NCBI GenBank assembly: GCA_016177405.1
Contig: JACOVG010000013.1
Span: 1,858 to 65,857, forward strand
Length of the DNA stretch: 64,000 nt
Direction: 5' to 3'
Origin: Candidatus Omnitrophota bacterium
GTDB lineage: Bacteria; Omnitrophota; Gorgyraeia; 1-14-0-20-64-10
In this document: in pieces, positions 1-64,000 of the stretch
How the letters are laid out: each line of letters opens with the position of its first letter
How positions within the stretch are numbered: the first letter of the stretch is position 1
Notes under the pieces: generated by a model
What the model was told of the DNA's origin: nothing
What the model saw: the letters and a program-made list of their open reading frames with translations, nothing else
Databases searched by the model: none
Position numbers and translations under genes: made by a program

Positions 1-511
1 GGTCCACACCCTGACGGGGCAGGAGGAGAAGGTGCGCTCCACCCTGCAGAGCTACGTGGACTCCGGAAAGACCGAGGGCCGGGTCGCCCAGGTGCTGGTG
101 CCGATGGAGCGGGTTTCGGAGGTGAAGGGCGGAAAGAAGAAGATCTCCGACCGGCGGGTTTTTCCCGGTTACGTGCTGGTTCAGATGGACCTGTCCGATG
201 AGACCTGGTACCTCATCAAGAACACCCCCGGGGTGTCCGGATTCGTCGGCTCGGGGGCCAGGCCCGTCCCCCTGAAGGATGAGGAGGTCACGCAGATCCT
301 GCAGGCCGCCCAGGAGAAGATGGAAAAGCCCAGCCCCAAGGTGGTTTTTGAGAAGGGGGAGCCGGTGCGGATCAACGAGGGGCCCTTCAACAACTTCAAC
401 GGGGTGATCGAAGAGGTGAACCCCGAGCGGGGCAAGCTCAAGGTGATGGTCACCATCTTCGGCCGCTCGACCCCGGTGGAGATCGAATACTGGCAGGTGG
501 AGAAGGTTTAA
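1..511 (+). CDS. nusG: Transcription antiterminator NusG, C-terminal part (5' end outside window)
   Basis: KOW-domain sequence [21 protein letters not shown]...; position immediately upstream of rplK. Confidence 0.85.
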
Positions 512-515
512 GCCG

Positions 516-941
516 ATGGCGAAAAAGGTCTTGACCACGATCAAGCTCTACTGCCCGGCGGGCCAGGCCAATCCGGCGCCGCCCGTGGGGCCGGCCCTGG
601 GGTCCCACGGCTTGAACATCATGGAGTTCTGCAAGGGTTTCAACGAGAGGACCAAGGCGCAGGAGGGGCTGACCCTGCCGGTCGTGATCACGGCTTACGA
701 GGACCGAAGCTTCACCTTCATCATCAAGAGCCCGCCGGCGTCGGTTCTTTTGAAGCAGGCCTGCGGCATCGCCAAGGCCTCCGGCACGCCCAACAAGGAG
801 AAGGCCGGAAAGGTCCCCCGGGCGAAGGTCCGGGAGATCGCCCAGATGAAGCTGAAGGATCTCAACACCCCCTCCGTGGAGGAAGCGATGAAGCAGGTGG
901 AGGGGACCGCCCGCAGCATGGGGATTGAGGTCGAGGCCTAA
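516..941 (+). CDS. rplK: 50S ribosomal protein L11
   Basis: 141 aa, [10 protein letters not shown] motif, conserved order nusG-rplK-rplA. Confidence 0.95.
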
Positions 942-944
942 GCG

Positions 945-1634
945 ATGTCCAAGCGGACCGAGGTGTTTGCCCAAGGGATCGAGAAGGGGAAACGGTACTC
1001 CATCCAGGAGGCCGTCGCTCTCCTGAAGAAGGTCCCGGCCCCCAAATTCGACGAGACGGTCGAGCTGGCCATCGCGCTGGACATCGATCCCAAGCAGAGC
1101 GATCAGGCGGTCCGCGGCACGGTGATCCTTCCCCACGGGACCGGCAGATCGGTGAAGATCCTTGTGATCGCCAAGGGGGATGCCGAGCGGGAAGCGAAGG
1201 AGGCCGGCGCCGATCATGTGGGAGCCGAAGAGCTTCTGGCCAAGATTCAAGGCGGCTGGACCGACTTCGACGTGATGGTGGCCGTTCCGGATCTCATGAA
1301 GGAGGTTGGAAAGCTGGGCAAGGTCTTGGGGCCCAAGGGCCTCATGCCTTCTCCCAAGGCGGGCACCGTGACCGCGGATGTCGGCCGGGCCGTCCAAGAG
1401 CTTAAGAAGGGCAAGGTGGAGTTCAAGGTGGACAAGCAGGGGGACATCCATCTGGGGGTGGGCAAGCGTTCCTTCTCCGAAGAGGCGCTCGCGGCCAACC
1501 TCCGGGCGATTCTGGAGGCGATCTGGCGCGCGAGGCCGGCCTCGGTCAAGGGGCGCTTCGTCTCCGGGATCTCGGTTTCCAGCACCATGGGTCCGGGGAT
1601 TCGGCTGAATCCCCAGGAGGGAAAACAGGAGTGA
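945..1634 (+). CDS. rplA: 50S ribosomal protein L1
   Basis: 229 aa L1 family translation; synteny. Confidence 0.95.
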   Translation: MSKRTEVFAQGIEKGKRYSIQEAVALLKKVPAPKFDETVELAIALDIDPKQSDQAVRGTVILPHGTGRSVKILVIAKGDAEREAKEAGADHVGAEELLAKIQGGWTDFDVMVAVPDLMKEVGKLGKVLGPKGLMPSPKAGTVTADVGRAVQELKKGKVEFKVDKQGDIHLGVGKRSFSEEALAANLRAILEAIWRARPASVKGRFVSGISVSSTMGPGIRLNPQEGKQE

Positions 1635-2185
1635 TGAGCGCCGAAACCACCAAGGCGCGCCTGGGGCAGAAGGTCCGGGCCGGTCTGGTGAGGGATCTCA
1701 AGGGCGCCTTGCAGGGGGCCGACACCGTGGTGGTGGCCCGGATTGCGAAGACGCCGTCCAGGGACCTCAACCGGCTGCGCATAAACCTCAAGGAGATCCA
1801 GGCGAATCTGGTTTTGACCAAGAACTCCTTTTCGCGGCTGGTCTTCAAGGACTTGGGGCTAAGCGCCCTGGAAGAGCACCTGCAAGGGACCTGCGGTTTA
1901 AGCCCGATCCGCGGGGATGTGGTCCGGGCGGCCCGGCTGCTGTCCGACTTCGCCAAGGATCACGAGGGCTTCACGCTGGCCGGGGGCGTCTATAGAGGAA
2001 AGAAGATTTCTTCCCAGGAGCTGGCGGTTCTGGCCAGGCTCCCCTCGCGCGAGGTGCTCTTGAGCCAGGTGTTTGCCGGGATGAAGGCGCCCATGTCGGG
2101 GTTGGTGGGGGTCTTGAAGGGGGTGGAGCGCAAGCTGGTTGGCATACTTCATGCGATAACGGTTTCGAAAGGAAAAGGGGGTTAA
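1631..2185 (+). CDS. rplJ: 50S ribosomal protein L10
   Basis: 184 aa; GTG at 1631 or ATG at 1634 overlapping the rplA stop; precedes rplL. Confidence 0.85.
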
Positions 2186-2187
2186 CC

Positions 2188-2600
2188 ATGTCCACGGAAA
2201 CGAAGACGGTTGAAGTGACGGAAAAGATGGGCCAGATGATCTCGACCATCGAGTCGATGACGGTCTTGGAGCTCTCGCAGCTTGTCAAGGCCCTGGAGGA
2301 GAAGTTCGGCGTGACGGCCGCCATGCCGATGGCCGCGGGCGCCGCGGCTGGCGCGGGAGCGGCCGGCGCGGGCGCTGCCGCCGCGGAGGAAAAGACCTCC
2401 TTCGATGTCATCCTGGCCGAGGTGGGAGCCAACAAGATTCAGGTCATCAAGGAGCTTCGCGCGGTGACGAGCCTGGGGCTGAAGGAGGCCAAGGATCTGG
2501 TGGATTCGGCCCCCAAGCCGATCAAGGCGGGCGCCTCCAAGGATGAGGCCAAGACGATGAAGGAAAAACTGGAAGCGGTCGGCGCCAAGGTCGAGCTGAA

Positions 2601-2604
<4 letters not shown>
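2188..2604 (+). CDS. rplL: 50S ribosomal protein L7/L12
   Basis: 138 aa, Ala-rich hinge, C-terminal KEAKDLVD...GAKVELK. Confidence 0.95.
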
Positions 2605-7987
<5,383 letters not shown>

Positions 7988-7999
7988 GAGGAGAGGGAG

Positions 8000-10441
<2,442 letters not shown>

Positions 10442-10446
10442 GGCCC

Positions 10447-10824
10447 ATGTGCCCGACCATCTCACAGCTGATCCGAAAGGGCAGGCGCGAGAAGTCCAAG
10501 CGCTCAAAATCTCCGGCCCTTCAGGGCAGGCCGCAGGTGAGGGGGGTTTGTCTTCAGGTGAAGACCATGACCCCCAAGAAGCCCAACTCCGCCTTGCGCA
10601 AGATCTCCCGCGTCAGGCTCACCAACGGGGTGGAGGTCACCTCCTACATCCCCGGGGAGGGCCACAACCTGCAGGAGCACTCGATCGTTCTGGTGCGCGG
10701 CGGAAGGGTCAAGGACCTTCCCGGCGTCCGGTACCACATTGTGCGGGGCACCCTGGATGCCTCCGGGGTGAACCAGCGGCGGAAGTCCCGATCCAAGTAC
10801 GGGGCCAAGAGGCCTAAGGAATAA
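10447..10824 (+). CDS. rpsL: 30S ribosomal protein S12
   Basis: 125 aa, [11 protein letters not shown]...[10 protein letters not shown]. Confidence 0.95.
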
Positions 10825-10827
10825 GCG

Positions 10828-11295
10828 ATGAGACGACGCCGAACCGACAAGAGAGTCACGCCGTTAGATCCCCGCTACGGCTCAAGGCTCATCGCCCGCT
10901 TCGTCAACATGGTGATGAAGGAAGGCAAGAAATCGATCGCCGAGGGGATCGTCTATGGGGCGCTGGACGAGGGGGCGGCCAAGCTGAAGGTGCAGCCGCT
11001 CGACCTCTTCCAGAAGGCGGTGGAGAACGCCCGTCCCTTGGTGGAGGTGAAGTCCCGCCGGGTGGGGGGCGCCACCTATCAGGTTCCGGTGGAGGTGCGG
11101 CATGACCGGGGCACCTTCATCGCGCTGCGCTGGATCCGCGATTTCGCGCGGGGCCGGGCCGGCAAACCGATGAAGGATCGTCTCCTGGAGGAGATCGTGG
11201 CCGCCTACCAGGGGCAGGGTTCCTCGGTCAAGCGGAAAGAGGACATGCACCGGATGGCCGAGGCGAACAAGGCGTTCAGTCATTATCGTTGGTAA
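10828..11295 (+). CDS. rpsG: 30S ribosomal protein S7
   Basis: 155 aa, S7 family. Confidence 0.95.
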
Positions 11296-11299
11296 TCCC

Positions 11300-13402
11300 A
11301 TGGCAGACACCACTTATCCTTTAGAGAAGACGCGCAACATCGGGATCGTGGCCCACATCGACGCGGGCAAGACCACGACCACCGAGCGGATCCTCTATTA
11401 CACCGGGCGCCTCCACAAGATGGGCGAGGTGCATGATGGAACGACCCAGATGGACTGGATGCCCCAGGAGCAGGAGCGGGGCATCACCATCACCTCGGCG
11501 TGCACCGCCTGTTTTTGGAAGGAGCATAGGATCAACATCATCGACACCCCCGGACACGTGGATTTCACCATCGAGGTGGAGCGTTCTCTCAAGGTGCTGG
11601 ACGGCTGTGTCGTGATCTTCGACGGGGTGAGCGGGGTGGAGCCCCAGTCCGAGACGGTTTGGCGCCAGGCGGACCGCTACCAAGTGCCCAGGCTCGCCTA
11701 CGTCAACAAGATGGACCGGGTCGGGGCCGATTTCTTCATGACGGTCCACCAGATCGCCGAGCGCTGCGGGGCGGTGCCGGTGCCGGTCCAGCTTCCCATC
11801 GGGGCGGAGGCCGGCTTCAAGGGGATGGTGGATCTGATCCGGGGCAAGGCCCGGATTTACCTGGATGATCTGGGAAAGGAGTTCCGGGAGGAAGATCCGC
11901 CGCCGGCGATGCAGGCCCAGATCCAGGAGTGGCGCACCAAGCTCTTTGAGAGGTTGGCCGAGGCCGACGACGTCATCATGGAGGCCTTCGCCCACGACCA
12001 GAAGGTCGAGCCCGACCAGATCATGGCCGCCTTGAGGCGCGCCACGGTGGCCAACCGGATTGTACCGGTTCTGTGCGGCTCCTCCTTCAAGAACAAGGGG
12101 GTGCAGCCCCTGTTGGACGCGGTGGTGGACTATCTGCCCAGCCCCCTGGACATCCCGCCCATCCAGGGGACCGATCCGGAAACCGGCGAGAAGATCGAGC
12201 GCAAGACCCTGCCGGAAGAGCCCTTCTGCGGGCTGGCCTTCAAGATCATGAGCGACGCCTTTGTGGGGAAGCTCACCTTCATCCGGGTCTACTCCGGCAG
12301 GCTCACCTCCGGCAGCTACGTCTACAACGCCAACCGCGAAGAGAAGGAGCGGATCGGCAAGCTGGTTCGGATGCACGCCAACAAGCAGGAGATCATCGAT
12401 TCGATCTCGGCCGGCGACATCGCCGCGGCGGTGGGCTTGAAGCAGACCAAGACCGGCGAGACGGTTTGCGACGAGGATAAGCCGATCGTCCTGCAGTCGA
12501 TGCATTTCCCCGAACCGGTGGTCTCGCTGGCGATCGAGCCGGAGACCTCGCTGGACCAGGACAAATTGGGTTTGTCTCTGGCCAAGCTGCAGGAGGAGGA
12601 TCCCTCCTTCCGGGTGACCTACAACCAGGAGACGGCCCAGACGATCATCTCGGGCATGGGTGAGCTTCATTTGGAGATCGTCATGGACCGTCTGAAGCGG
12701 GAGTTCAAGGTGGGGGCCACGGTGGGCCGTCCGGAGGTGGCCTACAAGGAGACGATCACCAAGTCGGTGGAGTCGGTGGGCAAGTTCATTCAGCAGTCGG
12801 GCGGACGGGGCCAGTACGGCCACGTGGAGTTCCTCATCGAGCCGGCCGAACGGGGCCAGGGCGTTCAATTCGTCAATAAGGTCGTGGGGGGTGCCATCCC
12901 CAAGGAGTATATCCCGGCCGTCAAGGAGGGTGTTTTTGAGGCGGCCCGGACCGGGGTGCTGGCCGGCTACCCGGTGATTGACATGGTGGTGACGCTGCAC
13001 GACGGCTCTTACCACGATGTGGACTCCTCGGAGATCGCCTTCAAGCTGGCGGCCTCCATTGGCCTGAAGGACGGTCTTCGCAGGGCCAGCCCCCAGCTTT
13101 TGGAGCCGATCATGAATTTGGAGGTGGTGGTTCCGGAGGAGTATCTGGGACCGGTGGTGGGCGATTTGAGCTCCCGCCGCTGCCGGATTGTCGAGATGAC
13201 CCAGCGGGCCAACGCCAAGGTCATCAAGGGAGAGGTCCCCCTGGCCGAGATGCTGGGGTACGCCACGGTGATCCGTTCGCTGTCGCAGGGAAGGGCCACT
13301 TACACGATGGAGCCGTTGGCTTATTTGCCCGTGCCCCGGAACGTTCAGGAGGAAATCACCACGCGCAAGGCGGCCGCCGGAACACCGGCCGGCCGGCGTT
13401 AG
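11300..13402 (+). CDS. fusA: Elongation factor G
   Basis: 700 aa, G-domain [17 protein letters not shown]. Confidence 0.95.
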
Positions 13403-13420
13403 CCCAAAGGTGGATACCCC

Positions 13421-13729
13421 ATGAGCCAAGCGCCTCGGATTCGAATCAAATTGAGAGCCTTTGACCACCGGATCTTGGATCGGTCGGCCGCCGAGATTGT
13501 GGAGACGGCGCGCCGGACAGGCGCCGCCGTGGCGGGCCCGGTTCCCCTGCCCACCAAGCGGGAGATCTTCACGGTCTTGAGGTCGCCGCACGTCGACAAG
13601 AAGTCGCGGGAGCAGTTCGCGCTGAAGACCCACAAGCGGCTGCTGGACATCGTGAACCCCACTTCCAAGACGGTGGAGGCCCTAAGAAAGCTGGACCTGC
13701 CCGCCGGGGTGGACGTGGAGATCAAATGA
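13421..13729 (+). CDS. rpsJ: 30S ribosomal protein S10
   Basis: 102 aa; follows fusA directly, no tuf in between. Confidence 0.95.
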
Positions 13730-14415
13730 AGCCCGGCGTCGGTTTGATCGGCAAGAAGCTTGGCATGACGACCGTTTTTCGGGAGGACGGCCGCCCCGTG
13801 CCGGTCACCGTTCTGGAGGCCGGCCCCTGCAAGGTGACGGCCGCCAAGACCGAGGAAACCGACGGATACCGGGCCGTCCAATTGGGCTTTGAAGGCTTGA
13901 AGAGAAAGAAGGTGCTCCGGGAATTCAGGCTGGCCAAGGAGGAAAAGCACGAGGTCGGCTCCACCGTGACGGTGGAGCTCTTCAAGGCGGGCGACCGGGT
14001 GGATGTGACCGGGACCTCGGTGGGCCAGGGGTTTCAGGGCGGCGTCAAGCGCTGGCATTGGAAGGGGGGTCCGCAAACCCACGGTTCGATGTCTCACCGG
14101 CGCCCCGGCTCCATCGGCTCCAGCACCGACCCCTCGAGGGTTTTCAAGGGGCATCACCTCCCGGGCCGGATGGGCGGGGAGCGCGTCACCACCCAGGCCC
14201 TGGAGATTGTCCGGGTCGATTCGGCCAATCACCTGCTTCTGGTGAAGGGTTCGGTCCCGGGCCATGAGGAGGCGCTGGTCTTGATCCGAAAGTCGAGGAA
14301 GCCTCCGCGGGTTCCGGCAGCGCGGCCTGCCTCGGCCAAGAAGAAAGAAACCAAGGCGGCGGCCCCCGCGAAGGAAAAGAAGGCGGCGGCCCCGGCGCCG
14401 GGAGCCAAGAAGTGA
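13726..14415 (+). CDS. rplC: 50S ribosomal protein L3 with Lys/Ala-rich C-terminal tail
   Basis: 229 aa; ~25-aa [25 protein letters not shown] extension. Confidence 0.95.
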
Positions 14416-15038
14416 CGCCCGAAACGATCGCGCTCCATGACGCGCAGGGACAATCCACCGGGACGGTTCCGGTTCCGGCCGGTTTCACCGGGCCGGTGGA
14501 CAAGGCTATTCTTTGGCAGGCGATCCGGATGTATCTGGCCAACCAGCGGCAGGGTACGGCCGATACCAAGACCCGGGGCGAGGTTCAAGGCGGCGGCAGG
14601 AAGCCCTGGAAGCAGAAGCACACCGGGCGGGCCAGGGCCGGTTCGATCCGTTCGCCGATCTGGCGAAAGGGTGGAATCGTTTTCGGGCCGCACCCGAGGG
14701 AGTACCGGTATGAGCTGCCCAAGGGTTTGCGTCAGAGGGCGTTGGTGGAAAGCTTAAAGGCAAAGTTTCAGGCGGGGGAGCTGGTCGTGGTGGAGGGTTT
14801 GGACACCCTGGAGCCCAAGACGCGCCCCCTGGGGCGTCTGTTGACGAAGCTGGGGGTCACCGCCAAGGCCTTGGTGGTGATGGATCGGCCCAACCCCATC
14901 CTGGCGAGAATTTCCAGAAACCTGCCGGGCGTCTGGGTGAAGCCGGTTTCCGATTTGAACTGCCACGATGTCCTTCGGTCGAACAAGCTGGTGGTGACCG
15001 CCGCGGCCTTGAAGCAAATCGGGGGGCTTCAGGAATGA
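14412..15038 (+). CDS. rplD: 50S ribosomal protein L4
   Basis: 208 aa, L4 family. Confidence 0.9.
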
Positions 15039-15316
15039 GCCAGGCCGCCGATGTGATCCGCACCCTTTTGCGGACCGAAAAGGGAACCCGGGGGCAGGCC
15101 CAGCGCCAATACCTTTTTAAGGTGGATCCCCGGTCCAACAAGCATCAGATCAAGCAGGCGGTGCAGGAGCTTTTCAAGGTGAAGGTTTCTTCGGTGAACA
15201 CCATTCAGATGATGGGCAAGCCCCGCCGCATGGGGCGTTCGTGGGGCCATCGGCCCAACTGGAAGAAGGCGATGGTCACCCTGGCGGAGGGTTCCAAGAT
15301 CGAGGTGGCGAGCTAA
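15035..15316 (+). CDS. rplW: 50S ribosomal protein L23
   Basis: 93 aa, L23 family. Confidence 0.9.
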
Positions 15317-15318
15317 CC

Positions 15319-16146
15319 ATGGGCAACCGAGAGTACAAGCCTTACACCCCCTCCCGCCGGCACATGACCGGCTCAGACTTCAAGGAGATCACGAAGGATA
15401 GGCCCGAGAAGAGCCTGGTGGTCCCCCGCAAGTCTTCCGGGGGCCGAAACAACCGTGGGCGCGTCACCGTGCGCCACCGGGGCGGGGGGCACAAGCGGAT
15501 GATCCGGCTGATCGATTTCAAAAGGGATCGGCGGGATGTGAGCGCCCGGGTGATCGCGATCGAGTACGATCCCAACCGGTCCGCCAGGCTCGCTTTGCTG
15601 GAGTATCCGGATGGCGAGCGGCGCTACATCGTGGCTCCCAAGGAGCTGGCCGTTGGGGCGGCCCTCATGGCAGGGGAGAATGTCGAGGTGGCGGTCGGCA
15701 ATTCCCTGCCGTTGAAGAACATTCCTTTGGGCACCATGGTTCACAACGTGGAGCTTCAGCCGGGCCGGGGCGCCCAGATGGTCCGATCGGCGGGGGCCGC
15801 CGCCCAGGTGCTGGCCAAGGAGGGGGCGAACGCCACGCTAAGACTTCCCTCCGGCGAGATTCGGATGGTCGCGCAGGAGTGCTACGCCACGGTCGGCCAG
15901 GTGGGGAACGTGGAGCATGAGACGATCTCTATCGGCAAGGCCGGCCGGTCCCGGTGGATGGGCCGAAGGCCTCACACGCGGGGTTTGGCGATGAATCCTC
16001 ACGACCATCCCCACGGAGGCGGGGAAGGCAAGTCCGGGCAGGGCAACCCCCACCCGGTTTCCCCCTGGGGCCAGCCGACCAAGGGCTTCAAGACGCGCTC
16101 GAAACGCAAGGTGAGCGACCGCTGGATCGTGAAGAGGAGAAACTAA
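15319..16146 (+). CDS. rplB: 50S ribosomal protein L2
   Basis: Start at ATG 15319 ([14 protein letters not shown]...); the ORF track's upstream extension overlaps rplW and is rejected. Confidence 0.95.
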
Positions 16147-16149
16147 ACG

Positions 16150-16437
16150 ATGGGACGTTCGGTTTCCAAGGGGCCGTTCGTGGATGTCAAGCTCATGAAG
16201 AAGATCGAAAGGCTTGCCGCTTCCGGCGACCGCAAGCCCATCAAGACCTGGTCCCGGCGTTCCACCGTGACGCCCGATTTTGTGGGACACACCTTTTTGG
16301 TGCATAACGGCAACAAGTTTCTTCCGGTCTTTGTGACGGAGAACATGGTCGGGCACAAGCTGGGCGAGTTTTCTCCGACCCGCACCTTCAAGAAGCATGG
16401 GGTCAAGGGGGTCACCAAGCCTCCCGCCCCCACGTAA
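16150..16437 (+). CDS. rpsS: 30S ribosomal protein S19
   Basis: 95 aa. Confidence 0.95.
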
Positions 16438-16448
16438 AAGGAAAAGCC

Positions 16449-16793
16449 ATGGTTTCCAAAGCGCAGGGAAAATTCTTACCGGTCACGCCCAGGAAGGTGC
16501 GGCTCGTTCTTCGGCTGGTCCGAGGCATCGAGGTTCCCCGTGCCCAGGCCATTCTCTCGAATCTGCCCAAGGGGGCGTGCGAGCCGATCGCCAAGGTTTT
16601 GAACTCGGCGGTGTCCAACGCGACCCGGACCGGCGCCTGGAGCGCCGAGCAGCTTTTTATCGCCCGCGCCCTGGCCGACGAGGGTCCCATGGCGACCCGC
16701 TACCGGGCCGGGCCCATGGGCCGGGCCATGCCGTTTCGGAAGCGCTTTTGCCACATCACGATTGAATTGGACGGGCTGCCCCATGGGTCATAA
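16449..16793 (+). CDS. rplV: 50S ribosomal protein L22
   Basis: 114 aa. Confidence 0.9.
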   Translation: MVSKAQGKFLPVTPRKVRLVLRLVRGIEVPRAQAILSNLPKGACEPIAKVLNSAVSNATRTGAWSAEQLFIARALADEGPMATRYRAGPMGRAMPFRKRFCHITIELDGLPHGS

Positions 16794-17442
16794 AGTCCCC
16801 CCGTTGGGGAATCGGCTGGGGATCACCAAGACCTGGATTTCCCGCTGGTACTCCAAGCGGCAGGGTTTCCCGAAGCTCCTGGTGGAGGACGATAAAATCC
16901 GAAGGCACCTGAAGAGCGGGCTTGCCAACGCGGCGGTCTCGAAGGTGGAGATCGAGCGGACCGCGAGCAAGGTCCGGGTGATCATCCACTCGGCCCGGCC
17001 GGGCCTCGTGATCGGGCGCCGAGGGGCCGACATCGACCGCCTTCGGGACGAGCTCCACTCCCTGACGCACCGGGAGCTTACGATCGACATCAAGGAGGTC
17101 AAGAACCCCGCCGTCGACGCGCAGCTGACGGCCGAGAACATTGCCTTTCAGCTGGAGCGGCAGATCAGTTTCCGCAGGGCGATGAAGCGGTCGGTCCAGA
17201 CGGCGATGAACTCCGGCGCCTTGGGGATCCGGGTCCGCTGCGGCGGCCGGCTGGGTGGAGCGGAGATGTCCCGTGTCGAAAGCTACCGGGACGGCAAGAT
17301 TCCCCTTGGGACCTTCCGGGCCGATATCGAGATGGGTTTCGCCGAGGCCAAGACCACCTACGGCAGGATCGGTGTGAAGTGCTGGATCTATAAGGGAGAC
17401 ACGGTTCTGGAGAGCTCGGCAAGCCATGGCACTCGTACCTAA
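16783..17442 (+). CDS. rpsC: 30S ribosomal protein S3
   Basis: Start at [14 protein letters not shown] (ATG 16783), KH domain. Confidence 0.9.
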
Positions 17443-17842
17443 GAGGGTCAAATACCGAAAGGCCCAGCGGGGCCGCCGGAAGGGCATGGCCTCCCGCGGA
17501 GCCTTCGTCAATTTCGGGGAATTCGGCCTGCAGTCTCTGGCCAACGGCTGGATCACCAACCAGCAGCTCGAGGCGGCCCGGGTGGCCCTGACCCGGCATG
17601 TCAAAAGGGGCGGAAGGGTTTATCTGCGCGTTTTTCCGGACAAGCCGGTCACCAAGAAACCGGCCGAGACCCGGATGGGGAAGGGCAAGGGCATGCCGGA
17701 ATTCTGGGTGGCGGTGATCCGCAGGGGGAGGGTTTTGTTTGAGATGGAAGGGATTCCCGAAGAGCTGGCCAAGGAGGCCTTGAGGCTGGCCGCGGCGAAA
17801 CTGCCGCTTAGAACGCGGTTTGTGGTTCGCCAGGCGGCCTAA
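17426..17842 (+). CDS. rplP: 50S ribosomal protein L16
   Basis: 138 aa. Confidence 0.9.
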
Positions 17843-17845
17843 GCG

Positions 17846-18052
17846 ATGAAAACCTCGGAGTTGAGGCCCTTGGCGGTCGACGAGCTTTCCATCAAGGTGG
17901 GGGCGCTGAAGAAAGAGCTTTTTGATCTGCGCATGCAGCAGGCCGCCGGGAAATTGGATAAGCCGCATCGGATGCGCGAGGTTCGGCGCGACATCGCCCG
18001 GATGAAGACCTTAATGGGCGAAGCAACCAGAAAGGACGCTGTCTCCAAATGA
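17846..18052 (+). CDS. rpmC: 50S ribosomal protein L29
   Basis: 68 aa. Confidence 0.9.
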   Translation: MKTSELRPLAVDELSIKVGALKKELFDLRMQQAAGKLDKPHRMREVRRDIARMKTLMGEATRKDAVSK

Positions 18053-18441
18053 CCCTCGGGGTTGGAAGAAGGCATCTGACTGGCATCGTGGTTTCCGACC
18101 GGATGACCCGGACGGTGGTCATTCGGGTGACCCGCCTGGTGAGCCACCCGGTCTATGGGCGGGTGACTCGCCGCTTTAAGAAGTTCAAGGCCGACACGGG
18201 TCAGCATCTGCCTCGGTTGGGCGACGAGGTGCGCGTTGAGGAATCCCGGCCCCTGTCGAAGGACAAGCGCTGGCGGGTGGTGGAGGTTTTGCGCCGGGGA
18301 GTGGGTTTGGTGGAGGACCGGGAGGCCGAGCGGGTCAAAGAGCTGGAGGCGGTGGGCGCCACCCGGGTCAAGGTTCATCCGAAGCCGGCGCCGGCTGCCG
18401 CTGACGAGCCCGTGAAACCCTCCCAGGAGGCGGCGCCATGA
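18049..18441 (+). CDS. rpsQ: 30S ribosomal protein S17 with ~45-aa Pro/Ala-rich C-terminal extension
   Basis: 130 aa vs ~85 typical. Confidence 0.9.
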
Positions 18442-18806
18442 TCCGGATGCGCTCGATCCTCGCGGTGGCCGACAACACCGGGGTCAAGAGGGCCTCCATG
18501 ATCGGCGTCTTGGGCGTCCATGGCAAGTTGTGGGCCATGGTCGGCGACGTCATCACGGCCAACGTCAAGGAGACGGCACCCGATTCGGCCATCAAGAAGG
18601 GCGAGGTGGTTCACGCGGTGGTGGTCCGGACCACGGCTCCGATCCGCAGGTCCGACGGCTCCACGCTGCGTTTTGACACCAATGCCGCGGTGATCATCGA
18701 CGACAAGAAGAACCCCAGGGGCACCCGGATTTTTGGGCCGGTGGCCCGGGAGTTGAGAGACCGGAAGTTCACCAAGATTGTTTCGCTGGCTCCGGAGGCG
18801 ATCTGA
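18438..18806 (+). CDS. rplN: 50S ribosomal protein L14
   Basis: 122 aa. Confidence 0.95.
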
Positions 18807-19117
18807 TGTTTCGCGTCCGGCGCAACGACACCGTCATGGTGACCACCGGAAAGGACCGGGGAAAGAAGGGAAAGCTCCTTCGCCTTTTTCCCGAGGCGGG
18901 CAAGGGTTTGGTGGAGGGGCTGAACCTCGTGAAGAAGCATTTGAAGCGTTCCCAGGCCAACCCCCAGGGGGCCATCTTGAGCCGCGAATCTCCGCTGCCG
19001 CTGGCCAAGGTTCAGCCGGTATGCCCCAAGTGCGGGCGGGGGGTCCGGGTGGGCTTCAAGCGGCTTCAGGACGGTACCAAGACCAGAGTCTGTGTCCGCT
19101 GCCGGGAGGCCTTCTGA
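18806..19117 (+). CDS. rplX: 50S ribosomal protein L24 (KOW) with C-terminal CxxC...CxxC motif
   Basis: 103 aa; CPKCGRGVRVGF...RVCVRC. Confidence 0.9.
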   Translation: MFRVRRNDTVMVTTGKDRGKKGKLLRLFPEAGKGLVEGLNLVKKHLKRSQANPQGAILSRESPLPLAKVQPVCPKCGRGVRVGFKRLQDGTKTRVCVRCREAF

Positions 19118-19698
19118 TGCCTGGAGTGGAGGTCAAGACGGCGGCCGCGCCCGCGCCCAGACTCCTCACGCGCTACCGCAAAGAGATGGTGCCGGAGCTC
19201 ATGAAGAAGTTTGCTCTTCGTAATCCCATGGAGGTCCCCCGGGTGACCAAGGTGGTGATCAACATGGGGGTGGGCCAGGGGGCCCAGGATGTGAAGGTGA
19301 TCGAGCAGGCCTCCCGCGAGCTGGGGCTGATCACGGGGCAGAAACCCCTGATGACAAAATCCAAGAAGGCGATCTCCAATTTCAAGATCAGGGAGGGCCA
19401 GCCGGTGGGCCTGAAGGTCACCTTACGCCGGGCCCGAATGTATGAATTCTTGGACCGGCTCTTCAACGTCGCCATGCCCCGGATCCGGGATTTTCGGGGG
19501 GTGAACCCGGAGGGGCTCGACGGATACGGGAACTTCGCTTTTGGGCTTTCCGAGCAGCTCATCTTCACGGAGATTGACTTCGACAAGGTGACTCGGGTGC
19601 AGGGAATGGACATTGTGATTTGCACGAACGCCAAGTCCCGGGAGGCTTGCTTGGAGCTCTTGAAGCTTCTGGGGATGCCTTTTAAGGGGGAGCGTTAA
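19117..19698 (+). CDS. rplE: 50S ribosomal protein L5
   Basis: Start at ATG 19117 overlapping the rplX stop; upstream ORF extension rejected. Confidence 0.9.
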   Translation: MPGVEVKTAAAPAPRLLTRYRKEMVPELMKKFALRNPMEVPRVTKVVINMGVGQGAQDVKVIEQASRELGLITGQKPLMTKSKKAISNFKIREGQPVGLKVTLRRARMYEFLDRLFNVAMPRIRDFRGVNPEGLDGYGNFAFGLSEQLIFTEIDFDKVTRVQGMDIVICTNAKSREACLELLKLLGMPFKGER

Positions 19699-19884
19699 GT
19701 GGCCAAGAAAGGGAAGCTCCAGACCTGGAAGCTGCCGGCCAAGTTTCCGGTTCGCCGCCGGAGCCGGTGCAATCTTTGCGGAAGGCCCCGGGCGGTCTAT
19801 CGGAAGTTTGGCATCTGCCGCATCTGCTTCAGGGAGAAGGCCCACCGGGGCGAGATCCCTGGGCTGGTGAAGGCGAGCTGGTGA
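19699..19884 (+). CDS. rpsN: 30S ribosomal protein S14 type Z (zinc-binding, 61 aa)
   Basis: CNLCGRP...CRIC Cys4; GTG start. Confidence 0.9.
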
Positions 19885-19891
19885 GGAGCCG

Positions 19892-20293
19892 ATGAGCCTG
19901 AACGATCCGTTGTCCGATCTGCTGGTTTCGGTGCAGAACGCGAGCTTGGCCGGCAAGCCCCACGTGGAGGTGCCGGCTTCGCGGCTGGGCCTTGCCGTGG
20001 TGGAGGTTCTCAAGTCCAACGGCTTTATTCAGAATTGGCGGAAGATCACGGAGGGCAGCCCCCAGGGCAGGATCCGCGTGTATCTGAAATACACGAAGGA
20101 CCGGAAGCCGATCCTCCGGAAGGTCCGGCGGGTTTCGAGACCGGGCTTAAGAATCTATGTGCCCAAGAACAAGGTTCCGAGGGTTTTTTCAGGGATCGGC
20201 ATCGCCATTGTCTCCACCCCCCAGGGGGTCTTTTCCGGCCAGGAGGCCAAGGCCCGAGGGGTGGGTGGAGAGCTGCTGTGCAAGGTTTGGTGA
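19892..20293 (+). CDS. rpsH: 30S ribosomal protein S8
   Basis: 133 aa. Confidence 0.95.
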   Translation: MSLNDPLSDLLVSVQNASLAGKPHVEVPASRLGLAVVEVLKSNGFIQNWRKITEGSPQGRIRVYLKYTKDRKPILRKVRRVSRPGLRIYVPKNKVPRVFSGIGIAIVSTPQGVFSGQEAKARGVGGELLCKVW

Positions 20294-20297
20294 TCCC

Positions 20298-20834
20298 ATG
20301 TCGCGGGTAGGCAAGAAGCCGATCACGATTCCCTCCCAAGTGAAGGTGACACTGGCGCCGGGCCTGGTGAGCGCCGAGGGGCCCAAGGGGAAGCTCTCCC
20401 ATCGGCTGTGCGCCGGGGTCCAGGTCCAGCAGGAGGGGGCCGTGCTGAAGGTGGAGGCCCAGGCGGAGGACCGGTTCACCCGGGCCCAGCACGGTTTGAC
20501 CAGAACCCTGATCCACAACATGGTCGAGGGGGTCCATCAAGGTTTTTCCAAAGAGCTGGAGATTCAAGGGGTGGGTTTCAAGGCGCAGGCCTCGGCCGGA
20601 AAGCTGGAGCTTTCCTTGGGGTTCACCCATCCGGTGATTTTCCCCATTCCGGCGAGCATCACCATCGAGACGCCCAAGCCGACGGTGGTGGTGATCAAGG
20701 GCCCGGACAAGGCCCTGGTGGGCCAGGTGGCCGCGCGGATCAGGGATTTCTTCCCCCCGGAGCCTTACAAGGGCAAGGGGATCCGGTACGCGGGTGAAGT
20801 GGTTCGGCGCAAGGCCGGCAAGGCGGTGGCTTAG
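20298..20834 (+). CDS. rplF: 50S ribosomal protein L6
   Basis: Start at MSRVGKKPITIP (ATG 20298). Confidence 0.9.
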   Translation: MSRVGKKPITIPSQVKVTLAPGLVSAEGPKGKLSHRLCAGVQVQQEGAVLKVEAQAEDRFTRAQHGLTRTLIHNMVEGVHQGFSKELEIQGVGFKAQASAGKLELSLGFTHPVIFPIPASITIETPKPTVVVIKGPDKALVGQVAARIRDFFPPEPYKGKGIRYAGEVVRRKAGKAVA

Positions 20835-20837
20835 CCC

Positions 20838-21215
20838 ATGAAGCGGTCACGGGTCAAGTCGGTCAAAGAAGAGGGGCGCTTGCGGCGGCACCGCCGATTG
20901 CGCAAGAAGGTGGTGGGAACCCCGGAGCGCCCGAGGCTTGTCGTCCACCGCAGTCATCTGCATCTGGAGGCCCAGGTGGTGGACGATTTGAACCAAAAAA
21001 CCTTGCTCGGCTGTTCCACCCGAGGCAAGGAGTTCCTGAAGAAGTCCAAGAGCGGCAGCACGACCGCCGCCGCAAAGCTTCTGGGGGAACAGGTGGGCCA
21101 GGCGGCCCAGAAGGCCGGAATTCAACAGGTGGTCTTTGACAAGGGCGGGCTTCTTTTTCATGGCCGGGTGAAGGCCTTGGCGGAAGCGGCCCGCGCACAA
21201 GGGTTGGTATTCTAA
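20838..21215 (+). CDS. rplR: 50S ribosomal protein L18
   Basis: 125 aa. Confidence 0.9.
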   Translation: MKRSRVKSVKEEGRLRRHRRLRKKVVGTPERPRLVVHRSHLHLEAQVVDDLNQKTLLGCSTRGKEFLKKSKSGSTTAAAKLLGEQVGQAAQKAGIQQVVFDKGGLLFHGRVKALAEAARAQGLVF

Positions 21216-21224
21216 GGGGCTCTG

Positions 21225-21746
21225 ATGGCTGAAAAGAGATGGGGTTCCCAGGACTCGGCTTCCAATCTGATTGAGAAGGTGATCGCCATCAACCGGGTGG
21301 CCAAGGTGACCAAGGGAGGCAAGCGCCTCTCCTTCAGCGCGCTGGTCGTTGTGGGCGACGGCGCCGGTCAAGTGGGCTGGGCCTTGGGCAAGGCCAACGA
21401 GGTGGCCGATGCCATTCGCAAGGGGCTGACCATGGCGCGCAAGCTGATGTTTCGGGTTCGGCTTCAAGGGACCACCCTCCCCCACGAGACGATCGGCGAA
21501 TACTCGGCCAGCCGCATTCTTCTTAAGCCGGCGGCCCCGGGCACCGGGGTCATCGCGGGAGGAACCGTCCGATCCGTTTGCGATGCGGCCGGAATCCGGG
21601 ACATCCTGACCAAGTCGCTGGGCTCGGACAACGTGATCAACGTGGTTCGGGCGACCGTGGAGGGGTTGAGGTCCCTGGAGAGCCCCAAGGAAATGGAAGC
21701 CCTTCGCCAAGATTCCGGCGGCGAGACCGCGGGAGGGGCGGAGTGA
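21225..21746 (+). CDS. rpsE: 30S ribosomal protein S5
   Basis: 173 aa. Confidence 0.95.
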
Positions 21747-22219
21747 AACTCGGAGAACTTTCACCGCCCAAGGGAGCGGTTCGGCGCCCCAAGCGCCTCG
21801 GCTTTGGAGAATCCTCGGGCCACGGCAAGACCTCCGGCAAGGGGCACAAGGGGCAGAAGGCCCGGTCGGGTCCCGGATTGCGGCCGGAGTTCGAGGGGGG
21901 TCAGATGCCCCTCGTTCGGAGGGTTCCCAAGCGCGGCTTCAAGCCGTTTCGCAAGCACGAGGTGAAAAGGGCGATTCTGAACGTGGGCCAGCTCGACCGC
22001 TTTTCCGAAGGGACCCGGGTGGATCTTGAGCTTCTGGCGAAGGAGGGATTGATTCCTTCGACGAGGGTCCGCGTGAAGGTCCTGGGCGAGGGGGAGCTGG
22101 CCAAGCCCCTGACGGTCTGCGCCCATGCCTTTTCCGGCTCGGCCCGTGAGAAGATTGAGCGCGCCGGCGGCAAGGCCGAGGCGGCGGTCGACGCTCCCAA
22201 GAAGCAGGGCACCGCTTAA
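21743..22219 (+). CDS. rplO: 50S ribosomal protein L15 (no rpmD/L30 between S5 and L15)
   Basis: GTG 21743 overlaps the rpsE stop (GTGA); [19 protein letters not shown]... Confidence 0.85.
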
Positions 22220-22222
22220 GGG

Positions 22223-23572
22223 ATGCTGAAGGCCCTCGCCAACAGCTTTAAGATTCCGGAGCTTCGGGCCCGGATCGTGGTGACGCTGGCCCTCATCGCC
22301 GTTTACCGGACGGGGGATTTCATCCCTCTGCCCGGGATTGACGGGCAGGCGTTAAGGGAGTTCTTTGACAGGATCAGCCAGCAGATGGGAGGGACCCTCT
22401 TCACCGTGATGGACCTCTTCAGCGGTGGAGGCCTCTCCCAGATGACGATCTTCGCCTTGGGAATCATGCCGGCGATCTCGGCTTCCATCATCATGCAGCT
22501 TCTGATCGTGGTGATTCCGGGGCTCGAGCAGCTGGCCAAGGAGGGAGGAGAGGCCGGCCGGCGGAAGATCAACCAGTACTCCCGGTACCTGACGGTGGTT
22601 CTGGGAATCCTGCAGGCCCTCTTCATCTCCCTGTGGCTGGAGAATCCGGCCAGCTTCGACGGGGTGCAGATGGTGCAGGCTCCGGGGTGGGGCTTCCGGA
22701 TGCTCACCATCATCACGCTGGCCAGCGGCACGGCCTTCATCATGTGGCTGGGCGAGCAGATCACCGCCATGGGAGTCGGCAACGGGATGTCGATTCTCAT
22801 CACGGCGGGAATCCTCTCGCGGCTGCCCACGGCGGTTCACCAGATGTTCATCCTGGCCAGCCCCGGCTCGCCGGCGGCGCGGCAGATTCAACCGGCGACG
22901 CTGGTTCTCATGGCGGTGATGCTGGTGGGGGTGGTCCTGGCGGTCATCGCCATCACCCAGGGCCAGCGGCGCATCCCGGTGCAGTACGCCCGCCGGGTGG
23001 TGGGCCGGAAGGTGTACGGGGGTCAGGCCACCTACATCCCGATTCGGGTCAACCACGCCGGGGTGATGCCGATCATCTTCGCCCAGTCGATCATTCTGTT
23101 CCCGGCGACGGTGGCCGGCTTCACCGGGATCGCGGCGGTTCGCCAGGCGGCCGATTGGCTTTCCCGGGGGCATTGGCTTTACACCCTGATGTACTCGGGG
23201 CTCATTGTCTTCTTCGCTTATTTTTACACGGCGATCGCCTTTAATCCGGTGGATGTGGCCGACAACATGAAGAAGTTCGGCGGGTTCATTCCGGGGATCA
23301 GACCGGGCCGCCCGACGGCGGAGTTCTTTGACCGCCTGCTCACCCGGATCACCCTGCCGGGCGCGATGTTCCTGGCGCTGATCGCGGTCTTCCCGGACGC
23401 GGTCGGAAGGTGGCTGAAGATTCCGTATCTGGTGGCGAGCTTTTTCGGGGGGACGAGCCTGCTGATCATCGTGGGGGTCATGCTGGATACCCTGCGTCAG
23501 GTGGAGTCGTTCCTTCTCATGCGCAACTACGAGGGGTTCCTCACGCATGGCAAACTGCGTTCCCGCCGGTAA
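22223..23572 (+). CDS. secY: Preprotein translocase SecY
   Basis: 449 aa, 10 TM. Confidence 0.95.
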   Translation: MLKALANSFKIPELRARIVVTLALIAVYRTGDFIPLPGIDGQALREFFDRISQQMGGTLFTVMDLFSGGGLSQMTIFALGIMPAISASIIMQLLIVVIPGLEQLAKEGGEAGRRKINQYSRYLTVVLGILQALFISLWLENPASFDGVQMVQAPGWGFRMLTIITLASGTAFIMWLGEQITAMGVGNGMSILITAGILSRLPTAVHQMFILASPGSPAARQIQPATLVLMAVMLVGVVLAVIAITQGQRRIPVQYARRVVGRKVYGGQATYIPIRVNHAGVMPIIFAQSIILFPATVAGFTGIAAVRQAADWLSRGHWLYTLMYSGLIVFFAYFYTAIAFNPVDVADNMKKFGGFIPGIRPGRPTAEFFDRLLTRITLPGAMFLALIAVFPDAVGRWLKIPYLVASFFGGTSLLIIVGVMLDTLRQVESFLLMRNYEGFLTHGKLRSRR

Positions 23573-23577
23573 GGGCC

Positions 23578-24246
23578 GTGCGGCTCGTTTTCCTAGGTCC
23601 GCCGGGGGCAGGCAAGGGAACGGTGGCCGGGCTGTTGTCGGCGAGGCAAGGGGTGATTCACATCGGAAGCGGTGATCTCTTGAGAGAGGCGGCTGCCCAG
23701 GGCGAACCGCTGGGCCGGAAGGCCCGGGGCTACATGGAAAAGGGAGCCCTGGTGCCCGATGAGCTGGTCACGGGGATGGTGCTGGGGTTTCTGGAGAAGC
23801 TGGAGGGGTCCCAGGGCTTCGTGCTGGATGGCTTTCCCCGGACGGCCCGTCAGGCCGAGGATCTGGACGAGGCGCTCGCGCGGTGGAACCATCGGCCCGT
23901 CCATTTGGCGGTGAACTTCACCGTCAGCCGCGAGAAGATCGTGGAGCGGCTTTCGGGCCGCCGGGTTTGCAGCCAGTGCGGAACGCCTTTTCATACGGCG
24001 ACCCTGCGTCCGAAGAAGGAAGGCGTGTGCGACCGCTGCGGCGGGGCCCTCGCGATCCGGCCGGACGATGAGAGTCAAACGGTCTTGAAGCGGTTGGATG
24101 TTTACGAGGAGACGGCGCGGCCCCTGCTGGATTTTTATGAGCGGCAGGGGAAACTGCGCTCTTTTCCCGTCGGGCGCGGACTGGAGGAGGAGTACGGCTC
24201 GCTGGTTGAGCTCCTTACGGCCGAGCGCCTTTTAAACCAAGGATGA
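23578..24246 (+). CDS. adk: Adenylate kinase with Cys4 zinc lid
   Basis: GTG start, GPPGAGKGT P-loop, CSQCG...CDRCG. Confidence 0.85.
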   Translation: MRLVFLGPPGAGKGTVAGLLSARQGVIHIGSGDLLREAAAQGEPLGRKARGYMEKGALVPDELVTGMVLGFLEKLEGSQGFVLDGFPRTARQAEDLDEALARWNHRPVHLAVNFTVSREKIVERLSGRRVCSQCGTPFHTATLRPKKEGVCDRCGGALAIRPDDESQTVLKRLDVYEETARPLLDFYERQGKLRSFPVGRGLEEEYGSLVELLTAERLLNQG

Positions 24247-25010
24247 TTGAGTTGAAGAGCCCCAGTCAAATTGTAACGATGCGCCGGGCGGGCCGAATCT
24301 TGGCCGAGGTGCTGGAGGCTTTGGTGCCGGCGGTCCGGCCCGGGGTCACGACGCAGGCGCTGGACGATTTGGCCCGCGAGGCGATGGTCCGCCGGGGAGG
24401 CCGGCCGGCCTTCCAAGGCTACCGGGGCTATCCCTCCAGCATCTGCACCTCGGTGAACGATGAGGTGGTGCACGGGATCCCCTCCCGTCGAAAGCTTTCG
24501 GAGGGGGACATCATCGGGATCGACGCGGGCGTTGTGCTGGAGGGTTATTACGCCGACAGCGCGGTGACCGTCGCCGTGGGGGACGTTCGTCCGCAGGTGC
24601 GGGAGCTGCTTCGAACAACGGAGGAGGCGCTTGCCGAGGGGATCGCACAGGCCCAGCCCGGAAAGCACTTGTCCGACATCTCCCACGCCATTCAGAAGAA
24701 GGCGGAGTCGCGCGGCTTTTCGGTGGTCAGGGATTTTGTCGGGCACGGCATTGGTTCGCAGCTGCACGAGGCGCCGCAGATCCCGAATTACGGAGCGCCC
24801 GGGAAGGGGCCCCTCTTGAAGGCCGGGATGTGCCTGGCCATCGAGCCGATGGTCAACGCGGGGCGCTGGCCCGTGAAGGTTCTGGAGGACGGCTGGACGG
24901 CGGTCACGCAGGATGGGAGCTGGTCGGCCCACTTTGAGCACACGGTGGCCGTCACCGAGTCGGGCCCGGAGATTCTGACGGAATGGCCAAAGAAGAATCC
25001 ATCCAAGTAG
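24243..25010 (+). CDS. map: Methionine aminopeptidase type I
   Basis: 255 aa. Confidence 0.95.
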
Positions 25011-25204
25011 AGGGAAAGGTGGCGGAGGCTCTGCCCAACGCCATGTTCCGGGTGGAGCTGGAGAATGGCCACAAGGTGCTGGCGCATGTGGCGGGCAAGA
25101 TGCGGATGCACTTCATCCGCATCCTTCCGGGAGATAAGGTGACGGTGGAGCTTTCTCCTTACGATTTGACGCGGGGAAGGATCACCTTCCGCGCGAAGGT
25201 TTGA
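24983..25204 (+). CDS. infA: Translation initiation factor IF-1
   Basis: 73 aa, S1-like. Confidence 0.95.
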
Positions 25205-25226
25205 ATGAAAGGAGAGGTTGCTTAAG

Positions 25227-25340
25227 GTGAAGGTGAGAGCGTCGGTCAAGAGAATCTGCGAGCGTTGCCGCGTGGTGAAGAGAAAACGGGTGGTCCGGGT
25301 CATCTGCACCAATCCCCGGCACAAACAGAGGCAGGGTTAA
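25227..25340 (+). CDS. rpmJ: 50S ribosomal protein L36 (zinc ribbon, 37 aa)
   Basis: Not in the ORF track (<60 aa); GTG start; translated by hand as [37 protein letters not shown]. Confidence 0.85.
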
Positions 25341-25343
25341 ACG

Positions 25344-25751
25344 ATGCCGCGTGTCATGGGCGTGGACATTCCCAAGGAGAAGAGAATCGACGTGGCGCTG
25401 GCCTATCTTTACGGGGTGGGGCGCAACCTCTCCGGCCGGATCCTCACGGAGGCGCGGGTCGATCCCGCCATTCGGGCCAAGGACTTGACCGAGGATCAGC
25501 TCACCCGGATCAATTCGGTGATCAGCCAGGGCTTCAAGGTGGAAGGCGACTTGAAAAGAGAGATTTCGTCGAACGTCAAGCGCCTGATTGACATCGGCTC
25601 TTACCGGGGAACCAGGCACCGGCGGGGTCTGCCCGTTCGCGGACAGCGCACCCACACCAATTCCCGGACCCGGAAGGGACCGCGCCGGATCGTCGGCGTC
25701 AGAAAGAAACCGGCTTCCGCCCCTGCCGGGGGCGCGGCCAAAACGGCATAA
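25344..25751 (+). CDS. rpsM: 30S ribosomal protein S13
   Basis: 135 aa. Confidence 0.95.
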
Positions 25752-25766
25752 GGAATCGTTCATCTC

Positions 25767-26150
25767 ATGGCTAATGAAACCCCAAAGAAGAAACTGAAGG
25801 TAGCGGTCACCGCCGGTGTCGCCCACATCCAGGCGACCTTCAACAACACGGTGATCAGCATCACCGACAAACAGGGCAACGTCCTGTGCTGGTCCTCGAC
25901 GGGTGTCGTGGGCTTCAGCGGTTCCAAGAAGGCCACTCCCTTCGCCGCCCAGGTGGCCGCGGAGGATGCCGCCAAAAAGGCCCTGGGATTGGGGGTCAAG
26001 GAGGTGGAGGTGCACGTCAAGGGGCCTGGTTCAGGGCGGGAGTCCGCCATTCGGGCCCTTCAAGCGGCGGGATTGACCATCACCCTGATACGGGACGTGA
26101 CCCCGGTGCCCCACAATGGGTGCCGGCCGCCCAAGCGCAGGAGGGTCTAG
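25767..26150 (+). CDS. rpsK: 30S ribosomal protein S11
   Basis: 127 aa. Confidence 0.95.
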
Positions 26151-26156
26151 AAGCCC

Positions 26157-26783
26157 ATGGCCCGCTATTCAGGTCCGGCCTGCCGCATCTGCCGCCGCCA
26201 GGGAATGAAGCTCTTCTTGAAGGGGACCAAGTGCGTCACCGACAAATGCCCCTTCAACCGCCGCGCGTTCGCGCCCGGACAGCATGGTTCCGCCCGGATC
26301 AAGCTCTCCGACTACGGGATTCAGCTGCGGGAGAAGCAAAAGGTCAAAAAGATGTACGGCCTGCTGGAGCGTCCCTTCCGGCACGTCTTTTCGACGGCCT
26401 CCCGCTCCACCGGCGTCACCGGAGAGAAGCTTCTTGAGCTTTTGGAGCGCCGGTTGGACAACGTGATCTACCGGCTCGGTTTCGCCTCCTCCAGGCCGCA
26501 GGCGCGCCAGATCGTCCGGCACGGCCATGTGCAGGTGGCCGGCCGGCGGGTGAACATCCCCTCCTTTGTGGTCAAGGCCGGTTTAAGCCTCAAGCTCACC
26601 GGCTCGGAGACCTTCCTGAAAAGAATCAAGGAGGTGAGAGAGCTGACCAAGGACCGGCCCCTGCCGCCCTGGCTTACCCGGGATCCCAACGAGCCTATGG
26701 CCACGGTGGCGGGAACGCCTTCCCGGGCGGATGTTCAGTTCCCGATTCAAGAGCAGCTGATCGTCGAGCTTTATTCAAAGTGA
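26157..26783 (+). CDS. rpsD: 30S ribosomal protein S4 (Cys4 form)
   Basis: 208 aa; CRICRRQ...CVTDKC. Confidence 0.95.
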   Translation: MARYSGPACRICRRQGMKLFLKGTKCVTDKCPFNRRAFAPGQHGSARIKLSDYGIQLREKQKVKKMYGLLERPFRHVFSTASRSTGVTGEKLLELLERRLDNVIYRLGFASSRPQARQIVRHGHVQVAGRRVNIPSFVVKAGLSLKLTGSETFLKRIKEVRELTKDRPLPPWLTRDPNEPMATVAGTPSRADVQFPIQEQLIVELYSK

Positions 26784-26812
26784 AATAACCGTAATCCTCA
26801 AGGAGGTAGCGA

Positions 26813-27811
26813 ATGGGAATTGCCTGGCGTGATTTTCAGATGCCCTCGAAGGTCGAGGTGGATGATCAGACGTACACCCCCACGTACGGGAAATTTGTGA
26901 TCGAGCCCTACGAGCGGGGCTACGGCATGACGGTGGGGAATTCCCTGCGCCGGGTGCTGCTTTCTTCGATCGAGGGGGCGGCCGTCACCTCCATCAAATT
27001 CGGGGGGGTCCTGCACGAGTTTTCGGCGATCCCCGGCGTGGAGGAGGATGTTTCGCAGATTGTCATGAACATCAAGAAGCTGATCCTCCGAACCCGGGCC
27101 CGAAGCCCCAAGACCCTGACCTTGAAGGCCGAGCACAAGGGTTCGGTCAAGGCCGGAGCGATCGAGGCCGATGAGACGGTGGAGATCTTGAATCCCGAGC
27201 TGCCCATCGCCACCCTCACCAAGCCCGCGAAGCTGCATCTGGAGATGGAGCTGGGGATCGGCCGGGGCTACGTGCCCGCCGAAAGGAACAAGAAGGAGGC
27301 GCAGGCCGTCGGGGTGATCCCCATCGACTCGATCTTCTCTCCGGTGCGCAGGGTGAATTTCCATGTGGAGAGCACCCGGGTGGGTCAGATGACCGATTAC
27401 GACCGGCTGATCCTGGAGATCTGGACGAACGGCTCCCTGAATCCCAAGGAGGCCCTCCTGACCGCGGCCCACATCCTTCAGCGCCACCTGGATGTCTTCT
27501 CGGCCTTTGGGGAGATCCCGGGTGAAGAGGGCGAGGTCGAGGAAGCGGCCCTGTCGCCCGACATCCTGGAGAAGCTGCGCCTTCCGGTGACCGAGCTGGA
27601 GCTTTCCGTCCGCTCGGCCAACTGCTTGAGGGAGGCGAAGATCAAAACGATGGCCGACCTCGTGCAAAGGAACGAACCCGAGATGCTGAAGTTCAGAAAC
27701 TTCGGCAAGAAGTCTCTGGCGGAGATTCAGGAGATCTTGAAGGGCATGGGGCTGACGCTGGGGATGAAGCTGGACAAGGGCATGCTGGATCAGATTTCCG
27801 TTTCTTCTTAA
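26813..27811 (+). CDS. rpoA: DNA-directed RNA polymerase subunit alpha
   Basis: 332 aa. Confidence 0.95.
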   Translation: MGIAWRDFQMPSKVEVDDQTYTPTYGKFVIEPYERGYGMTVGNSLRRVLLSSIEGAAVTSIKFGGVLHEFSAIPGVEEDVSQIVMNIKKLILRTRARSPKTLTLKAEHKGSVKAGAIEADETVEILNPELPIATLTKPAKLHLEMELGIGRGYVPAERNKKEAQAVGVIPIDSIFSPVRRVNFHVESTRVGQMTDYDRLILEIWTNGSLNPKEALLTAAHILQRHLDVFSAFGEIPGEEGEVEEAALSPDILEKLRLPVTELELSVRSANCLREAKIKTMADLVQRNEPEMLKFRNFGKKSLAEIQEILKGMGLTLGMKLDKGMLDQISVSS

Positions 27812-27837
27812 CCTTGAACCCCTAAGGGAGTTCTTTC

Positions 27838-28398
27838 ATGCCGCATTCGGTTTACACGAGAGATCTGGGGCGCTCCGTCAGCTGGCGCAAGGCCACGGTG
27901 CGGAGCTTGGCCCAAGCCCTGCTGACGCATGAGCGGATCACCACCACCTGGTCCCGCGCCAAGGCGGCGCAGCGGTTTGTTGAGCGCCTGATCAGCCTGG
28001 GCAAATCCGGCACCTTGGCCGACCGGAGGCGCGCCATCTCCCGCCTGGGCGATCCGTCGTTGGTCCGCCGGCTTTTTTCGGAAGTGGCGCCCCGTTTTAC
28101 CGCCAGATCCGGCGGCTATACGAGGATTCTCCGTTCCGGCATTCGCAACGGAGACGGGGCTTCCATGGCGGTGTTGGAGCTGGTGGTCGTTGCCCGCCCG
28201 GAGAAGAAGCTGGAGGCCCCCGCCAAGGTGAAGCCGCGCAAGGAAGAAGCGCCGGGGCCGGAGCCGGTCGAGCCCCCCAAGCCGAAACCCAAGCTGGAAA
28301 CCAAACCCAAGCCTGAAGCCAAGCCCAAGTCGGAGGGCAAACCCCGCGGATTTTTGGGCAACTTGCGAAAGTTCTTCAAGGGCCGAAGAGAGCCCTAA
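27838..28398 (+). CDS. rplQ: 50S ribosomal protein L17 with ~70-aa Lys/Pro-rich C-terminal tail
   Basis: 186 aa vs ~120 typical; KPKPKLETKPKPEAKPK repeats. Confidence 0.9.
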   Translation: MPHSVYTRDLGRSVSWRKATVRSLAQALLTHERITTTWSRAKAAQRFVERLISLGKSGTLADRRRAISRLGDPSLVRRLFSEVAPRFTARSGGYTRILRSGIRNGDGASMAVLELVVVARPEKKLEAPAKVKPRKEEAPGPEPVEPPKPKPKLETKPKPEAKPKSEGKPRGFLGNLRKFFKGRREP

Positions 28399-28418
28399 AA
28401 CCTCAAGGAGGTTCCCTT

Positions 28419-29576
28419 TTGCTGGCCCAGCGGATGGAGAAGGTCCAGCCCTCGGCGACCCTCAAGATCACCGCCCTGGCGAGACAGCTCAAGGCCCAGG
28501 GGGCCCCGGTGGTGAATTGGGCCGCGGGGGAACCGGATTTTGACACCCCGGAACCGATCAAGCAGGCGGCCCTCGCGGCGATCCGGGAAGGCTTCACGAA
28601 ATACACCCCCACCACAGGCATCCCGGAACTGAAAGAGGCCATCGCCCGCCGGCTGAAGGAGGATCGCGGGCTCATTTACGAGCCCGCCCAGATCGCCGTC
28701 ACCTGCGGGGCCAAGCACGCGCTGTACAACCTCCTGCAGGTTCTGGTCGATCCGGGCCAGGAGGTTCTCATCCCTTCTCCGTATTGGGTGAGCTATCCGG
28801 AGATGGTTCGTCTGGCCGGCGGCGTGCCCGTGGAGGTTAGAACCAGCCCACAAAACGGCTTCCAGATCCAAGCTCGGGAGCTTGAGCCCCTGATCACGGC
28901 CCAAACCGCGGGCCTCATCCTCAACAGCCCCTGTAACCCCACCGGAACGGTCTTAAGCCGCGCCACCTTGAGCGCCGTGGCCTGCCTGATGCGGGAGCGG
29001 GGGAAATGGATCATCTCCGATGAAATCTACAGCGCCTTGACGTTCGACGGCGCCTTCACCTCGGTCCCGAGCTTGGGTGCCGACGTCTACGCGAAGACCT
29101 TTCTGGTGGATGGGGTTTCCAAGGCGTACGCCATGACGGGATGGAGGATCGGCTTCATGGCCGGGTCGGCCGAGGTGGTGGAGGCGGCCGGCCGGCTTCA
29201 GGATCACTCCACCTCCAACCCCTCTTCCATCAGCCAGCGGGCGGCGCTGGCCGCGCTCACCCAGGATCAGGATTTTGTCCGGCAGATGGCGCGGGAATTC
29301 GCCGCCCGCCGTGATCGCTTGGTCGAGGGACTCAAGAAGATCCCCCGGCTTTCTTGGGTCAAGCCCTCGGGGGCCTTCTACTGTTTTGTGGATGTCTCTC
29401 AAACGGGGCTCGCCTCGAACGCCTTTTGCGAAAGGCTCCTCAAAGAGGTTCATGTGGCGGCCATACCCGGAGAGAGTTTTGGTTGGGATACCCATGTGCG
29501 GTTAAGCTTCGCGGCCTCCCAGGCTCAAATTGAGGAAGGGTTGGCGAGGCTGGATCGATTCGTTCGTTCCCTTTAG
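28419..29576 (+). CDS. Class I PLP-dependent aminotransferase (aspartate aminotransferase-like)
   Basis: 385 aa; TTG 28419 6 nt after AAGGAGG (alternative ATG 28434); AAT-like fold. Confidence 0.8.
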   Translation: MLAQRMEKVQPSATLKITALARQLKAQGAPVVNWAAGEPDFDTPEPIKQAALAAIREGFTKYTPTTGIPELKEAIARRLKEDRGLIYEPAQIAVTCGAKHALYNLLQVLVDPGQEVLIPSPYWVSYPEMVRLAGGVPVEVRTSPQNGFQIQARELEPLITAQTAGLILNSPCNPTGTVLSRATLSAVACLMRERGKWIISDEIYSALTFDGAFTSVPSLGADVYAKTFLVDGVSKAYAMTGWRIGFMAGSAEVVEAAGRLQDHSTSNPSSISQRAALAALTQDQDFVRQMAREFAARRDRLVEGLKKIPRLSWVKPSGAFYCFVDVSQTGLASNAFCERLLKEVHVAAIPGESFGWDTHVRLSFAASQAQIEEGLARLDRFVRSL

Positions 29577-29586
29577 GAGAGGAAGG

Positions 29587-30675
29587 ATGGCTCATCGAGC
29601 GACTTTGATTCCGGGAGACGGCATCGGCCCGGAGGTGGCGCAGGCGGCCAGGACCTGCCTGGAGGCCACCGGGGTGGCTTTTGAGTGGGAGATCCATGAG
29701 GCGGGCGAGGGGGCGATACCCAAATTCGGCACGCCCCTGCCGGAGCCCCTCTTGGCGTCGATCCGAAGGAACAAGGTGGCCCTGAAGGGCCCCATCACCA
29801 CCCCCATCGGGACCGGGATGCGCTCGGTCAATGTGGGGCTAAGGCACGCGCTGGATCTCTATGCCTGCGTGAGGCCCTGCCGCCTCTATCCTGGCGTGGT
29901 CACCTCTTACCGGCAGGCCGATCTGGTCATCGTCCGGGAAAACACGGAGGATCTTTACGCCGGCGTCGAGTACGACCGGGGCACCCCCGAGGTCCAGGAG
30001 CTGATCGCCTGGGTCAAGGCCCGCGGGGGCAAGACGATCCGGCCGGACTCGGCCATCTCCCTGAAGCCGATCTCCGAGACCGGAACCCGGCGGGTGGCCC
30101 GGTATGCCTTTGAGTACGCCCTGGCCAACGGCCGGCGGAAGGTCACGGTGGTGACCAAGGCGAACATCATGAAGTTCTCCGACGGCCTGTTCCTGAAGGT
30201 GGCGAGAGAGGTGGCCGCCGCGTACCAGGGCAGGGTGGAGTTCGAGGAGCGCCTGGTGGACAACCTGTGCATGCAGCTGGTGCAGAGGCCCCACCAGTTT
30301 GACATCCTGCTCACACCCAATTTGTACGGCGACATTGTTTCGGACCTGTGCGCCGGGATCGTGGGGGGATTGGGAGTGGCCCCGGGGGCGAACCTCGGAG
30401 ATGAGACCGCGGTCTTTGAGGCGACCCACGGCTCGGCGCCGAAATACGCCGGCCAGAACAAGGTCAACCCGGTGGCGACCATCCTGTCGGGGGTTCTGAT
30501 GTTGAGGCACCTGGGGGAGTCGAAGGCGGCCGACCGCCTGGAGCAGGCGGTGGCCGGGGTGATTCAGGAAGGCCGCCGGGTCACCTACGATTTGAAGAAG
30601 AAAGACGATCCCGTGCCGCCGGTCGGGACCCGGGAAATGACCCAGGCGATCGTGGAGAGAATAAAGACCCTCTGA
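29587..30675 (+). CDS. Isocitrate/isopropylmalate dehydrogenase family enzyme (likely NAD-IDH)
   Basis: GDGIGPEV, RSVNVGLRHALDLYACVRP; start at ATG 29587 after AGGAGAGGAAGG. Confidence 0.75.
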   Translation: MAHRATLIPGDGIGPEVAQAARTCLEATGVAFEWEIHEAGEGAIPKFGTPLPEPLLASIRRNKVALKGPITTPIGTGMRSVNVGLRHALDLYACVRPCRLYPGVVTSYRQADLVIVRENTEDLYAGVEYDRGTPEVQELIAWVKARGGKTIRPDSAISLKPISETGTRRVARYAFEYALANGRRKVTVVTKANIMKFSDGLFLKVAREVAAAYQGRVEFEERLVDNLCMQLVQRPHQFDILLTPNLYGDIVSDLCAGIVGGLGVAPGANLGDETAVFEATHGSAPKYAGQNKVNPVATILSGVLMLRHLGESKAADRLEQAVAGVIQEGRRVTYDLKKKDDPVPPVGTREMTQAIVERIKTL

Positions 30676-32069
30676 TGGAGTCGTACGACCTGTGCGTGGT
30701 AGGGGCCGGCCCGGGGGGAATCTCGGCGGCCATTCGGGCCGCCCGGACAGGGGCGCGGGTTGCCCTGGCGGACTCCGGTTTCTTGGGCGGCACGTGCCTG
30801 AACCGGGGCTGCATTCCCTCCAGGGCCCTGGGGACCACCGCCAAGCTCATGCGTCAGATGAGGAGCGCCCAGAGCCTCGGGGTCGAGCTGACGGGCGGCT
30901 TTCGGGTTTCCCTGGCGGGGGTCGTGGCGCGCAAGGAGAGGATCGTCAGGCGCTTGCGCGGCGCGCTGGCGGCGCTGATCAAGAAAAATGGCGTGACCTG
31001 GATGGAAGGGGAAGCCTCGCTCCAGGCCGCCCACGAGGTGGAGGTGAAGGGCCCTGAAGGCCGGACAGGGATCAGCGCCAAGGGAATCATCCTGGCCACC
31101 GGCTCCAGGGCGGGTGGGCTGCCCAGCTGCCCGGTCGACGGCCGGGTCGTCGTCACCAGCGACGAGCTCCTTAAGGAGGTCGAGCTCCCCAAGGATCTCG
31201 TGGTGGTGGGGGCCGGCGTCGTGGGGTCGGAATTCGCCAGCTACTTCTTGGATCTGGGCGTTTCGGTGACGCTGGTGGAGGCGGCCGAGCGGGTCCTCCC
31301 CTTCGAGGACCCCAAGATTTCGGAGGCGTTTCACCAGAGCTTGAAGCGCAGGGGAGCCGCCGTCCTTACCGCCAGCCCCGTGGACAGCGTCCGGCTGACC
31401 TCCTCGGGAAAGGCGGAGATTTCTTTGAAAAAAACCTCAACCACCTTGACCGCGGACAAGGTCCTCGTGGCCTCCGGGCGAAAGGCTCAACCGCCTGCCG
31501 GTTGTGAGGCCCTGGGGCTCACGCTTGAAAAGGGAGGGATCCCGGCCGACAGCGAATTGAGGACCCGCCTGTCGCACATCTTCGCGGTGGGGGATCTCCT
31601 GGCCGGTTATCAGCTGGCCTGCACGGCCAGCTACGAGGGGGCCCTGGCGGCGGAAAACGCCCTGGGGGGCTCCCGGAAGGTGGACTACGCGGTGGTTCCG
31701 GAGGTGATCTATACCGACCCGGAGATCGCGTCGGTGGGCTTGAGCCCGGACGATGCCCGAAGACGGGGCAGGGAAATCCGGGTGAGCACCGTGAGCCTCG
31801 CCGGGTTTGCCCGCGCCCAGACGCTGGAGGAGCCGGAGGGTTTTGTTCAGGTGGTGGCCGACCGGAAAAAGGGGACCCTCCTGGGGGCGCAGATGATCGG
31901 GGCCCGCGCCACCGACATGATCGGCGAGGCGGCCCTGGCCGTGAAGCGCGGGCTCACCCTGAACGATCTTGTGGAGACGATCCATGGGCACCCCACGATG
32001 AGCGAATCACTCTGGGAGGCCAGCGCCGCGGCGCTGGGCCAATCGGTCTACTATGCCGCGAACGATTGA
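30675..32069 (+). CDS. lpdA: Dihydrolipoyl dehydrogenase-like FAD/NAD disulfide oxidoreductase (E3)
   Basis: GGTCLNRGCIPS redox-active disulfide; adjacent to lipA. Confidence 0.7.
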   Translation: MESYDLCVVGAGPGGISAAIRAARTGARVALADSGFLGGTCLNRGCIPSRALGTTAKLMRQMRSAQSLGVELTGGFRVSLAGVVARKERIVRRLRGALAALIKKNGVTWMEGEASLQAAHEVEVKGPEGRTGISAKGIILATGSRAGGLPSCPVDGRVVVTSDELLKEVELPKDLVVVGAGVVGSEFASYFLDLGVSVTLVEAAERVLPFEDPKISEAFHQSLKRRGAAVLTASPVDSVRLTSSGKAEISLKKTSTTLTADKVLVASGRKAQPPAGCEALGLTLEKGGIPADSELRTRLSHIFAVGDLLAGYQLACTASYEGALAAENALGGSRKVDYAVVPEVIYTDPEIASVGLSPDDARRRGREIRVSTVSLAGFARAQTLEEPEGFVQVVADRKKGTLLGAQMIGARATDMIGEAALAVKRGLTLNDLVETIHGHPTMSESLWEASAAALGQSVYYAAND

Positions 32070-32943
32070 ACGGCAATTCCCGGCGTGGATCACGCGCCCG
32101 ATCACCCTGCGGGACTCATGGTCCAAGGCGAGGGCTTTGGTGGAGGAGCTTTCCCTTCACACCGTCTGCCAGGAGGCCCTGTGCCCCAACCTGGGGCCAT
32201 GCTGGTCCAGCGGGAATGTGAGCTTCATGATCCTGGGCAGCCGCTGCACCAGGCGCTGCGGCTTCTGCGCCGTCGAGACGGCTCGTCCCGACCCGGTGGA
32301 CGATTCGGAACCCTTTCGCTTGAGCCAGGCCGTTAAGCGGCTTCAATTGCGCCACGCGGTGATCACCTCGCCGGCGCGGGACGATTTGGCCGACGAGGGC
32401 GCTGGCCACTTCGCCAGATGCGTGGCGGAGATTTTGAAGAGGTCTCCCCGGACCCGGGTGGAGGTCTTGACGCCCGACTTCCACGCGAGAAGGGAGCTGA
32501 TCGAACAGGTGATTCGATCGGGCCCGGCGGTCTACAACCACAACCTGGAGACGGTGAAGCGCTTGACCCCGCGCGTCCGTCCGCAGGGCCGCTACGAGCG
32601 GTCGCTTCAGGTCCTTCGTCTGGCCGGGGAATTGGGCCGGGGCGCCGTCAAGATGAAGTCGGGTCTCATGGTGGGTTTGGGAGAAGAGCCGGAGGAGGTC
32701 CGCCAGGCCCTCACGGACTTGCGGGAGGCCGGCTGCGAGGTGGTGACGATCGGGCAATACTTGAGGCCCACCCCGCGCCATTTGCCGGTTCATGGCTTTG
32801 TTACCCCGGACCGCTTTGACCGGTATCGGGACTGGGCGAGAGAGCTGGGGTTCTTTCACGTGCAGTCAGGGCCGTACGTCAGGTCTTCTTACCATGCCTA
32901 CGAAGCACTCCAACCTGGAGATCTCAATGCCGACAGAAGCTAA
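32053..32943 (+). CDS. lipA: Lipoyl synthase
   Basis: CPNLGPCW and CTRRCGFC radical-SAM motifs. Confidence 0.9.
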   Translation: MPRTIERQFPAWITRPITLRDSWSKARALVEELSLHTVCQEALCPNLGPCWSSGNVSFMILGSRCTRRCGFCAVETARPDPVDDSEPFRLSQAVKRLQLRHAVITSPARDDLADEGAGHFARCVAEILKRSPRTRVEVLTPDFHARRELIEQVIRSGPAVYNHNLETVKRLTPRVRPQGRYERSLQVLRLAGELGRGAVKMKSGLMVGLGEEPEEVRQALTDLREAGCEVVTIGQYLRPTPRHLPVHGFVTPDRFDRYRDWARELGFFHVQSGPYVRSSYHAYEALQPGDLNADRS

Positions 32944-32947
32944 CCGG

Positions 32948-34117
32948 ATGAAGCGTCTTCCCTTGTACCTGTTCACCATCATGGATGATCTGAAGGCCAA
33001 GGCGAAGGCCAAGGGGATCGATGTGATCGATCTGGGGATGGGCAACCCGGACCTCCCCAGCCCTCCCCACGTGGTGGAGGAGCTGTGCCGTTCGGTCCGC
33101 AGGGCGGAGAATCACCGCTACTCCAGGCCCACCGGCGATGTGGAGGAGGGTTTGAAGAAGGCCATCGCCGCCTGGTACGAGGAGCGCTTCGGCGTTGTCC
33201 TTAACCCCAAGACCGAGGTGCTGCCCTTGATCGGCTCCAAGGAAGGGATCGCCCACCTGGCCCTGGCTTTCCTCAACAACGACGACATGGGATTGGTCCC
33301 CACGCCCAGCTACCCCCCGCACGCCAACAGCGTCATCATGGCCGGCGGGATTCTCTACAACATCCCGATCGGCCCAGAGAACAACTTCCGGCCCGACTTC
33401 CGCGCCCTGGGCAAGGAGGTCGCCCGAATGGGCAAGATCTTTTTCGTGAGCTATCCTCACAACCCCACGGCCGCCTGCGTGGATCTGGATTTTTACCGGG
33501 AGCTCGTGGATTGGGCCAAGGGGAAGGAGATGATCCTCTGCTCGGACCTCGCCTACTCCGACATCGTCTTCGACGGCTACAAGGCGCCCAGCCTTCTCAA
33601 CGTCAAGGGGGCCAAGGAGGCCAACGGCATCGAGTTTCACACGGCCAGCAAGAGCTACAACATGGCCGGCTGGAGAATCGGCTGGGCCGTCGGCAACGCG
33701 CAGATCCTGCGCTCCCTGGAGAAGACCAAATCGTACATTGATTTTGGCATCTTCCGGGCGGTTCAGGAGGCCGCCATCACGGCTTTAACCGGGCCCCAGG
33801 ATTTCGTGAAGAATCTGGTCGAGACCTACCGCAAGCGGCGGGACCTCTGGGTTCAGGGCATGGCCGCGATCGGATGGAAGGTGCCGCTTCCGAAGGCCAC
33901 CTTTTACATCTGGGCCCGCATCCCTCCGAAGTTCAGCGGGCTTAGCTCGCTTGAGTTCGCCCAGCTTCTGGTGGACGAGGCCGGTGTGGTGGTGGCTCCG
34001 GGCAGCGGCTTCGGCGAGTACGGGGAGGGGTTCGTCCGCTTCGCGCTGGTGGAACCCGAGGAGCGGTTGAAAACGGCTCTCGAGCGAATCCGGAAGGTAC
34101 TGGCGATCAGTTCCTAA
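32948..34117 (+). CDS. Class I aminotransferase, LL-diaminopimelate aminotransferase (DapL)-like
   Basis: LPLYLFTIMDDLKAKAKAKGIDVIDLGMGNPD resembles DapL N-terminus; start ATG 32948. Confidence 0.6.
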   Translation: MKRLPLYLFTIMDDLKAKAKAKGIDVIDLGMGNPDLPSPPHVVEELCRSVRRAENHRYSRPTGDVEEGLKKAIAAWYEERFGVVLNPKTEVLPLIGSKEGIAHLALAFLNNDDMGLVPTPSYPPHANSVIMAGGILYNIPIGPENNFRPDFRALGKEVARMGKIFFVSYPHNPTAACVDLDFYRELVDWAKGKEMILCSDLAYSDIVFDGYKAPSLLNVKGAKEANGIEFHTASKSYNMAGWRIGWAVGNAQILRSLEKTKSYIDFGIFRAVQEAAITALTGPQDFVKNLVETYRKRRDLWVQGMAAIGWKVPLPKATFYIWARIPPKFSGLSSLEFAQLLVDEAGVVVAPGSGFGEYGEGFVRFALVEPEERLKTALERIRKVLAISS

Positions 34118-35232
34118 TGCGCGACCGGATCCTGGTGATGTACATCACCGGCCGCTCGGGCCATTTTCAGGCGGCCCGGGCGGTCAGCGAGGGGATCCGA
34201 AGGCTTCACCCCCGGTGCGAAGTCCTTTCCATAGATGCCTTCCAGTACCTCAATCCGATCTTGGCCCGGATGGTGGACCGGATGTACCTGTCGGTCATCC
34301 AGAAGCTTCCCGAGCTCTGGGACTACCTGTACGATAATCCGGTGATCGTCAAGCGTTCGGAGAGGATCCGCAAGCTCCTTCACCGTTACGACTCGCCGCG
34401 CCTGATCTCCCTGCTGACCGAGTTCCAGCCCCAGGCCATCGCCTGCACCCAGGCCTTCCCCTGCGGTCTGGCGGCCCATGTCAAAAGAGAAGACGGCCTG
34501 ACCACCCCTTTGTACGGCATCCTGACCGATTTCTCGCCGCACGCCTTCTGGGTTCACGCCGAGGTCGACGGCTACGTGGTAGGCGCCCCGCAGACCCGGC
34601 AGTGGCTCATCGAGAGGCGGATCGGCGCCGAACGGATCCACACCCTGGGCATCCCCATCGATCCCGCCTTCGCCCAGAAGCCCAACGCCGAAGGGGTCCG
34701 CCGGCGGCTTCAGCTGGCTTCCGATGACCCCATCCTTCTCTTGATGGGAGGGGGGCAGGGATTGGGGCCCATCGTGGAAGCGGTCAAAGCCCTGGATCGG
34801 ATCCGGCGGCCTGTCCAGCTCTTGGTGGTGGCCGGCACCAACGAGTCCTTGTACCACCGGCTGATCACCCTGGCGCCCCGCTTAAAACACCCGATTCGGG
34901 TTTTCGGGCATGTGGAGTTCATCTCCGATCTCATGAGCGTGGCCCAGCTCATTGTGACCAAACCGGGCGGCTTGACCACTTCCGAGGCGTTGGCCAAGGG
35001 TCTGCCGATGGTGATCCTGGATCCGATCCCGGGTCAGGAGGTCAAGAATGCCCGCTTCCTGACGGCCGCCGGGGTGGCCTGCGAGGCGCCCAGCCCCGAG
35101 GCGCTGCCGCTGTCCGTGGAGGGGCTTTTGAATGAGCCCAGCCGGCTCAAGGCCATGGCCGGCCGGGCCGCCCAGATGGGAAAGCCGTCGGCCGCTCTGG
35201 ATGCGGCGCGGCTCATCTTGAGCTCCTCTTAG
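34117..35232 (+). CDS. GT28-family glycosyltransferase (MGDG synthase / UgtP-like)
   Basis: 371 aa. Confidence 0.7.
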   Translation: MRDRILVMYITGRSGHFQAARAVSEGIRRLHPRCEVLSIDAFQYLNPILARMVDRMYLSVIQKLPELWDYLYDNPVIVKRSERIRKLLHRYDSPRLISLLTEFQPQAIACTQAFPCGLAAHVKREDGLTTPLYGILTDFSPHAFWVHAEVDGYVVGAPQTRQWLIERRIGAERIHTLGIPIDPAFAQKPNAEGVRRRLQLASDDPILLLMGGGQGLGPIVEAVKALDRIRRPVQLLVVAGTNESLYHRLITLAPRLKHPIRVFGHVEFISDLMSVAQLIVTKPGGLTTSEALAKGLPMVILDPIPGQEVKNARFLTAAGVACEAPSPEALPLSVEGLLNEPSRLKAMAGRAAQMGKPSAALDAARLILSSS

Positions 35233-35235
35233 AAG

Positions 35236-36120
35236 GTGTTCTTTTACGCGGTCTATCTGGCGGGATATTACCTGTGCCTGACCCTGCCGCGGCCCGTGGC
35301 CCTGTGGACGGCCAGGCGGCTGGCCGACGCGAGTTACGCCCGCTCTCCCAGGGACCGGGAAGCCGTTTCCAAGAATCTTTCCGCGGTCCTGAACACCCCC
35401 CGGGTCCCGGCGCCTCTGGTCCGGGAGGTCTTCCGGAATTTCGCCATGTACCTGGTCGACTTCTTCCTCTTTTCCCGGCTGGACCACCGGCGGCTTTCGA
35501 AATGGATCCGGGTCGAGGGACTGGAGAACGCGAAGCGCCCTTTTCAAGAGGGCCGGGGAGGGATCGGGGTCACGGCCCACCTGGGCAACTACGAATTGGC
35601 CGGGGCCTACTATTCCCTGATGGGGATTCCGGTGAACGCGGTGGTCTTGACCCATCAGAACCCTTTCGTGGACCGCTTCTTCAACCGCCAGCGTCAGCGG
35701 GTGGGAGTCAAGGCGCTGGCCATCCAGCGGATGAGCCCCCGGCGCTTTGTGGAGGAGGTCCAGGGGATCTTCCGGAGAAACGAGATGCTGGCCCTGGTGT
35801 GCGACCGGGACTTCTTTCACCGGGGAGTGAAGCTCTCCCTCTTTGGCCGTCCGATCCAGCTGCCCACCGGCCCCGCGGCTTTCAGCGTGCGCCATCGGGT
35901 GCCGATCATCCCGACCTTCCTCATCCGGGAGAAGGACGGCAACTATCGGCTCTTCGTGGAGCCGCCGCTTTCGGCCCCCCAGGGCATGCCGGGCCCGGAG
36001 GCGGAGCTTTTTCTCACGCGGGAGCTGCTCGCGATCTTAAAGCGCTACATCGAACGCTTCCCCACCCAATGGTATCTCTTCCAGGAGTTTTGGAAACCGG
36101 CCCCGCCGCTCGTTGTGTAG
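35236..36120 (+). CDS. Lysophospholipid / lipid A (HtrB-type) acyltransferase family protein
   Basis: 294 aa LPLAT family; GTG start. Confidence 0.7.
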   Translation: MFFYAVYLAGYYLCLTLPRPVALWTARRLADASYARSPRDREAVSKNLSAVLNTPRVPAPLVREVFRNFAMYLVDFFLFSRLDHRRLSKWIRVEGLENAKRPFQEGRGGIGVTAHLGNYELAGAYYSLMGIPVNAVVLTHQNPFVDRFFNRQRQRVGVKALAIQRMSPRRFVEEVQGIFRRNEMLALVCDRDFFHRGVKLSLFGRPIQLPTGPAAFSVRHRVPIIPTFLIREKDGNYRLFVEPPLSAPQGMPGPEAELFLTRELLAILKRYIERFPTQWYLFQEFWKPAPPLVV

Positions 36121-36779
36121 CGGTCATCCCGGCCTACCGGGCCGAAGGCTCCGTTGGGCCTTTGGTCCGCCGCGTCGCCGCGCTGGGGCTGGCGGCGGTG
36201 GTGGTGGACGACGCCTCGGGCGACGCCACCGCGGCCCGGGCCCAGGCCGCCGGAGCCGTGGTGCTTTCGCGTCCGGCCAACGGGGGCAAGGGCAGGGCCC
36301 TGCGGGACGGTTTTCAATATGCCTTGGCATCGGGGTTCGAGTGGATCATCGCGCTGGACGCCGATGGGCAGCATGAGACCGGCGAGATTCCGAATTTTCT
36401 CCGGGCGGCCCGGGAAGGCCGGGGCCAGCTGATCGTGGGCGACCGGATGCGCTGCCCCCGGGGGATGCCCCTCACCCGGTGGCTCACCAACCTTGGCATG
36501 TCCTGGATCCTCTCGCGCCTGGCGGGCACCAAGATCCCGGATACCCAGTGCGGGTTCAGGATGATCCACCGGGGGGTCCTGGAGAAGCTCACGCTCACCT
36601 CCGACCATTTTGAGATTGAGTCGGAGATGGTTCTCAAGGCGGCCTGGGCCGGTTACCGGGTGGCGTCGATTCCGGTGGCCTCGGTTTACACCCGTCAGCA
36701 CTTGAGCTTCATCCGCCCCTTGGGCGATACGGCCAGGTTCTTCCGGATGCTGTGGCGCGTCCGGCGCCGGCCGGGATAA
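36069..36779 (+). CDS. Family 2 glycosyltransferase (DPM1-like)
   Basis: VIPAY...DDASGD...DADGQH DXD motifs; start uncertain (ATG 36069 overlaps the upstream gene by 52 nt). The N-terminal ~260 aa of track ORF 35274..36779 is a frame artefact. Confidence 0.7.
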   Translation: MVSLPGVLETGPAARCVAVIPAYRAEGSVGPLVRRVAALGLAAVVVDDASGDATAARAQAAGAVVLSRPANGGKGRALRDGFQYALASGFEWIIALDADGQHETGEIPNFLRAAREGRGQLIVGDRMRCPRGMPLTRWLTNLGMSWILSRLAGTKIPDTQCGFRMIHRGVLEKLTLTSDHFEIESEMVLKAAWAGYRVASIPVASVYTRQHLSFIRPLGDTARFFRMLWRVRRRPG

Positions 36780-36785
36780 AGCTGG

Positions 36786-37460
36786 ATGGAGCCCGCCTTC
36801 GAGGATCAACGGCGGCGGATGGTCGCTGACCAATTGCTGGCTCGCGGGATCCGCGACCCCCTGGTGATTCGCTCCATGGCCAGGGTGCCGCGGCACCTGT
36901 TTGTGCCGGCCGGCCACTTGGATAAGAGCTACAGCGATCATCCCCTGCCCATCGGGGAGGGCCAAACGATCTCCCAGCCCTACATGGTCGCCTTGATGAT
37001 TCAGGAGATGGCCTTGAAACCCGCCGGCCGGGTTCTGGAAATCGGAACCGGATCGGGCTATGAGGCGGCCGTTTTAAGCCTTTTGGCTTCGAAGGTCTAT
37101 TCCGTGGAGCGCGTCCCCGCGCTGGCCGACTCGGCGGCCAAACTGCTTCGGTCGCTTTCGGTGAAGAATGTCCAGATTCTGATCGCGGATGGAACGGCGG
37201 GCTGGCCCGACGAGGCCCCCTTTCAGGGGATCCTCGTGGCGGCCGCGGCCCCCCGCGTCCCGGAGGTCCTGGTGAACCAACTGGCTCCCGGGGGAAGGCT
37301 GGTGATTCCGGTGGGCTCCGCCTTAAGCCAGACCCTGACGGTGGTCCGGCGCGAGGCCGGCGGGATCGAGACCCGTGAGATCTGCGGCTGTGTCTTTGTC
37401 CCGCTGATCGGCGCGCACGGATGGAAAGAGGGAGAGGTTTCCTCGGAGGAGGTGCTCTAA
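36786..37460 (+). CDS. pcm: Protein-L-isoaspartate O-methyltransferase
   Basis: 224 aa, SAM-binding LEIGTGSGY. Confidence 0.9.
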   Translation: MEPAFEDQRRRMVADQLLARGIRDPLVIRSMARVPRHLFVPAGHLDKSYSDHPLPIGEGQTISQPYMVALMIQEMALKPAGRVLEIGTGSGYEAAVLSLLASKVYSVERVPALADSAAKLLRSLSVKNVQILIADGTAGWPDEAPFQGILVAAAAPRVPEVLVNQLAPGGRLVIPVGSALSQTLTVVRREAGGIETREICGCVFVPLIGAHGWKEGEVSSEEVL

Positions 37461-37463
37461 ACC

Positions 37464-37955
37464 GTGATCAAGATTTTGGTGGAAATGCTGTCGGTTCTAC
37501 CGGCGCCGCTGGTGACGGTTTTGGTCGGCGCCCTGCCCATCGCGGAGGTGCGCGGGGCGATACCGGTCGGGATCGCCCTGAAGCTGTCTTATCCGGAGGC
37601 CTTCTTTTGGTCTGTCCTGGGGAATCTCCTTCCGGTGATTCCTCTCCTTCTGTTCCTGGATCCGGTCTCCGAAAGGCTGCGCCGGTTCAAACTCTGGCGA
37701 AGGTTCTTTGAGTGGCTCTTTGACCGGGCGAGGAAGAAGGGCGGGCTGGTCGAGCGTTATGAGGCGCTGGGGCTGGCCATCTTTGTGGCGATCCCCTTGC
37801 CTTTGACCGGGGCCTGGACCGGCTGCGCCGCGGCCTCTTTGTTTAAACTGCCTTTCCGGCTGGCCTTCCCGGCGATCGCCGCCGGGGTGCTCCTGGCGGG
37901 GCTGGTGGTTTCCCTCGCTGTCTTCACCGGGATGCAGCTTTTCTTTCAGGCTTGA
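37464..37955 (+). CDS. Conserved small integral membrane protein (putative small multidrug export family)
   Basis: 163 aa, 4 predicted TM; GTG start. Confidence 0.45.
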   Translation: MIKILVEMLSVLPAPLVTVLVGALPIAEVRGAIPVGIALKLSYPEAFFWSVLGNLLPVIPLLLFLDPVSERLRRFKLWRRFFEWLFDRARKKGGLVERYEALGLAIFVAIPLPLTGAWTGCAAASLFKLPFRLAFPAIAAGVLLAGLVVSLAVFTGMQLFFQA

Positions 37956-37994
37956 TTTTCGTTTGAAGGGGCCTTAAGATAGGCCCACATAGAC

Positions 37995-38195
37995 ATCGTG
38001 TGAGGGAAGCCCTGTGACCTGCCTGATGCCGGGCAGGAAGTCAGGCGCGGCCCCGCCACTGTAAGCCCGCCTCCGCCAAAGAAGTTGGCGGAGAACCTTA
38101 GCGCAGATCCAGCCACTGTCCACCAAACAAAATGGCGGATGGGAAGGCGCGCTGAAAGGTCGGGCAAGCCAGGAGACCTCGCGGTGTCCCACATA
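37995..38195 (+). promoter_or_regulatory. Cobalamin (B12) riboswitch
   Basis: 5' GGUGUGAGGGAAGCC; CCCGCCACUGUAAGCC; GCCACUGUCC...GGGAAGGCG; B12 box AAGCCAGGAGACCUCG at 38166-38183; SD GGGGGAGG and ATG 38239 follow. Confidence 0.8.
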
Positions 38196-38238
38196 GAAAG
38201 GATTTTCCCGATGTTCCTTCGAGGGGGAGGAACCCAAG

Positions 38239-38817
38239 ATGGCCTCGTACTCTCGTAAGAACGAGGCCTGTTTTGTCTCCGGAGGCCGGGGGCAGGGAGG
38301 CCTCATCCTGGTCACCGGGGGGGCGCGGTCCGGAAAAAGCGCCTTCGCCTTGGGGCTTGCCGACCGGGGCGCCTTTAAGAGGCGCCTCTTTGTCGCCACG
38401 GCGGTCGCTTGCGATGGCGAAATGCGCTCCCGCATCGCCCGCCACCGGAGACAGCGAAACGGCGCTTGGGGGCTGCTGGAGGAACCGCTTCGGCTGCCCG
38501 AGCGCCTGCCCCTGAAGGATCTTCCCGCGGGATCGGTTCTCTTGCTGGATTGCCTTCCCACCTTCGTGACCAACCTTCTTCTGGCCAAGGTTTCTCCCTC
38601 CCGGATTGAAAAGAGGCTTGAGGCCCTGGCGGATTGTTTGCGCGCTCCGGGGTTGACGGCGATTGTGGTGACCAATGAGGTGGGCCAGGGGGTGGTGCCG
38701 GGCTCCGCCTTGGGCAGGAGGTTCCGGGATCTTTTAGGAAACGCGAATCAGACCATTGCTTCCCGCGCCGACGGCGTCTACCTGATGGTGGCCGGGATAC
38801 CCATGAGGATCAAATGA
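38239..38817 (+). CDS. cobU: Adenosylcobinamide kinase / adenosylcobinamide-phosphate guanylyltransferase
   Basis: 192 aa, GGARSGKS P-loop. Confidence 0.85.
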   Translation: MASYSRKNEACFVSGGRGQGGLILVTGGARSGKSAFALGLADRGAFKRRLFVATAVACDGEMRSRIARHRRQRNGAWGLLEEPLRLPERLPLKDLPAGSVLLLDCLPTFVTNLLLAKVSPSRIEKRLEALADCLRAPGLTAIVVTNEVGQGVVPGSALGRRFRDLLGNANQTIASRADGVYLMVAGIPMRIK

Positions 38818-39875
38818 CCAACGAACTGCTTTCCCTTCTTGAGATTCCCGCCATCGATGAAAAGGCGCGCTCCGAGGCGAAGAGGCGGGTCGATTCGCTC
38901 ACCAAACCGCTGGGATCGCTGGGCCGGCTGGAGGATCTGGGCGTTGCCCTGGCCGGGATGACCGGGCGGGTCACCCCCACGCTCGAGCGCAAGGTGATTT
39001 TCACCGTGGCCGGGGACCATGGGGTTGTCCGGGAGGGGGTTTCGGCCTTTCCGCAGGAGGTGACGGCTCAGATGGTCCTGAATTTTCTGCGGGGGGGTGC
39101 TGCCATCAACGTCCTGGCTCGCGCGGCTTCCGCCGAGGTTCTGGTGGTGGATGCCGGTGTCGCGGCCGATCTTCCGAAAGCGGACGGGCTCATCCGCGTC
39201 AAGCTTAAGGCCGGCACCGAAAACATGGCCCAAGGCCCGGCCATGTCCCCGGGGGAGGCCCAGGGCATCGTGGAGGAGGGTTTTCGCCTCTTCAAAAGGA
39301 TTCACGCCGCCCGCGCCATAGACGTCGTCGGCTTGGGAGAGATGGGAATCGGCAACACCACCGCCAGCGCGGCCCTGGCGGCGGCCCTGCTGAACGTGGA
39401 GGCCTCTCTCGTTTCCGGGCGCGGCACAGGGCTCACGGACGGTCAGCTTTCCAAGAAGATTCAGGTGATCGACCAGGCCTTGAAGCTCAACCGGCCTGAT
39501 TCCAAGGACCCGATGGATTGTCTGGCCAAGGTGGGCGGTTTTGAGATCGGCTGTCTGGCCGGCATCACCTTAGCGGCCGCCTCGGCCCGGGTTCCGGTGG
39601 TGATGGACGGCTTTATCTCCACCGTGGCGGCCTTCCTGGCCTATCGGATCTCGCCGGCGGTCAAGCCATTTCTCATCGCCGCGCACCGTTCGGTGGAGCC
39701 CGGCCACAGCCTTTTGCTCAACGCCCTGGAGCTTCGGCCCCTCCTGGAGCTTCAGATGCGGCTGGGAGAAGGGACCGGAGCGGCCCTCGCTTTTCAAATC
39801 CTGGAGGCCTCGGTCCGGATCCTTTCGGAGATGGCCACCTTTTCCGAGGCCCAAGTGAGCGAGGGGACACCGTGA
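38814..39875 (+). CDS. cobT: Nicotinate-nucleotide--dimethylbenzimidazole phosphoribosyltransferase
   Basis: 353 aa CobT family. Confidence 0.9.
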   Translation: MTNELLSLLEIPAIDEKARSEAKRRVDSLTKPLGSLGRLEDLGVALAGMTGRVTPTLERKVIFTVAGDHGVVREGVSAFPQEVTAQMVLNFLRGGAAINVLARAASAEVLVVDAGVAADLPKADGLIRVKLKAGTENMAQGPAMSPGEAQGIVEEGFRLFKRIHAARAIDVVGLGEMGIGNTTASAALAAALLNVEASLVSGRGTGLTDGQLSKKIQVIDQALKLNRPDSKDPMDCLAKVGGFEIGCLAGITLAAASARVPVVMDGFISTVAAFLAYRISPAVKPFLIAAHRSVEPGHSLLLNALELRPLLELQMRLGEGTGAALAFQILEASVRILSEMATFSEAQVSEGTP

Positions 39876-40624
39876 AGTTTCTGCGCGCTCTTCAAGATGC
39901 CTTCTCCTTTCTGACCATCGTTCCGGTCGGTTCCAGGGTGGGAGGGTCCGATCCCTCCCTGCGGATGAGCAGGGCCCTTGCCTGGTTTCCCTTGGTGGGG
40001 GCTGCGGTGGGGGCCGCGGGGGCCGGGGTGGCCTGCGGAGCTTTTCGTTTCTTGCCCTGGCCGGTGGCTTCCGGTTTGGGCTTGGCGGCCGCGGTGCTCT
40101 TAACCGGCGCGCTGCACCTGGATGGTTTTGCCGACACCCTGGACGGTCTCGCGGGCGGGAAGGATCGGCAAGAGTGCCGCCGGATCATGGAGGACGCGCG
40201 CGTGGGGGTTTTTGGGGTGGTGGGTTTGATCCTTCTTCTGGGTTTGAGGTGGGAAGCCCTCCAGAGGACGGGACCGAGCCTTGTCCTCGGAACCTGGGTG
40301 ACCGCGGGGTTGTTCAGCCGCTTGGGGATGGTTTTGTCGGCCCAGTTCTTTCCTTATGGTCCGGGCCGGAAGGGTCTGGGCTCCTGGGTGACCGGCCGCA
40401 AGGTTCCCGGCGCGGTGGCCTGGGCGGTTCTTCTGGCGCTGGGGGGCAGTCTCTTCTTCTGGGTCGTCCCCAAGGTTCTGGTGTGGCTGGGTTTGACCCT
40501 CGGGGTGGCGGCGCTTTTCAACACCTGGGTGAAGAGCCGTCTGGGAGGGATCACCGGGGACACCCTGGGGGCCGTGAATGAGATTCTGGAAACGCTCCTG
40601 CTGATGGCCATGGTGGCGGGGTGA
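39872..40624 (+). CDS. cobS: Adenosylcobinamide-GDP ribazoletransferase (cobalamin synthase)
   Basis: 250 aa multi-TM CobS. Confidence 0.85.
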   Translation: MKFLRALQDAFSFLTIVPVGSRVGGSDPSLRMSRALAWFPLVGAAVGAAGAGVACGAFRFLPWPVASGLGLAAAVLLTGALHLDGFADTLDGLAGGKDRQECRRIMEDARVGVFGVVGLILLLGLRWEALQRTGPSLVLGTWVTAGLFSRLGMVLSAQFFPYGPGRKGLGSWVTGRKVPGAVAWAVLLALGGSLFFWVVPKVLVWLGLTLGVAALFNTWVKSRLGGITGDTLGAVNEILETLLLMAMVAG

Positions 40625-41706
40625 GCCCACACGGCGGGAACATCTGGGAGCTGTGCCGGCGCCGCGGCTTCGACCCCCCAGAGGTCCTTGATGTGAGCGC
40701 GGATCTGAACCCCTTGGGCCCGCCGCCGGGCTGGGAGGGGCGGCTCGCGGAAGGCCTCAAGAGTCTGCGTTGGTATCCGGATCCGGATTATCTGGATTTC
40801 CGCCGCGCCGCGGCTTGCCTTCATGGTCTTGAGCCGGAGTGCATCCTGCCCGGCAACGGAACCGCGGAGCTCATTCACCTTGCGGCCGGCGCTTCACGGT
40901 TCCGGCGGGCAGTGGTGGCCGTTCCAACCTTCACCGAATACGAAAGGGCTCTGGCGGGCAGGGGCAAGCCGATTTCTCTCTGGCCCCTTCAGGCGCCCGG
41001 CTTCAGGCCGCCATCCCTTCCCAGCGATTTCTCCGGCTGTGAGAGCGGCTTGATCTTCCTGTGCAACCCCAACAATCCCACCGGCACCCTCTGGCCCAGG
41101 GAGAGCCTGGTGGAGCTTCTGGCGGCGGCCGGCAAACATCAGGCGACGGTGGTGGTGGACGAGGCCTATCTTGATTTTGTTCCTGATCCCGGGCGTTACT
41201 CCATGGCCGGCCAGGTGAAGCATTTTAAGAATCTCATCGTCCTGCGCTCCCTGACCAAATCGTTCGCCCTGCCGGGTTTGAGGATCGGCTACCTGGCGGC
41301 CGAGCCCGGGATGGCCGCGGCGCTGGCCCAGGAACAGCCTCCTTGGTCTCTGAACGCCTTGGCCGCCGGGTTGGGGCCCTGGCTTCTGGAGCAGTCCGGT
41401 CACCTGGCCGAGAGCCGGCGGGAGCTCACGAAACTGCGCTTGGAATTGCTGGAGGACTTGAGGAGCGTGCCCGGCCTTCGAATCCATCCTTCCGAGGCAA
41501 ACTTCTTCTTGTGCGAGCTGACCGACCCGGAGCTCTCGACGCGGGAGATCCGTCAGGCGCTGGAGGGCCAAGGAATCTTGATTCGGACCTGCGACGACTT
41601 TACCGGTCTCACGCCCGGCCGTTTCTTCCGGGTGGCGGTGAAGCCGCGGCGTGAGAACGAACGGCTCATCACCGCGATGAAGGGGCTCTTCGCGCATGCA
41701 AACTGA
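40621..41706 (+). CDS. cobD: L-threonine-O-3-phosphate decarboxylase (CobD/CobC family, HisC-like)
   Basis: HGGNIWEL N-terminus, PLP fold. Confidence 0.8.
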   Translation: MSPHGGNIWELCRRRGFDPPEVLDVSADLNPLGPPPGWEGRLAEGLKSLRWYPDPDYLDFRRAAACLHGLEPECILPGNGTAELIHLAAGASRFRRAVVAVPTFTEYERALAGRGKPISLWPLQAPGFRPPSLPSDFSGCESGLIFLCNPNNPTGTLWPRESLVELLAAAGKHQATVVVDEAYLDFVPDPGRYSMAGQVKHFKNLIVLRSLTKSFALPGLRIGYLAAEPGMAAALAQEQPPWSLNALAAGLGPWLLEQSGHLAESRRELTKLRLELLEDLRSVPGLRIHPSEANFFLCELTDPELSTREIRQALEGQGILIRTCDDFTGLTPGRFFRVAVKPRRENERLITAMKGLFAHAN

Positions 41707-43198
41707 TTTCCTGATGTTCCAGGGGACCGGCTCCCACGTGGGGAAGTCGGTTCTCGCGACCGCCCTGTGCCGGATTCTCCGTCGAAGGGGGATCCGGGCG
41801 GCCCCCTTCAAGGCGATGAACATGTCCAACAACGCCTGGGTCACGCGCGCAGGCGGCGAGATGGCCTATGCCCAGGCGGCGCAGGCCTGGGCCGCCGGCG
41901 TGGAGCCGGCGGTGGAGATGAACCCTGTTCTCCTGAAGCCGGAGGCGGATCACACCTCCTCCCTCATCGTCCTGGGCAAGCCCGAGGGGCGCCTGCCCGC
42001 GATGGGAATCCGGGAGGTTCGCGAGCGCCTGATCCAGGTGATGGAAGAGAGCTTGAACCGGCTTGCTGGGGAGTTTGAGTTCATCGTGATCGAAGGGGCC
42101 GGGTCCCCCGCCGAGGTGAATCTTGCCCAGTGGGATCTGGCGAACATGGCGGTGGCCCGGAAGGTTCGGGCTCCGGTGATTCTGGTGGGGGACATCGAGC
42201 GGGGCGGGGTCTTTGCTCAAATTGTGGGAACGCTCGCCCTGTTGAATCCGGAGGATCTCGGGCTCGTGCGAGGCTTCGTGATCAACAAGTTCCGGGGGGA
42301 GCGGTCCCTGCTGGATCCGGGTTTAACCTGGCTTGAACAGCGGACCGGCCTTCCGGTTTTCGGCGTTGTTCCGTTTCTTCATGACCTTCGGATCCCGCAG
42401 GAGGACGCGGTGGCCTTGTCCGATCCGGCCGCGCCCCTGCCGAAGCCTTCCGCCAACGGCTCCTGGATCCGGATTCAGGTGGTTCGCTACCCCCAGATCG
42501 CGAACTTCACCGATTTTAAGCCGCTAGAAGAGGAGCCCGGGGTCCAGGTGGAGTACCTCACCCGGCCGCCACCGGACGCCCGGCGGCCCCGGCCCCATCT
42601 CTTGATCCTGCCGGGCACGAAGAGCACGGTCTCGGACCTTCAGTGGCTGAGGGAGCGGGGATTCGAGCCGTACTTGAAGAGCTCTCTCCAAGCCGGTGTC
42701 GAGGTGCTCGGGATCTGCGGCGGTTTCCAGATGCTGGGTGAGTGGATTCGCGATCCGGCCCACGTCGAGTCCGCTTACGCCAGCGTGGCGGGTCTGGGGC
42801 TCCTGCCCGCCTCCACGCGGTTTACGCCTGCCAAGGTGACGGTTCAGGTGGAGGGGGTCCACCCGGAAAGCGGGCTGACCATTCGGGGCTACGAGCTTCA
42901 TGCCGGTTGTCTTGAGGCGAACCATAAGGGAGAGCCGGTTTTCCGGATCACCCGCCGGGGCGGCCAAGCGGCCGACGGTTGGGACGGCTGCCGCCTGGCC
43001 GATCTACCGGTCTGGGGCACCTACCTGCATGGGCTCTTTGATGAGCCCGGCTTCAGGCGCTGGTTTCTGAATCGGCTGCTTCCCCGGGGGGGAGAGGGTG
43101 CGGGTGAGGGAGGGGACCCTTACGATTTCCTGGCCGATCAGGTGGAAAAGGCTCTTAACCTTTCGGAGATTCTTCCTCTATGGAAGCCATCGGTCTAA
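41696..43198 (+). CDS. cobQ: Cobyric acid synthase
   Basis: 500 aa, CobQ/CbiP GATase. Confidence 0.9.
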   Translation: MQTDFLMFQGTGSHVGKSVLATALCRILRRRGIRAAPFKAMNMSNNAWVTRAGGEMAYAQAAQAWAAGVEPAVEMNPVLLKPEADHTSSLIVLGKPEGRLPAMGIREVRERLIQVMEESLNRLAGEFEFIVIEGAGSPAEVNLAQWDLANMAVARKVRAPVILVGDIERGGVFAQIVGTLALLNPEDLGLVRGFVINKFRGERSLLDPGLTWLEQRTGLPVFGVVPFLHDLRIPQEDAVALSDPAAPLPKPSANGSWIRIQVVRYPQIANFTDFKPLEEEPGVQVEYLTRPPPDARRPRPHLLILPGTKSTVSDLQWLRERGFEPYLKSSLQAGVEVLGICGGFQMLGEWIRDPAHVESAYASVAGLGLLPASTRFTPAKVTVQVEGVHPESGLTIRGYELHAGCLEANHKGEPVFRITRRGGQAADGWDGCRLADLPVWGTYLHGLFDEPGFRRWFLNRLLPRGGEGAGEGGDPYDFLADQVEKALNLSEILPLWKPSV

Positions 43199-44124
43199 GG
43201 ATCGTCTTGGCCTACGGCTTGGATCTCCTGCTGGGAGATCCGGCCTGGCTGCCTCATCCGATCCGGGGCTTAGGCTGGGTGATCGAAAGCTCCGAGGCCG
43301 CCCTCCGGCGCCTGATCCGCAGTGAGCTTTTGGGCGGCATTCTTCTTGTTCTTCTGATCGGCGGGGGGACTTGGGGCCTGGTGGGGTTTGTGGTGGGTTG
43401 GGCGGCGCGGATTTCGCCGCTTTTTGCCCTGGGGATGGAGGCGGCCTTCCTCTATATCTGCTTGTCCACCAAGGATCTGGCGGTGGAAAGCTGGCCGGTC
43501 TTCCGCGCCCTGGAGCGAGGGGATCTGCCGTTGGCCAGGCGGAAGCTTTCCATGATCGTGGGAAGGGACACCGGGGAGCTTGACGAACCGGAGGTGACCC
43601 GCGGCACGGTGGAAACGATCGGCGAGAGCCTCATGGATGGCGTGGTCTCACCCCTGTTTTACGCCGCCATCGGCGGGGTGGGGCTGGCCTGCTGTTACAA
43701 GGCGGTCAACACCCTCGATTCCATGGTGGGATACCGGTCGAGCCGTTACCTCCGCTTTGGAAAGGCGTCGGCGGCCGTTGACCGGTGTATGAACGCCCTC
43801 CCCGCCTGGATCACGGCCGGCCTCATCGCGGCGGCCGCGGGATTGCTGGGCTTGCCGGGAGGCGGTTCTCTTCGGGCGTTTCTCAAGAATCCCAGGGCGC
43901 GCCAGGAGAACTCCTGGATCCCCGAGGCGGCGATGGCCGGAGCGCTGGGGGTCCGGTTGGGCGGGGTCAACCGGTATCAGGGTCTTGCCGTTGAAACCCC
44001 TTTTCTGGGTGAGCCGCTTAGGCCGTTAGGCCGGGCGGTCATTCCCCAGGCGATCCGGGTGATGTGGATGGCCTCGGGGCTGTCCCTTTTCGCGGCGCTG
44101 GGCTTGGCTGGGCTTATCCGATGA
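43180..44124 (+). CDS. cbiB: Adenosylcobinamide-phosphate synthase
   Basis: 314 aa membrane CbiB/CobD. Confidence 0.85.
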   Translation: MEAIGLRIVLAYGLDLLLGDPAWLPHPIRGLGWVIESSEAALRRLIRSELLGGILLVLLIGGGTWGLVGFVVGWAARISPLFALGMEAAFLYICLSTKDLAVESWPVFRALERGDLPLARRKLSMIVGRDTGELDEPEVTRGTVETIGESLMDGVVSPLFYAAIGGVGLACCYKAVNTLDSMVGYRSSRYLRFGKASAAVDRCMNALPAWITAGLIAAAAGLLGLPGGGSLRAFLKNPRARQENSWIPEAAMAGALGVRLGGVNRYQGLAVETPFLGEPLRPLGRAVIPQAIRVMWMASGLSLFAALGLAGLIR

Positions 44125-47100
44125 CCAGGGTCCCCAGGCTTCTCATCGCCGGAACGGCGAGCGGGGCGGGCAAGACCACCGTGACCTTGGGGCTGGCGGC
44201 GCTTTTAAGACAAAAGGGTCTGGTGGTCCAGCCGTTTAAGGCGGGCCCGGACTACATCGATTCCGCTTATCACACCCAGGCGGCCGGACGCCCCTGCCGG
44301 AATCTGGACGCCTGGCTCGTTCCCTCCGGCTCCTTGAACGCCATCCTGACCGGGGCGGCCCAGGGGGCCGACCTGTCTTTGGTGGAAGGGATGATGGGCC
44401 TGTTCGATGGGATCGGGCCCACCGGGGAGGAGGCCAGCACCGCGGAGCTGGCCAAGAAGCTCGCCTTGCCGGTTCTTTTGGTGGTGGACGCGGGCTCTTT
44501 CTCCCGCTCGGCCGCCGCCCTGGTGAGAGGCTTCAGGGATTTCGACCGGAAGGTCAAGATCGCCGGCTGTTTCCTGAACCGGGTTTCCTCGGAAGCCCAT
44601 GCCCTCCTGGTGAAGAGGGGGATTGAGACCCTGGCCGGGGTGCCGGTGGTCGGCTTTCTGCCCCAGGACGGCCGCCTTCGGCTGCCCGAGCGCCACCTGG
44701 GGCTGGTCCCTTCCGTCGAGCAAAAGGGCTGGCAGAGGATTCTGGCTCTCCTGGTCAAGCAGATGGAGCACAGCGTGGATGCCGAGGCTCTGCTGCGCTT
44801 GGCCCGGCGCGCGCCCCCCTTGGAGGCAGCAGCTATTTTAGGGTCATTGCGAGGAGCCGGCCAGAGGCTGGCGACGAAGCAATCTCAGGGATTGCTTCGC
44901 CCCTTCGGGGCTCGCAATGACATGAGGAGGGTGCCCATCGCGGTCGCCAGGGACGAGGCGTTTCACTTTTATTATCCGGAAAATTTGGAGCTTCTTGAAA
45001 AGTTCGGGGCGGAGATGGTTCCCTTCAGCCCCCTAAAGGATCGGAGCCTTCCGCGGGGGGCTGCCGGGCTCTATCTGGGAGGGGGATTCCCCGAGGTTTT
45101 CGCCGAGCCGCTTTCCAGGAACGCTTCCCTCCATCGGGAGATTCGGGAGAAGGCGGCCGCTGGGCTGCCCACCTATGCCGAGTGCGGGGGTTTGATGTAT
45201 CTTTCGCGAAGCATCCGTTCCACAAAGAGAAGGAGCTTTTCCATGGTGGGACTTGTCCCGGCCGAGATTCGGATGACCGACCGGCTTCAGCATTTCGGAT
45301 ACAAGAAACTTCGGGCTTGCCGGACCACGGTCCTGGCGAGGGCAGGGGAGAAGGCCAGGGGCCACGAGTTCCATCACTCGCAAGCCGTGGGGATTCCCGT
45401 GGAGGAGCGGGCCCCTTATGAGGCCCGGTCGGCCGGCGGCGAGGGCAGGCGCCTGGAGGGGTATGCCTACGGCAGTCTCCTGGCTTCCTATGTCCACCTT
45501 CATTTCATGAGCCAGCCGGCTTGGGCTAAGCGGTTGGTTGAGGCCGCGCGCCGCTGGTCAGGAGTTCTTCTTTTTCTCACCGCTTACAGCTTGCAGCTTA
45601 TCGCCGTCTCTTTCGCGGAGGAGCCGACCCGCCTGGAGGAGGTGGTCGTCACCGCCACCAAGGCCAAGACCCCGGCCAAGGAGGTGACCCGGGCGGTTTC
45701 GGTGATACCGGCCGAGCGCTTAAGCGTCGTCAAGGGAGGATTTGTCTCGCAGGGCTTGAGCGACGTGCCGGAGACCCTGGTCCGCCGGACCGGGTCCATC
45801 GGACGCACGACGGCTGTGGTGATTCGGGGGGCGTCGGCGACCCAGGTCCATGTGACCGTGGATGGCGCCCATGTGGCCAGCCCAACCACCGGCTCCTTCG
45901 ATTTCAACCATTTCACGCCGGATAATCTGGAACGGATCGAGATCCTCCGCGGGCCCGGCAGCACCCTCTACGGCGCGGACGCCATGGGAGGCGTGATCAA
46001 TCTCGTCACCCGGCGCGGCGAAGGGCCGTTCACCTTCTCCGCCACCTCGGAGTATGGCACCCTTTTGGACACCTTTCGGGAAGCCGCCTCCATGCAAGGG
46101 GCCTCGGGGCCGTGGCATCTGTCGGCCTCCTCCTCCCGGATGGACGCCAACGGCCTAAGCCAGAACGACGACTACCAAAATCTGAATCTTTCCACACGGA
46201 TTGGCTATGACCTGCCCAACCAGGCAACGGCGGATCTGACCCTGCGCCACATCTGGGCCGTGGTCGGGGTGGACGACGGCCCCTTTCGCCCGGACACGAA
46301 CCGGAGGGACCGGGAACGGCAGACCATCGGGACGGTCCGCCTGGAAGCCCCGGTGACGGCCTGGTGGAGCCAAACCTGGCGCTTCTCCACGGCCATCTCG
46401 AACTTCATCGACAACGATCCCTCCAACGGCGGCACCCAAACCGACAGCCTCTTCAAGCTGGATACCGAGCGCTATGGCGCCGAATGGATGAACCGCTTCA
46501 CTCCGGTTTCCTGGGACGCGCTGACCGTGGGTCTGGAGTTCGAAGACCGGGAGGCCGACAACCGGAGTTTTTCGAAAACCCAGGTCACGCGCGCCGCCTA
46601 CCTCCAGAATCAGTGGCGGCCCGTTGATCCCCTGACGGTGGTTGCCGGTTTCCGGTTCTTTCGGGAGAGCGCCTTCGGCAGCGATCAGGTCTTCGACCTG
46701 TCGGCGGCCTATTTCCACGAGCCCTGGGGTCTCAAGGCGCGCGGGGGCTATGGCCAGGGCTTCCGTCCTCCCACCCTGAACGAGCTTTTCTTTCCCGGCT
46801 TTGGTGTCCCCAACCTCTCTCCGGAAAAGAGCGAAACCTGGGAGATGGGCTTTGACCAGGTGCTCTGGGACAACCGGATCAATTGGTCCGGCACCCTCTT
46901 TCGGACGGAGTACGAGGATCTGATTCAGACCGTCCGGGTCTCGTCCACCGTTTCCGCGCCTCAAAATGTGGGCAAGTCGAGGATTCGCGGGGCGGAGCTG
47001 GAGCTTGAGCTCAAACCCTGGGACCCTTGGACCTTGACCGGCTCCTACACCCACCTGGAGGCCAACGAGGATCCCAGCGACGAGGAGCTCTTGAGGGTGC

Positions 47101-47384
47101 CCAAGAACACCGTGGGCTTCAGCGCGGGGTTTGCCCCCTCCAAGAGGTGGGACGCCCGCCTGGAGGGACTGCTGGTCTCAAGCCGGGAGGAGTCCACCGG
47201 CACCAACTCCCGCAACAAGACCAAGGGGTACCTCAAGCTCGATGCCCTGCTGCAGTACCGCTTCAAGCCGTGGTTGAGAGGCCATTTGAGGGTGGACAAC
47301 CTGACCGACCGCCAGTATGCCGAGGTGCTGGGTTTTCCGGCCGAGGGGCTCGCGGCCTCCGTGGGGCTGACGGTGGAGCGATGA
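44121..47384 (+). CDS. cbiA: Cobyrinic acid a,c-diamide synthase (CbiA/CobB, first ~460 aa) reading through without stop into a TonB-dependent receptor
   Basis: ATG 44121 overlaps the cbiB stop; CbiA homology ends near ...YVHLHFMSQPAWAKRLVEAARRW; same frame continues into the receptor. Confidence 0.7.
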   Translation: MTRVPRLLIAGTASGAGKTTVTLGLAALLRQKGLVVQPFKAGPDYIDSAYHTQAAGRPCRNLDAWLVPSGSLNAILTGAAQGADLSLVEGMMGLFDGIGPTGEEASTAELAKKLALPVLLVVDAGSFSRSAAALVRGFRDFDRKVKIAGCFLNRVSSEAHALLVKRGIETLAGVPVVGFLPQDGRLRLPERHLGLVPSVEQKGWQRILALLVKQMEHSVDAEALLRLARRAPPLEAAAILGSLRGAGQRLATKQSQGLLRPFGARNDMRRVPIAVARDEAFHFYYPENLELLEKFGAEMVPFSPLKDRSLPRGAAGLYLGGGFPEVFAEPLSRNASLHREIREKAAAGLPTYAECGGLMYLSRSIRSTKRRSFSMVGLVPAEIRMTDRLQHFGYKKLRACRTTVLARAGEKARGHEFHHSQAVGIPVEERAPYEARSAGGEGRRLEGYAYGSLLASYVHLHFMSQPAWAKRLVEAARRWSGVLLFLTAYSLQLIAVSFAEEPTRLEEVVVTATKAKTPAKEVTRAVSVIPAERLSVVKGGFVSQGLSDVPETLVRRTGSIGRTTAVVIRGASATQVHVTVDGAHVASPTTGSFDFNHFTPDNLERIEILRGPGSTLYGADAMGGVINLVTRRGEGPFTFSATSEYGTLLDTFREAASMQGASGPWHLSASSSRMDANGLSQNDDYQNLNLSTRIGYDLPNQATADLTLRHIWAVVGVDDGPFRPDTNRRDRERQTIGTVRLEAPVTAWWSQTWRFSTAISNFIDNDPSNGGTQTDSLFKLDTERYGAEWMNRFTPVSWDALTVGLEFEDREADNRSFSKTQVTRAAYLQNQWRPVDPLTVVAGFRFFRESAFGSDQVFDLSAAYFHEPWGLKARGGYGQGFRPPTLNELFFPGFGVPNLSPEKSETWEMGFDQVLWDNRINWSGTLFRTEYEDLIQTVRVSSTVSAPQNVGKSRIRGAELELELKPWDPWTLTGSYTHLEANEDPSDEELLRVPKNTVGFSAGFAPSKRWDARLEGLLVSSREESTGTNSRNKTKGYLKLDALLQYRFKPWLRGHLRVDNLTDRQYAEVLGFPAEGLAASVGLTVER
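45507..47384 (+). CDS. TonB-dependent outer-membrane receptor, BtuB-like (candidate independent start at internal ATG 45507)
   Basis: Signal-like MSQPAWAKRLVEAARRWSGVLLFLTAYSLQLIAVSFA, TonB box EEVVVTA, plug domain IRGASATQV...GGVINLVTRRG, beta-barrel. Confidence 0.6.
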   Translation: MSQPAWAKRLVEAARRWSGVLLFLTAYSLQLIAVSFAEEPTRLEEVVVTATKAKTPAKEVTRAVSVIPAERLSVVKGGFVSQGLSDVPETLVRRTGSIGRTTAVVIRGASATQVHVTVDGAHVASPTTGSFDFNHFTPDNLERIEILRGPGSTLYGADAMGGVINLVTRRGEGPFTFSATSEYGTLLDTFREAASMQGASGPWHLSASSSRMDANGLSQNDDYQNLNLSTRIGYDLPNQATADLTLRHIWAVVGVDDGPFRPDTNRRDRERQTIGTVRLEAPVTAWWSQTWRFSTAISNFIDNDPSNGGTQTDSLFKLDTERYGAEWMNRFTPVSWDALTVGLEFEDREADNRSFSKTQVTRAAYLQNQWRPVDPLTVVAGFRFFRESAFGSDQVFDLSAAYFHEPWGLKARGGYGQGFRPPTLNELFFPGFGVPNLSPEKSETWEMGFDQVLWDNRINWSGTLFRTEYEDLIQTVRVSSTVSAPQNVGKSRIRGAELELELKPWDPWTLTGSYTHLEANEDPSDEELLRVPKNTVGFSAGFAPSKRWDARLEGLLVSSREESTGTNSRNKTKGYLKLDALLQYRFKPWLRGHLRVDNLTDRQYAEVLGFPAEGLAASVGLTVER

Positions 47385-47773
47385 CCCTGGCTATGAGTTG
47401 GGGGCTTGTGCGGTGCGCCGGAGTCTTACTGATGCTGGGGCTGGCGGCGGGGTGCGCGACGGTGCCGAGAGAGTTTCCGGTGACGCTGGAGGTGGACTAT
47501 GGCCCAGCCGGAAAGCCGGCCATCCATGAGACGGTCATCGTCTCTCGTGGGGCGACGCCGGAGGCGGCCACCACCGCGGTTTTCCCGATTGAGAAAGGGT
47601 CGGTCTGCTGTGACCCCCGGGAGACCTCTGCCATCGACGGAGTGGCTGCCGATCCCGCGGCCAACCGCTGGTGGGTGGTCTCGGTGAACGGCTCGAAGAA
47701 GGTCTCCCCCTATAAAACCAAACTCAAGCTGGGTGACAAGATCCGTTGGGAATACCGCCAATATGAGCAGTAA
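47381..47773 (+). CDS. Small lipoprotein with transcobalamin-beta/DUF4430-like motif (putative corrinoid-binding)
   Basis: Lipobox LGLAAGC; C-terminus RWWVVSVNGSKKVSPYKTKLKLGDKIRWEYRQY. Confidence 0.55.
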   Translation: MTLAMSWGLVRCAGVLLMLGLAAGCATVPREFPVTLEVDYGPAGKPAIHETVIVSRGATPEAATTAVFPIEKGSVCCDPRETSAIDGVAADPAANRWWVVSVNGSKKVSPYKTKLKLGDKIRWEYRQYEQ

Positions 47774-48476
47774 GATGAGAGCCGGCTTTTTCACACTCCT
47801 CTTGTTGGCGTCCGCCTCTTCCGGGTACGCGCAGGAGGTTCGTGGAAGGGTGAGGGTCGATGGTTCACCGCCTGCCCAAGAGACGATCACGATTCAGGCC
47901 AAGAGCAAGGCGTATCCCATCGAGGGCTGCGGGCCGATTCAGAAGGCTTCGCCGAAGCTCGAGGTGAGCGCCGCTGGCGGGGTTAAAAACGCTGTGGTCT
48001 GGGCGGAGATTCCAGCTCAGGTCCAGCCAGAGCCCCTTCATCTCCTGATGGACCAGAAGGCGTGCGTTTTCAGCCCTCATGTCGTGGCCGCCGCGGCGGG
48101 TCAATCGTTGGCGATCCGGAACTCCGACCGAGTGATCCACAACGTCCGGATCTTCCGGGAGGGCAGGCCCGAGATGCTGATGCACCGGTGGCAGAAGGTG
48201 GATGGGGCCGACATCGTCTGGAGATTTGATGAACCGGGCCGGTACCTCGTCCGGTGCGGGGTCCACCCTTGGATGTACGGCTGGGTCTTCGTCGCCCCCG
48301 GGCGGTCCGTTGCCGTGACGGATGAAGAGGGACGCTTCGAGCTGACCGGTCTGCCGGAGGGCCGACATACCCTCCGCGTCTGGCATGAGACGCTGGGAAA
48401 CCGGGAGCTTGAGATGGAGGTAGGGAGCCAACCCCTGGATCTTGCCCCGGTGGTTTTTCCAAAGAAGGAGGCCTGA
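47763..48476 (+). CDS. Secreted cupredoxin-like (type-1 Cu site-like) plus CarboxypepD_reg-like domain protein
   Basis: Signal peptide; HNV...YLVRCGVHPWMYG; C-terminal VTDEEGRFELTGLPEGRHTLRVWHE. Confidence 0.55.
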   Translation: MSSKMRAGFFTLLLLASASSGYAQEVRGRVRVDGSPPAQETITIQAKSKAYPIEGCGPIQKASPKLEVSAAGGVKNAVVWAEIPAQVQPEPLHLLMDQKACVFSPHVVAAAAGQSLAIRNSDRVIHNVRIFREGRPEMLMHRWQKVDGADIVWRFDEPGRYLVRCGVHPWMYGWVFVAPGRSVAVTDEEGRFELTGLPEGRHTLRVWHETLGNRELEMEVGSQPLDLAPVVFPKKEA

Positions 48477-49096
48477 TGTTTTACGAGTGGTTTAAGCTGG
48501 GCGGCCCGGTGATGTGGGCGTTGCTCGCCTGTTCCATCGTGGCGCTCACGGTGATCAGCGAGCGGTTCTTCTTTTGGAGGGAGATCCGGCGCTCGCGGGA
48601 CGCCGGCGCCGTGGAGTCGATGCTGGCGCTCATCGAGCAGGGGCAAATCTCCCAGGCGCTGGCCAGGGGACGCGCCCTCTCCGATCCGGTGGCCCGGGTG
48701 CTGACCCGCGGCCTGGAGCATTGGCCCGCGGCCGTGACCGGCGCCCTGGAGGCCCAGGCCCAGGAGGAGCTGCGGCCGATGCGCCGGTACCTCGGCGTTC
48801 TGGAGACGACCATCACCCTGGCTCCGCTTTTGGGCATCTACGGAACGATCACCGGCATGATCCGGGCCTTCGGTTTCTTGAGCCGGGCCGGGATCACCGA
48901 CCCCCATCAGGTGGCCGCGGGGATCGCCGAGGCGCTGATCACCACGGCGGCTGGGCTGACCATTGCGATTGTCAGCATTCCGCCGTACAATTTCTTCACC
49001 GCCAAGACCGAGGAGGTGGCGCACGACATGGAGCGCCAGGCGACGGCGCTTGAGCTCTTGGCGGGGCGCAAACGATCGGCGGAGGGTTCCTCGTGA
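48476..49096 (+). CDS. exbB: MotA/TolQ/ExbB proton-channel protein
   Basis: 206 aa, 3 TM. Confidence 0.85.
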   Translation: MFYEWFKLGGPVMWALLACSIVALTVISERFFFWREIRRSRDAGAVESMLALIEQGQISQALARGRALSDPVARVLTRGLEHWPAAVTGALEAQAQEELRPMRRYLGVLETTITLAPLLGIYGTITGMIRAFGFLSRAGITDPHQVAAGIAEALITTAAGLTIAIVSIPPYNFFTAKTEEVAHDMERQATALELLAGRKRSAEGSS

Positions 49097-49509
49097 GGAT
49101 TTATTTTCCCCGTTCCTCGAAACCTAGGATCGAGATGATTCCCCTGATCGATGCCTTCTTCCTGCTGTTGGCCTTCTTCATGTCGTCGGTGATCACCATG
49201 GAGGTGGTTCAGGGGCTTCCGCTGGAACTGCCGCGGGCCGGGCCTTCCAAACCGCTGGCGTCAGGTGACCGGTGGATGGTGACCGTTACCCGGGAGGGCG
49301 CGGTTCAGCTTGAGGGGCGGGCGGTGACCTTGGAGGAATTGCGCTCGCGTTTGGCGGGCCATCCGGATCTGGAGTCGCTTCGGGTGGGCATTCGTGCCGA
49401 TCAGGCCACCCCTTACGAACGGGTGGTGCAGGTGTTGGCGGCGGCCCAGGCCAGCGGGGTCAAACGGGTTAACCTGCTGACCTCCGGCCGAAAGGAAAAG
49501 GAACGTTGA
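49093..49509 (+). CDS. exbD: Biopolymer transport protein ExbD/TolR
   Basis: 138 aa; IPLIDAFFLLLAFFM. Confidence 0.85.
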   Translation: MRIYFPRSSKPRIEMIPLIDAFFLLLAFFMSSVITMEVVQGLPLELPRAGPSKPLASGDRWMVTVTREGAVQLEGRAVTLEELRSRLAGHPDLESLRVGIRADQATPYERVVQVLAAAQASGVKRVNLLTSGRKEKER

Positions 49510-50039
49510 GCTTAAGGTTGGCGAAATCCGCCCTGCTGTCGGCTGGGGTGCATGCCCTGTTCATTCTCCCCGCCATCCACTTCGGCTTGGCCGGCGCTCC
49601 TCCCAAGGCGGACGTGGTTCGGGGCCGGGCAATCCTGGAGCTGGAGTGGGTGGACCCCCAGCCCTTGGACAAAGAGGAAGGGGAAGAGGAGCAGCGGGAG
49701 AAGTTGGGATTCAAGCCCCAGGAGGCGGTGGTGACCCCGGGGGCTTTTTCGGTGGCCGCGCCGGCGGGTTTTCGCAATCCGGCGCCGGCCTATCCCTGGG
49801 CGGCGAGGCTTCGAGGCTGGCAGGGAACGGTGGTGCTTCGGGTTTCGGTCGCCGCCTCCGGTCTGCCGGAGAGGGTGGAGATCGCCGTAAGCTCGGGCCA
49901 CGCGGTTTTGGATCAGGCGGCCCTGGAGGCTTTAAGGGCTTGGCGGTTTGTTCCGGCTCGGAAGGGCTCTCAAGCGGTGGCTGGGGTGGTGGAGATTCCG
50001 GTGACATTCAAATTGGATGAATCGAAGGAGGAGTTATGA
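49506..50039 (+). CDS. tonB: Energy transducer TonB
   Basis: TTG start; N-terminal TM, Glu/Pro linker, TonB-C GTVVLRVSVAASGLPERVEIAVSSGHAVLDQAALEALRAWRF. Confidence 0.75.
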   Translation: MSLRLAKSALLSAGVHALFILPAIHFGLAGAPPKADVVRGRAILELEWVDPQPLDKEEGEEEQREKLGFKPQEAVVTPGAFSVAAPAGFRNPAPAYPWAARLRGWQGTVVLRVSVAASGLPERVEIAVSSGHAVLDQAALEALRAWRFVPARKGSQAVAGVVEIPVTFKLDESKEEL

Positions 50040-50548
50040 AGCTGACTTGGGTTCTGGTGGCGGTGGGGGGTTTGATGGCGGCGGCGTTTCAACATGAACT
50101 GGGCGCGGCTCCCATCTTGGGTGCTCTCTTGTGCGCGGCCTGCTTCTTGAGGCCTCGGGATCTTTTCTGGGTGGGCTTGGGCGGGATGCTGGTTCGTGAG
50201 CTCGCGATCGGCATTTCCGTCTTCAGCGCGGTGCGCCTGGTCGCGGTGGCGCTGGTGGCGGCGGCGCTGGTGGCCCTGAAGGTTCGCCCCAGCTTTCGCT
50301 CCATCCTGACTGGACTGCTGGTTTCCTCGCCGATCTTTCATCTGTCCCTTTCGGTTGGAGACTGGCTGACCGGCTTCTGCGGCGTTTGGCCCAAGACGGC
50401 CGCGGGCTTGACCGGAGCGATTGTCACGGCGCTGCCTTACTTTCAGCGGTCGCTGGTCGGAGATTTCCTTTTCTCCAGCCTCTTCTTGGGGCTCTACACC
50501 GGTTTGGCTTATTGGACCACCGCGGTCCGGACCCGCGCCGCTTCGTGA
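50036..50548 (+). CDS. Polytopic inner-membrane protein, family unassigned
   Basis: 170 aa, ~5 TM, translationally coupled between the two TonB genes. Confidence 0.5.
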   Translation: MKLTWVLVAVGGLMAAAFQHELGAAPILGALLCAACFLRPRDLFWVGLGGMLVRELAIGISVFSAVRLVAVALVAAALVALKVRPSFRSILTGLLVSSPIFHLSLSVGDWLTGFCGVWPKTAAGLTGAIVTALPYFQRSLVGDFLFSSLFLGLYTGLAYWTTAVRTRAAS

Positions 50549-51240
50549 GACTGAAAGGGGCCCTGGGCTGGTCGTTGGCGCTCCACGCGGGAGTGCTGGC
50601 CCTGCCTTTGCCGCGCGGCTTCATCGCTTACGTCCCGACCGGCAAGCCCCTTTCCGTTACCTTTATGGGATCTCCGTCTGTCGCAGCAGCGGCGGCGGCC
50701 GCGAAGCAGGCGGCTGTGAAAGCCCAGGATTTGGTGGAGGTCAAGCGCCCCTCGGTAAGCCCTGCCGCGGCGGCCGTCGAAAAACCCCGGCGGGCTCCGC
50801 CTCCGGCCCCGGCCCGGCTTGAGAAACCGGCGCCCAAACCCGCCGCTCCGGCTCCGTCCCGGAAGGAGTTGGCCGGGCCGCTCAAGGGTCCGGCGCCGCC
50901 TGAACATCAAGCGGAGAGATCCCGGGATGACGGCGGGGCGTCAATCCAGATGCTGTCGGGCTCTTTCCTCTCCCTGGAGCATCGGCAAAAGGTGAGGGAA
51001 CACCTGAAGGGCCGCTTGACCTTTCCGGCGGTCTGGATTCGGGGTTTTGTCCATATGCGCTTGACCCTGGAGCCCGAAGGGCGGTTGGTGACTGCCCAGG
51101 TTCTGGAGAGCTCTGACCCCAAGCTTTCCGAGGCTGCCCTCCGGGAGGTCCAGCAGGCGGCCCCTTATCCCGCCTTCTCCCGCGACGTTTCCGAGGCCGC
51201 CCTCCAGTACGACTTCCTCATCCGCTACGAGCCCGACTAA
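50545..51240 (+). CDS. Second TonB-C/TolA-like domain protein with Ala/Pro-rich linker
   Basis: GTG 50545 overlaps the upstream stop; C-terminal GFVHMRLTLEPEGRLVTAQVLESS...AAPYPAF. Confidence 0.6.
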   Translation: MRLKGALGWSLALHAGVLALPLPRGFIAYVPTGKPLSVTFMGSPSVAAAAAAAKQAAVKAQDLVEVKRPSVSPAAAAVEKPRRAPPPAPARLEKPAPKPAAPAPSRKELAGPLKGPAPPEHQAERSRDDGGASIQMLSGSFLSLEHRQKVREHLKGRLTFPAVWIRGFVHMRLTLEPEGRLVTAQVLESSDPKLSEAALREVQQAAPYPAFSRDVSEAALQYDFLIRYEPD

Positions 51241-51293
51241 CCTCCCCCCGCCCTCTGTGTGGGGGTTTGCCGGCCACGGGTCCTCGCAGACCA

Positions 51294-51790
51294 CCCCGCC
51301 TTTGGTCTGGGGGAGAGGGCTCGCTCCGGAGATCTGGATGCCAGCTTCCGAGGCCCCCGCCCGGTGTGTGGGGGTTTGCCGGCCACGGGTCCTGCCGCCT
51401 GCGGGTACTCCCGCCGTCCGTCCTCGGCCCCTCGACTCCGTTCGTCCAGAGCTTGTCGAAGGACGAACGTCGCTCGGGACCTGCGGGCGTGGCGGCGGGT
51501 CCTCCCTCCGGCGTCACCCGTGTCCGCAGTCTCACCCCACACCCCGATCCGTCTCTTCGTAAGAGAGCACCCCGCCCTGGGGATGGGGGAAGGGCGAGCC
51601 TTAGGAGATCCTGGCGGTGGTCCGCAGGACCAGGGCGCGCAGGAGCGAAGCGCAGCGGAAACGGCGCCATTGGGTCTGGCCGCTCCCCCGCTGGATTTGG
51701 GCGAGGGTGGACGCCGAGGTTCTGCAAGCGGAGCGCCGAGCACCCAGCCAGATCTCCGGAGCGAGCCCTCTCCCCCAGACCAAGGGCGGG
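51294..51790. repeat. Non-coding GC-rich element bounded by 44-bp inverted repeats (51294-51337 / 51747-51790, 1 mismatch) with a 28-bp direct repeat (51257-51284, 51366-51393)
   Basis: Direct sequence comparison; internal perfect hairpin CGTTCGTCC-N13-GGACGAACG at ~51450-51480. Confidence 0.7.
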
Positions 51791-51832
51791 GGAACTCCGA
51801 TGAACTGGGGAGTCGGAATGTTTCGAGAAGGG

Positions 51833-51861
51833 TTGACGGGGGGGCGGGGGCGTTGTATCAT
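51833..51861 (+). promoter_or_regulatory. Sigma70-type promoter of rpsU: -35 TTGACG, 17-nt spacer, -10 TATCAT
   Basis: Near-consensus hexamers ~25 nt upstream of SD AAGGAG and ATG 51885. Confidence 0.6.
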
Positions 51862-51884
51862 GATTTTAAAGGAGTTACGAACTC

Positions 51885-52055
51885 ATGCCGGTTGTCGAAG
51901 TCCGAGAAAACGAGCCTCTAGAGAAGGCCTTAAGGCGCCTTAAAAAGAAGGTCGAACGGGAAGGGATCCTCAAGGTCGTTCGGGCCCGGAAGCATTACGA
52001 GAAACCTTCGGTCGCTCGGCGGCGAAAGCTGCGAGAAGGCCGAAGACGATTTTAG
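51885..52055 (+). CDS. rpsU: 30S ribosomal protein S21
   Basis: 56 aa [42 protein letters not shown]...; not in the ORF track (<60 aa). Confidence 0.85.
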
Positions 52056-52088
52056 AACCGGCCTCATAAACCCCCGTGGTCGTGATTT

Positions 52089-54743
52089 ATGAAGCCGGTT
52101 TTATCTCTTTTTCTCGCCCTCCTCGTTACGGGTTGCCGGAGTCTGCCAGTGGCTAAACCAGAATTGCCCGCGATTTCGGGGCCCGTGGCGGCCGCCGCCC
52201 CCATTCATCGGAAGGTCCTCCCCAACGGCCTCGTCCTTTTGGTGGAGGAAGATCCTTCCAAACCCCTGGTGGCGTTCCACGCGGTGGTCCGCGCCGGCTC
52301 CGCCACGGAGGGGGAATTCCTTGGCAGCGGCATCTCCCACGTGGTGGAGCATATGCTCTTCAAGGGAACTGGGCGCCGCGGCGTGGGCCAGGTGGAAGCG
52401 GAGGCCCGCTCGTATGGGGGCACCACCCAGGGATACACCACGTACGACACCACCGCGTATCAGCTGACGGTGAACAAAGAGTTCTGGCGCCAGGGAGCCG
52501 ACCTCCTCCTCGACGCCCTCTTCTCCCCCAGCATGGATGCCGCCGAATTCTCCAAGGAGAGGGACGTGGTCCTGCGGGAATTGAAGATGCGGGATGACGA
52601 TCCCGAGCGGCTGGCCTGGGATCTCCTCTTTGAAACGGCCTACCAGGTCCATCCGTACCGGATCCCGATCATCGGATACGAGCCCCTCATGACCCGGTTG
52701 ACCCGGGAGGAGGCGGCCGCTTACCACCGCAGGTATTACGTGCCTAACAACGTGGTCCTGGCGGTGACCGGGGATGTCAAGGCCAAGGAGCTGTTCGACC
52801 GGGTTGAGGAGCTGACCCAGGCCATCCCGCCGGGGAGGGTCCCTCCCAGCACCAGAGTGGAGGAGCCCCTCCAGCTTTCCCCGCGCGAGGCGCTGAAGGA
52901 AGCGCCTGCCGCCCACGCGATCTTGGCGGTTGGTTTTCCGGGGGTGGCGCTTGCCAGCGACGATCTCTTTGCCCTGGACTGCCTTTCCTGGATCTTGGGC
53001 GGCGGCAGGGGCTCGGTCCTGGAAAAAGGCCTGAAGGAAACCGGCGTGGTCTACTCGGTTCATTCGTACCATTACACCCCTAGCCAGCGTGGCCTTTTCG
53101 TTGTTTCCATGCGCCTTGAGCCGGAGAATCTTGCCCGGGCCAAGGCGCTTCTTGGGGAGGCGCTTCGCCAGGTCCGAGAGGAACCCCTTCCCCCGCGGGA
53201 GATTGAGGCCGCCCAAAAGGCGGTGGTCCGGGAGTATCTGTCCGGCCGTCAAACGGTGGCAGGCCGGGCCTCCGATTTGGCCACCCATGAGGTTTTGGCC
53301 GGGGATCCCGACTTCTCCCGAAGGTACGTCGAGAGGATGATGAAGCTCACCCCGCAGGATTTGCAGAGGGTCGCGCGCCGTTATCTTGATGGCGAGCGGA
53401 TGACGGTCACCACCCTGGTGCCCCAGGGAAGGGCTTCTGAAGGCGCCTTTTCCTCGGCCCAAGCCGCGGCGGCGCCCGCCAAACCGGAGCTTGCGGCCTT
53501 GAAGAACGGCCTGCGGCTGATCCTGCTTGAGGATCACCGCGTCCCTCTCGTGACCATCCAGGTCTCGATGGCGGCGGGGGTGCGCTGTGAGGACGATGAG
53601 AACAATGGGATCTCCGCCCTGACCGCCCGCATGCTCCTGCGCGGCACGCGCCGGCGAGGCCCGGCCGAGCTCAACGACCTTCTCCGGGGGATGGGGGCCT
53701 CGCTCGTGTCCGTAAGCGGCAGGAACTCCTTGAACCTGACGATCGAGGTGGTCGGCTCCGAGCTTCCCAAGGCCGTTTCCCTTTTGGGCGAGATCATTCA
53801 GGAGCCCGGCTTTTCCACCGACGAGCTCGAGAAGGAGCGCAAGCTCCTCTTGGCGGAGCTCGCGGCCCAGGAGGAGGACCCTTTTTCCTGGGGGATCCGC
53901 CGGCTCATGCGGACCCTCTTCACCGTTCATCCCTACCGCCTGGATCCTCTCGGGAACAAGGAGGCGGTCTCCCGCGTCACCCACGCGGAGCTCGAAGCGT
54001 TCTTCGACATGATCAGAGATCCCAAGTGGATGGTGGTGGGAATGGCCGGCGACTTCAAGAAAGAGGAGGCGGTAAGGCATCTGACGGCCGCGTTCGAGAA
54101 GGTTTCCCCGGGGCCTGGCGCCCTGCCGGAGCCCCCGGAGGAGCCGGAGTTGACCTCCCCCCGCTCCCACCTGGAGGCGGTCCCCCGTCAGGAGGGGCTC
54201 GTCTTGATCGGCTTCCCGGGGATTGCTCTTTCGGATCCCCGCCTGCCGCTCGTTGATTTGGCGGAAAACCTTCTCTCGGGCGGGGCCGGGCGCCTCTTTG
54301 CCGAGGTCCGGGAGCGGCGCGGCCTGGCCTACGCGGTGGGCGCCTCGGCGATCCATGGGGTGGATCCCGGCGCCTTCGTCCTTTACGCCCTGGCGGAACC
54401 CGCTAAGATGGATGAGGTGCGGGAGGCGCTCCTGGACCAGATGAGGCGCCTATCGAGAGAACCGTTCGATCCGCAGGAGTTCCAAAGGGCCAAGCAGGGT
54501 CTTTTGGGGGCGCGGCGGATCGCCCGCCAATCGGCCGGCGCCAGGCTCTCCCAGTTGTGCCTGAACGAGCTTTATGGTTTGGGGCTTGATTTTGACGAGC
54601 GGTATGAAGCCGGGATTCTGATGGCGACGGAGGAGGATGTCCGCAGGGGCATGTTCGAGGTTCTGAATCCGGAACAGCATGTGGTGGTGATCGGCCAACC
54701 CGCGGCTTCCGAGGAGCCGGCGGGCGCGGAGCTTGGCCGGTGA
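52089..54743 (+). CDS. Tandem (two-unit) M16-family zinc peptidase, lipoprotein/secreted
   Basis: 884 aa; HVVEHMLFKGT inverted zinc motif in the first unit, inactive-type second unit; lipobox LLVTGC. Confidence 0.85.
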   Translation: MKPVLSLFLALLVTGCRSLPVAKPELPAISGPVAAAAPIHRKVLPNGLVLLVEEDPSKPLVAFHAVVRAGSATEGEFLGSGISHVVEHMLFKGTGRRGVGQVEAEARSYGGTTQGYTTYDTTAYQLTVNKEFWRQGADLLLDALFSPSMDAAEFSKERDVVLRELKMRDDDPERLAWDLLFETAYQVHPYRIPIIGYEPLMTRLTREEAAAYHRRYYVPNNVVLAVTGDVKAKELFDRVEELTQAIPPGRVPPSTRVEEPLQLSPREALKEAPAAHAILAVGFPGVALASDDLFALDCLSWILGGGRGSVLEKGLKETGVVYSVHSYHYTPSQRGLFVVSMRLEPENLARAKALLGEALRQVREEPLPPREIEAAQKAVVREYLSGRQTVAGRASDLATHEVLAGDPDFSRRYVERMMKLTPQDLQRVARRYLDGERMTVTTLVPQGRASEGAFSSAQAAAAPAKPELAALKNGLRLILLEDHRVPLVTIQVSMAAGVRCEDDENNGISALTARMLLRGTRRRGPAELNDLLRGMGASLVSVSGRNSLNLTIEVVGSELPKAVSLLGEIIQEPGFSTDELEKERKLLLAELAAQEEDPFSWGIRRLMRTLFTVHPYRLDPLGNKEAVSRVTHAELEAFFDMIRDPKWMVVGMAGDFKKEEAVRHLTAAFEKVSPGPGALPEPPEEPELTSPRSHLEAVPRQEGLVLIGFPGIALSDPRLPLVDLAENLLSGGAGRLFAEVRERRGLAYAVGASAIHGVDPGAFVLYALAEPAKMDEVREALLDQMRRLSREPFDPQEFQRAKQGLLGARRIARQSAGARLSQLCLNELYGLGLDFDERYEAGILMATEEDVRRGMFEVLNPEQHVVVIGQPAASEEPAGAELGR

Positions 54744-55123
54744 GTGACCTTCCGGGTGTCCCCAAGAGGGTGGACGAGTCTTGGAAGTCCCAGGTGGAAC
54801 GGGAAAAGCAGGGCGCCCCGCCCTCCAAGGCCAACGGTCCCTCGAAGCCCTCCGCCTCCGGCCGGGAGGCTCCCACCTCGGCCGCCTTCACCCACCTGGT
54901 TTCATCCGTCTCCATGCAGGCGATGATGTTTCTGGGGGAGGTGCCCAACCCCATGACCGGTCAAGCCGAGACGGATCTGGAGCAGGCCCGCTCCCTGATC
55001 GACATGGTGGGGATGCTCAAGGAGAAGACCCAGGGAAATCTGAACGCCGAAGAGGAGAAGCTCTTGTCCGGGGTGCTGTTTGAGCTAAGAACCAAGTTTG
55101 TGGAAAGGTCCAAGGTTCCATGA
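54740..55123 (+). CDS. DUF1844-like protein
   Basis: FTHLVSSVSMQAMMFLGEVPNP motif. Confidence 0.55.
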   Translation: MSDLPGVPKRVDESWKSQVEREKQGAPPSKANGPSKPSASGREAPTSAAFTHLVSSVSMQAMMFLGEVPNPMTGQAETDLEQARSLIDMVGMLKEKTQGNLNAEEEKLLSGVLFELRTKFVERSKVP

Positions 55124-56136
55124 TCTGGCCCATCGTTTTTGCGGTGGTTGTTCTGGGCCTTCTGCTCGCCCTCCTTTTCAAGACCTGGAATCTGGTGAGC
55201 GGGCCCTTGCCGGCGGAGAAGCTGGAGAAGCTCAACCAGCTGGATGCCCTCACGCAAACGTTGGCCCAGCTTTCCGCGGCAGTCAACAATCTTCAGGCCC
55301 AGTGGGGCAGAGATTCCGCCTTGCAGTCCGACCTGGGGAAACTCCTCAAGCAGGTGGGAGAAACCTCGAGGGATCTGGCGACGCTCAAGGGGGAAAGGCA
55401 GAAGGACCTGGAGGCTTCCCAAAAGAAGCTTCACGAAATCAGCGACCGCCTGGGGTCGGTTCAGTCAACCCTCACGGGACGGAAATCGGGACAGGCAGGG
55501 GAGAACATCTTGCGGGAGGTCCTGCGCGTCTTTCCCCCCGAGTGGATCCAAAGCCCCTACCGGGATGTCGAGTTCGGCCTGGTTCTTTTCGACCGGAGGG
55601 TGGTCCCGGTGGATTCCAAGTTCACCGGCATAGAGCTGTTGGATCAATTGGGCCAGAGCCAGAATGAAAATGAGAAAGCCGCTCTGGCCAAGGAGATCGA
55701 GCGGAGGATCCTGGAACGGGCCCGGGAGGTCTCCAAGTATCTCGACCCCTCCTCGACCACATCGGTGGCGGTCTGCGCGGTTCCCGACTCGGCCTACGGC
55801 CTTTTGAGAAAGGCGCACTACAGCTCTTACAAGGAGTACCGGGTGGTCCTCATGCCCTATTCGATGACGGTGCCTTACCTCTTGTCGCTGTACGATCTCC
55901 ACTTGAGCAACGTCGGGCAGATCGACGAGGTCCGCCTGGAGGCCTTTGTCGCTTCCGTGGAGCAAGCGGTGAAGACGCTCAACGAGGTCATGGAGAACAA
56001 GGTCAAGGATGCCGGCACGCGCGTGAGCAACGCCTATCGCGAGTGCGTGCAGGCCATCGGGGTGATTGAGGGGGCCTTGGCCAATTTGAAATCAAGCCGT
56101 GTTCAAACCCTTACGCAAATGGAGGTGGAGGGATGA
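55120..56136 (+). CDS. rmuC: DNA recombination protein RmuC
   Basis: 338 aa, N-terminal TM, coiled coil, RmuC domain. Confidence 0.85.
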
Positions 56137-56309
56137 TCGACAAAGAGCTGCTCGCGATCCTGGCTTGCCCGGCCTGCAAGGCCGCCGTCATCCTGCAGGG
56201 GGAAAGGATCGTCTGCGTGAACGCCGCCTGCGGGCTTCGGTATCCCATCCGGGAGGGGATACCGGTCATGCTGGTGGAAGAGGCGGAGAAACCTGGCGCG
56301 GCCCCATGA
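56133..56309 (+). CDS. Trm112/UPF0434-family small zinc-ribbon-like protein
   Basis: 58 aa [19 protein letters not shown]...[15 protein letters not shown]; not in the ORF track. Confidence 0.6.
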
Positions 56310-56749
56310 CCAAGATCCTGGTGATTCACGGTCCCAACCTGCAGCTCCTGGGCCGGCGCGAGCCTTCGATCTATGGCCGGGCGACCTTGCCCCAGATCAA
56401 CCGGGAGCTCACCCGGCTGGCCCGGAAGCTCAAGGTGGCGCTCACCTTTCTTCAGTCGAACCACGAGGGAGAGCTGGTCGAGGCGATCGGCCGCTCCGGG
56501 AAGGTTTACCGGGGGATCCTCATCAACCCGGCCGCCTACACCCACACGTCGGTGGCGATCCGGGACGCCCTGGAGGCGGTGGGCCTGCCGGTGGTGGAGG
56601 TCCACTTGAGCAACATCTACGCCCGGGAGGCGTTCCGGCACACCTCGGTGATCGCCCCGGTGGCCCGGGGGCAGATCTCCGGTTTCGGGACGGAAAGCTA
56701 CACCCTGGGGCTGACCGCCCTGGTTGGCTTGCTTAAGAAGTCGAGGTAA
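56306..56749 (+). CDS. aroQ: 3-dehydroquinate dehydratase type II
   Basis: [20 protein letters not shown]...; start at ATG 56306, upstream ORF extension rejected. Confidence 0.9.
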
Positions 56750-56761
56750 AATAGAGCCTTC

Positions 56762-57319
56762 ATGATCTCCACCAATCAGTTCAAAACCGGCATGGTCCTC
56801 GTGTTCGACGGGGAGCTTTACACCCTGGTCGAGTTTCAACACGTCAAGCCCGGCAAGGGGGCGGCCTTTGTCCGGACGAAGCTCCGGTCGTTCAAGACCG
56901 GGAACATCCTCGCCCGAACCTTCGACGCCGGCGAGAAGTTTGAGGACGCCTTCATCGAGAAGCGCAGCTTGCAGTTTCAGTACCGGGCCGGAACCACCTA
57001 CCACTTTATGGACAACGAGACCTACGAGAGCCAGGCCTTCGAGGCCGCCGACCTGGGCGACGCGGCCCACTTCCTGATGGAGAACATGGAGGTGAAGGCG
57101 GAGTTTTACCAGGGGCGCCTCATGGGGATGGAGCTGCCGACGACGGTGGTGCTTCAGGTCACCGAGTCGGATCCGGGCCTGCGGGGGGACACCTCCAAGT
57201 CCTCCATGAAGCCGGCCCTGCTGGAGACGGGCTTCAAGATTCAGGTGCCTCTTTTTATCGAGCCCGGCGAGCGGATCAAGGTGGACACCCGAAACGGGGA
57301 GTACCTCGGGAGGGCCTAA
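56762..57319 (+). CDS. efp: Elongation factor P
   Basis: 185 aa. Confidence 0.95.
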   Translation: MISTNQFKTGMVLVFDGELYTLVEFQHVKPGKGAAFVRTKLRSFKTGNILARTFDAGEKFEDAFIEKRSLQFQYRAGTTYHFMDNETYESQAFEAADLGDAAHFLMENMEVKAEFYQGRLMGMELPTTVVLQVTESDPGLRGDTSKSSMKPALLETGFKIQVPLFIEPGERIKVDTRNGEYLGRA

Positions 57320-57325
57320 GAACTC

Positions 57326-57772
57326 ATGGTCAACCTCAAAGAGCTGAAAGAGCTGATCGCCCTGATGAACGAGCATCAGCTGGTGGAGGTGGAGCTGGAA
57401 CGGGAGGGGATGAAGGTCCGCCTGCGCAAGGCCGGATCCGGCGAGGAGTCGGTTCTGGTGCAGAGGATCGCGGCCTCACCGCAGGCCTCCGGGGGCGCTC
57501 CCGCGCCCGTGGAGCAGGTCCCCGCGGCGGCCGGCGTGGAGATCAAATCCCCCATGGTGGGGACCTTCTACCGGGCGCCGGCCCCTGAAGCGCCTCCCTT
57601 CGTGGAGGTGGGTCAGGTCATTGAGCCGGGCCAGGTCCTGTGCATCATTGAGGCGATGAAGCTGATGAACGAGATCAAATCCGAGGTCAAGGGACGGTTG
57701 GTCAAGATCTTGGTTGAAAATGCCCAGCCCATCGAGTTTGGTCAGGTCCTCTTCCTCGTCGAGCCCGCGTAG
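57326..57772 (+). CDS. accB: Biotin carboxyl carrier protein
   Basis: EAMKLMN biotinyl motif. Confidence 0.9.
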
Positions 57773-57784
57773 CCCCAGCGCGAC

Positions 57785-59158
57785 GTGTTCTCAAAGATCC
57801 TGATCGCCAACCGGGGAGAGATCGCCGTCCGGATCATCCGCGCCTGCCGGGAGATGGGGATCCGGTCCGTGGCGGTCTATTCGGAGGCCGACGTGGATTG
57901 CCTCCACGTCCGGCTCGCCGATGAGGCCGTCTGCATCGGGCCGGCCGCCTCGGCGGCGAGCTACCGGAACATTCCCGCCTTGATTTCGGCGGCCGAGATC
58001 ACCGATGTGGAGGCGATCCACCCCGGCTACGGCTTCCTCGCGGAGAACGCCCACTTCGCCGAGATCTGCGAATCGTGCAAGATCACCTTCATCGGGCCCC
58101 ACCCCGAGGCGATCCGCCTGATGGGAGACAAGATCGAGGCCAAGAAGGTGATGGGCAAGGCGGGGGTCCCGCTCATTCCGGGCACGCCGGCGGCCGTCAC
58201 CACCAAGGAAGAGGCCCTGCGGGCGGCGAAGTCGATCCGCTACCCCATCATCATCAAGGCCGCGGCCGGAGGCGGCGGCAAGGGAATGCGGGTGGCCCAC
58301 AACGACGTGCGGCTCATCTCCGCCTTCATGACCGCTCAGGCCGAGGCCGAGGCGGCCTTTGGCGTGCCCGACGTCTACATCGAAAAATACATCGAACGGC
58401 CCCGCCACGTGGAGATTCAGGTGGCCGGGGACGCTCACGGCCACGTGGTCGCCTTCGGCGAGCGGGACTGCTCGATCCAGCGCAGGCACCAGAAGCTGAT
58501 CGAGGAATCTCCCTCCCCGGTGGTGGATTCCAAGCTGCGCCGCCGGATGGGCGAGGCGGCGGTCCGGGGGGCCAAGGCGGTCAATTACAATTCCTTGGGG
58601 ACGCTGGAGTTCCTCGTGGACGACGCGGGGAACTTCTATTTCATGGAAATGAACACCCGCGTCCAGGTGGAGCACCCGGTCACCGAGGCGGTCACCGGGA
58701 TAGACCTGATCAAGGAGCAGATCCGGGTGGCCGCCGGCGAGCGGCTGGGCTTTCACCAGGAGGAGATCCATGTGAACGGGCACGCCATCGAGTGCCGGGT
58801 GAACGCCGAGGACCCGGAGCAGGATTTCATGCCCTGCCCGGGAGAGGTCACCTTCTATCAGCCGCCGGGCGGGCCTCACGTCCGGGTGGACAGCCACCTC
58901 TACGCCGGCTATCGGGTTCCTCCGCATTACGACTCCCTGCTGGCCAAGGTGATCGTCCACGGCAGGGACCGCCGCGAGGCGGTCGCCGTGATGAGCCGGG
59001 CCTTGGAGGAGATGATGGTCGAACCGATCAAGACCACCCTGCCGTTTCACCGGAAGGTGATGCGGAATCCCGATTTCCTGGCCGGGCGCTACACCACCGA
59101 TTTTGTGGAGCGGATGATGGGCACCTCGAAGACCGCTTCGGAGCTCGTGGGGACTTAG
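57785..59158 (+). CDS. accC: Biotin carboxylase
   Basis: 457 aa ATP-grasp. Confidence 0.95.
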
Positions 59159-59162
59159 GGGG

Positions 59163-59492
59163 ATGCCTCGGAAAACGGACCTGGGGACCGTTTCGATTCA
59201 CCATGAGGTGATCGGCTCGATCGCCGCCGCGGCCGCCAAGGAGGTGGCCGGCGTGGCGGGGGTCTGGAAGGGTTTCTTTCCGTGGGGCTCCGCTTCGGGC
59301 GTCAAGGTCCTGACCCGGGACCAGGAGACCCGGATTTGGATTTCTCTGGTGGTGGATTACGGGGTGAGCCTCCCCCAGATGGCGAGCCAGGTTCAGGAGC
59401 GGGTTTCTGAAATGGTCGAGCGCATGACCCACCTGGCCGTCACCGAGGTGCACGTTTCCATCGCCCACGTGCATGGCAAGGGCGATGCCTAA
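59163..59492 (+). CDS. Asp23/Gls24-family alkaline shock protein
   Basis: 109 aa. Confidence 0.8.
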   Translation: MPRKTDLGTVSIHHEVIGSIAAAAAKEVAGVAGVWKGFFPWGSASGVKVLTRDQETRIWISLVVDYGVSLPQMASQVQERVSEMVERMTHLAVTEVHVSIAHVHGKGDA

Positions 59493-59495
59493 AGA

Positions 59496-59541
59496 CGTCA
59501 TCCTCACGAAAGTGAGGATCCCCGCTTTCGCGGGGATGACG
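59496..59541 (+). promoter_or_regulatory. Leader with mutually exclusive hairpins (ATCCTCAC-GAAA-GTGAGGAT; CCCCGC-TTTC-GCGGGG; outer CGTCATCC/GGATGACG) just upstream of SD AGGAGG
   Basis: Perfect inverted repeats read directly from the sequence. Confidence 0.3.
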
Positions 59542-59555
59542 AATAGGAGGTTTTC

Positions 59556-60173
59556 ATGAAGGTTCTTCTTTGGGTGGTGATGAGCGTGTACCTCGTCTTG
59601 TTCATCCTGATGGGTTTGGGGTTGATGGCCTTCTCGATGCATTGGGTCCCGCTGGAGAAGGCCCTCTGGTTTCTCGACGCGGTCTACCACGAGGAAAAGT
59701 TGAGGGTCTGGGCCCTCATGACCGGGGCGGGGCTGATTCTCTTGAACTGGGTGGTGGCCCAGCTCTTTCTGGCCCGCGCCCAGCGGCAGAAGACGATCGC
59801 CTTCGAGAACCCCGACGGGCAGGTGACCATCTCCCTTTCGGCGATTGAGGATTTCATCCGGCGCGCCACCCAGGAGATGCCGGAGGTGAAGGATCTGCGC
59901 AGCGACGTCGTCGCCGCCAAGGGCAAGATCCTGGTCCGCTGCCGGGTGAACCTTTGGTCGGAGGCCCACATCCCCGAGGCCACGGAGCGCCTGCAGGCCC
60001 TGGTCAAGTCCCGCGTCCAGGAGATGCTCTCCGGGGTGGAGGAGCCGGTCTCGGTGAGGGTTCACGTCGCCAAGATCTCCCACCGGGACGCGAAGGAAGC
60101 CAAGGGCCTCAAGAAGGAGGACCCCTACGCGCCTCCCTTCCGGGGCTTCGATTACGGGGGAGAGGTCCGGTGA
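59556..60173 (+). CDS. AmaP-like alkaline-shock membrane anchor protein
   Basis: N-terminal TM helices; follows Asp23. Confidence 0.55.
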   Translation: MKVLLWVVMSVYLVLFILMGLGLMAFSMHWVPLEKALWFLDAVYHEEKLRVWALMTGAGLILLNWVVAQLFLARAQRQKTIAFENPDGQVTISLSAIEDFIRRATQEMPEVKDLRSDVVAAKGKILVRCRVNLWSEAHIPEATERLQALVKSRVQEMLSGVEEPVSVRVHVAKISHRDAKEAKGLKKEDPYAPPFRGFDYGGEVR

Positions 60174-61207
60174 GCCCCAAACCGAAGGTCCTCGGGGTCT
60201 TGACCGGAGGCGGGGACTGCCCGGGGCTGAACTCCGTCATCCGGGCCATCGTCCGCAAGGCCCACCCGGAGGGGATCCAGGTGATCGGAATCAAGAACGG
60301 CTGGAAGGGATTGGTGGAGAAGCAGGTGATCGGGCTGGATTTGACCTCCGTTTCCGGGATCCTCCCCAAGGGGGGGACGATTCTCGGCACCTCCCGGACC
60401 AACCCCTACAAGGACCCCGCCGCCCTGGCGGCCTTGAAGAAGCATTACTCGGAGCTTGCCCTGGAGGCCCTGATCGCCATCGGGGGGGAGGACACCCTGG
60501 GGGTCGCCAACAGGCTTTTTCAAGAGGGCTTCCGCGTGGTGGGGGTGCCCAAGACGATCGACAACGATCTTTCCGGAACCGACTTCACCTTCGGCTTCGA
60601 CACGGCCGTGAACATCGCCATGGAATCGATCGACCGCCTGCACACCACGGCCGAGAGCCACCACCGGATCATGGTGGCGGAGGTGATGGGCCGCCATGCC
60701 GGATGGATCGCCGTCCACGCGGGGCTGGCCGGCGGGGCCGACGTGATCCTGATCCCGGAGGTCCCCATCAACCTTGAGGAGGTTTGCAAGCTTCTTCGAA
60801 AGCGTCATGAGCGGGGAAAGACCTTCTCCATAGTGGTGGTGGCGGAGGGGGCCAAGATCCAGGGAGACACCGTCACCCAGGAAGGAAAGCTGGATGAATT
60901 CGGGCATGTGAGGCTCGGCGGGGTGGGCCACCACCTGGGCGAGCTGATCGAGGCCAAGACCGGCTTCGAGACCCGGGTGACCGTCCTGGGACACATCCAA
61001 AGGGGCGGGTCTCCGACCGCGTTTGACCGGATTCTGGGGACCCGTTTCGGGGTCCGGGCGGTGGAGCTGGTGCTGCGCGGTGAGTTCGGCAAGATGCCGG
61101 CCTTGCGGGGCAACGAGATCGCGAACATTCCCATTGAAACGGCGGTCTCCCAACTTAAAACCGTGGACCGGGATCTCTATGAGCTGGCGAAGGTTTTCTT
61201 TGGTTAA
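60170..61207 (+). CDS. pfk: 6-phosphofructokinase
   Basis: GGDCPGLN, MGRHAGWIA; GTG start overlapping the upstream stop. Confidence 0.85.
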   Translation: MSPKPKVLGVLTGGGDCPGLNSVIRAIVRKAHPEGIQVIGIKNGWKGLVEKQVIGLDLTSVSGILPKGGTILGTSRTNPYKDPAALAALKKHYSELALEALIAIGGEDTLGVANRLFQEGFRVVGVPKTIDNDLSGTDFTFGFDTAVNIAMESIDRLHTTAESHHRIMVAEVMGRHAGWIAVHAGLAGGADVILIPEVPINLEEVCKLLRKRHERGKTFSIVVVAEGAKIQGDTVTQEGKLDEFGHVRLGGVGHHLGELIEAKTGFETRVTVLGHIQRGGSPTAFDRILGTRFGVRAVELVLRGEFGKMPALRGNEIANIPIETAVSQLKTVDRDLYELAKVFFG

Positions 61208-61781
61208 CGCGGCGGCCTTCATCGAGGCGGGTCTTTCCGAGAGCATTGAGACCAAGACCCAGGTTTTGAAGAACCTCGTGCCGGCCATCGGCCGGGTGGC
61301 CGAGCTCTGGATTCGGACCCTGGAGGCCGGGGGGAAGATCCTCCTCTTTGGCAACGGGGGCTCCGCGTCCGACAGCCAGCACATTGCCGCGGAGCTCGTC
61401 GGGAAACTTAAGGTGAAGCGGCGGGCGCTTCCGGCCCTGGCGCTGACCACGGACACCTCCGCGCTCACGGCCATCGCCAACGATTTCAGCTTCGAGCAGA
61501 TCTTCGAGAGGCAGGTCGAGGCCCTGGGTTCGCCCGGGGACGCGGCCGTCGGCATCTCCACCAGCGGTTCCTCCGCCAATGTCTTGGCCGCCATCCGGCG
61601 CGCCAAGGCGATGGGTCTCACGACCGTCGCCTTCACGGGCCGCGGCGGCGGGGACCTGGCGAAGCTGGCGGATGAGGCGATCGTGATTCCGTCGGATTCC
61701 ACCCAGAGGATTCAGGAATCCCACATCACCATCGCCCACATCCTCTGCGAGCTGGTCGAGGCGCGGTTTTCCGGCTCGTGA
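61179..61781 (+). CDS. gmhA: Phosphoheptose (sedoheptulose-7-P) isomerase, SIS domain
   Basis: LLFGNGGSASDSQH; start ATG 61179 or TTG 61200. Confidence 0.75.
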   Translation: MSWRRFSLVNAAAFIEAGLSESIETKTQVLKNLVPAIGRVAELWIRTLEAGGKILLFGNGGSASDSQHIAAELVGKLKVKRRALPALALTTDTSALTAIANDFSFEQIFERQVEALGSPGDAAVGISTSGSSANVLAAIRRAKAMGLTTVAFTGRGGGDLAKLADEAIVIPSDSTQRIQESHITIAHILCELVEARFSGS

Positions 61782-62263
61782 AAGTGGGCGAGATTCTTTC
61801 CTTAGCGCGGCTTCGAAAGAAGGTCGAGAGGCTGAAGCGCCGGGGCCGGTCCGTCGCCTTCACCAACGGCTGCTTCGATCTCCTGCACGCGGGCCACGTG
61901 GCGTATCTCGCGGCGGTCCGCCGCAGGGCCGACGTCCTCGTGGTTGGGGTCAACTCCGACCGGTCGGTCCGCGGCCTCAAGGGGCCGGGCAGGCCCCTGA
62001 CGCCTGCCGGCGAGCGGTGCCGGGTCCTGGCCGGCTTAAGGGCGGTTGATTTTGTGACGGTCTTCGACGCGCCCACCCCGCTGTCGCTCATCCGGGCCCT
62101 CCGGCCGGATCTTCTGGCCAAGGGCGGCGATTGGAAGCCCTCTCAAATCGTGGGGGCCGACCTCGTTCGATCGTACGGCGGGAAGGTGATCGCGGTGCCC
62201 TACCTGGCCGGCCATTCCACCACCGGTCTGATCCGCCGGATCAAGCGCTTGCGAAAGATCTAG
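61778..62263 (+). CDS. D-glycero-beta-D-manno-heptose 1-phosphate adenylyltransferase (RfaE domain II-like)
   Basis: FTNGCFDLLHAGH nucleotidyltransferase motif; 161 aa. Confidence 0.7.
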   Translation: MKVGEILSLARLRKKVERLKRRGRSVAFTNGCFDLLHAGHVAYLAAVRRRADVLVVGVNSDRSVRGLKGPGRPLTPAGERCRVLAGLRAVDFVTVFDAPTPLSLIRALRPDLLAKGGDWKPSQIVGADLVRSYGGKVIAVPYLAGHSTTGLIRRIKRLRKI

Positions 62264-62273
62264 GACCGCTTCG

Positions 62274-62723
62274 GTGAACCCCCCTGGCAGCCGCCGCTTT
62301 TCCAAGGGCTTTTTGCGGGTGGTGGATGCCAACCTGAACCGGGCCCGGGAGGGCTTGAGGGTTTGCGAGGAGGTGGCCAGGTTTGTGTGGCTGGACGTCT
62401 CGCTCACCCGCCGCTGCCAGCGCCTGCGTTACGCCCTCACCCGGTCGGCCGAGGCGCTGCCCCTGCGGGGCCTTCTTTCCTGCCGTGATTCCATCCGGGA
62501 TGTCGGCTCGCCGGGCCGGCGGGGGCCGGGGAGGGCCCACCGGGGCCTTCCGGATCTCCTGTTGGCCAATGTCCGCCGGGTGGAGGAATCCCTTCGGGTT
62601 CTGGAGGAGTTTTCCCGATGCCTGTCGGTTTCGAAGGCCCGCGCGTTTGGCGAGCTTCGATTCAAGGTTTACGATCTTGAGCAAAATCTCCTTTCAAAAC
62701 GTACGTCTTTACGTGATCGTTGA
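62274..62723 (+). CDS. Conserved ~150-aa domain of unknown function preceding/overlapping thiE
   Basis: GTG start; stop falls 47 nt inside the thiE reading frame. Confidence 0.45.
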   Translation: MNPPGSRRFSKGFLRVVDANLNRAREGLRVCEEVARFVWLDVSLTRRCQRLRYALTRSAEALPLRGLLSCRDSIRDVGSPGRRGPGRAHRGLPDLLLANVRRVEESLRVLEEFSRCLSVSKARAFGELRFKVYDLEQNLLSKRTSLRDR

Positions 62724-63333
62724 CGCCCAGGCGCTGGGATCCAGGGAGGCTCTCCCGGTGGCGGAGGCCGCTCTCCGGGGAGGGGCCGACTGCATCCAGT
62801 GGAGGGACAAGGCCGGCTGCGACCGGGATTTCCTGTCGGCCGCCTGCGCCCTGCGCCGGTTGACCCGGCGCTTCCGGCGCCTGTTGGTGGTGAACGACCG
62901 GATTGCCGTCGCGCTTTTGTGCGGGGCCGATGCCGTTCACCTGGGGCAGGAGGATCTTCCCTTGAAGCGGGCGCGCGCCTGGGTGGGCCGGAAGCTTCTG
63001 ATCGGCCGCTCCACCCACTCCCTGGCGCAGGCGCGGCAGGCCCAGCGGGAGGGGGCCGACTACGTGGGGGTGGGCCCTGTTTTCTCCACCCCGACCAAAC
63101 CGGATTACCGCCCGGCGGGCCTGTCCCTGCTGGGTCAGGTTCAAAAGGCCCTTCGGATTCCGTGGGTCGCCATCGGCGGCATTGACCTCAAAACCTTGCC
63201 TGCGGTATTATCGGCGGGTGCCAGCCGGGTCGCGGTGGTCCGCGCCGTCTGCCAAGCCCCCGACCCCCAGAGGGCGGCCCGCGCCTTTCAAAAGGCGCTT
63301 GACCATCACTTACGCACCCAAGGAGAATCATGA
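62677..63333 (+). CDS. thiE: Thiamine-phosphate synthase
   Basis: RLYVIVD...[16 protein letters not shown]...IGGI motifs; start tentative (TTG 62677). Confidence 0.8.
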
Positions 63334-64000
63334 GTCTTCTGGTCATCGGCTCGATTGCGCTGGATTCCATCCGGACCCCCTTTGGCTCGGCCAACAACAT
63401 CCTGGGCGGCTCCGCCACCTACGCCGCTTTGGCCGCCAGGCTCTGGGGCCCGGTCCATGTGGTGGGGGTGGTGGGGACCGACTTCCCGTCCCGCTACGGC
63501 CGGCTGCTGTCGAGCCGCGGGGTGAACGGCTCGGGCCTTGTCCGGGTGCCGGGAAAGACCTTTCGGTGGAAGGGCAGCTACGACGAGCATCACCAAGCCA
63601 CCACCGAGTTCCTGGATTTGGGGGTCTTCGCCCAGTTTCGCCCGAAGCTCTCTGACCCCTTGCGGAGGGTGGAGACGGCTTTCCTGGGCAACATCCACCC
63701 GGGCCTGCAGGCGGATGTTTTGCGCCAGCTCACGCGCCCCCGGATCACCGCCTGCGATTCCCGGGCCGACTGGATCCGCGGCCAGCGGCGCTCCTTCCTG
63801 CGCTTGCTCACGAAGGTGACCATGGTTTTCCTGAACGACTCCGAGGCCAAGCTCCTGACCGGCGTCTCAAGTTTGGTGGAGGCCACAAAGGCCCTTTGCC
63901 GCCTGGGGCCCGCGGTGGCGGTTGTCAAGAAGGGAGAGCACGGGGTCTTGGCGGCCAGCCGGGAGGCCTTCTTTTCACTCCCGGGCTATCCGGTTTCCCG
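63330..64000 (+). CDS. PfkB/ribokinase-family carbohydrate kinase (3' end outside window)
   Basis: ATG 63330 overlaps the thiE stop; no in-frame stop up to the window end. Confidence 0.7.
   Translation, partial: MSLLVIGSIALDSIRTPFGSANNILGGSATYAALAARLWGPVHVVGVVGTDFPSRYGRLLSSRGVNGSGLVRVPGKTFRWKGSYDEHHQATTEFLDLGVFAQFRPKLSDPLRRVETAFLGNIHPGLQADVLRQLTRPRITACDSRADWIRGQRRSFLRLLTKVTMVFLNDSEAKLLTGVSSLVEATKALCRLGPAVAVVKKGEHGVLAASREAFFSLPGYPVS

Follow-up and report, generated by a model that had tools for sequence, protein, structure and literature searches.

A chromosomal Omnitrophota operon that probably joins cobamide salvage and assembly to uptake

A cobalamin riboswitch precedes 14 contiguous genes

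We analyzed a 64-kb stretch of DNA (hereafter, the window) from an uncultured Omnitrophota bacterium. A cobalamin riboswitch aptamer (RF00174) was detected by cmscan on the forward strand at 38003–38179 (58.6 bits, E = 5.8e-12; Rfam gathering score, 31.5), as the sole Rfam match in the window. Its B12 box, GCCACTG, was located by motif position at 38112, inside the aptamer. The following segment (38180–38275) forms a putative expression platform (RNA fold, −46.1 kcal/mol; z = −2.7), in which a hairpin (GUUCCUUC/GGAGGAAC, 38212–38233) masks the Shine–Dalgarno (SD) sequence of cobU in the computed fold. A second hairpin spans the AUG and is followed by UGUUUUG. These hairpins may have a regulatory role.

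Behind the riboswitch, 14 ORFs run on the same strand through to 51240, without intergenic space anywhere in 38239–51240 (~13 kb). Eight junctions are 4-nt overlaps of the ATGA/GTGA/TTGA type, one is a 1-nt overlap, three are overlaps of 11–19 nt, and none is a gap. The series begins with cobU (38239–38817; cobinamide kinase/guanylyltransferase; PF02283, E = 2.9e-52), cobT (38814–39875, ATGA overlap; DMB phosphoribosyltransferase; PF02277, E = 2.9e-131), and cobS (39872–40624, GTGA overlap; the membrane protein cobalamin-5'-phosphate synthase; PF02654, E = 1.3e-48). These are followed by cobD (40621–41706; threonine-phosphate decarboxylase; TIGR01140, 300.8 bits versus a cut-off of 290.55), cobQ (41696–43198; cobyric acid synthase, with CbiA and GATase_3 domains), and cbiB (43180–44124; the membrane protein adenosylcobinamide-phosphate synthase; PF03186, E = 3.9e-84). 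Beyond an ORF encoding both CbiA and a TonB-dependent receptor (44121–47384) and the genes for a DUF4430 protein and a cupredoxin, we identified exbB (48476–49096; PF01618, E = 1.2e-30), exbD (49093–49509; PF02472, E = 1.4e-24), and a tonB gene with a TTG start (49506–50039; PF03544, E = 8.2e-22), whose transmembrane (TM) helix carries the SxxxH motif (SAGVH). A DUF6580 gene then precedes a second TonB-like gene with a GTG start (50545–51240), whose product combines a TM helix containing SLALH with a linker rich in Ala and Pro and a weak TonB_C match (PF03544, E = 1.3e-06).

A spacer of 645 bp separates the series from the next gene, rpsU, which carries a promoter-like site of its own. Promoter and terminator scans used an E. 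coli-type consensus, which is uninformative for this phylum, and on that basis promoter-like sites occurred at chance level (2 observed versus 1.2 ± 1.1 expected); one weak sigma-70-like site falls inside exbB (48963–48991). We queried the window by tblastn with BtuR and BtuF-like proteins from related loci and scanned the flanking ORFs with Pfam; neither approach revealed a homologue of BtuF, BtuCD, or BtuR.

A preliminary description of this DNA had proposed a canonical cobalamin riboswitch, followed by 15 tightly coupled genes and lacking BtuFCD. The riboswitch, the tight coupling, and the missing BtuFCD were borne out by the above results, and Pfam and NCBIfam confirmed all of the gene identities. 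The gene count needed correction to 14 ORFs, because cbiA, as the description had missed, lacks a stop codon and reads through in frame into the receptor.

CbiA and the receptor share one reading frame

The fused ORF encodes 1087 aa. Its CbiA domain (44121–45557; cobyrinic acid a,c-diamide synthase; NF002204, 516.6 bits versus 254) ends in the conserved tail FVxAARRW. An internal signal-peptide-like linker, recognized from its sequence (45543–45617), combines an n-region RR from the CbiA tail, the h-region WSGVLLFLTAYSLQLIAV, and a c-region SFA before the predicted cleavage point. The mature receptor (45618–47384) contains a TonB box (EEVVVTAT, 45636–45659), a Plug domain, and a 22-strand-type barrel (TonB_dep_Rec_b-barrel). 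Its best family is TIGR01779 (TonB-B12), and its scores fall far below the BtuB family cut-offs (219 versus 599.7 and 145.6 versus 836 bits); by sequence, the receptor appears BtuB-like.

The fusion is present at full length in the window and in 10 homologues aligned with it, all with the same n-h-c/AxA layout. The fused state occurs in ~13 independent lineages (including L005 and L036; identity 44–67%), and the fused linkers are always signal-peptide-like, with basic residues, 14–24 uncharged residues, an AxA-type site, and a TonB box. In unfused relatives, the receptor has a normal SD, ATG, and signal peptide.

The fusion might have no function of its own, as a tolerated by-product of the deletion of an internal riboswitch region, with useful receptor made only from internal starts and the read-through product degraded. 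Consistent with this, a Met stands just ahead of the hydrophobic stretch in most fused linkers, and the linker of L004 retains an SD (AAAGGAA) and a GTG, which may allow some separate synthesis of the receptor in that lineage. A rough NJ tree also mixes fused with unfused states, suggesting frequent and easy transitions. However, with no stop at the end of cbiA, any ribosome that reads the gene to its end must carry on into the receptor, and the fused product is bound to be made. No SD with a start codon stands ahead of the h-region in the window, the linker of L036 lacks Met altogether, and a start at the only Met of the L003 linker would give no n-region and just six hydrophobic residues. 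Moreover, the CbiA tail AAR[RK] supplies the positive n-region in the window, P0003, P0004, and P0005, and an open frame with an AxA-type site 5–8 residues ahead of the TonB box is kept in ~13 lineages, down to 44% identity. We consider a functionless fusion unlikely.

In the reading that we prefer, CbiA and the receptor would be translated as a single polyprotein. The hydrophobic linker would work as an internal Sec signal peptide, and signal peptidase I would cut after SFA, freeing the mature receptor for the outer membrane, while CbiA would remain as a tail-anchored inner-membrane protein next to CbiB and CobS. The fused state could nevertheless be tolerated rather than useful.

Three accessory proteins with a proposed role in corrinoid handling

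The DUF4430 protein (47381–47773), which passes the Pfam cut-off, is a probable lipoprotein (LAAGC) with a conserved VCCDPRE motif and a beta-grasp fold resembling the transcobalamin beta domain. Its model found matches in the transcobalamin, haptocorrin, and intrinsic factor beta domains, and generic beta-grasp proteins (RnfH, SAMP1, MoaD) matched it as well as transcobalamin did.

The secreted cupredoxin (47763–48476), which also contains a CarboxypepD_reg domain, was characterized through pseudoazurin alignments. All of its type-1 copper ligands (H126, C165, H168, and M171) are conserved, and the H/C/H/M set is invariant in three orthologues and in 26 diverse representatives at 29–58% identity. 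With 4285 representatives at E ≤ 1e-10, the family is a large one, and some homologues sit in surroundings unrelated to B12 (L019–L021, and L024 beside a dihaem cytochrome c).

DUF6580 (50036–50548) spans the membrane with six helices and has an ECF S-component fold; C33 and C115 are fully conserved in it, and H20 almost so. No sequence similarity to BtuM or any chain in the PDB was detectable. Its closest structural matches are the folate, riboflavin, and thiamine S-components, so the substrate cannot be read from the fold. We regard DUF6580 as a candidate inner-membrane corrinoid transporter and a likely substitute for BtuCD; the missing BtuFCD is therefore explained rather than puzzling.

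The three proteins travel together in distant lineages, near BluB, BtuR, and BtuF-like genes. In the rearranged locus L027 (44% identical), the trio is contiguous, with genes for a class-III binding protein and BtuR (TIGR00708, 227 bits) behind it. In L025, DUF4430 (51% identity), the cupredoxin (37%), and DUF6580 (45%) come straight after BluB (TIGR02476, 269 bits). The DUF4430–cupredoxin pair stands on its own in L022 and L026. A Peripla_BP_2 binding protein (haem/siderophore/B12 class) adjoins DUF6580 in many loci.

An alternative is that cobalt, free or chelated, enters through the uptake half to supply de novo synthesis, in place of preformed corrinoids. The receptor would then take a metal complex, the DUF4430 and cupredoxin-like proteins would bind metal in the periplasm, and DUF6580 would be a metal S-component like CbiM. 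Cobalt transporters, too, are known targets of B12 riboswitches, and the operon contains the amidases cbiA and cobQ, which act before the cobinamide stage. The metal site in the cupredoxin, a match of the DUF4430 model to 3u7z (deposited as a 'putative metal binding protein'), and a ZIP/ZupT-like metal transporter inserted in the L004 module point the same way. CbiM, however, has an N-terminal Met-His metal-binding motif that is missing from DUF6580, which begins with MKLTW. The best receptor family is TonB-B12, the binding protein beside DUF6580 is of the Peripla_BP_2 and not the metal-ion type, and the trio co-occurs with BluB, BtuR, and the cobinamide-salvage genes cobU, cobT, cobS, and cbiB. 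Cobalt import thus seems quite improbable.

Eight related lineages place the uptake module under its own riboswitch

In genome and metagenome collections, we found ~30 Omnitrophota and PVC-type loci that keep the uptake module alongside cob genes, in the recurrent order cobU-T-S-D-Q-cbiB-cbiA-receptor-DUF4430-cupredoxin-[exbBD]-tonB-DUF6580-tonB2. The second TonB comes after DUF6580 in most of the related loci whose sequence extends far enough downstream, and ExbBD is optional (missing from L003, L011, L016, L030/L031, L033, and L044). In eight related lineages (L008, L009, L010, L011, L018, L028, L031, and L038), cbiA and the receptor are separate genes, and the gap between them holds a second RF00174 riboswitch, directly upstream of the receptor-DUF4430-cupredoxin-ExbBD-TonB-DUF6580-TonB unit; in L010 and L031, both riboswitches are present. 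The uptake half is therefore B12-gated by itself in these relatives, and the window represents the merged form.

Three architectures interchange: loci with two riboswitches, and loci with a single riboswitch in which cbiA and the receptor are either separate or fused. The single-riboswitch 'super-operon' of the preliminary description stands as to the one riboswitch and the coupled genes; it is one of these three architectures and not a separate regulatory design. Its proposal that TonB/ExbBD and two accessory proteins are under B12 control gains support from the eight internal riboswitches. That TonB/ExbBD, the cupredoxin, and DUF6580 are instead a general-purpose envelope module merely beside the B12 genes, with its own promoters and no B12 control, might be argued from the weak site in exbB, the cupredoxin homologues outside B12 contexts, and the versions without ExbBD, but appears very improbable against the gapless gene series, the chance-level count of E. 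coli-type promoter sites, the riboswitch directly before exactly this module in eight lineages, its retention with cob genes in ~30 loci, and the spacer and promoter-like site that set rpsU apart.

Proposed operation of the operon

We read the locus, with reasonable though not high confidence, as a chromosomal operon for cobamide salvage, assembly, and uptake. Under cobamide limitation, the cell would produce a complete import route along with the late assembly enzymes (CbiA, CobQ, CbiB, CobD, CobU, CobT, and CobS). The BtuB-like receptor would be energized by the operon's own ExbB-ExbD and two TonB proteins, and the DUF4430 lipoprotein, which resembles the transcobalamin beta domain, would take over the corrinoid in the periplasm. 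The cupredoxin may act on the corrinoid, with a one-electron Co(III)/Co(II) step as one possibility, or partner the lipoprotein. The solitary S-component-like DUF6580 would then move the corrinoid over the inner membrane, replacing BtuCD as BtuM does. When cobamide is plentiful, the 5' riboswitch most likely folds and occludes the cobU ribosome-binding site; repression would then spread over all 13 kb by translational coupling and polarity, because every later gene overlaps its neighbor. What the preliminary description termed a candidate novel corrinoid-capture system would, on this reading, be a B12 salvage and uptake locus in a new form.

Comparison with known systems

In the enterobacterial btuB and cob/cbi operons (E. 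coli, Salmonella), one RF00174 riboswitch controls the TonB-dependent corrinoid receptor and another the cob genes, which is exactly the layout of L010 and L031. The window merges both units behind one riboswitch, and BtuCD is absent. Its receptor scores under the BtuB cut-offs, and the receptor unit brings along a dedicated ExbB-ExbD, a pair of TonB proteins, and three further proteins.

HasB of Serratia and TonB2 of Vibrio are substrate-dedicated TonB paralogues under Fur or sigma-factor control. As there, TonB (with or without ExbBD) is encoded in, and co-regulated with, the operon of one receptor; the window instead uses a B12 riboswitch and has two TonB-like genes, an arrangement of which we found no description in the literature searched.

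The FbcH cytochrome b-c1 polyprotein of Bradyrhizobium japonicum is reportedly cut at an internal signal peptide. The cbiA–receptor fusion likewise has one ORF for two mature proteins and an internal signal-peptide-like segment with a signal-peptidase site, where cleavage is predicted from sequence. In contrast to FbcH, a soluble cytoplasmic amidotransferase is here followed by an outer-membrane beta-barrel, and the two are functionally linked through B12 metabolism only.

BtuM of Thiobacillus denitrificans is a solitary S-component-type B12 transporter (PMC6072759). DUF6580, as a candidate transporter, differs in sequence and belongs to a separate Pfam family; its conserved Cys residues sit in TM2 and loop 5 rather than in loop 3, and it always occurs with DUF4430 and the cupredoxin, often with a Peripla_BP_2 binding protein.

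The Bacteroides BtuB-BtuG-BtuH/BtuJ systems capture corrinoids at the surface (PMC6143338, PMC10404256, PMC8941943) and, like the window, are riboswitch-controlled receptor loci with added lipoproteins. The accessory proteins are unrelated, however: a DUF4430 beta-grasp protein and a cupredoxin in the window versus the beta-propeller BtuG and DUF4465-type binders in Bacteroides. The lineage here is PVC/Omnitrophota, and the locus also carries the energizing complex and the biosynthetic enzymes.

Operon Content and Riboswitch Control

An unbroken series of ORFs extends on the + strand from 38239 to 51240, with no intergenic gap anywhere; its junctions comprise eight 4-nt NTGA overlaps, one 1-nt overlap, and three 11–19-nt overlaps, and most of the genes have a clear GGAG-type Shine–Dalgarno site. 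CobU, CobT, CobS, CobQ, and CbiB were identified with Pfam and NCBIfam, and both CobD, a threonine-phosphate decarboxylase, and CbiA (NF002204, 516.6 versus a cut-off of 254) passed NCBIfam equivalog cut-offs. The Pfam domains of the remaining products correspond to a TonB-dependent receptor with plug and barrel, a DUF4430 protein, a cupredoxin/CarboxypepD_reg protein, ExbB, ExbD, TonB, a DUF6580 membrane protein, and a second TonB_C protein. These assignments by Pfam and NCBIfam bear out the gene identities of the preliminary description. The glutamine amidotransferase motif of CbiA (YAECGG, residues 352–357) is invariant, and the biosynthetic genes of the operon are ordinary.

The operon is embedded in the core chromosome, with rpoB, rpoC, ribosomal protein genes, secY, and rpoA upstream, and rpsU, an M16 peptidase gene, and a biotin carboxylase gene downstream. 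It ends at 51240 and is followed by a repeat-rich spacer of 645 bp and then by rpsU, which has its own promoter-like site. The same rpsU–M16 peptidase neighbourhood lies 3′ of the operon in the related locus L003 and on the contig encoding P0006, a homologue of the CbiA–receptor protein, and the locus therefore occupies a conserved chromosomal position. The DUF6580 protein is identical to HYS41_03505 of a Candidatus Omnitrophica MAG.

Within the spacer (51240–51885) we observed a 47-nt inverted repeat (51294–51340 and 51745–51791, 96% complementary, 404 nt apart), with a degenerate third copy of its arm at 51564–51610, and a 40-nt direct repeat (51245–51284 and 51354–51393, 95%). From their sequence, these repeats look like a MITE- or REP-like element. 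Just 5′ of the small rpsU gene (ribosomal protein S21, 51886–52055) is a sigma-70-like promoter, TTGACG-17-TATCAT (51833–51861), which matches the E. coli-type consensus at 10 of 12 positions.

The only Rfam match in the 64-kb window is a cobalamin riboswitch (RF00174, 38003–38179, + strand; 58.6 bits, E = 5.8e-12), as had been proposed; its score exceeds the gathering score of 31.5 bits. The aptamer is an ordinary RF00174 member, carries the B12 box GCCACTG at 38112, and ends 60 nt 5′ of cobU. An orthologous riboswitch occupies the same place 5′ of the cob genes in the related loci L003, L004, L010, L015, L031, and L044; the short loci L022, L024, L025, and L026 have none within the available sequence. 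In the predicted RNA fold, GUUCCUUC, located 3′ of the aptamer, pairs with the ribosome-binding site of cobU, GGAGGAAC, and a second hairpin, followed by a short U-run, spans the cobU AUG. This modelled folding is consistent with translational repression, perhaps combined with some attenuation. Because every gene overlaps its neighbour, repression at cobU would be expected, on the folding, to spread down the operon. A promoter and terminator scan returned counts at or below chance, and its E. coli-type consensus is uninformative for the host phylum.

CbiA and the Receptor in a Single ORF

The most unusual feature of the locus is a conserved fusion of CbiA to the receptor. In the ORF at 44064–47384, no stop codon separates the CbiA domains from the Plug domain; the true start codon, ATG at 44121, overlaps the stop codon of cbiB. 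The preliminary description had listed cbiA and the receptor as separate genes; the identities were right, but the two form one ORF. At the join (...HLHFMSQPAWAKRLVEAARRWSGVLLFLTAYSLQLIAVSFA|EEPTRLEEVVVTAT...), the conserved C-terminal tail of CbiA is followed by two arginines, about 20 uncharged residues, an AxA-type site, and a TonB box.

A search of 5.8 billion proteins yielded ten further full-length fusions (1067–1096 aa, 44–67% identity, 100% coverage), whose linkers vary in sequence and length and share the layout of basic residues, hydrophobic stretch, AxA site, and TonB box. The identical fused ORF was also present in two separate Logan assemblies. Loss of the cbiA stop by a sequencing or assembly error is ruled out by this recurrence, by the ten fusions with differing linkers, and by the other two frames at the junction, neither of which has a stop in a suitable position.

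In the window, we sought a Shine–Dalgarno sequence plus start codon 5′ of the hydrophobic stretch and found none. In L003, a start at the lone Met of the linker would be followed by just six hydrophobic residues and would lack a positive n-region; the L036 linker contains zero Met; and in several fusions the CbiA tail AAR[RK] itself serves as the n-region. In unfused relatives, the receptor has a normal Shine–Dalgarno site, ATG, and signal peptide, and CbiA ends 5–12 residues past the AAR+W motif. The linker sequences provide evidence that the receptor would depend on read-through from cbiA.

The single ORF, with its internal n-h-c segment and AxA-type site, has the structure of an FbcH-type polyprotein. 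We infer that translation gives a single polyprotein of CbiA and receptor, with the linker acting as its internal Sec signal; signal peptidase I would free the mature receptor. CbiA would then be left tail-anchored at the inner membrane, beside the membrane enzymes CbiB and CobS. Without cleavage the chain could not function, given a TonB box placed only about 7 residues past the hydrophobic segment.

Among public proteins, CbiA is also fused to CbiM, the membrane cobalt S-component (PF01891, about 701 aa), and to a Peptidase_S41 domain, CbiC, CbiX, CobU, CobS, CbiB, or an aminotransferase (P0011–P0016 and others). CbiA thus often carries a C-terminal fusion partner, but of the public fusions found, just that to the receptor crosses the envelope.

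Receptor and TonB System

The receptor comprises a PF07715 plug and a PF00593 barrel, with the TonB box EEVVVTAT at 45636–45659. TonB-B12 is its best-scoring receptor family in NCBIfam, and its scores fall below the BtuB family threshold (TIGR01779, 219.1 versus 599.7) and that of NF007926 (145.6 versus 836). Pfam detected the MotA_ExbB, ExbD, and TonB_C domains of the energizing proteins, and the TonB transmembrane helices carry the SxxxH motif, as SAGVH in the first TonB and SLALH in the second. The TonB_C match of the second is weak (29.2 bits versus a cut-off of 24.6 in Pfam; 26.4 versus 27.1 in NCBIfam). Dedicated TonB paralogues are a known idea; our literature search combining riboswitches with exbB, tonB, and btuB returned no description of a B12-gated TonB system.

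Related Loci and the State of the Junction

Related loci were gathered by a cupredoxin-alignment search of genome and metagenome collections, together with a look-up of homologue contigs. This yielded about 30 loci, mostly from Omnitrophota MAGs and some labelled "uncultured Planctomycetia". Using tblastn with the window proteins, we found the same gene order throughout, cobU-T-S-D-Q-cbiB-cbiA-receptor-DUF4430-cupredoxin-[exbB-exbD]-tonB-DUF6580-tonB2. ExbB–ExbD is optional, being missing from L003/L044, L011, L016, L030/L031, and L033; the DUF4430 protein, cupredoxin, DUF6580 protein, and a TonB-like protein are constant.

The cbiA–receptor junction occurs in three states. In the first, the two genes are 240–480 bp apart with a second RF00174 riboswitch between them, directly 5′ of the receptor (L008, L009, L010, L011, L018, L028, L031, and L038); L010 and L031 also retain the first riboswitch, 5′ of cobU. 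In the second, a short gap or overlap is found without a second riboswitch (L007, L014, and L015/L034). In the third, the genes are fused, as in about 13 distinct lineages, the window included. The second riboswitch ahead of the receptor in relatives indicates that the uptake half is itself a B12-riboswitch unit, in agreement with the earlier proposal that the receptor, accessory proteins, and TonB machinery are under B12 control. The proposed single-riboswitch operon is indeed present, and receptor control in the window would be exerted through that one riboswitch, but the junction states of the relatives identify the arrangement as a derived merger of an ordinary two-unit layout.

In a rough neighbour-joining tree of the receptor part, calculated without support values, the fused state is interspersed with the riboswitch-bearing and unfused states in both main clades. 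A single origin of the fusion is unsupported by this topology; the transition therefore occurred more than once or moved by recombination, the number of events being uncertain on a tree of this kind. The family also displays, in living lineages, two riboswitch-controlled units collapsing into one operon.

Some modules depart from the common content. L005 has two exbB–exbD pairs in its one module, flanking tonB–DUF6580 (5108–6132 and 7327–8321). In L004 (Omnitrophica MAG GCA_016196375.1), a gene for a ZIP/ZupT-like metal transporter (14046–14741) interrupts the module between exbD and tonB, a Peripla_BP_2 binding protein gene lies 3′ of DUF6580, and an Omp85-family gene lies 3′ of the second tonB.

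The DUF4430, Cupredoxin, and DUF6580 Proteins

The DUF4430 protein scores 29.1 bits against PF14478 (cut-off 23.8), with the match limited to its C-terminal 45 residues, and carries a lipobox-like LAAGC and an invariant CC-D-x-RE motif. A literature search on bacterial DUF4430 returned no functional study.

The cupredoxin scored below the cut-offs for PF00127 (19.2 versus 21.2) and the pseudoazurin family TIGR02375 (21.7 versus 109.85); the latter score, far under its cut-off, rules out a pseudoazurin orthologue. The protein has a signal peptide and aligns to pseudoazurins with all four type-1 copper ligands, H126, C165, H168, and M171. This set (His...Cys-x2-His-x2-Met) is retained without exception by the orthologues and by 26 diverse representatives. 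The wider family has 4285 representatives at E <= 1e-10 and is not specific to B12. Distant homologues in the Planctomycetes loci L019–L021 are without other operon genes or B12 context; one of them (L021, Fimbriiglobus MAG, 9143–10693) is a cupredoxin-like match in the C-terminal part of an ORF with N-terminal sigma-70 regions 2 and 4, in a B12-unrelated neighbourhood. In L024 (459–1946), a distant cupredoxin/CarboxypepD_reg homologue (35% identity), without a DUF4430 partner, directly follows a dihaem cytochrome c gene, a neighbourhood in keeping with a function of the wider family in electron transfer.

The DUF6580 protein (170 aa) was predicted, from 35 sequences, to adopt an ECF S-component fold (pLDDT 90.4). 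Neither it nor the DUF4430 protein has a name in NCBIfam, where DUF6580 had no match at all and the cupredoxin only the sub-threshold pseudoazurin match; a phmmer search of DUF6580 against all PDB chains, BtuM included, gave zero matches at E <= 10, and a literature search for "DUF6580" found nothing. The protein has two invariant cysteines, C33 in helix 2 and C115 in the loop between helices 5 and 6, together with an almost invariant H20; under the usual S-component topology, C115 and H20 would lie in periplasm-facing loops. No EcfT or EcfA is encoded in the operon or the 64-kb window. BtuM operates without an ECF module and ligates cobalt through a cysteine (PMC6072759). Given the fold, the cysteines, and this precedent, we read DUF6580 as a BtuM analogue, placed outside the BtuM family because the sequence comparison gave no match. 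About half of B12-dependent Gram-negative bacteria are without BtuCDF, and their inner-membrane corrinoid route is largely unknown (PMC6072759). The preliminary description had noted the absence of BtuFCD; the operon does lack BtuCD, but an inner-membrane transporter is probably present, since the modelled DUF6580 protein probably fills this role.

Cobalt uptake, as the role of the uptake half, is a minority alternative to corrinoid uptake, and the gene contexts of the trio bear on the choice. DUF4430–cupredoxin pairs occur in L022 and L026; L025 has BluB-DUF4430-cupredoxin-DUF6580 followed by a BtuF-like gene; in the rearranged L027, the trio follows ExbBD-TonB and precedes a binding protein of the haem/siderophore/B12 class and then BtuR; and in many metagenome relatives, a BtuF-like protein, BluB, and BtuR are added 3′ of DUF6580. 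Such neighbours associate the trio with cobamide handling and not with metal ions.

Discussion

The locus is real and the earlier interpretation of it was broadly right, incomplete on three points. Every functional statement made here is one that we infer. As a tentative joint model, which we consider possible rather than likely, the CbiA–receptor polyprotein would be cut at its internal signal peptide, leaving the enzyme tail-anchored, and a corrinoid route would substitute for BtuFCD in PVC-group bacteria: DUF4430 as a transcobalamin-like lipoprotein, the cupredoxin as a type-1-copper protein acting in redox or ligand exchange on cobalt, and DUF6580 as a solitary S-component-fold transporter. 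The locus nominates these three proteins as candidates for the inner-membrane corrinoid route. With a copper redox protein inside a B12 import module, the handling of the copper and cobalt cofactors would be connected in a manner not described before. Our literature search on Omnitrophota and cobalamin found only a remark on pathway presence.

It is unusual for a cytoplasmic amidotransferase to be joined in frame, and repeatedly, to an outer-membrane barrel. If processed as predicted, the fusion would be a rare bacterial case of a polyprotein cut by signal peptidase, and a natural example of an enzyme tail-anchored by a retained signal peptide. The nearest precedent known to us comes from Bradyrhizobium, whose FbcH cytochrome b-c1 polyprotein likewise comprises one ORF, two proteins, and an internal signal peptide; cleavage in the window is predicted from the sequence. 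The receptor is predicted to work like BtuB, yet fails the BtuB family cut-offs, and the accessory proteins differ from BtuG, BtuH, and BtuJ of Bacteroides. The essential cobalt-ligating cysteine of BtuM is in loop 3, whereas the invariant cysteines of DUF6580 are located elsewhere, in helix 2 and the loop between helices 5 and 6.

Follow-up and report, generated by a model that had tools for sequence, protein, structure and literature searches.

The window analysed here, a stretch of 64,000 nucleotides from a Candidatus Omnitrophota bacterium, carries a cobalamin operon in which cobyrinate a,c-diamide synthase (CbiA) and a BtuB-like TonB-dependent receptor are encoded as one frame, joined via the receptor's own export signal (Table 1). 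The operon is headed by the only cobalamin riboswitch in the window, and the fused receptor is therefore without separate riboswitch control. Late-stage cobalamin genes with overlapping ends (38239..44124) precede the fused gene, and an uptake set (47381..50548) follows it. The order of the late-stage genes is also found in two homologous loci (L001, L002), and the uptake set lies 3' of the fused gene in these two as well as in L083-L085 and L089.

Table 1. Position of the fused gene, its parts and the neighbouring operon genes within the window
Feature	Position	Strand	Basis or remark
Cobalamin riboswitch, operon head	38003..38179	+	Rfam RF00174, 58.6 bits (gathering score 31.5)
cobU	38239-38817	+	Pfam, above cut-off
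cobT	38814-39875	+	Pfam, above cut-off
cobS	39872-40624	+	Pfam, above cut-off
Class I/II aminotransferase (CobD-type)	40621-41706	+	Pfam, above cut-off
cobQ	41696-43198	+	Pfam, above cut-off
cbiB	43180-44124	+	Pfam, above cut-off
CbiA (cobyrinate a,c-diamide synthase) moiety, complete	44121..45557	+	ATG 44121 to W498
Candidate internal starts ATG 45507 and TTG 45534	45507..45536	+	Would still give the full leader; within the CbiA C-terminal helix
Internal signal-peptide core SGVLLFLTAYSLQLIAV (h-region) and SFA (c-region)	45558..45617	+	Sequence features, relatives
Mature BtuB-like TonB-dependent receptor (predicted)	45618..47384	+	Pfam Plug, TonB_dep_Rec_b-barrel
TonB box EEVVVTA	45636-45656	+	
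Receptor plug	45675-45995	+	Pfam Plug, 77 bits
Receptor beta-barrel	46152-47303	+	Pfam TonB_dep_Rec_b-barrel, 155.5 bits
Receptor stop codon	47382-47384	+	
DUF4430 lipoprotein	47381-47773	+	Pfam; ATGA overlap with receptor stop
CarboxypepD_reg-like	47733-48476	+	Pfam
exbB	48476-49096	+	Pfam
exbD	49093-49509	+	Pfam
tonB	49506-50039	+	Pfam
DUF6580 membrane protein	50036-50548	+	Pfam

Reading frame and junction

Both the ORF listing and the raw sequence give a single uninterrupted ORF on the + strand (44064..47384; 1106 aa from GTG 44064, from which all residues are numbered here). It encodes, in this order, a complete CbiA, a 20-residue hydrophobic segment ending in SFA, and the TonB box, plug and barrel of a receptor, with Pfam matches to CbiA (residues 27-212), GATase_3 (292-484), Plug (538-644) and TonB_dep_Rec_b-barrel (697-1080). 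The junction reads ...HLHFMSQPAWAKRLVEAARRW-SGVLLFLTAYSLQLIAVSFA-EEPTRLEEVVVTA.... A preliminary description of this DNA had placed CbiA and receptor in one stop-free ORF, which the ORF list, raw sequence and Pfam confirm, and had correctly described a signal-peptide-like segment, the TonB box and a plug domain at the junction. The true start is most likely ATG 44121, yielding a 1087-aa product, because this codon overlaps the cbiB stop as ATGA and agrees with the N-termini of the homologues (M-x-x-P-R-L-L-I-A-G-T).

Since the GC-rich DNA of this region contains many spurious ORFs, a long open frame is by itself weak evidence; the join of CbiA and receptor is nevertheless not a chance one, because the same in-frame join is present in 11 other independent assemblies. 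In the window sequence no hidden stop lies close to the junction in any frame, and the first out-of-frame stops past the end of CbiA are 44 codons (+1 frame) and 123 codons (-1 frame) away, so that no single indel can restore a normal cbiA end. In addition, W498 occupies a conserved aromatic position in the alignment of fused homologues. Together, these observations rule out a sequencing or indel artefact.

CbiA and receptor moieties

The CbiA half scores far above the cut-offs of NF002204 (519.6 versus 254) and TIGR00379 (473.8 versus 261.4), the latter match covering model positions 1-447 of 449 and ending at residue 476 of 499. It contains the P-loop GTASGAGKTT and the amidotransferase cysteine in YAECGGLMYL (AECGG), and P-loop residues G30-T39 and C374 are invariant across 11 fused homologues. 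The Ni-sirohydrochlorin amidase model reaches 430.7, under its cut-off of 560. Family thresholds and motifs thus both assign this half to the cobyrinate a,c-diamide synthases, with predicted amidation at positions a and c; a PDB sequence search with it returned no match. CbiA is complete 2-4 residues ahead of the hydrophobic core, and R496 R497, the basic residues with which its last helix closes, double as the n-region of the signal peptide. The AF2 model has a helix at residues 485-505, with a pLDDT of ~80 as far as residue 500. In the comparison with orthologues, which had been suggested for locating the expected stop, standalone CbiAs end 5-20 residues past the equivalent of this last helix.

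The second half has all hallmarks of a TonB-dependent receptor, namely TonB box, plug and C-terminal beta-barrel, and a long series of barrel strands is modelled by AF2 at residues 657-1105. Its top NCBIfam family is TIGR01779 (TonB-B12), with a score of 217.2 that falls short of the equivalog cut-off of 599.7; NF007926 likewise stays below its cut-off (144.8 versus 836). We call the receptor BtuB-like because TIGR01779 is its best family, though under the equivalog cut-off, and because it belongs to a riboswitch-controlled B12 operon; cobalamin, cobinamide or an earlier corrinoid are its candidate substrates. Among solved structures E. coli BtuB comes closest (E 5e-30), and since query residues 6-141 align to chain residues 5-141, the predicted mature N-terminus coincides with that of BtuB. 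AF2 on the 11-sequence alignment had a mean pLDDT of 63.6 and values <50 across residues 502-620, which therefore supports only the statement that there is no confident inter-domain packing.

Internal signal peptide

The linker between the two halves (RR / SGVLLFLTAYSLQLIAV / S-F-A / EE) has the composition of a Sec signal peptide with a signal peptidase I site: an uncharged run of 21 residues is preceded by RR and followed by EE, and small residues stand at -3 and -1 of the predicted cleavage site after A518 (A518/E519, between nt 45617 and 45618). Translocation and cleavage are predicted from these features. The hydrophobicity of the core does not differ between fused junctions and the N-terminal signal peptides of 36 unfused relatives (2.68 versus 2.62, p=0.63), which indicates that the export signal is still maintained. 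An equivalent segment is present in 12/12 fused genes despite frame-preserving indels. Length and sequence of the junction vary, but each one is in frame and runs from basic residues through a hydrophobic core and an AxA-like motif to the TonB box; the c-region of one homologue (P0004, AWGA/EP) lacks a textbook -3/-1 site. The receptor has no separately initiated N-terminal leader: its leader is internal, with neither an upstream stop nor a start preceded by a Shine-Dalgarno (SD) sequence.

Fused and unfused relatives

The same CbiA+Plug+barrel ORF occurs in 10 proteins (P0001-P0010; 44-68% identity, 98% coverage) from NCBI, JGI, ENA and Logan, with SRR2238xxxx runs as the sources of P0003, P0005 and P0009, and on one metagenome contig (L093), always within the same operon context. 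Unfused receptors are closer or equally close (52-74% identity) and form ~47 clusters versus ~12 fused ones; these counts, pooled from several protein searches and loci, are approximate because the second protein search did not list the fused proteins, none of which was among its best 120 matches. Likewise, no full-length fusion was among the best 150 matches of a protein-representative search, which found standalone P0121 and P0122. A profile search of genome contigs, in which matches to the generic motif of receptors, LYG[SA][DK]A[MI]GG, crowded out all others, gave 0/80 loci with a CbiA fusion; the same search also turned up a locus with a DUF6580::receptor fusion (L082). In a literature search, neither CbiA-receptor nor DUF6580-receptor fusions were found described.

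Unfused Omnitrophota loci (L090 from GCA_023248095.1, L092, L098, L100, L101, L103; proteins P0265-P0310, P0121, P0122) share the operon, a CbiA with ~62% identity and a receptor with 52-74% identity, which has the TonB box motif EEPTR.EEVVVTATKAKTPAK and an equally good signal peptide. In contrast to the window, however, they have two genes, which are split by a second cobalamin riboswitch, an SD and an ATG directly upstream of the receptor, or, in other unfused loci, abut as TAA-1 nt-ATG with the SD GGAAGGA inside the cbiA end. The window retains neither the cbiA stop nor the spacer, the SD or the Met of the receptor, none of the fused genes has an intergenic riboswitch, and the junctions are clean deletions of at most ~200 nt. 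Measured against these relatives, the suspected loss of the cbiA stop is real and is due to an evolutionary deletion. A sequencing or assembly error or a recent mutation, which had been offered as its cause, finds no support, given the recurrence of the fusion at 44-68% identity, the distant out-of-frame stops and the conserved aromatic position of W498.

On the tree, fused forms are scattered among unfused ones, and most fused receptors have an equally close or closer unfused relative; as the neighbour-joining tree carries no support values, the interleaving is based on the pairwise-identity table. The fusion is a minority state and has apparently arisen several times among related uncultured bacteria. 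In one clade (P0008-P0010) the fusion and both halves have stayed intact through divergence to 68-82% identity, with the nearest unfused relative at 53-60%. The fused L093 and the unfused L091 differ at the 5' end only and have a receptor body that is 98.6% identical in DNA.

Discussion

Besides the architecture itself, our data allow a proposal of how the fused gene could yield a functional receptor. We consider it somewhat better than an even chance (probability roughly 0.55) that a single precursor is made, whose internal signal peptide sends the receptor through Sec and is cut by signal peptidase I after A518, and that CbiA stays on the cytoplasmic side. The deletion behind this genuine gene fusion in an Omnitrophota-type B12 operon removed i) the cbiA stop, ii) the spacer, which contains the second cobalamin riboswitch in the relatives, and iii) the start region of the receptor including its ribosome-binding site, and left the hydrophobic core of the receptor's leader in frame with the basic helix at the CbiA C-terminus. 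As there is no stop codon, each ribosome on cbiA must run on into the receptor, and ribosomes starting at ATG 44121 would produce one 1087-aa precursor, of which CbiA would fold in the cytoplasm. RRW-SGVLLFLTAYSLQLIAV-SFA would then enter SecYEG in hairpin form, its N-terminus facing the inside, the receptor part of ~590 residues would be translocated, cut after SFA (A518/E519) by signal peptidase I and passed to periplasmic chaperones and BAM, and CbiA would be left on the cytoplasmic face, initially tethered by the remaining hydrophobic tail, near the membrane proteins CbiB and CobS. The outcome would be a receptor under the single upstream riboswitch, without a ribosome-binding site of its own and in a 1:1 ratio with CbiA. 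Export via a signal peptide behind a folded soluble domain of ~480 residues is plausible and, to our knowledge, undocumented for an outer-membrane barrel. The objection that such a fusion is topologically implausible holds for the unprocessed protein only, as topology poses no obstacle to a precursor that carries its signal peptide internally, and it is the "genuinely unusual coupling" among the options of the preliminary description that the evidence favours.

The most serious alternative, which we regard as unlikely, is that the receptor precursor is made separately by internal initiation at an ATG, GTG or TTG of the junction (in the window TTG 45534 or ATG 45507), the read-through CbiA-receptor being a tolerated by-product that is degraded or also processed. 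In each fused gene one or more candidate starts precede the hydrophobic core in frame, P0008-P0010 all have a Met directly 5' of the R-rich basic n-region, and P0001 and P0006 retain the ancestral Met behind a full CbiA tail. However, start-type codons are expected by chance in leaders rich in Val, Leu and Met, the position of the candidates is not conserved, and the original Met of the receptor is gone from several fused genes, the one in the window among them. Unfused receptors start with an ATG and an SD in 10/10 cases, with an anti-SD duplex dG of -6.4 to -11.9 kcal/mol, whereas the candidates that would keep the basic n-region and the whole core range from +1.9 to -6.4 and are nearly all at or below the strength of the ORF background (mean -4.4). 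Only L001 GTG 9456 (-5.6, with an SD-like AAGGA 8 nt 5' of it) and L083 GTG 3945 (-6.4) reach the bottom of the unfused range, and apart from these two no candidate has an SD. ATG 45507 had been put forward as a possible receptor start with the remark that an SD is not obvious; the Met is present and the missing SD is borne out (+1.0 kcal/mol), and initiation there is poorly supported, as the position is not conserved (M/L/F/G/Y/W) and the product would have a 37-residue leader including the last helix of CbiA. TTG 45534 (-3.4), absent from that description, is a second in-frame candidate start, and both lie inside the CbiA helix. Moreover, the fused gene has no stop for termination-reinitiation coupling, which other genes of the operon use, the analogous DUF6580::receptor family discussed below mostly lacks a junction Met, and the fate of the obligatory full-length product is left unexplained. 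If internal initiation were nevertheless true, the locus would be a rare case of genes nested in the same frame, whose read-through product is obligatory.

It is less probable still that the fusions are non-functional accidents, either recent mildly deleterious deletions in individual lineages, bound to be purged, or assembly chimeras, with the receptor and/or CbiA effectively a pseudogene. The scattered minority state of the fusion (~12 versus ~47 clusters), the equally close or closer unfused relatives of most fused receptors and the interleaving of both forms would also be expected from short-lived, mildly deleterious accidents. Besides, the L093/L091 pair could be explained by a chimera or by an event of very recent date, and an exact-sequence look-up found no other record of the window protein. 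Against this, neither half is damaged and every catalytic and structural motif stays invariant over 44% identity, the signal peptide is undegraded, every linker indel preserves the frame and the P0008-P0010 clade has retained the fusion throughout its divergence; clean deletions of up to ~200 nt are also unlike sequencing errors, and the same architecture comes from at least 10 unrelated samples and assemblers. By far the least credible reading is that the full-length protein functions unprocessed as a bitopic or tethered protein, or that CbiA is ended by programmed frameshifting or termination. Nothing speaks for it directly, the only feature of this kind being the TAA that lies out of frame at 45527-45529 of the window. 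A 22-strand outer-membrane barrel cannot remain covalently tied to a cytoplasmic domain by a short linker, given the architecture of the cell envelope; the linker of ~25 residues would have to cross inner membrane, periplasm and peptidoglycan, and topology thus in practice refutes an unprocessed envelope-spanning fusion. A programmed frameshift, for instance to TAA 45527, is ruled out by the lack of a conserved X_XXY_YYZ site (none in 8/11 fused genes, window included) and by the erratic distances of the out-of-frame stops, which range from 0 to 281 codons among the fused genes.

If the precursor model is true, Sec and signal peptidase can release an outer-membrane barrel that follows a folded cytoplasmic domain of ~480 residues, and the fused genes are a natural experiment on bacterial internal signal sequences. 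They would also tie corrinoid import to the first amidation step by a new kind of "Rosetta-stone" link, with the hint that the cargo of the receptor may be an incompletely amidated corrinoid and not finished B12. For annotation, this would mean that a "cobyrinate a,c-diamide synthase" of ~1,090 aa as well as a "TonB-dependent receptor" of ~770 aa can conceal two products. More tentatively, the Sec signal peptide might act as a natural polyprotein linker that connects a soluble cytoplasmic enzyme with an outer-membrane barrel, such that one translation gives an outer-membrane receptor and a CbiA that retains the leader as a tail anchor in the inner membrane; a tail-anchored CbiA beside CbiB, CobS and the corrinoid importer would then amount to a salvage metabolon. 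Taken together with the large DUF6580::receptor family, this use of the signal peptide could be a general and so far unrecognised way for streamlined bacteria to make outer-membrane receptors that lack a start site and a regulator of their own. Under the precursor model, the series from riboswitch-separated via abutting to fused genes would also be a clear case of deletional streamlining that drops the regulator and the ribosome-binding site and keeps the gene.

In comparison with known systems, the receptor resembles E. coli BtuB (PDB 1NQE and related) in plug and barrel, a mature length of ~590 residues, the B12 genomic context and a TonB box ~6-8 residues past the leader cleavage site, which is a predicted one in the window receptor; the difference is that BtuB has its own N-terminal leader and the window receptor an internal one. 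CbiA, in turn, is a frequent N-terminal fusion partner according to Pfam architectures (CbiA-CbiC, CbiA-CbiM, CbiA-aminotransferase and CbiA-CobU, among others), but in these fusions the partner is cytoplasmic or in the inner membrane, belongs to the same pathway and poses no topological problem, and none of them has an exported partner. The DUF6580::receptor family (L082, P0384-P0503) is an independent analogue that supports the precursor model: in more than 110 Thermoanaerobaculia clusters DUF6580, signal peptide and receptor form one ORF, so that a B12-type receptor again stands in frame behind another protein of the B12 locus, and the linker has the order RR-hydrophobic-AxA/QQ followed by the TonB box, as in the CbiA fusion. 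A Met where a start would be needed is present in only 14/112 of these clusters, and L082 has no ATG, GTG or TTG upstream of the n-region. Unlike CbiA, the upstream partner is an inner-membrane protein, and the fusion is dominant and apparently ancient in Thermoanaerobaculia, whereas the CbiA fusion is a scattered minority. A further parallel is Bradyrhizobium japonicum FbcH, which was reportedly described by Thony-Meyer and colleagues around 1989-1991 as a cytochrome b/c1 polyprotein. FbcH is likewise said to be one ORF with an internal signal peptide, whose cleavage gives two separate mature proteins that differ in the side of the membrane they occupy. A polytopic membrane protein stands upstream and a periplasmic-facing cytochrome downstream in FbcH, whereas the fused gene of the window combines a soluble cytoplasmic amidotransferase with an outer-membrane barrel in a single ORF, with a leader-like linker whose cleavage is so far a prediction.

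The fused gene and its operon

The ORF at 44064..47384 on the + strand is free of stops throughout, both in the ORF listing and in the raw sequence, which confirms the single uninterrupted cbiA-receptor frame of the preliminary description. Its Pfam domains follow in the order CbiA, GATase_3, Plug and barrel, and the junction reads HLHFMSQPAWAKRLVEAARRW, then SGVLLFLTAYSLQLIAVSFA, then EEPTRLEEVVVTATKAK. The listed start, GTG 44064, is probably not the true one, because ATG 44121 forms an ATGA overlap with the cbiB stop and matches the N-termini of the homologues, which start at the equivalent MxxPRLLIAGT in the alignment.

Judged by their family matches, neither half is exceptional: the first is a bona fide CbiA, the second a BtuB-like receptor. 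Counted from ATG 44121, the first 499 residues exceed the NCBI equivalog threshold for cobyrinate a,c-diamide synthase, and the match stops at residue 476 after covering the TIGR00379 model up to position 447 of 449, leaving only a few residues between the finished CbiA and the hydrophobic stretch. The ends of CbiA orthologues, suggested earlier as a guide to the expected stop, agree, as standalone CbiAs terminate 5-20 residues past the same basic helix. The best family of the receptor half is the B12 receptor TIGR01779, with a score under the equivalog cut-off. Between the halves lies RR, a 21-residue uncharged run ending in S-F-A and then EE, which is the anatomy of a predicted Sec/signal peptidase I leader; together with the Pfam Plug match, this fits the signal-peptide-like segment, TonB box and plug noted before. 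In the AF2 model (mean pLDDT 63.6; residues 502-620 <50), nothing points to structured contact between CbiA and the receptor. CbiA is often a fusion partner in Pfam architectures; unusual here are the exported outer-membrane barrel as partner and the leader used as linker. The searchable literature holds no description of a CbiA-receptor fusion, and the gene is of interest as a well-defined, testable example from nature of a soluble enzyme followed by an internal signal peptide.

The fused gene lies within a tightly packed operon (38239-50548) behind one cobalamin riboswitch, preceded by cobU, cobT, cobS, an aminotransferase, cobQ and cbiB, and followed by genes for a DUF4430 lipoprotein and a CarboxypepD_reg-like protein, exbB, exbD, tonB and DUF6580. 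The majority of the operon genes overlap and several are without a Shine-Dalgarno (SD) sequence, an arrangement that indicates probable termination-reinitiation coupling and strong compaction. Besides the uptake system, the operon encodes late steps only (CbiA, CobQ, CbiB, CobD-type aminotransferase, CobU, CobT, CobS), and no corrin-ring genes were found within it, the operon being the annotated part of the window. The position of CbiA in this apparent salvage operon suggests import of incompletely amidated corrinoids. A second ORF with a TonB_C domain (weak match, 29 bits) follows the first tonB (49506-50039); it spans 50386-51240 (+) and overlaps the 3' end of the DUF6580 gene. The fused locus L001 also carries two TonB_C genes.

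Coordinates of domains, riboswitches, gene overlaps and the DUF6580::receptor ORF
Feature	Position	Strand	Source or type
CbiA nucleotide-binding domain	residues 27-212	+	Pfam
GATase_3	residues 292-484	+	Pfam
Plug	residues 538-644	+	Pfam
TonB-dependent receptor barrel	residues 697-1080	+	Pfam
Cobalamin riboswitch, single, operon head	window 38003-38179		Rfam RF00174
ATGA stop/start overlap, cbiB-cbiA	window 44121-44124	+	
ATGA stop/start overlap, receptor-DUF4430 lipoprotein	window 47381-47384	+	
Second cobalamin riboswitch	L092:2713-2888		
Second cobalamin riboswitch	L098:136-354		
Second cobalamin riboswitch	L100:177-372		
Second cobalamin riboswitch	L101:2657-2890		
Second cobalamin riboswitch	L103:2710-2874		
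DUF6580::receptor ORF	L082:5395-7761	+	single ORF

Fused and unfused relatives

In a search of 5.8 billion proteins, the same architecture came up ten times, in proteins 1067-1096 aa long with 44-68% identity across 98% of the length. Their sources are NCBI MAGs (Candidatus Omnitrophica) as well as JGI, ENA and Logan assemblies; a metagenome scan added one more fused locus, L093. The loci of the fused homologues have the operon in common; NCBI labels one of the proteins, P0002, only as "cobyrinate a,c-diamide synthase". In the alignment, the linkers vary in sequence and length (~15-30 residues), their indels preserve the frame in every case, and each linker combines basic residues with a hydrophobic core and closes in an AxA-like motif, ~7-10 residues ahead of the TonB box. 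Past the CbiA end of the window gene, the first stop comes after 44 codons in the +1 frame and after 123 codons in the -1 frame, so that no single indel recreates two normal genes. A cbiA stop missing through sequencing or assembly error, as had been considered, is thus ruled out by the independent fused homologues and the distant out-of-frame stops.

The fusion is apparently a derived, recurrent minority state. The best matches of an exhaustive representative search were a receptor encoded by itself (P0121, 616 aa; N-terminal leader MRRIVFVFWVVAAASWVSMNGVSSA followed by EEPTR) and a standalone CbiA (P0122), and the mature receptor as query found ~47 standalone receptor clusters (52-74% identity) among the matches listed, most with ordinary N-terminal leaders. 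In five unfused loci, a second cobalamin riboswitch (58-89 bits) separates cbiA and the receptor gene. In L090, both genes abut directly and the end of cbiA contains the SD (...atg gga agg aat TAA t ATG...); in L097 (2788-2990) they already share a frame with only two stops between them (...NWEIGMLLTKRK*KTRG*GMRHHRWWLC...), apparently the step just before an in-frame fusion. Junction riboswitch and spacer are both absent in the fused loci examined; since the window, L001 and L002 keep the operon-head riboswitch alone, fusion coincides with the receptor losing a B12 control of its own. Together, these loci document a route by which two genes separated by a riboswitch become one.

In a neighbour-joining tree built from the receptor parts, the fused genes are scattered over at least eight positions, and most of them have an unfused relative at least as close as their nearest fused one. 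Members of the P0008-P0010 clade, by contrast, have diverged to 68-82% identity and still carry the fusion, while the nearest unfused relative of this clade stands at 53-60%. The receptor bodies of fused L093 and unfused L091 are 98.6% identical in DNA, but their 5' ends (L093:1-600, L091:1-520) are unrelated up to the VTRAVSV codons just past the TonB box: in L091 the receptor ATG comes after a riboswitch tail and a strong SD, in L093 a cbiA is fused in frame. The pattern points to recombination, to a rearrangement that happened very recently or to a chimera formed in assembly. Five database receptors called standalone (P0277, P0280, P0298, P0307, P0309) start at a Met inside or beside the TonB box, leaving no room for a leader; their starts may have been mis-called, a contig edge may have truncated them, or they may be junction variants in disguise. 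P0280 is very similar to the receptor part of the fused P0003.

Production of the receptor

As no stop intervenes, all ribosomes translating cbiA run on into the receptor; what matters is whether cells obtain the receptor from this read-through product or from a separate internal start. The simplest reading, to which we assign a probability of about 0.55, is a single precursor cut at its internal leader by signal peptidase I: one precursor would be translated, its leader would engage Sec as an N-in hairpin, and cleavage is predicted after A518 (numbered from GTG 44064). Internal initiation, which would yield the receptor separately from the precursor, seems to us less likely. Unfused receptors start at an ATG with a preceding SD in 10/10 cases (anti-SD duplex -6.4 to -11.9 kcal/mol). 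Candidate internal starts in the fused genes, i.e., in-frame ATG/GTG/TTG codons keeping the basic n-region and the whole hydrophobic core, reach +1.9 to -6.4 kcal/mol, and almost none is stronger than the background across the ORF (mean -4.4), the exceptions being GTG 9456 of L001 (-5.6; AAGGA-N8-GTG kept) and GTG 3945 of L083 (-6.4). Those of the window both lie within the last CbiA helix (ATG 45507, +1.0; TTG 45534, -3.4 kcal/mol), and the earlier remark that ATG 45507 has no SD is borne out. In the window, P0004 and P0005, the ancestral receptor Met is absent and the n-region is CbiA's own ARRW/ARKW. Internal initiation is a more plausible option for L001 and the Met-retaining P0008-P0010 clade than for the other fused genes, and it could coexist with the precursor route.

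That the fusion is a non-functional accident appears improbable; the hydrophobic cores of the fused linkers equal those of 36 genuine leaders (2.68 vs 2.62, p=0.63), which suggests that export competence is still under selection. Frameshifting is effectively excluded by the junction stop/slippery-site analysis, and an unprocessed fusion by envelope topology.

Comparison with other systems

A genome scan otherwise without yield of fusions returned L082 (Thermoanaerobaculia), where a DUF6580 membrane protein is followed in one ORF by RRQLLRGG-LPVGLAVALVLLPGALA, then AQQ, TonB box, plug and barrel, the internal leader being RR-hydrophobic-AxA. The protein search placed this architecture in >110 clusters (56-100% identity; P0384-P0503), including contigs of 2.9-4.1 Mb, and on these sequences it is the dominant form in Thermoanaerobaculia. 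A Met within 12-45 residues before the TonB box occurs in only 14 of 112 clusters, and the GTG and TTG codons of L082 lie only inside the hydrophobic core. In this large, stable family, a B12-type receptor would hardly be obtainable unless a longer precursor is made whose C-terminal part it forms; by analogy, the precursor mechanism becomes credible for CbiA::receptor. The family appears undescribed and is arguably the bigger finding of the two.

The nearest solved relative of the receptor half is E. coli BtuB, with residue 6 of the predicted mature receptor aligning to residue 5 of mature BtuB. The N-in/C-out geometry is also found in bitopic proteins whose cytoplasmic N-domain is large, and B. 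japonicum FbcH provides a precedent for a cleaved polyprotein, whose logic the window fusion, with its predicted cleavage, would share.

Follow-up and report, generated by a model that had tools for sequence, protein, structure and literature searches.

What does a small predicted lipoprotein contribute when its gene directly follows that of a BtuB-like receptor? Omnitrophota are uncultured, and their members are thought to depend on other organisms. In the 64,000-nt stretch of Omnitrophota DNA analysed here (the window), such a gene encodes a 130-aa protein that the first-pass annotation had proposed to be a surface or periplasmic corrinoid-capturing partner of the receptor, functionally analogous but unrelated to Bacteroides BtuG. 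BtuFCD is missing from many B12-dependent bacteria that possess BtuB, and corrinoid passage through their periplasm and inner membrane is understood only in part (PMC6072759). The operon around the gene is a compact, self-contained, riboswitch-marked candidate route that comprises a receptor, an SLBB lipoprotein, a cupredoxin partner and an S-component-like carrier.

Layout and control of the operon

The sole Rfam match in the window is a cobalamin riboswitch aptamer (RF00174; 58.6 bits against a gathering score of 31.5, E 5.8e-12). Behind this single element lie 14 ORFs with overlapping stops and starts, in the order cobU-cobT-cobS-cobD, cbiP, cbiB, a CbiA-receptor ORF, the DUF4430 gene as the eighth, P247, exbB, exbD, tonB, DUF6580 and a second tonB-like gene. 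The features are as follows, with the evidence for each in brackets.

38003–38179, + strand: cobalamin riboswitch aptamer (Rfam RF00174)
38239–44124, + strand: cobamide genes (late steps and salvage) whose stops and starts overlap (ORFs; orthologues in the related locus L001), made up of the next six entries
38239–38817, + strand: cobU (L001 orthologue, Pfam CobU)
38814–39875, + strand: cobT (L001 orthologue, Pfam DBI_PRT)
39872–40624, + strand: cobS (L001 orthologue, Pfam CobS)
40621–41706, + strand: cobD-type aminotransferase (L001 orthologue, Pfam Aminotran_1_2)
41696–43198, + strand: cbiP/cobQ (L001 orthologue, Pfam CbiA and GATase_3)
43180–44124, + strand: cbiB (L001 orthologue, Pfam CobD_Cbib)
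44064–47384, + strand: CbiA-like amidotransferase and BtuB-like TonB-dependent receptor in a single ORF of 1106 aa (Pfam, NCBIfam)
47381–47773, + strand: DUF4430/SLBB lipoprotein gene, 130 aa (ORF translation, Pfam, homologue alignment, AF2)
47381–47455, + strand: signal peptide and lipobox of the DUF4430 protein, with the Cys25 codon at 47453–47455
47606–47611, + strand: C76-C77 pair of the DUF4430 protein (invariant in aligned homologues)
47627–47758, + strand: Pfam match in the DUF4430 protein, aa 83–126 (PF14478)
47763–48476, + strand: P247, a secreted protein of 237 aa (Pfam, phmmer, orthologue alignment)
48476–49096, + strand: exbB (Pfam MotA_ExbB, 106 bits)
49093–49509, + strand: exbD (Pfam ExbD, 87 bits)
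49506–50039, + strand: tonB (Pfam TonB_C, 78 bits)
50036–50548, + strand: DUF6580 six-helix membrane protein, candidate inner-membrane corrinoid carrier (PF20221, 49.7 bits)
50545–51240, + strand: second TonB-like protein, probably starting at the GTG at 50545, which overlaps the DUF6580 stop (GTGA)

The cob genes are collinear with those of L001 (tblastn), where a cobalamin riboswitch likewise lies upstream of cobU. A promoter and terminator scan of the operon gave counts at or below shuffled expectation, and the 12 kb upstream of the operon hold housekeeping genes and no corrin-ring biosynthesis genes. ECF ATPase, T component and BtuCD-type ABC transporter genes are absent from the operon, and no alpha/alpha-toroid (alpha-domain) partner is encoded anywhere in it.

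In the 1106-aa ORF, the CbiA part, whose probable start is the ATG at 44121 in an ATGA overlap with cbiB, reads without a stop into the BtuB-like receptor. Pfam places CbiA/GATase_3 at aa 25–484, the Plug domain at aa 538–644 and the TonB_dep_Rec barrel at aa 697–1080, and a candidate internal start for the receptor lies at ATG 45507, with a signal-peptide-like stretch ending in AVSFA-EEP. The receptor's best NCBIfam match is TIGR01779 TonB-B12, with a score of 221.8 bits that stays under the cut-off of 599.7. We rejected the CbiA-receptor fusion as a conserved feature, as only three to four of 13 loci have the two parts in one ORF. The ExbB, ExbD and TonB proteins, identified by their Pfam matches, are predicted to form the energy-transducing module for this receptor. 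The longest ORF for the second TonB-like protein starts at 50386; it scores 26.3 bits against TIGR01352 tonB_Cterm, just under the cut-off of 27.1, and its gene is conserved downstream in related loci.

Export signal, family and fold of the DUF4430 protein

The translation of the 130-aa ORF is identical to the protein quoted in the first-pass annotation, and its ATG at 47381 lies within the ATGA shared with the receptor ORF (last nucleotide 47384). A GTG at 47408 is an alternative start; it gives the N-terminus MRCAGVLLMLGLAAGC and fits the short N-termini of homologues better than the ATG; the signal peptide ending LAAG-C25 is kept with either start. With its signal sequence closing on LLMLGLAAG-C25, the protein is predicted to be an SPase II substrate and thus a lipoprotein, as had been proposed from its lipobox. 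The lipobox pattern occurs in 82 of the 98 family members with complete N-termini, among which the +2 residue is Ala in 69 and Asp in none. About 13 deep-branch homologues instead carry SPase-I signals and have no lipobox Cys or lipid anchor. The vicinal cysteine pair noted earlier, C76-C77, is invariant in 28/28 aligned homologues, and a CC..RE motif is present in 116 of 122 family members. The C-terminal motif (N95, W97, W98, N103-G104-S105, G118-D119, W123) is invariant or almost so in the aligned homologues.

The resemblance of this C-terminus to DUF4430 was borne out by Pfam: PF14478 matched at 30.7 bits (gathering score 23.8, E 4.4e-07), aligning residues 83–126 with profile positions 27–71 of 72, and fused relatives from the same branch of the family cover positions 1–71 of 72. 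Because the match lies above the cut-off and 26 of the 28 family members match PF14478 independently, the profile evidence indicates that the resemblance is not due to chance.

The AF2 model (pLDDT 78.8) has a beta-grasp core with an insert after the helix. Its strand order is beta(31–39), beta(48–55), alpha(60–67), a long insert, beta(98–102) and beta(120–125), the same beta1-beta2-alpha1-insert-beta-beta order as in the transcobalamin (TC) beta domain (PMC11107200). The mature core outside the 71–100 loop region is mostly above 90, and the low-confidence stretch is residues 74–83, the loop that carries the invariant cysteines. The best PDB folds for the model are transcobalamin, haptocorrin (HC), the isolated TC beta domain and the DUF4430 crystal structure 3u7z. 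The Foldseek top ten comprise TC (rat, human and bovine), HC and TC-beta, all at probability 1.0 and with modest scores (TM 0.43–0.58, E 1e-3 to 6e-3); the isolated TC beta domain 5no0 reached a TMt of 0.58. After these rank 3u7z and then generic beta-grasp folds. This ranking agrees with the SLBB classification of transcobalamin-like proteins, in which DUF4430 is placed in the transcobalamin-like clade of the SLBB beta-grasp superfamily (PMC1796856). Neither of the two outcomes that had been named as speaking against the resemblance, an absence of a DUF4430 match and a fold unrelated to the TC beta domain, was found.

The likeness to transcobalamin is at the level of profile and fold only. 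Comparison with human TC-beta by hhalign gave a probability of 4.7%, a pairwise local alignment scored no better than shuffles, and phmmer and family-profile searches of the PDB returned no relevant match. We dropped a hand alignment of the CC loop with the cobalamin-contacting hairpin of TC because neither hhalign nor the pairwise alignment reached significance, and no correspondence of single residues to the cobalamin contacts of transcobalamin was obtained.

Relatives, cupredoxin partner and DUF6580 protein

By its sequence, the protein is assigned to a small, divergent branch of DUF4430 that we call CC-type, whose close members come from Omnitrophota MAGs. Its profile found only 170 cluster representatives among 1.84 billion; distant relatives in the sequence searches came from this cluster-representative library. 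A profile re-search of a 5.8-billion-sequence database gave, among the matches listed, close family members only.

Related loci strengthen the corrinoid context suggested in the first-pass annotation. Besides the single riboswitch over the whole operon described here, riboswitch-receptor-DUF4430 arrangements occur independently in two distant loci: L017 combines the riboswitch and receptor with DUF6580, DUF4430, P247, TonB and, as the last gene of the operon, Peripla_BP_2, and L019 has the riboswitch, receptor, CbiP, DUF4430 and TonB but no P247. In a further locus (L016) the DUF4430 gene lies inside a cob operon. Two loci (L022 and L018) have only the DUF4430-P247 pair and neither riboswitch nor receptor nor cob genes in the neighbourhood; looking for weak riboswitch matches upstream of such stand-alone pairs gave none. 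In three proteins of other bacteria (P0264, P0258 and P0270) a CC-type DUF4430 domain is fused to a Peripla_BP_2 (BtuF-family) binding protein. By NCBIfam these Peripla_BP_2 domains are not specifically BtuF, as heme, F420 and siderophore models score equally well or better.

The gene of P247 adjoins DUF4430 in 18 of 20 distinct related loci, and its start here overlaps the DUF4430 stop by 11 nt. P247 combines a signal peptide of the SPase-I type, a cupredoxin core that resembles pseudoazurin and amicyanin and has all four type-1 copper ligands, and a CarboxypepD_reg-like beta-sandwich. The Pfam matches to Copper-bind, Cupredoxin_1 and CarboxypepD_reg are all below their cut-offs, as are the NCBIfam cupredoxin matches; phmmer with P247 aligned it with pseudoazurin structures at the HNV and C..H..M ligand positions. 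The four ligands are invariant in 18 P247 orthologues. They are also kept in fusion proteins, and DUF4430-P247 fusions are represented by P0235 and P0256 (30% identity over 201 aa, E 5e-28).

A candidate for the inner-membrane step is the DUF6580 protein, whose gene is kept in the operon in most related loci, L017 included. Its AF2 model, built with database homologues, has a pLDDT of 91.6. Foldseek matches in the PDB at a probability of at least 0.5 are almost all ECF S-components or BtuM-cyanocobalamin, with weak E-values, and the best TM-score (0.65/0.62) is with BtuM-cyanocobalamin 8c7p. Searched by sequence against the PDB, the protein matched nothing, BtuM included, whether the query was its single sequence or a profile.

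Proposed role in corrinoid uptake

A probable role as corrinoid carrier follows from two findings, namely a domain family shared with transcobalamin and a place in a B12-riboswitch uptake operon. On balance, we consider it probable that the DUF4430 protein is a periplasm-facing corrinoid binder that acts, as a unit with P247 and with hand-off of its ligand, between the receptor and the inner-membrane carrier. As a membrane-tethered single domain of the TC beta-domain (DUF4430/SLBB beta-grasp) family, facing the periplasm, it would bind corrinoids (cobalamin, cobinamide or less complete precursors) imported by the co-transcribed BtuB-like receptor. The protein and P247 would jointly keep the corrinoid in the periplasm and deliver it to the inner-membrane DUF6580 protein with its S-component/BtuM-like fold, after which CobU/T/S/D, CbiP, CbiB and CbiA would complete or remodel the imported molecule; when B12 is plentiful, the riboswitch would shut down the whole operon. 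A stand-alone DUF4430 domain has a precedent, since the isolated TC beta domain binds cobalamin and cobinamide by itself (PMC5599065), and in TC the first contact with the ligand is made by the beta domain (PMC11107200). For bacterial DUF4430 proteins, the searched literature yielded no experimental test or binding data.

The surface half of the earlier proposal fared less well than the periplasmic half. A lipoprotein flipped to the outer leaflet of the outer membrane could cap or feed the receptor from outside, as BtuG does, and the gene's position directly after the receptor gene, with its ATGA overlap, would suit such a partner. An Ala at lipobox position +2 would also direct sorting to the outer membrane, by a rule that is E. 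coli's and may not be that of Omnitrophota, and in Bacteroides it is established that BtuB has surface lipoproteins as partners (PMC6143338, PMC10404256). We nevertheless regard surface capture as unlikely. Deep-branch orthologues that have no lipid anchor would be soluble in the periplasm. P247, the partner, bears an ordinary signal peptide, and its copper site is of the kind usual in periplasmic cupredoxins. Some relatives are fusions with a periplasmic-binding-protein domain, and the DUF4430-P247 pair is also found with no receptor nearby.

BtuG has a beta-propeller fold. The seven-bladed propeller is not present in the DUF4430 protein, which is a beta-grasp and has only the adjacency to a BtuB-like receptor in common with BtuG, so that the two are unrelated, as had been stated. 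The functional analogy to a surface cap is the weaker half of that comparison, because of the soluble orthologues, the soluble partner with its signal peptide, and the Peripla_BP_2 fusions. The Bacteroides proteins BtuG, BtuH and BtuJ resemble the Omnitrophota protein as accessory lipoproteins of B12 loci beside BtuB, and in role as extra corrinoid binders; they are, however, surface-exposed and have unrelated folds, whereas our evidence favours the periplasm. BtuJ is a DUF4465 protein with a jelly-roll fold, and BtuH is described as having its own B12-binding C-terminal globular domain. The idea that BtuH is itself a DUF4430 protein found no support, and the BtuH paper mentions neither DUF families nor Pfam nor transcobalamin. 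BtuF is the better analogue, as it shares the proposed role of holding the corrinoid in the periplasm between receptor and inner-membrane transporter; the analogy is functional only, as the 130-aa protein has another fold and no match to PF01497, the two-lobed class III substrate-binding fold of BtuF.

A different ligand would change this assignment. The CC loop might bind a metal, either copper for the cupredoxin partner or cobalt, or the domain might bind another tetrapyrrole such as heme, and the B12 context would then reflect co-regulated metal supply. Cobalt transporters are commonly riboswitch-controlled, the cysteine pair is invariant, a copper-site partner is adjacent in 18/20 loci or fused, and the pair occurs outside B12 loci with no riboswitch. 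The PDB entry 3u7z carries the label 'putative metal binding protein', and for Lactobacillus it has been suggested that a DUF4430 protein accepts heme (bioRxiv 10.1101/864751). Against this, the operon has no chelatase or early corrin-ring genes to use free cobalt, the receptor is closest to BtuB models, DUF4430 is kept in three different riboswitch-linked arrangements, one of which (L019) lacks P247, and cobalamin and cobinamide are the only ligands experimentally shown for the domain family (PMC5599065). Binding of something other than a corrinoid appears quite improbable.

The periplasmic carrier that we favour could also be more than a passive shuttle. In an enzyme-like version, the DUF4430 protein would hold the corrinoid with its cobalt bound to a Cys thiolate, and an electron would come from the copper centre of P247 (Co(III)/Co(II)), so that before hand-off to DUF6580 an upper ligand such as cyanide is removed or the corrinoid is switched to a form that DUF6580 accepts. 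The four invariant type-1 ligands kept in fusions, the gene fusion itself as an argument for a tight functional unit, and the position of the invariant CC in a clade-specific insert that follows helix 1, in the region with which transcobalamin touches B12, are consistent with this. BtuM, a membrane protein with a fold unrelated to DUF4430, offers a precedent for Cys-Co ligation and decyanation in bacterial B12 uptake (PMC6072759). By analogy with BtuM, C76-C77 could ligate cobalt through sulfur, or could form a vicinal disulfide; a role for these cysteines in DUF4430 is speculative. This version is wholly inferential, with P247 cupredoxin matches below the Pfam and NCBIfam cut-offs and no P247 in L019, and we give it a small chance. 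If this version is correct, B12 uptake would gain its first described copper-dependent step and its first described periplasmic redox step, on a TonB-receptor/SLBB/solitary S-component route that bypasses BtuFCD. Were the copper partner and the Cys-Cys pair to act on the cobalt centre, this would be new chemistry in B12 trafficking; were they not to, the protein would be another instance of a class of B12 binders that has been predicted before.

No type-1 copper protein is known to us from B12 uptake. The DUF4430 lipoprotein is of an expected kind, and what is unusual is its arrangement with a copper protein as partner. With the beta domain of TC, intrinsic factor and haptocorrin it shares the Pfam family PF14478, the order of secondary structure elements, the top fold matches and an extracytoplasmic location; it differs in its predicted lipid anchor, its cupredoxin partner and an operon with no toroid. 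The human, bovine and rat TC beta-domain sequences have no Cys-Cys in the insert loop, whereas the Omnitrophota protein carries its invariant pair there. In Gram-positive bacteria, transcobalamin-like SLBB proteins are encoded with ECF/CbiO-CbiQ transporters and were predicted to be B12 scavengers (Burroughs et al. 2007; PMC1796856). These secreted proteins, which include Lsa1839 of Lactobacillus sakei, have single or multiple DUF4430 domains and are proposed to capture B12 or a related tetrapyrrole for an S-component-type membrane carrier. Unlike them, the Omnitrophota protein is a lipoprotein of the CC-type subfamily with a cupredoxin partner, in a diderm setting with a TonB-dependent receptor and its own ExbB, ExbD and TonB. 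The S-component/BtuM-like DUF6580 protein is common ground, and its likeness to S-components echoes the association of DUF4430 with ECF transporters in Gram-positive bacteria.

A conserved lipoprotein of the DUF4430 family

The ORF at 47381..47773 (+) comprises 130 codons plus a stop and encodes MTLAMSWGLVRCAGVLLMLGLAAGC followed by ATVPREF...RWWVVSVNGSKKVSPYKTKLKLGDKIRWEYRQYEQ. As the first-pass annotation had described, it lies directly after the gene of a BtuB-like TonB-dependent receptor, its ATG overlapping the receptor stop codon as ATGA (receptor ORF end at 47384). An alternative GTG start at 47408 gives an N-terminus closer to those of the homologues; with either start, the predicted signal peptide ends in the lipobox LAAG-C25. 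A single-sequence search returned 96 homologues (E 1e-20 to 1e-70), and the few with a source name are Candidatus Omnitrophica/Omnitrophota MAG proteins, many of them annotated "DUF4430 domain-containing protein"; judged from sequence conservation, the gene is real and selection is acting on it. In the homologue alignment, the invariant positions include D39, G41, P42, G73, R80, E81, G87 and N95 as well as C76 and C77, the vicinal pair picked out earlier, while W97, W98, N103-G104-S105, G118-D119 and W123 are almost invariant.

The suspected resemblance to DUF4430 was borne out at the profile level: Pfam PF14478 matches residues 83-126 of the 130-aa protein at 30.7 bits (E 4.4e-07), above the gathering score of 23.8, and independently matches 26 of 28 aligned homologues. 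Searching the family profile against 1.84 billion cluster representatives recovered only 170 relatives in total (76 at E<=1e-10), which therefore constitute a small, distinct branch of DUF4430, here termed CC-type for its Cys-Cys pair. Longer relatives in this branch match the whole PF14478 profile, including the Cys-Cys segment.

In transcobalamin-type proteins, DUF4430 forms the C-terminal (beta) domain (PMC4350170). The AlphaFold2 model computed from the family alignment (mean pLDDT 78.8; mostly > 90 in the core outside the 71-100 loop region, < 50 for residues 74-83) runs through two strands, a helix, a long insert and two further strands, the same order as reported for the transcobalamin beta domain (PMC11107200). 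The best Foldseek matches in the PDB, as the first-pass annotation had led us to expect, were rat, human and bovine transcobalamin (TC), haptocorrin and the isolated human TC beta domain (5no0, target-normalised TM 0.58), closely followed by the DUF4430 structure 3u7z and then by beta-grasp domains of a generic kind (for example PI3K Ras-binding domain, SAMP1, LC3). This model-based ranking fits published work that places DUF4430-type domains in the soluble-ligand-binding beta-grasp (SLBB) superfamily, as its transcobalamin-like clade (PMC1796856). Scores are modest (E ~1e-3, TM 0.43-0.58), partly because the model contains the signal peptide, and no sequence-level link between the protein and solved structures was found. 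We regard family membership and fold class as established, but not conservation of the B12 contact residues.

A riboswitch-led corrinoid operon and its relatives

The only Rfam match in the 64-kb window is a cobalamin riboswitch, downstream of which lie 14 ORFs on the same strand, each adjoining or overlapping the next, in most cases by 4 nt:

38003..38179 (+), cobalamin riboswitch (Rfam)
(+), cobU, cobT, cobS, cobD-type aminotransferase, cbiP and cbiB, the first six genes
44064..47384 (+), one ORF with CbiA and the TonB-dependent receptor
47381..47773 (+), DUF4430 lipoprotein gene
47763..48476 (+), P247, a 237-aa secreted cupredoxin-type protein
(+), exbB, exbD and tonB
50036..50548 (+), DUF6580, a predicted six-helix membrane protein
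50545..51240 (+), second TonB-like protein

The best curated match of the receptor is TIGR01779 (TonB-dependent B12 receptor) at 221.8 bits, below the equivalog cut-off, with heme and siderophore models scoring behind it. In the 12 kb upstream of the operon we found housekeeping genes and none for corrin-ring synthesis; the operon looks like a unit for corrinoid import and completion or remodelling.

The cytoplasmic CbiA-type amidotransferase and the outer-membrane receptor share a single uninterrupted 1106-aa ORF, in which the CbiA C-terminus passes directly into the signal-peptide-like segment of the receptor. Either a fusion protein or a receptor initiated internally (candidate ATG at 45507) is a possible reading; the two are likewise a single ORF in the related loci L001 and L009 (in L003 the junction is masked) and separate genes in nine others. 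The second TonB-like gene starts in a GTGA overlap with the DUF6580 stop and its product has a TonB C-terminal domain slightly below cut-off, so that the operon has two TonB paralogues. Two repeats occur in the gap between the operon and rpsU (51245..51792). One is inverted, with 47-nt arms at 51294-51340 and 51745-51791 that are 96% complementary and separated by 404 nt; the other is direct, its 40-nt copies at 51245-51284 and 51354-51393 agreeing at 95%. The gap is about 300 nt longer than in L001 and so may hold a small inserted repeat element.

Scanning one genome per species, we identified 19 related loci, whose labels read Omnitrophota, "uncultured Planctomycetia/Planctomycetales" or "uncultured bacterium", and the gene order of the window recurs in most of them. 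P247 directly follows DUF4430 in 18 of 20 distinct loci (including the additional L001 and L022); the exceptions are L019, without P247, and L020, where the contig ends within the DUF4430 gene. L021, recovered solely via a 31-residue match, was left out. Divergent relatives (46-53% identity) show other layouts. L017, where no cob genes intervene, reads riboswitch, receptor, DUF6580, DUF4430, P247, TonB and a Peripla_BP_2 protein; L019 reads riboswitch, receptor, CbiP, DUF4430 and TonB; in L016, cbiB and a nitroreductase-family gene precede DUF4430-P247 and TonB. In L022 and L018 the DUF4430-P247 pair stands alone, and no riboswitch was found there even with permissive thresholds. Thus, the riboswitch/receptor link occurs in three arrangements within the lineage and is not obligatory. 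The L016 nitroreductase-family gene (7065..7778 (+)), in the cob operon, may encode a BluB-type dimethylbenzimidazole synthase. A BNR/sortilin-type beta-propeller protein gene (3297..4916 (+)) lies directly 3' of the L018 pair. On the Omnitrophota contig of L022, a PDDEXK_5 gene is preceded by a group I intron match (RF00028, 3459..3659 (+), 52 bits, gathering score 50).

Published work already covers this domain family, how it relates to transcobalamin and a predicted bacterial B12-scavenging role, and public annotation says DUF4430. Burroughs et al. (2007, PMC1796856) described bacterial SLBB proteins of the transcobalamin-like type as secreted, with genes that accompany those of ECF-type transporters, and as probable B12 scavengers; the window operon is the diderm counterpart of this arrangement. 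In the literature searched, we found no experimental work on any bacterial DUF4430 member and nothing on this Omnitrophota module. What is new in the arrangement is a single-domain lipoprotein or periplasmic DUF4430 coupled to a TonB-dependent receptor, with an invariant Cys-Cys motif, a near-constant and sometimes fused type-1-copper partner and a DUF6580 carrier of S-component-like type, the whole set lying under a single riboswitch.

Location and putative corrinoid binding

The lipobox, also noted in the first pass, is kept in the main clade (82 of 98 complete N-termini), with Ala at +2 in 69 and Asp in none. In roughly 13 deep-branch members, those of L017, L019 and L022 among them, the signal peptide is of the ordinary AxA type and the cysteine is missing; in a diderm cell these would be soluble periplasmic proteins. 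The signal peptide of P247 is also of the ordinary type. Two kinds of fusion occur among the 170 CC-type relatives: DUF4430 with a P247-like protein (P0235 and P0256; 30% identical to P247 across 201 aa, E 5e-28), and CC-type lipoprotein DUF4430 with Peripla_BP_2 (P0264, P0258 and P0270). The latter is the binding-protein family of BtuF, and also of heme and siderophore binding proteins, and NCBIfam does not assign these domains as specifically BtuF-like. A stand-alone Peripla_BP_2 gene similar to the fused domain ends the L017 operon (9503..10414).

The anchor-less members, the P247 signal peptide and both kinds of fusion point to a periplasm-facing protein that forms a unit with P247, and make a surface-exposed, BtuG-like cap the less likely reading, to which we give a small probability. 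As far as sequence analysis reaches, the earlier interpretation as a corrinoid-capturing partner of the receptor is supported; of the two locations it had allowed, surface or periplasm, we prefer the periplasm.

We lean towards a tethered periplasmic corrinoid binder, which would take up the corrinoid released by the receptor and, jointly with P247, deliver it to DUF6580. Ligand binding by a lone beta domain is biochemically plausible: the human TC beta domain on its own crystallises with cobalamin as well as with cobinamide, and extensive washing was needed to strip its bound Cbl (PMC5599065). In mammalian carriers, the beta domain makes the first ligand contact (PMC11107200). C76-C77 lie in the insert following helix 1, a clade-specific element of the transcobalamin clade involved in B12 binding (PMC1796856), and could ligate cobalt through a thiolate or, as a vicinal disulfide, shape the site.

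A ligand other than a corrinoid (copper for P247, cobalt or another tetrapyrrole) is improbable in our estimate; it draws on the DUF4430-P247 pairs standing alone, on the label "putative metal binding" of 3u7z and on a heme role proposed for a Lactobacillus homologue (bioRxiv 10.1101/864751).

The partner proteins P247 and DUF6580

When P247 is aligned to pseudoazurin structures, its copper ligands (HNV; C..H..M) fall in register; a CarboxypepD_reg-like sandwich follows the cupredoxin core. The motifs SDxxxHxxR and RCGxHxWM do not vary among 18 orthologues, nor does any of the four type-1 copper ligands; the C-x2-H-x2-M spacing is that of amicyanin. Because all cupredoxin matches fall below curated cut-offs, copper binding by P247 is likely but unproven. 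To our knowledge, no B12 uptake operon has previously been described with a copper protein, and a periplasmic redox or de-ligation module built around the copper centre of P247 seems to us a doubtful alternative to the corrinoid binder.

The DUF6580 protein gave a confident structure model (pLDDT 91.6), whose PDB matches at probability >=0.5 are almost all ECF S-components (RibU, FolT, ThiT, BioY) and BtuM. The highest TM-scores, with weak E-values, are to cyanocobalamin-bound BtuM (0.65/0.62), and sequence similarity to solved structures is undetectable. BtuM itself, from Gram-negative bacteria that have no BtuFCD, is a solitary B12 carrier resembling S-components and ligates cobalt by way of a cysteine (PMC6072759). 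DUF6580 may represent a family of solitary B12 carriers not yet characterised. Within DUF6580, C33 and C115 are invariant and H20 and H102 almost invariant.

Follow-up and report, generated by a model that had tools for sequence, protein, structure and literature searches.

What is a secreted protein with a blue-copper-like sequence pattern doing between the receptor gene and exbB of a vitamin B12 uptake operon? The question was raised by a first-pass annotation of a 64-kb window (the whole stretch of DNA analysed here) from a Candidatus Omnitrophota bacterium, which remarked that such a protein has no established role in corrinoid uptake. Literature searches bore this out, since no description of the association was found in work on cupredoxins, DUF6580, TonB-dependent cobalamin uptake, or Omnitrophota. 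BtuCDF is missing from about half of the bacteria that depend on B12, and little is known of how uptake proceeds in them through the periplasm and across the inner membrane (PMC6072759). Here we describe, from sequence comparison and structural modelling, a secreted protein with a predicted blue-copper site that is a conserved part of a riboswitch-controlled B12 uptake operon in Omnitrophota, and which hints that the cobalt redox state of B12-like cofactors may be adjusted in the periplasm during entry.

Domain architecture and predicted copper site

The gene encodes a secreted protein of 237 aa at window positions 47763-48476 on the forward strand, and sequence, profiles, model, and homologues together describe it as a cupredoxin of the type-1 copper kind that interrupts a CarboxypepD_reg beta-sandwich. 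Its reading frame spans 47733/47763/47775-48476, with 47733 and 47775 as alternative starts, the NCBI call (P0001, 233 aa, 100% identical) beginning at the ATG at 47775. Both peptides quoted in the first-pass annotation, DRVIHNV...YLVRCGVHPWMYGWV and VAVTDEEGRFELTGLPEGRHTLRVWHE, occur in the translated frame. The signal peptide, MRAGFFTLLLLASASSGYA with QE directly after it, carries no lipobox, and the protein is therefore predicted to be soluble and periplasmic.

The cupredoxin core occupies residues about 91-178 (48033-48296, forward strand), as delimited by the HMMER pseudoazurin alignment, Foldseek, and ligand conservation. It holds an amicyanin-like ligand set consisting of His126 (48138-48140) followed by Cys165 (48255-48257)-x2-His168 (48264-48266)-x2-Met171 (48273-48275), all on the forward strand. 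The AF2 model (pLDDT 91.2, pTM 0.86) finds its best PDB matches by Foldseek, at E 6e-6 to 3e-4, in NirK cupredoxin domains, pseudoazurin, amicyanin, and plastocyanin; TM values normalised on the single-domain targets are 0.53-0.79, and 0.7-0.8 for solved cupredoxins matched at E about 1e-5. The Pfam Copper-bind profile PF00127 is a near miss, scoring 19.3 bits against a gathering threshold of 21.2 (E 0.0015), and its alignment of residues 96-177 to profile positions 7-98 of 99 covers the whole domain length. The equivalog models for pseudoazurin (TIGR02375, 21.7 against a cut-off of 109.85 bits) and amicyanin (TIGR02657, 14.8 against 110.2 bits) remain below their cut-offs. The HMMER alignment places the pseudoazurin ligands His40, Cys78, and His81 in register with His126, Cys165, and His168. 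Moreover, the four ligands are complete in 87 of 87 in-group sequences (about 40-60% identity) and in 47 of 48 out-group homologues, and Asn127, directly after the first ligand as in classical cupredoxins, is kept in all 87. Strict retention of the four ligands argues that metal binding is under selection, and ligand alignment, conservation, and fold match taken together indicate that the His...Cys-x2-His-x2-Met pattern is not a chance match. The first-pass annotation had proposed a secreted cupredoxin with an amicyanin-type C-x2-H-x2-M loop, with which the modelled fold, the ligand register, and the conservation all agree. It had also suggested that the protein may bind a metal or a corrinoid or act as an adaptor; the evidence favours a functional copper site, and on this view the protein would bind copper and act in redox chemistry.

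With amicyanin and pseudoazurin (PF00127) the protein shares the cupredoxin fold, the ligands in register, the Asn after the first His, and the periplasmic location. Its loop CGVHPWM equals in length the amicyanin loop CTPHPFM and shares the HP-aromatic-M pattern, loop length being the only feature that matches amicyanin specifically. However, identity to these proteins is only 20-28% and every curated cut-off is missed; the cupredoxin is here nested in a split CarboxypepD_reg domain, with an extra N-terminal subdomain bearing the conserved pair C56/C101, a possible disulfide; and it lies in a B12 uptake operon that contains no mau or nir genes, and hence neither methylamine dehydrogenase nor nitrite reductase as a partner. 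A class III periplasmic binding protein of the BtuF type (PF01497) was not found among its Pfam or PDB matches.

The CarboxypepD_reg-like sequence that had been noticed earlier is real, but it is not appended at the C-terminus as was then thought. The domain is discontinuous, with its first strand or strands in residues 24-45 (47832-47897, forward strand; DSSP strand 24-32), the rest of the sandwich in residues 179-237 (48297-48473, forward strand; supported also by conservation), and the cupredoxin inserted between them. In the intact protein PF13620 scores 28 bits against a threshold of 32.3 and aligns residues 182-216 to profile positions 30-64 only, whereas an artificial splice of 24-45 with 179-237 reaches 36.9 bits over profile positions 2-64. 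Since the threshold is passed only after both segments are joined, the domain appears to have been split by insertion of the cupredoxin rather than attached by simple C-terminal fusion. The second segment carries a motif, W207-H208-E209-x-L211-G212, that is found family-wide.

The cobalamin operon and its candidate carrier

The gene had been assigned to a "B12/TonB operon", and this context is confirmed by a riboswitch, cob genes, a TonB-dependent receptor, and ExbB-ExbD-TonB that are all co-directional. A cobalamin riboswitch aptamer stands at the operon head (38003-38179, forward strand; Rfam RF00174, 58.6 bits against a gathering threshold of 31.5, E 5.8e-12). It is followed by Pfam-assigned genes of late cobamide synthesis and salvage, CobU, CobT, CobS, CobD (aminotransferase), CobQ/CbiP, and CbiB (38239-44124, forward strand), whose matches to CobU, DBI_PRT, CobS, Aminotran_1_2, GATase_3/CbiA, and CobD_Cbib are all far over threshold and whose reading frames are contiguous and overlapping. 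The next gene, CobB/CbiA (cobyrinic acid a,c-diamide synthase; 44064-45560, forward strand, 3' boundary approximate), lacks its own stop codon and shares its frame with the receptor, NCBIfam NF002204 matching residues 24-481 of the 1106-aa frame with 516 bits. The receptor itself (45534-47384, forward strand) is a BtuB-like TonB-dependent protein with plug and barrel (Pfam Plug and TonB_dep_Rec_b-barrel); translation probably begins at an in-frame TTG around 45534, which yields a signal peptide, and its top receptor model is that of the vitamin B12 receptor, TIGR01779, at 219 bits and hence below the equivalog cut-off of 599.7.

The ATG of the following gene overlaps the receptor TGA and opens a DUF4430 lipoprotein (47381-47773, forward strand; lipobox LAAGC; PF14478, 30.6 bits against a cut-off of 23.8), DUF4430 being the family to which the beta-domain that binds B12 in transcobalamin and intrinsic factor belongs. 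Its frame overlaps that of the cupredoxin gene by 11 nt. Downstream on the same strand, Pfam identifies the block 48476-50039 as ExbB (48476-49096; MotA_ExbB, 106 bits), ExbD (49093-49509; 87 bits), and TonB (49506-50039; TonB_C, 78 bits). A DUF6580 membrane protein (50036-50548, forward strand; PF20221, 49.7 bits) and a second TonB-like protein (50545-51240, forward strand, start approximate; TonB_C, 29.2 bits) come next, the latter listed as a frame that begins at 50386 and overlaps DUF6580, with a position that is conserved in relatives. The whole order is thus riboswitch, cob genes, receptor, DUF4430, cupredoxin, ExbB-ExbD-TonB, DUF6580, and second TonB-like gene, all on the forward strand and with overlapping stops and starts. 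The operon encodes no BtuF-type binding protein detectable with Pfam and no obvious electron donor or acceptor for a copper centre, and genes with CXXCH motifs are absent from the 64-kb window and from the surroundings of every in-group locus.

DUF6580 is a candidate inner-membrane corrinoid carrier with a modelled fold resembling ECF S-components and BtuM. Its AF2 model (pLDDT 91.3) has RibU, ThiT, FolT, BioY, and BtuM 8c7p as top Foldseek PDB matches (TM 0.5-0.66), the comparison with BtuM 8c7p giving TM 0.57, probability 0.99, and E 0.2. The link to BtuM is one of fold similarity alone (E 0.03-1), and searches with the DUF6580 protein, the DUF4430 protein, and a profile of 8 DUF6580 sequences returned no PDB sequence match at E<=10. 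Two cysteines, C33 and C115, are invariant in the DUF6580 alignment. BtuM is a solitary S-component, frequently encoded beside btuB, in which a cysteine ligates the cobalt of cobalamin and which also removes the cyano group (PMC6072759).

Compared with the described routes BtuB-BtuF-BtuCD and BtuB-BtuM, the locus shares a riboswitch-controlled BtuB-like TonB-dependent receptor and, with the latter, an inner-membrane candidate that has an S-component/BtuM-like predicted fold and invariant Cys. It differs from the former in the absence of BtuF and BtuCD, and from the latter in that DUF6580 has no detectable sequence similarity to BtuM. Neither the DUF4430 lipoprotein nor the cupredoxin is a component of the described systems.

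Relatives in Omnitrophota and beyond

Related loci were sought with an alignment of 19 closer sequences. The order receptor, DUF4430, cupredoxin, and further on DUF6580 is kept in all 15 Omnitrophota species-representative loci, as well as in two further lineages, L062/L063 and L064/L065, and a riboswitch precedes the unit in the window and in 7 of the 8 such loci tested. Among relatives, L005, L006, L007, L008, L015, and L060 have the riboswitch immediately ahead of the receptor, while in L007, L010, and L011 one precedes the cob genes. In four loci whose cluster is without exbBD (L008, L012, L014, and L064) the cupredoxin gene is still found between DUF4430 and DUF6580, from which it follows that the gene tracks these two partners and not exbB. 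On the other hand, a related lineage, L060/L061, carries riboswitch, receptor, DUF4430, DUF6580, and TonB with no cupredoxin, so that the protein should be regarded as accessory and not essential to the route. In-frame DUF4430-cupredoxin fusions with two different junctions, P0091 and P0081, give weak support for joint function, each being a singleton on a short contig and P0081 truncating both domains.

The cupredoxins of B12 operons form a monophyletic clade. Ten residues (W80, R119, R129, I130, F131, W143, W153, R160, R164, and G166) are invariant within the clade and different in the out-group, and several of them flank His126 and Cys165, which would fit contact with a new partner on the copper site or close to it. 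Where the clade has R129 and G166, out-group sequences carry H and D. His129 and Asp166 were considered as extra metal ligands and rejected: amicyanin carries an HNVH motif, the second His of which is a non-ligand.

The wider family comprises about 4,662 clusters at 50% identity (E<=1e-30), a count that includes giant proteins matching only through repeated CarboxypepD_reg units. It is uncharacterised, its members being annotated as "plastocyanin", "hypothetical", or "carboxypeptidase regulatory-like domain-containing protein", and it may overlap the CDD "MauL" cupredoxin group. The out-group shares with the B12 clade the full-length architecture, including C56, C101, N120, D122, H126, C165, H168, W170, M171, and WHExLG, but identity is about 30-37% and the neighbours are not B12 or Ton genes. 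Indeed, no TonB, ExbB, ExbD, or receptor gene is detectable near 43 out-group relatives from other phyla. Genes found close to them encode dihaem cytochrome c, a COX3-cytochrome c fusion, an NrfB/MtrA-like multihaem cytochrome, MtrB/PioB-type porins, and NtrC regulators. At a distance of up to 3 genes from the homologue there is an excess of CXXCH genes (37/202 against 22/311; odds ratio 2.9, p 2e-4). The copy on pSymA of S. meliloti adjoins the gene of an SCO copper chaperone and lies about 5 kb from cbb3 oxidase genes.

Possible role in corrinoid uptake

Our leading proposal, offered tentatively and as a real possibility, is that the protein is a working type-1 copper protein from a family branch that was recruited in Omnitrophota to BtuCDF-independent corrinoid uptake and salvage, where it would exchange one electron with cobalt. 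In this scheme the corrinoid would pass the outer membrane through the TonB-dependent receptor, the DUF4430 lipoprotein would bind it in the periplasm, and the S-component-like DUF6580, with invariant cysteines as in BtuM, would carry it across the inner membrane. The cupredoxin would exchange one electron with the cobalt, Co(III)/Co(II), of the bound corrinoid, and thereby bring it to the oxidation and ligation state that DUF4430 requires to let go of the cargo and the carrier requires to capture it. Type-1 copper sites have potentials of about +0.25 to +0.4 V, a range which brackets the Co(III)/Co(II) couples of corrinoids in both base-on and base-off form. Thiolate-cobalt chemistry at the carrier is plausible in view of the predicted fold and invariant cysteines of DUF6580 and of the Cys-Co bond in BtuM. 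Both the corrinoid as partner of the cupredoxin and the direction of electron flow are what we infer from this arrangement. An analogy of logic may be drawn with FtrB, the periplasmic cupredoxin of FtrABCD iron uptake in Bordetella, Brucella, and Burkholderia, which is proposed to take Fe2+ to Fe3+ during import; it too is a periplasmic cupredoxin inside a metal-nutrient uptake operon with a proposed change in the oxidation state of the cargo, but cargo, partners, and architecture differ. A stronger form of the proposal, in which the periplasmic one-electron step is obligatory, so that a dedicated blue-copper protein gives an electron to, or takes one from, the cobalt of the corrinoid held by the transcobalamin-beta-like lipoprotein and enables covalent Cys-Co capture by the S-component-type carrier, seems to us somewhat doubtful. 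To our knowledge, a periplasmic redox step is needed by no known B12 uptake system.

The same genes could be read without any redox chemistry, the cupredoxin being one of two pieces that together make up a periplasmic B12 binder, namely the piece that covers the other corrin face, with exposed His/Met possibly touching cobalt, and shuttles the cargo to DUF6580, copper being structural if bound at all. Of transcobalamin and intrinsic factor, DUF4430 matches no more than the beta-domain, the operon has no BtuF-type binding protein, and the cupredoxin gene is always directly 3' of DUF4430 with overlapping or abutting frames, as would suit two halves of one binder; so would the two different fusions P0091 and P0081, which however could both be deletions or assembly artefacts. 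The invariant W80, W143, W153, R119, R129, R160, and R164 are, moreover, of the side-chain types that contact corrins and their amide or phosphate groups. Nevertheless, a purely steric role has no need for the retention of all four copper ligands and Asn127 in 87 of 87 sequences, and the L060 lineage works with DUF4430 alone, so that we consider such a hand-off partner unlikely.

Two further explanations strike us as improbable. The CarboxypepD_reg-type sandwich might dock on the periplasmic face of the receptor or on TonB/ExbD, like a SusC N-terminal extension, and lend structural help to energy transduction that is unrelated to cargo chemistry. The gene does stand between receptor and exbB in the window, the operon has two TonB-like genes, and the CarboxypepD_reg family also occurs at the N-terminus of SusC-type receptors. 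However, the resemblance to SusC N-termini that the first-pass annotation had pointed out is no argument for Ton coupling, which we rejected, because the same nested architecture, WHExLG included, is kept in thousands of proteins, among them the 43 out-group relatives with no Ton or receptor gene detectable nearby, and because the gene persists in the exbBD-less clusters; the conservation of the copper ligands would also go unexplained. Alternatively, the protein might be a periplasmic copper buffer or chaperone that shields carrier thiols or the corrinoid from copper, or serves an unrelated copper enzyme, its place in the operon reflecting co-regulation or history and no transport step. Distant homologues do adjoin SCO copper chaperone and oxidase genes, and one lineage dispenses with the protein, but a Cys-His-His-Met T1 site usually marks an electron carrier and not a copper chaperone, the gene keeps its place between DUF4430 and DUF6580 under a B12 riboswitch across 40-60% sequence divergence, and the clade-specific surface changes argue for a dedicated role.

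With its receptor, candidate DUF4430 binder, cupredoxin, and S-component-like carrier, the locus represents a complete, riboswitch-defined candidate route. Vitamin trafficking outside the cytoplasm would have redox state as a controlled variable if the copper protein acts on the cargo, in parallel to the Co-S chemistry of BtuM and of the human chaperones MMACHC and MMADHC. In that case a first function would also be assigned within the thousands of unannotated cupredoxin-in-sandwich proteins, for one branch of the family. Should the periplasmic redox step prove obligatory, vitamin uptake would for the first time be seen coupled to redox chemistry, and the corrin would be a new physiological partner of cupredoxins.

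Gene, fold and nested architecture

The cupredoxin gene (47763-48476, forward strand; 237 aa) has three possible starts, GTG 47733, ATG 47763 and ATG 47775, and a stop codon at 48474-48476. An identical database entry from a Candidatus Omnitrophica MAG (P0001), named "hypothetical protein," is 233 aa long, which corresponds to the start at 47775. From ATG 47763 the gene overlaps its upstream neighbor by 11 nt, and its stop codon overlaps the ATG of exbB; both overlaps point to translational coupling. At the N-terminus, MRAGFFTLLLLASASSGYA (followed by QE) forms a Sec signal peptide that has no lipobox, and hence a soluble, periplasmic mature protein is expected.

The protein stays under every curated family threshold: Pfam Copper-bind matches it over the full length with 19.3 bits (cut-off 21.2), and the pseudoazurin and amicyanin models of NCBIfam match weakly. 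The C-x2-H-x2-M copper-site motif proposed by the first-pass annotation has turned out to be real. A phmmer search against PDB sequences retrieved pseudoazurins (E 6e-4) in register, pairing H126-N-V with H40-N-V, C165 with C78, and H168 with H81, and the ligand loop C165-G-V-H168-P-W-M171 shares its length and pattern with that of amicyanin, C-T-P-H-P-F-M. When 87 close and 48 distant homologues are aligned, the four ligands occur together in 87/87 and 47/48, respectively, and Asn127 is kept in all 87 close ones. The best PDB matches of the AF2 model (31 sequences; pLDDT 91.2, pTM 0.86) are NirK cupredoxin domains, pseudoazurin, a Nitrosopumilus cupredoxin, amicyanin, and plastocyanin, with E-values of ~1e-5 to 1e-4, target-normalised TM ≤0.79, and rmsd 2.3-3.5 Å over ~95 residues. 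Since both model and matches show the fold, the predicted structure does contain the beta-sandwich on which the earlier reading hinged. Taken as a molecule, the protein is a diverged cupredoxin whose ligand loop is of the amicyanin type.

The same annotation had described a CarboxypepD_reg-like domain fused to the C-terminus. The intact protein matches this profile in residues 182-216 only (profile positions 30-64; 28 bits, cut-off 32.3), whereas an artificial splice of residues 24-45 (EVRGRVRVDGSPP...) and 179-237 scores 36.9 bits over profile positions 2-64, which argues for a discontinuous sandwich split by inserted segments. The order would be the first sandwich strand, an N-terminal subdomain (~46-90), the cupredoxin (~91-178), and the remaining sandwich, which carries the family-wide motif W207-H208-E209-x-L-G. 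The earlier interpretation is partly supported as a whole and corrected in places, the domain being present but with the cupredoxin nested inside it. No description of such a nested architecture was found in the literature searched. Two cysteines outside the copper site, C56 in the N-terminal subdomain and C101 in the cupredoxin core, are invariant in the B12-operon relatives (87/87), are found in 42/48 and 43/48 of the distant homologues, respectively, and tend to occur or be missing together throughout the family. One possibility is a disulfide between the subdomain and the first cupredoxin strand; another is a second functional site.

A riboswitch-controlled operon and its conservation

The B12/TonB setting noted previously holds, as a cobalamin riboswitch, cob genes, a B12-receptor-like TonB-dependent receptor, and ExbB-ExbD-TonB are all found around the cupredoxin. 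The riboswitch (38003-38179, forward strand) heads the operon and is followed on the same strand by CobU, CobT, CobS, CobD (aminotransferase), CobQ, and CbiB, then by CobB/CbiA in frame with the receptor, which scores best against TIGR01779, the model for B12 receptors. Next come a DUF4430 lipoprotein (47381-47773; PF14478, 30.6 bits, cut-off 23.8), the cupredoxin, ExbB, ExbD, TonB, the membrane protein DUF6580 (50036-50548), and a second TonB-like protein. Transcobalamin and intrinsic factor bind cobalamin with a C-terminal domain that also belongs to PF14478. Neither BtuF nor BtuCD is encoded in the operon. Its gene set (CbiA, CbiP, CbiB, CobU, CobS, CobT, and CobD) fits the genotype that comparative-genomics schemes define by these genes as "cobyrinate auxotrophy and salvage" (PMC8123684), so that the cargo may include incomplete corrinoids. 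As a system, this is riboswitch-controlled, BtuB-dependent B12 uptake in a new form.

Cytoplasmic CobB/CbiA and the outer-membrane receptor share one stop-free frame of 1106 aa (44064-47384; junction ~45530-45620), in which a start at the in-frame TTG at ~45534 would provide the receptor with a good signal peptide (MVEAARRWSGVLLFLTAYSLQLIAVSFA followed by EE). Such a shared frame is also present in two other species (L001 3-3854 and L010 6296-9583). In other loci the two genes lie apart with a cobalamin riboswitch in between, and therefore CobB seems to have lost its stop codon in those loci that no longer have the internal riboswitch. Positions 51245-51800, which separate the second TonB-like gene from an M16 peptidase, are repeat-rich and apparently non-coding, with an inverted repeat of 47 nt (51294-51340/51745-51791; 96% complementary) and direct repeats of 40 nt (95%) at 51245 and 51354; rpsU (ribosomal protein S21) occupies this position in related genomes.

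A scan of one genome per species yielded 58 loci, 15 of which encode relatives at 40-60% identity, all from Omnitrophota, some labelled "uncultured Planctomycetia." To the ends of their contigs, all 15 keep the order receptor and/or DUF4430, cupredoxin, (ExbB-ExbD-TonB), DUF6580, and TonB-like gene. RF00174 occurs in seven of the eight loci with enough upstream sequence, directly before the receptor in L005, L006, L007, L008, and L015, and before cob genes in L007, L010, and L011. exbBD is missing in L008, L012, L014, and L064/L065, yet the cupredoxin still lies between DUF4430 and DUF6580; hence it tracks the cargo-handling genes, not the Ton motor.

Cluster numbers are close as well, with 87 from a DUF6580 search and ~89 in the cupredoxin clade. 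Among three DUF6580 contigs outside the cupredoxin list, L062/L063 and L064/L065 carry a gene of 236-238 aa at the expected position; tblastn gives 46% identity to the cupredoxin for the L062 gene, and that of L064 is assigned from size and position only. The most divergent, L060 (5009-9162; also L061), is a minimal cluster of riboswitch, receptor, DUF4430, an unassigned gap of ~420 nt, DUF6580, and TonB-like gene, in which tblastn found no trace of the cupredoxin and which also has neither ExbBD nor adjacent cob genes. The cupredoxin is thus a near-constant accessory rather than an indispensable core part. In L064 (7486-8130) and L065 (4053-4697), DUF6580 and the TonB-like gene are separated by a gene of the nitroreductase family (PF00881, 214 aa). 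Its product may be a dimethylbenzimidazole synthase of the BluB type or a different flavin reductase; BluB would imply that these organisms are exposed to oxygen.

Family background and recruitment

A profile search over 1.84 billion representatives retrieved 59,623 proteins with E≤1e-3, of which 4,662 also pass E≤1e-30. The top matches are mostly 225-290 aa and aligned end to end, and giant proteins match only via repeated CarboxypepD_reg units. The cupredoxin belongs to a large unnamed family. In 43 out-group loci (L016-L058; 29-37% identity) from Planctomycetota, Methylomirabilota, Nitrospirota, Acidobacteriota, Binatia, Myxococcota, and others, no receptor, ExbB, ExbD, TonB, DUF4430, or DUF6580 was found near the homologue. 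Recurrent neighbors are dihaem, monohaem, and NrfB/MtrA-like multihaem cytochromes c, a COX3-cytochrome c fusion, an MtrB/PioB porin, porin-like proteins (one with an N-terminal CXXCH), and NtrC-type regulators. CXXCH genes make up 18% of genes within three positions of the homologue versus 7% beyond (odds ratio 2.9, p 2e-4), and 0/54 near in-group cupredoxins. In Sinorhizobium meliloti, the pSymA copy (L059, 525093-525812) is divergent from an SCO copper chaperone and adjacent to hemA, with cbb3-oxidase genes ~5 kb off. From these cytochrome, porin, and SCO neighborhoods it follows that the ancestral setting is periplasmic electron transfer and copper biology. The out-group layout also recalls iron-oxidation and extracellular electron-transfer modules.

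Neighbor joining places the 88 sequences from B12 operons in a single clade, with all 48 out-group sequences outside, suggesting that recruitment into the operon happened once. Residues W80, R119, R129, I130, F131, L139, W143, W153, R160, R164, and G166 are invariant in this clade and different in the out-group (e.g., His at R129 and Asp at G166), and several flank ligands H126 and C165. The clade has gained three invariant Trp and four invariant Arg, which suggests that a docking surface was added close to the copper end. Its partner may be the corrin ring, propionamides, and nucleotide phosphate, for which Trp and Arg are typical, and a protein partner is equally possible.

A possible role in corrinoid import

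The DUF6580 model (PF20221; pLDDT 91.3) has as eight of its ten best PDB matches ECF S-components (RibU, ThiT, and a FolT-containing ECF complex) or BtuM 8c7p (TM 0.5-0.66; Foldseek probability 0.97-1.0, weak E-values), and all 28 sequences compared retain its C33 and C115. No ECF module is encoded with it, and no papers on DUF6580/PF20221 were found in the literature searched. BtuM is a solitary B12 transporter whose invariant Cys ligates cobalt, and btuM typically adjoins btuB where BtuCDF is missing (PMC6072759). As modeled, DUF6580 is a candidate for a new family of solitary inner-membrane corrinoid transporters.

We tentatively favor a functional T1 copper centre that would pass a single electron to or from cobalt as the corrinoid comes in, in its DUF4430-bound form or close to it, readying the cargo for capture by the Cys-bearing, S-component-like DUF6580. 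T1Cu potentials fall between those of the Co couples in base-on and in base-off corrinoids. The family has a redox background, and conservation of the ligand set is perfect, more than a purely steric role would call for; moreover, thiolate-cobalt ligation and release hinge on the Co(III)/Co(II) state, BtuM, MMACHC, and MMADHC being examples (PMC6072759; PMC12501144). Weak points of this redox model are that no second redox partner for the copper centre was found in the operon or the 64-kb window, and that L060 does without the cupredoxin.

Rather unlikely, though deserving consideration, is a non-redox binder made of two pieces, cupredoxin and DUF4430. Two in-frame fusions with different junctions hint at physical cooperation of these proteins: P0091 (ENA contig of 1392 nt) combines the entire DUF4430 with no more than the core of the cupredoxin, and in P0081 (contig of 3163 nt), with both domains truncated, half of DUF4430 continues into the cupredoxin starting at residue ~66. 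Each is a singleton on one short contig, and they may be natural deletions or assembly artefacts. We see little chance for a Ton or receptor adaptor, given a placement that persists without exbBD, and a similarly small one for a copper-handling passenger, for all the copper biology of the family; part of the probability goes to none of these four readings.

For the redox model, the nearest functional analogy would come from the FtrABCD iron importer, whose cupredoxin, FtrB, has been proposed to oxidise the imported cargo. No link between a cupredoxin and corrinoid uptake was found in the full-text literature searched, which covers a minority of subscription-journal papers, and this is absence of evidence only; a B12 review mentions neither cupredoxin nor plastocyanin. 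Resting on genomic association in an uncultured phylum, the finding defines a well-defined, conserved, and unexpected component of B12 operons, and offers a directly testable hypothesis of redox chemistry in vitamin import.
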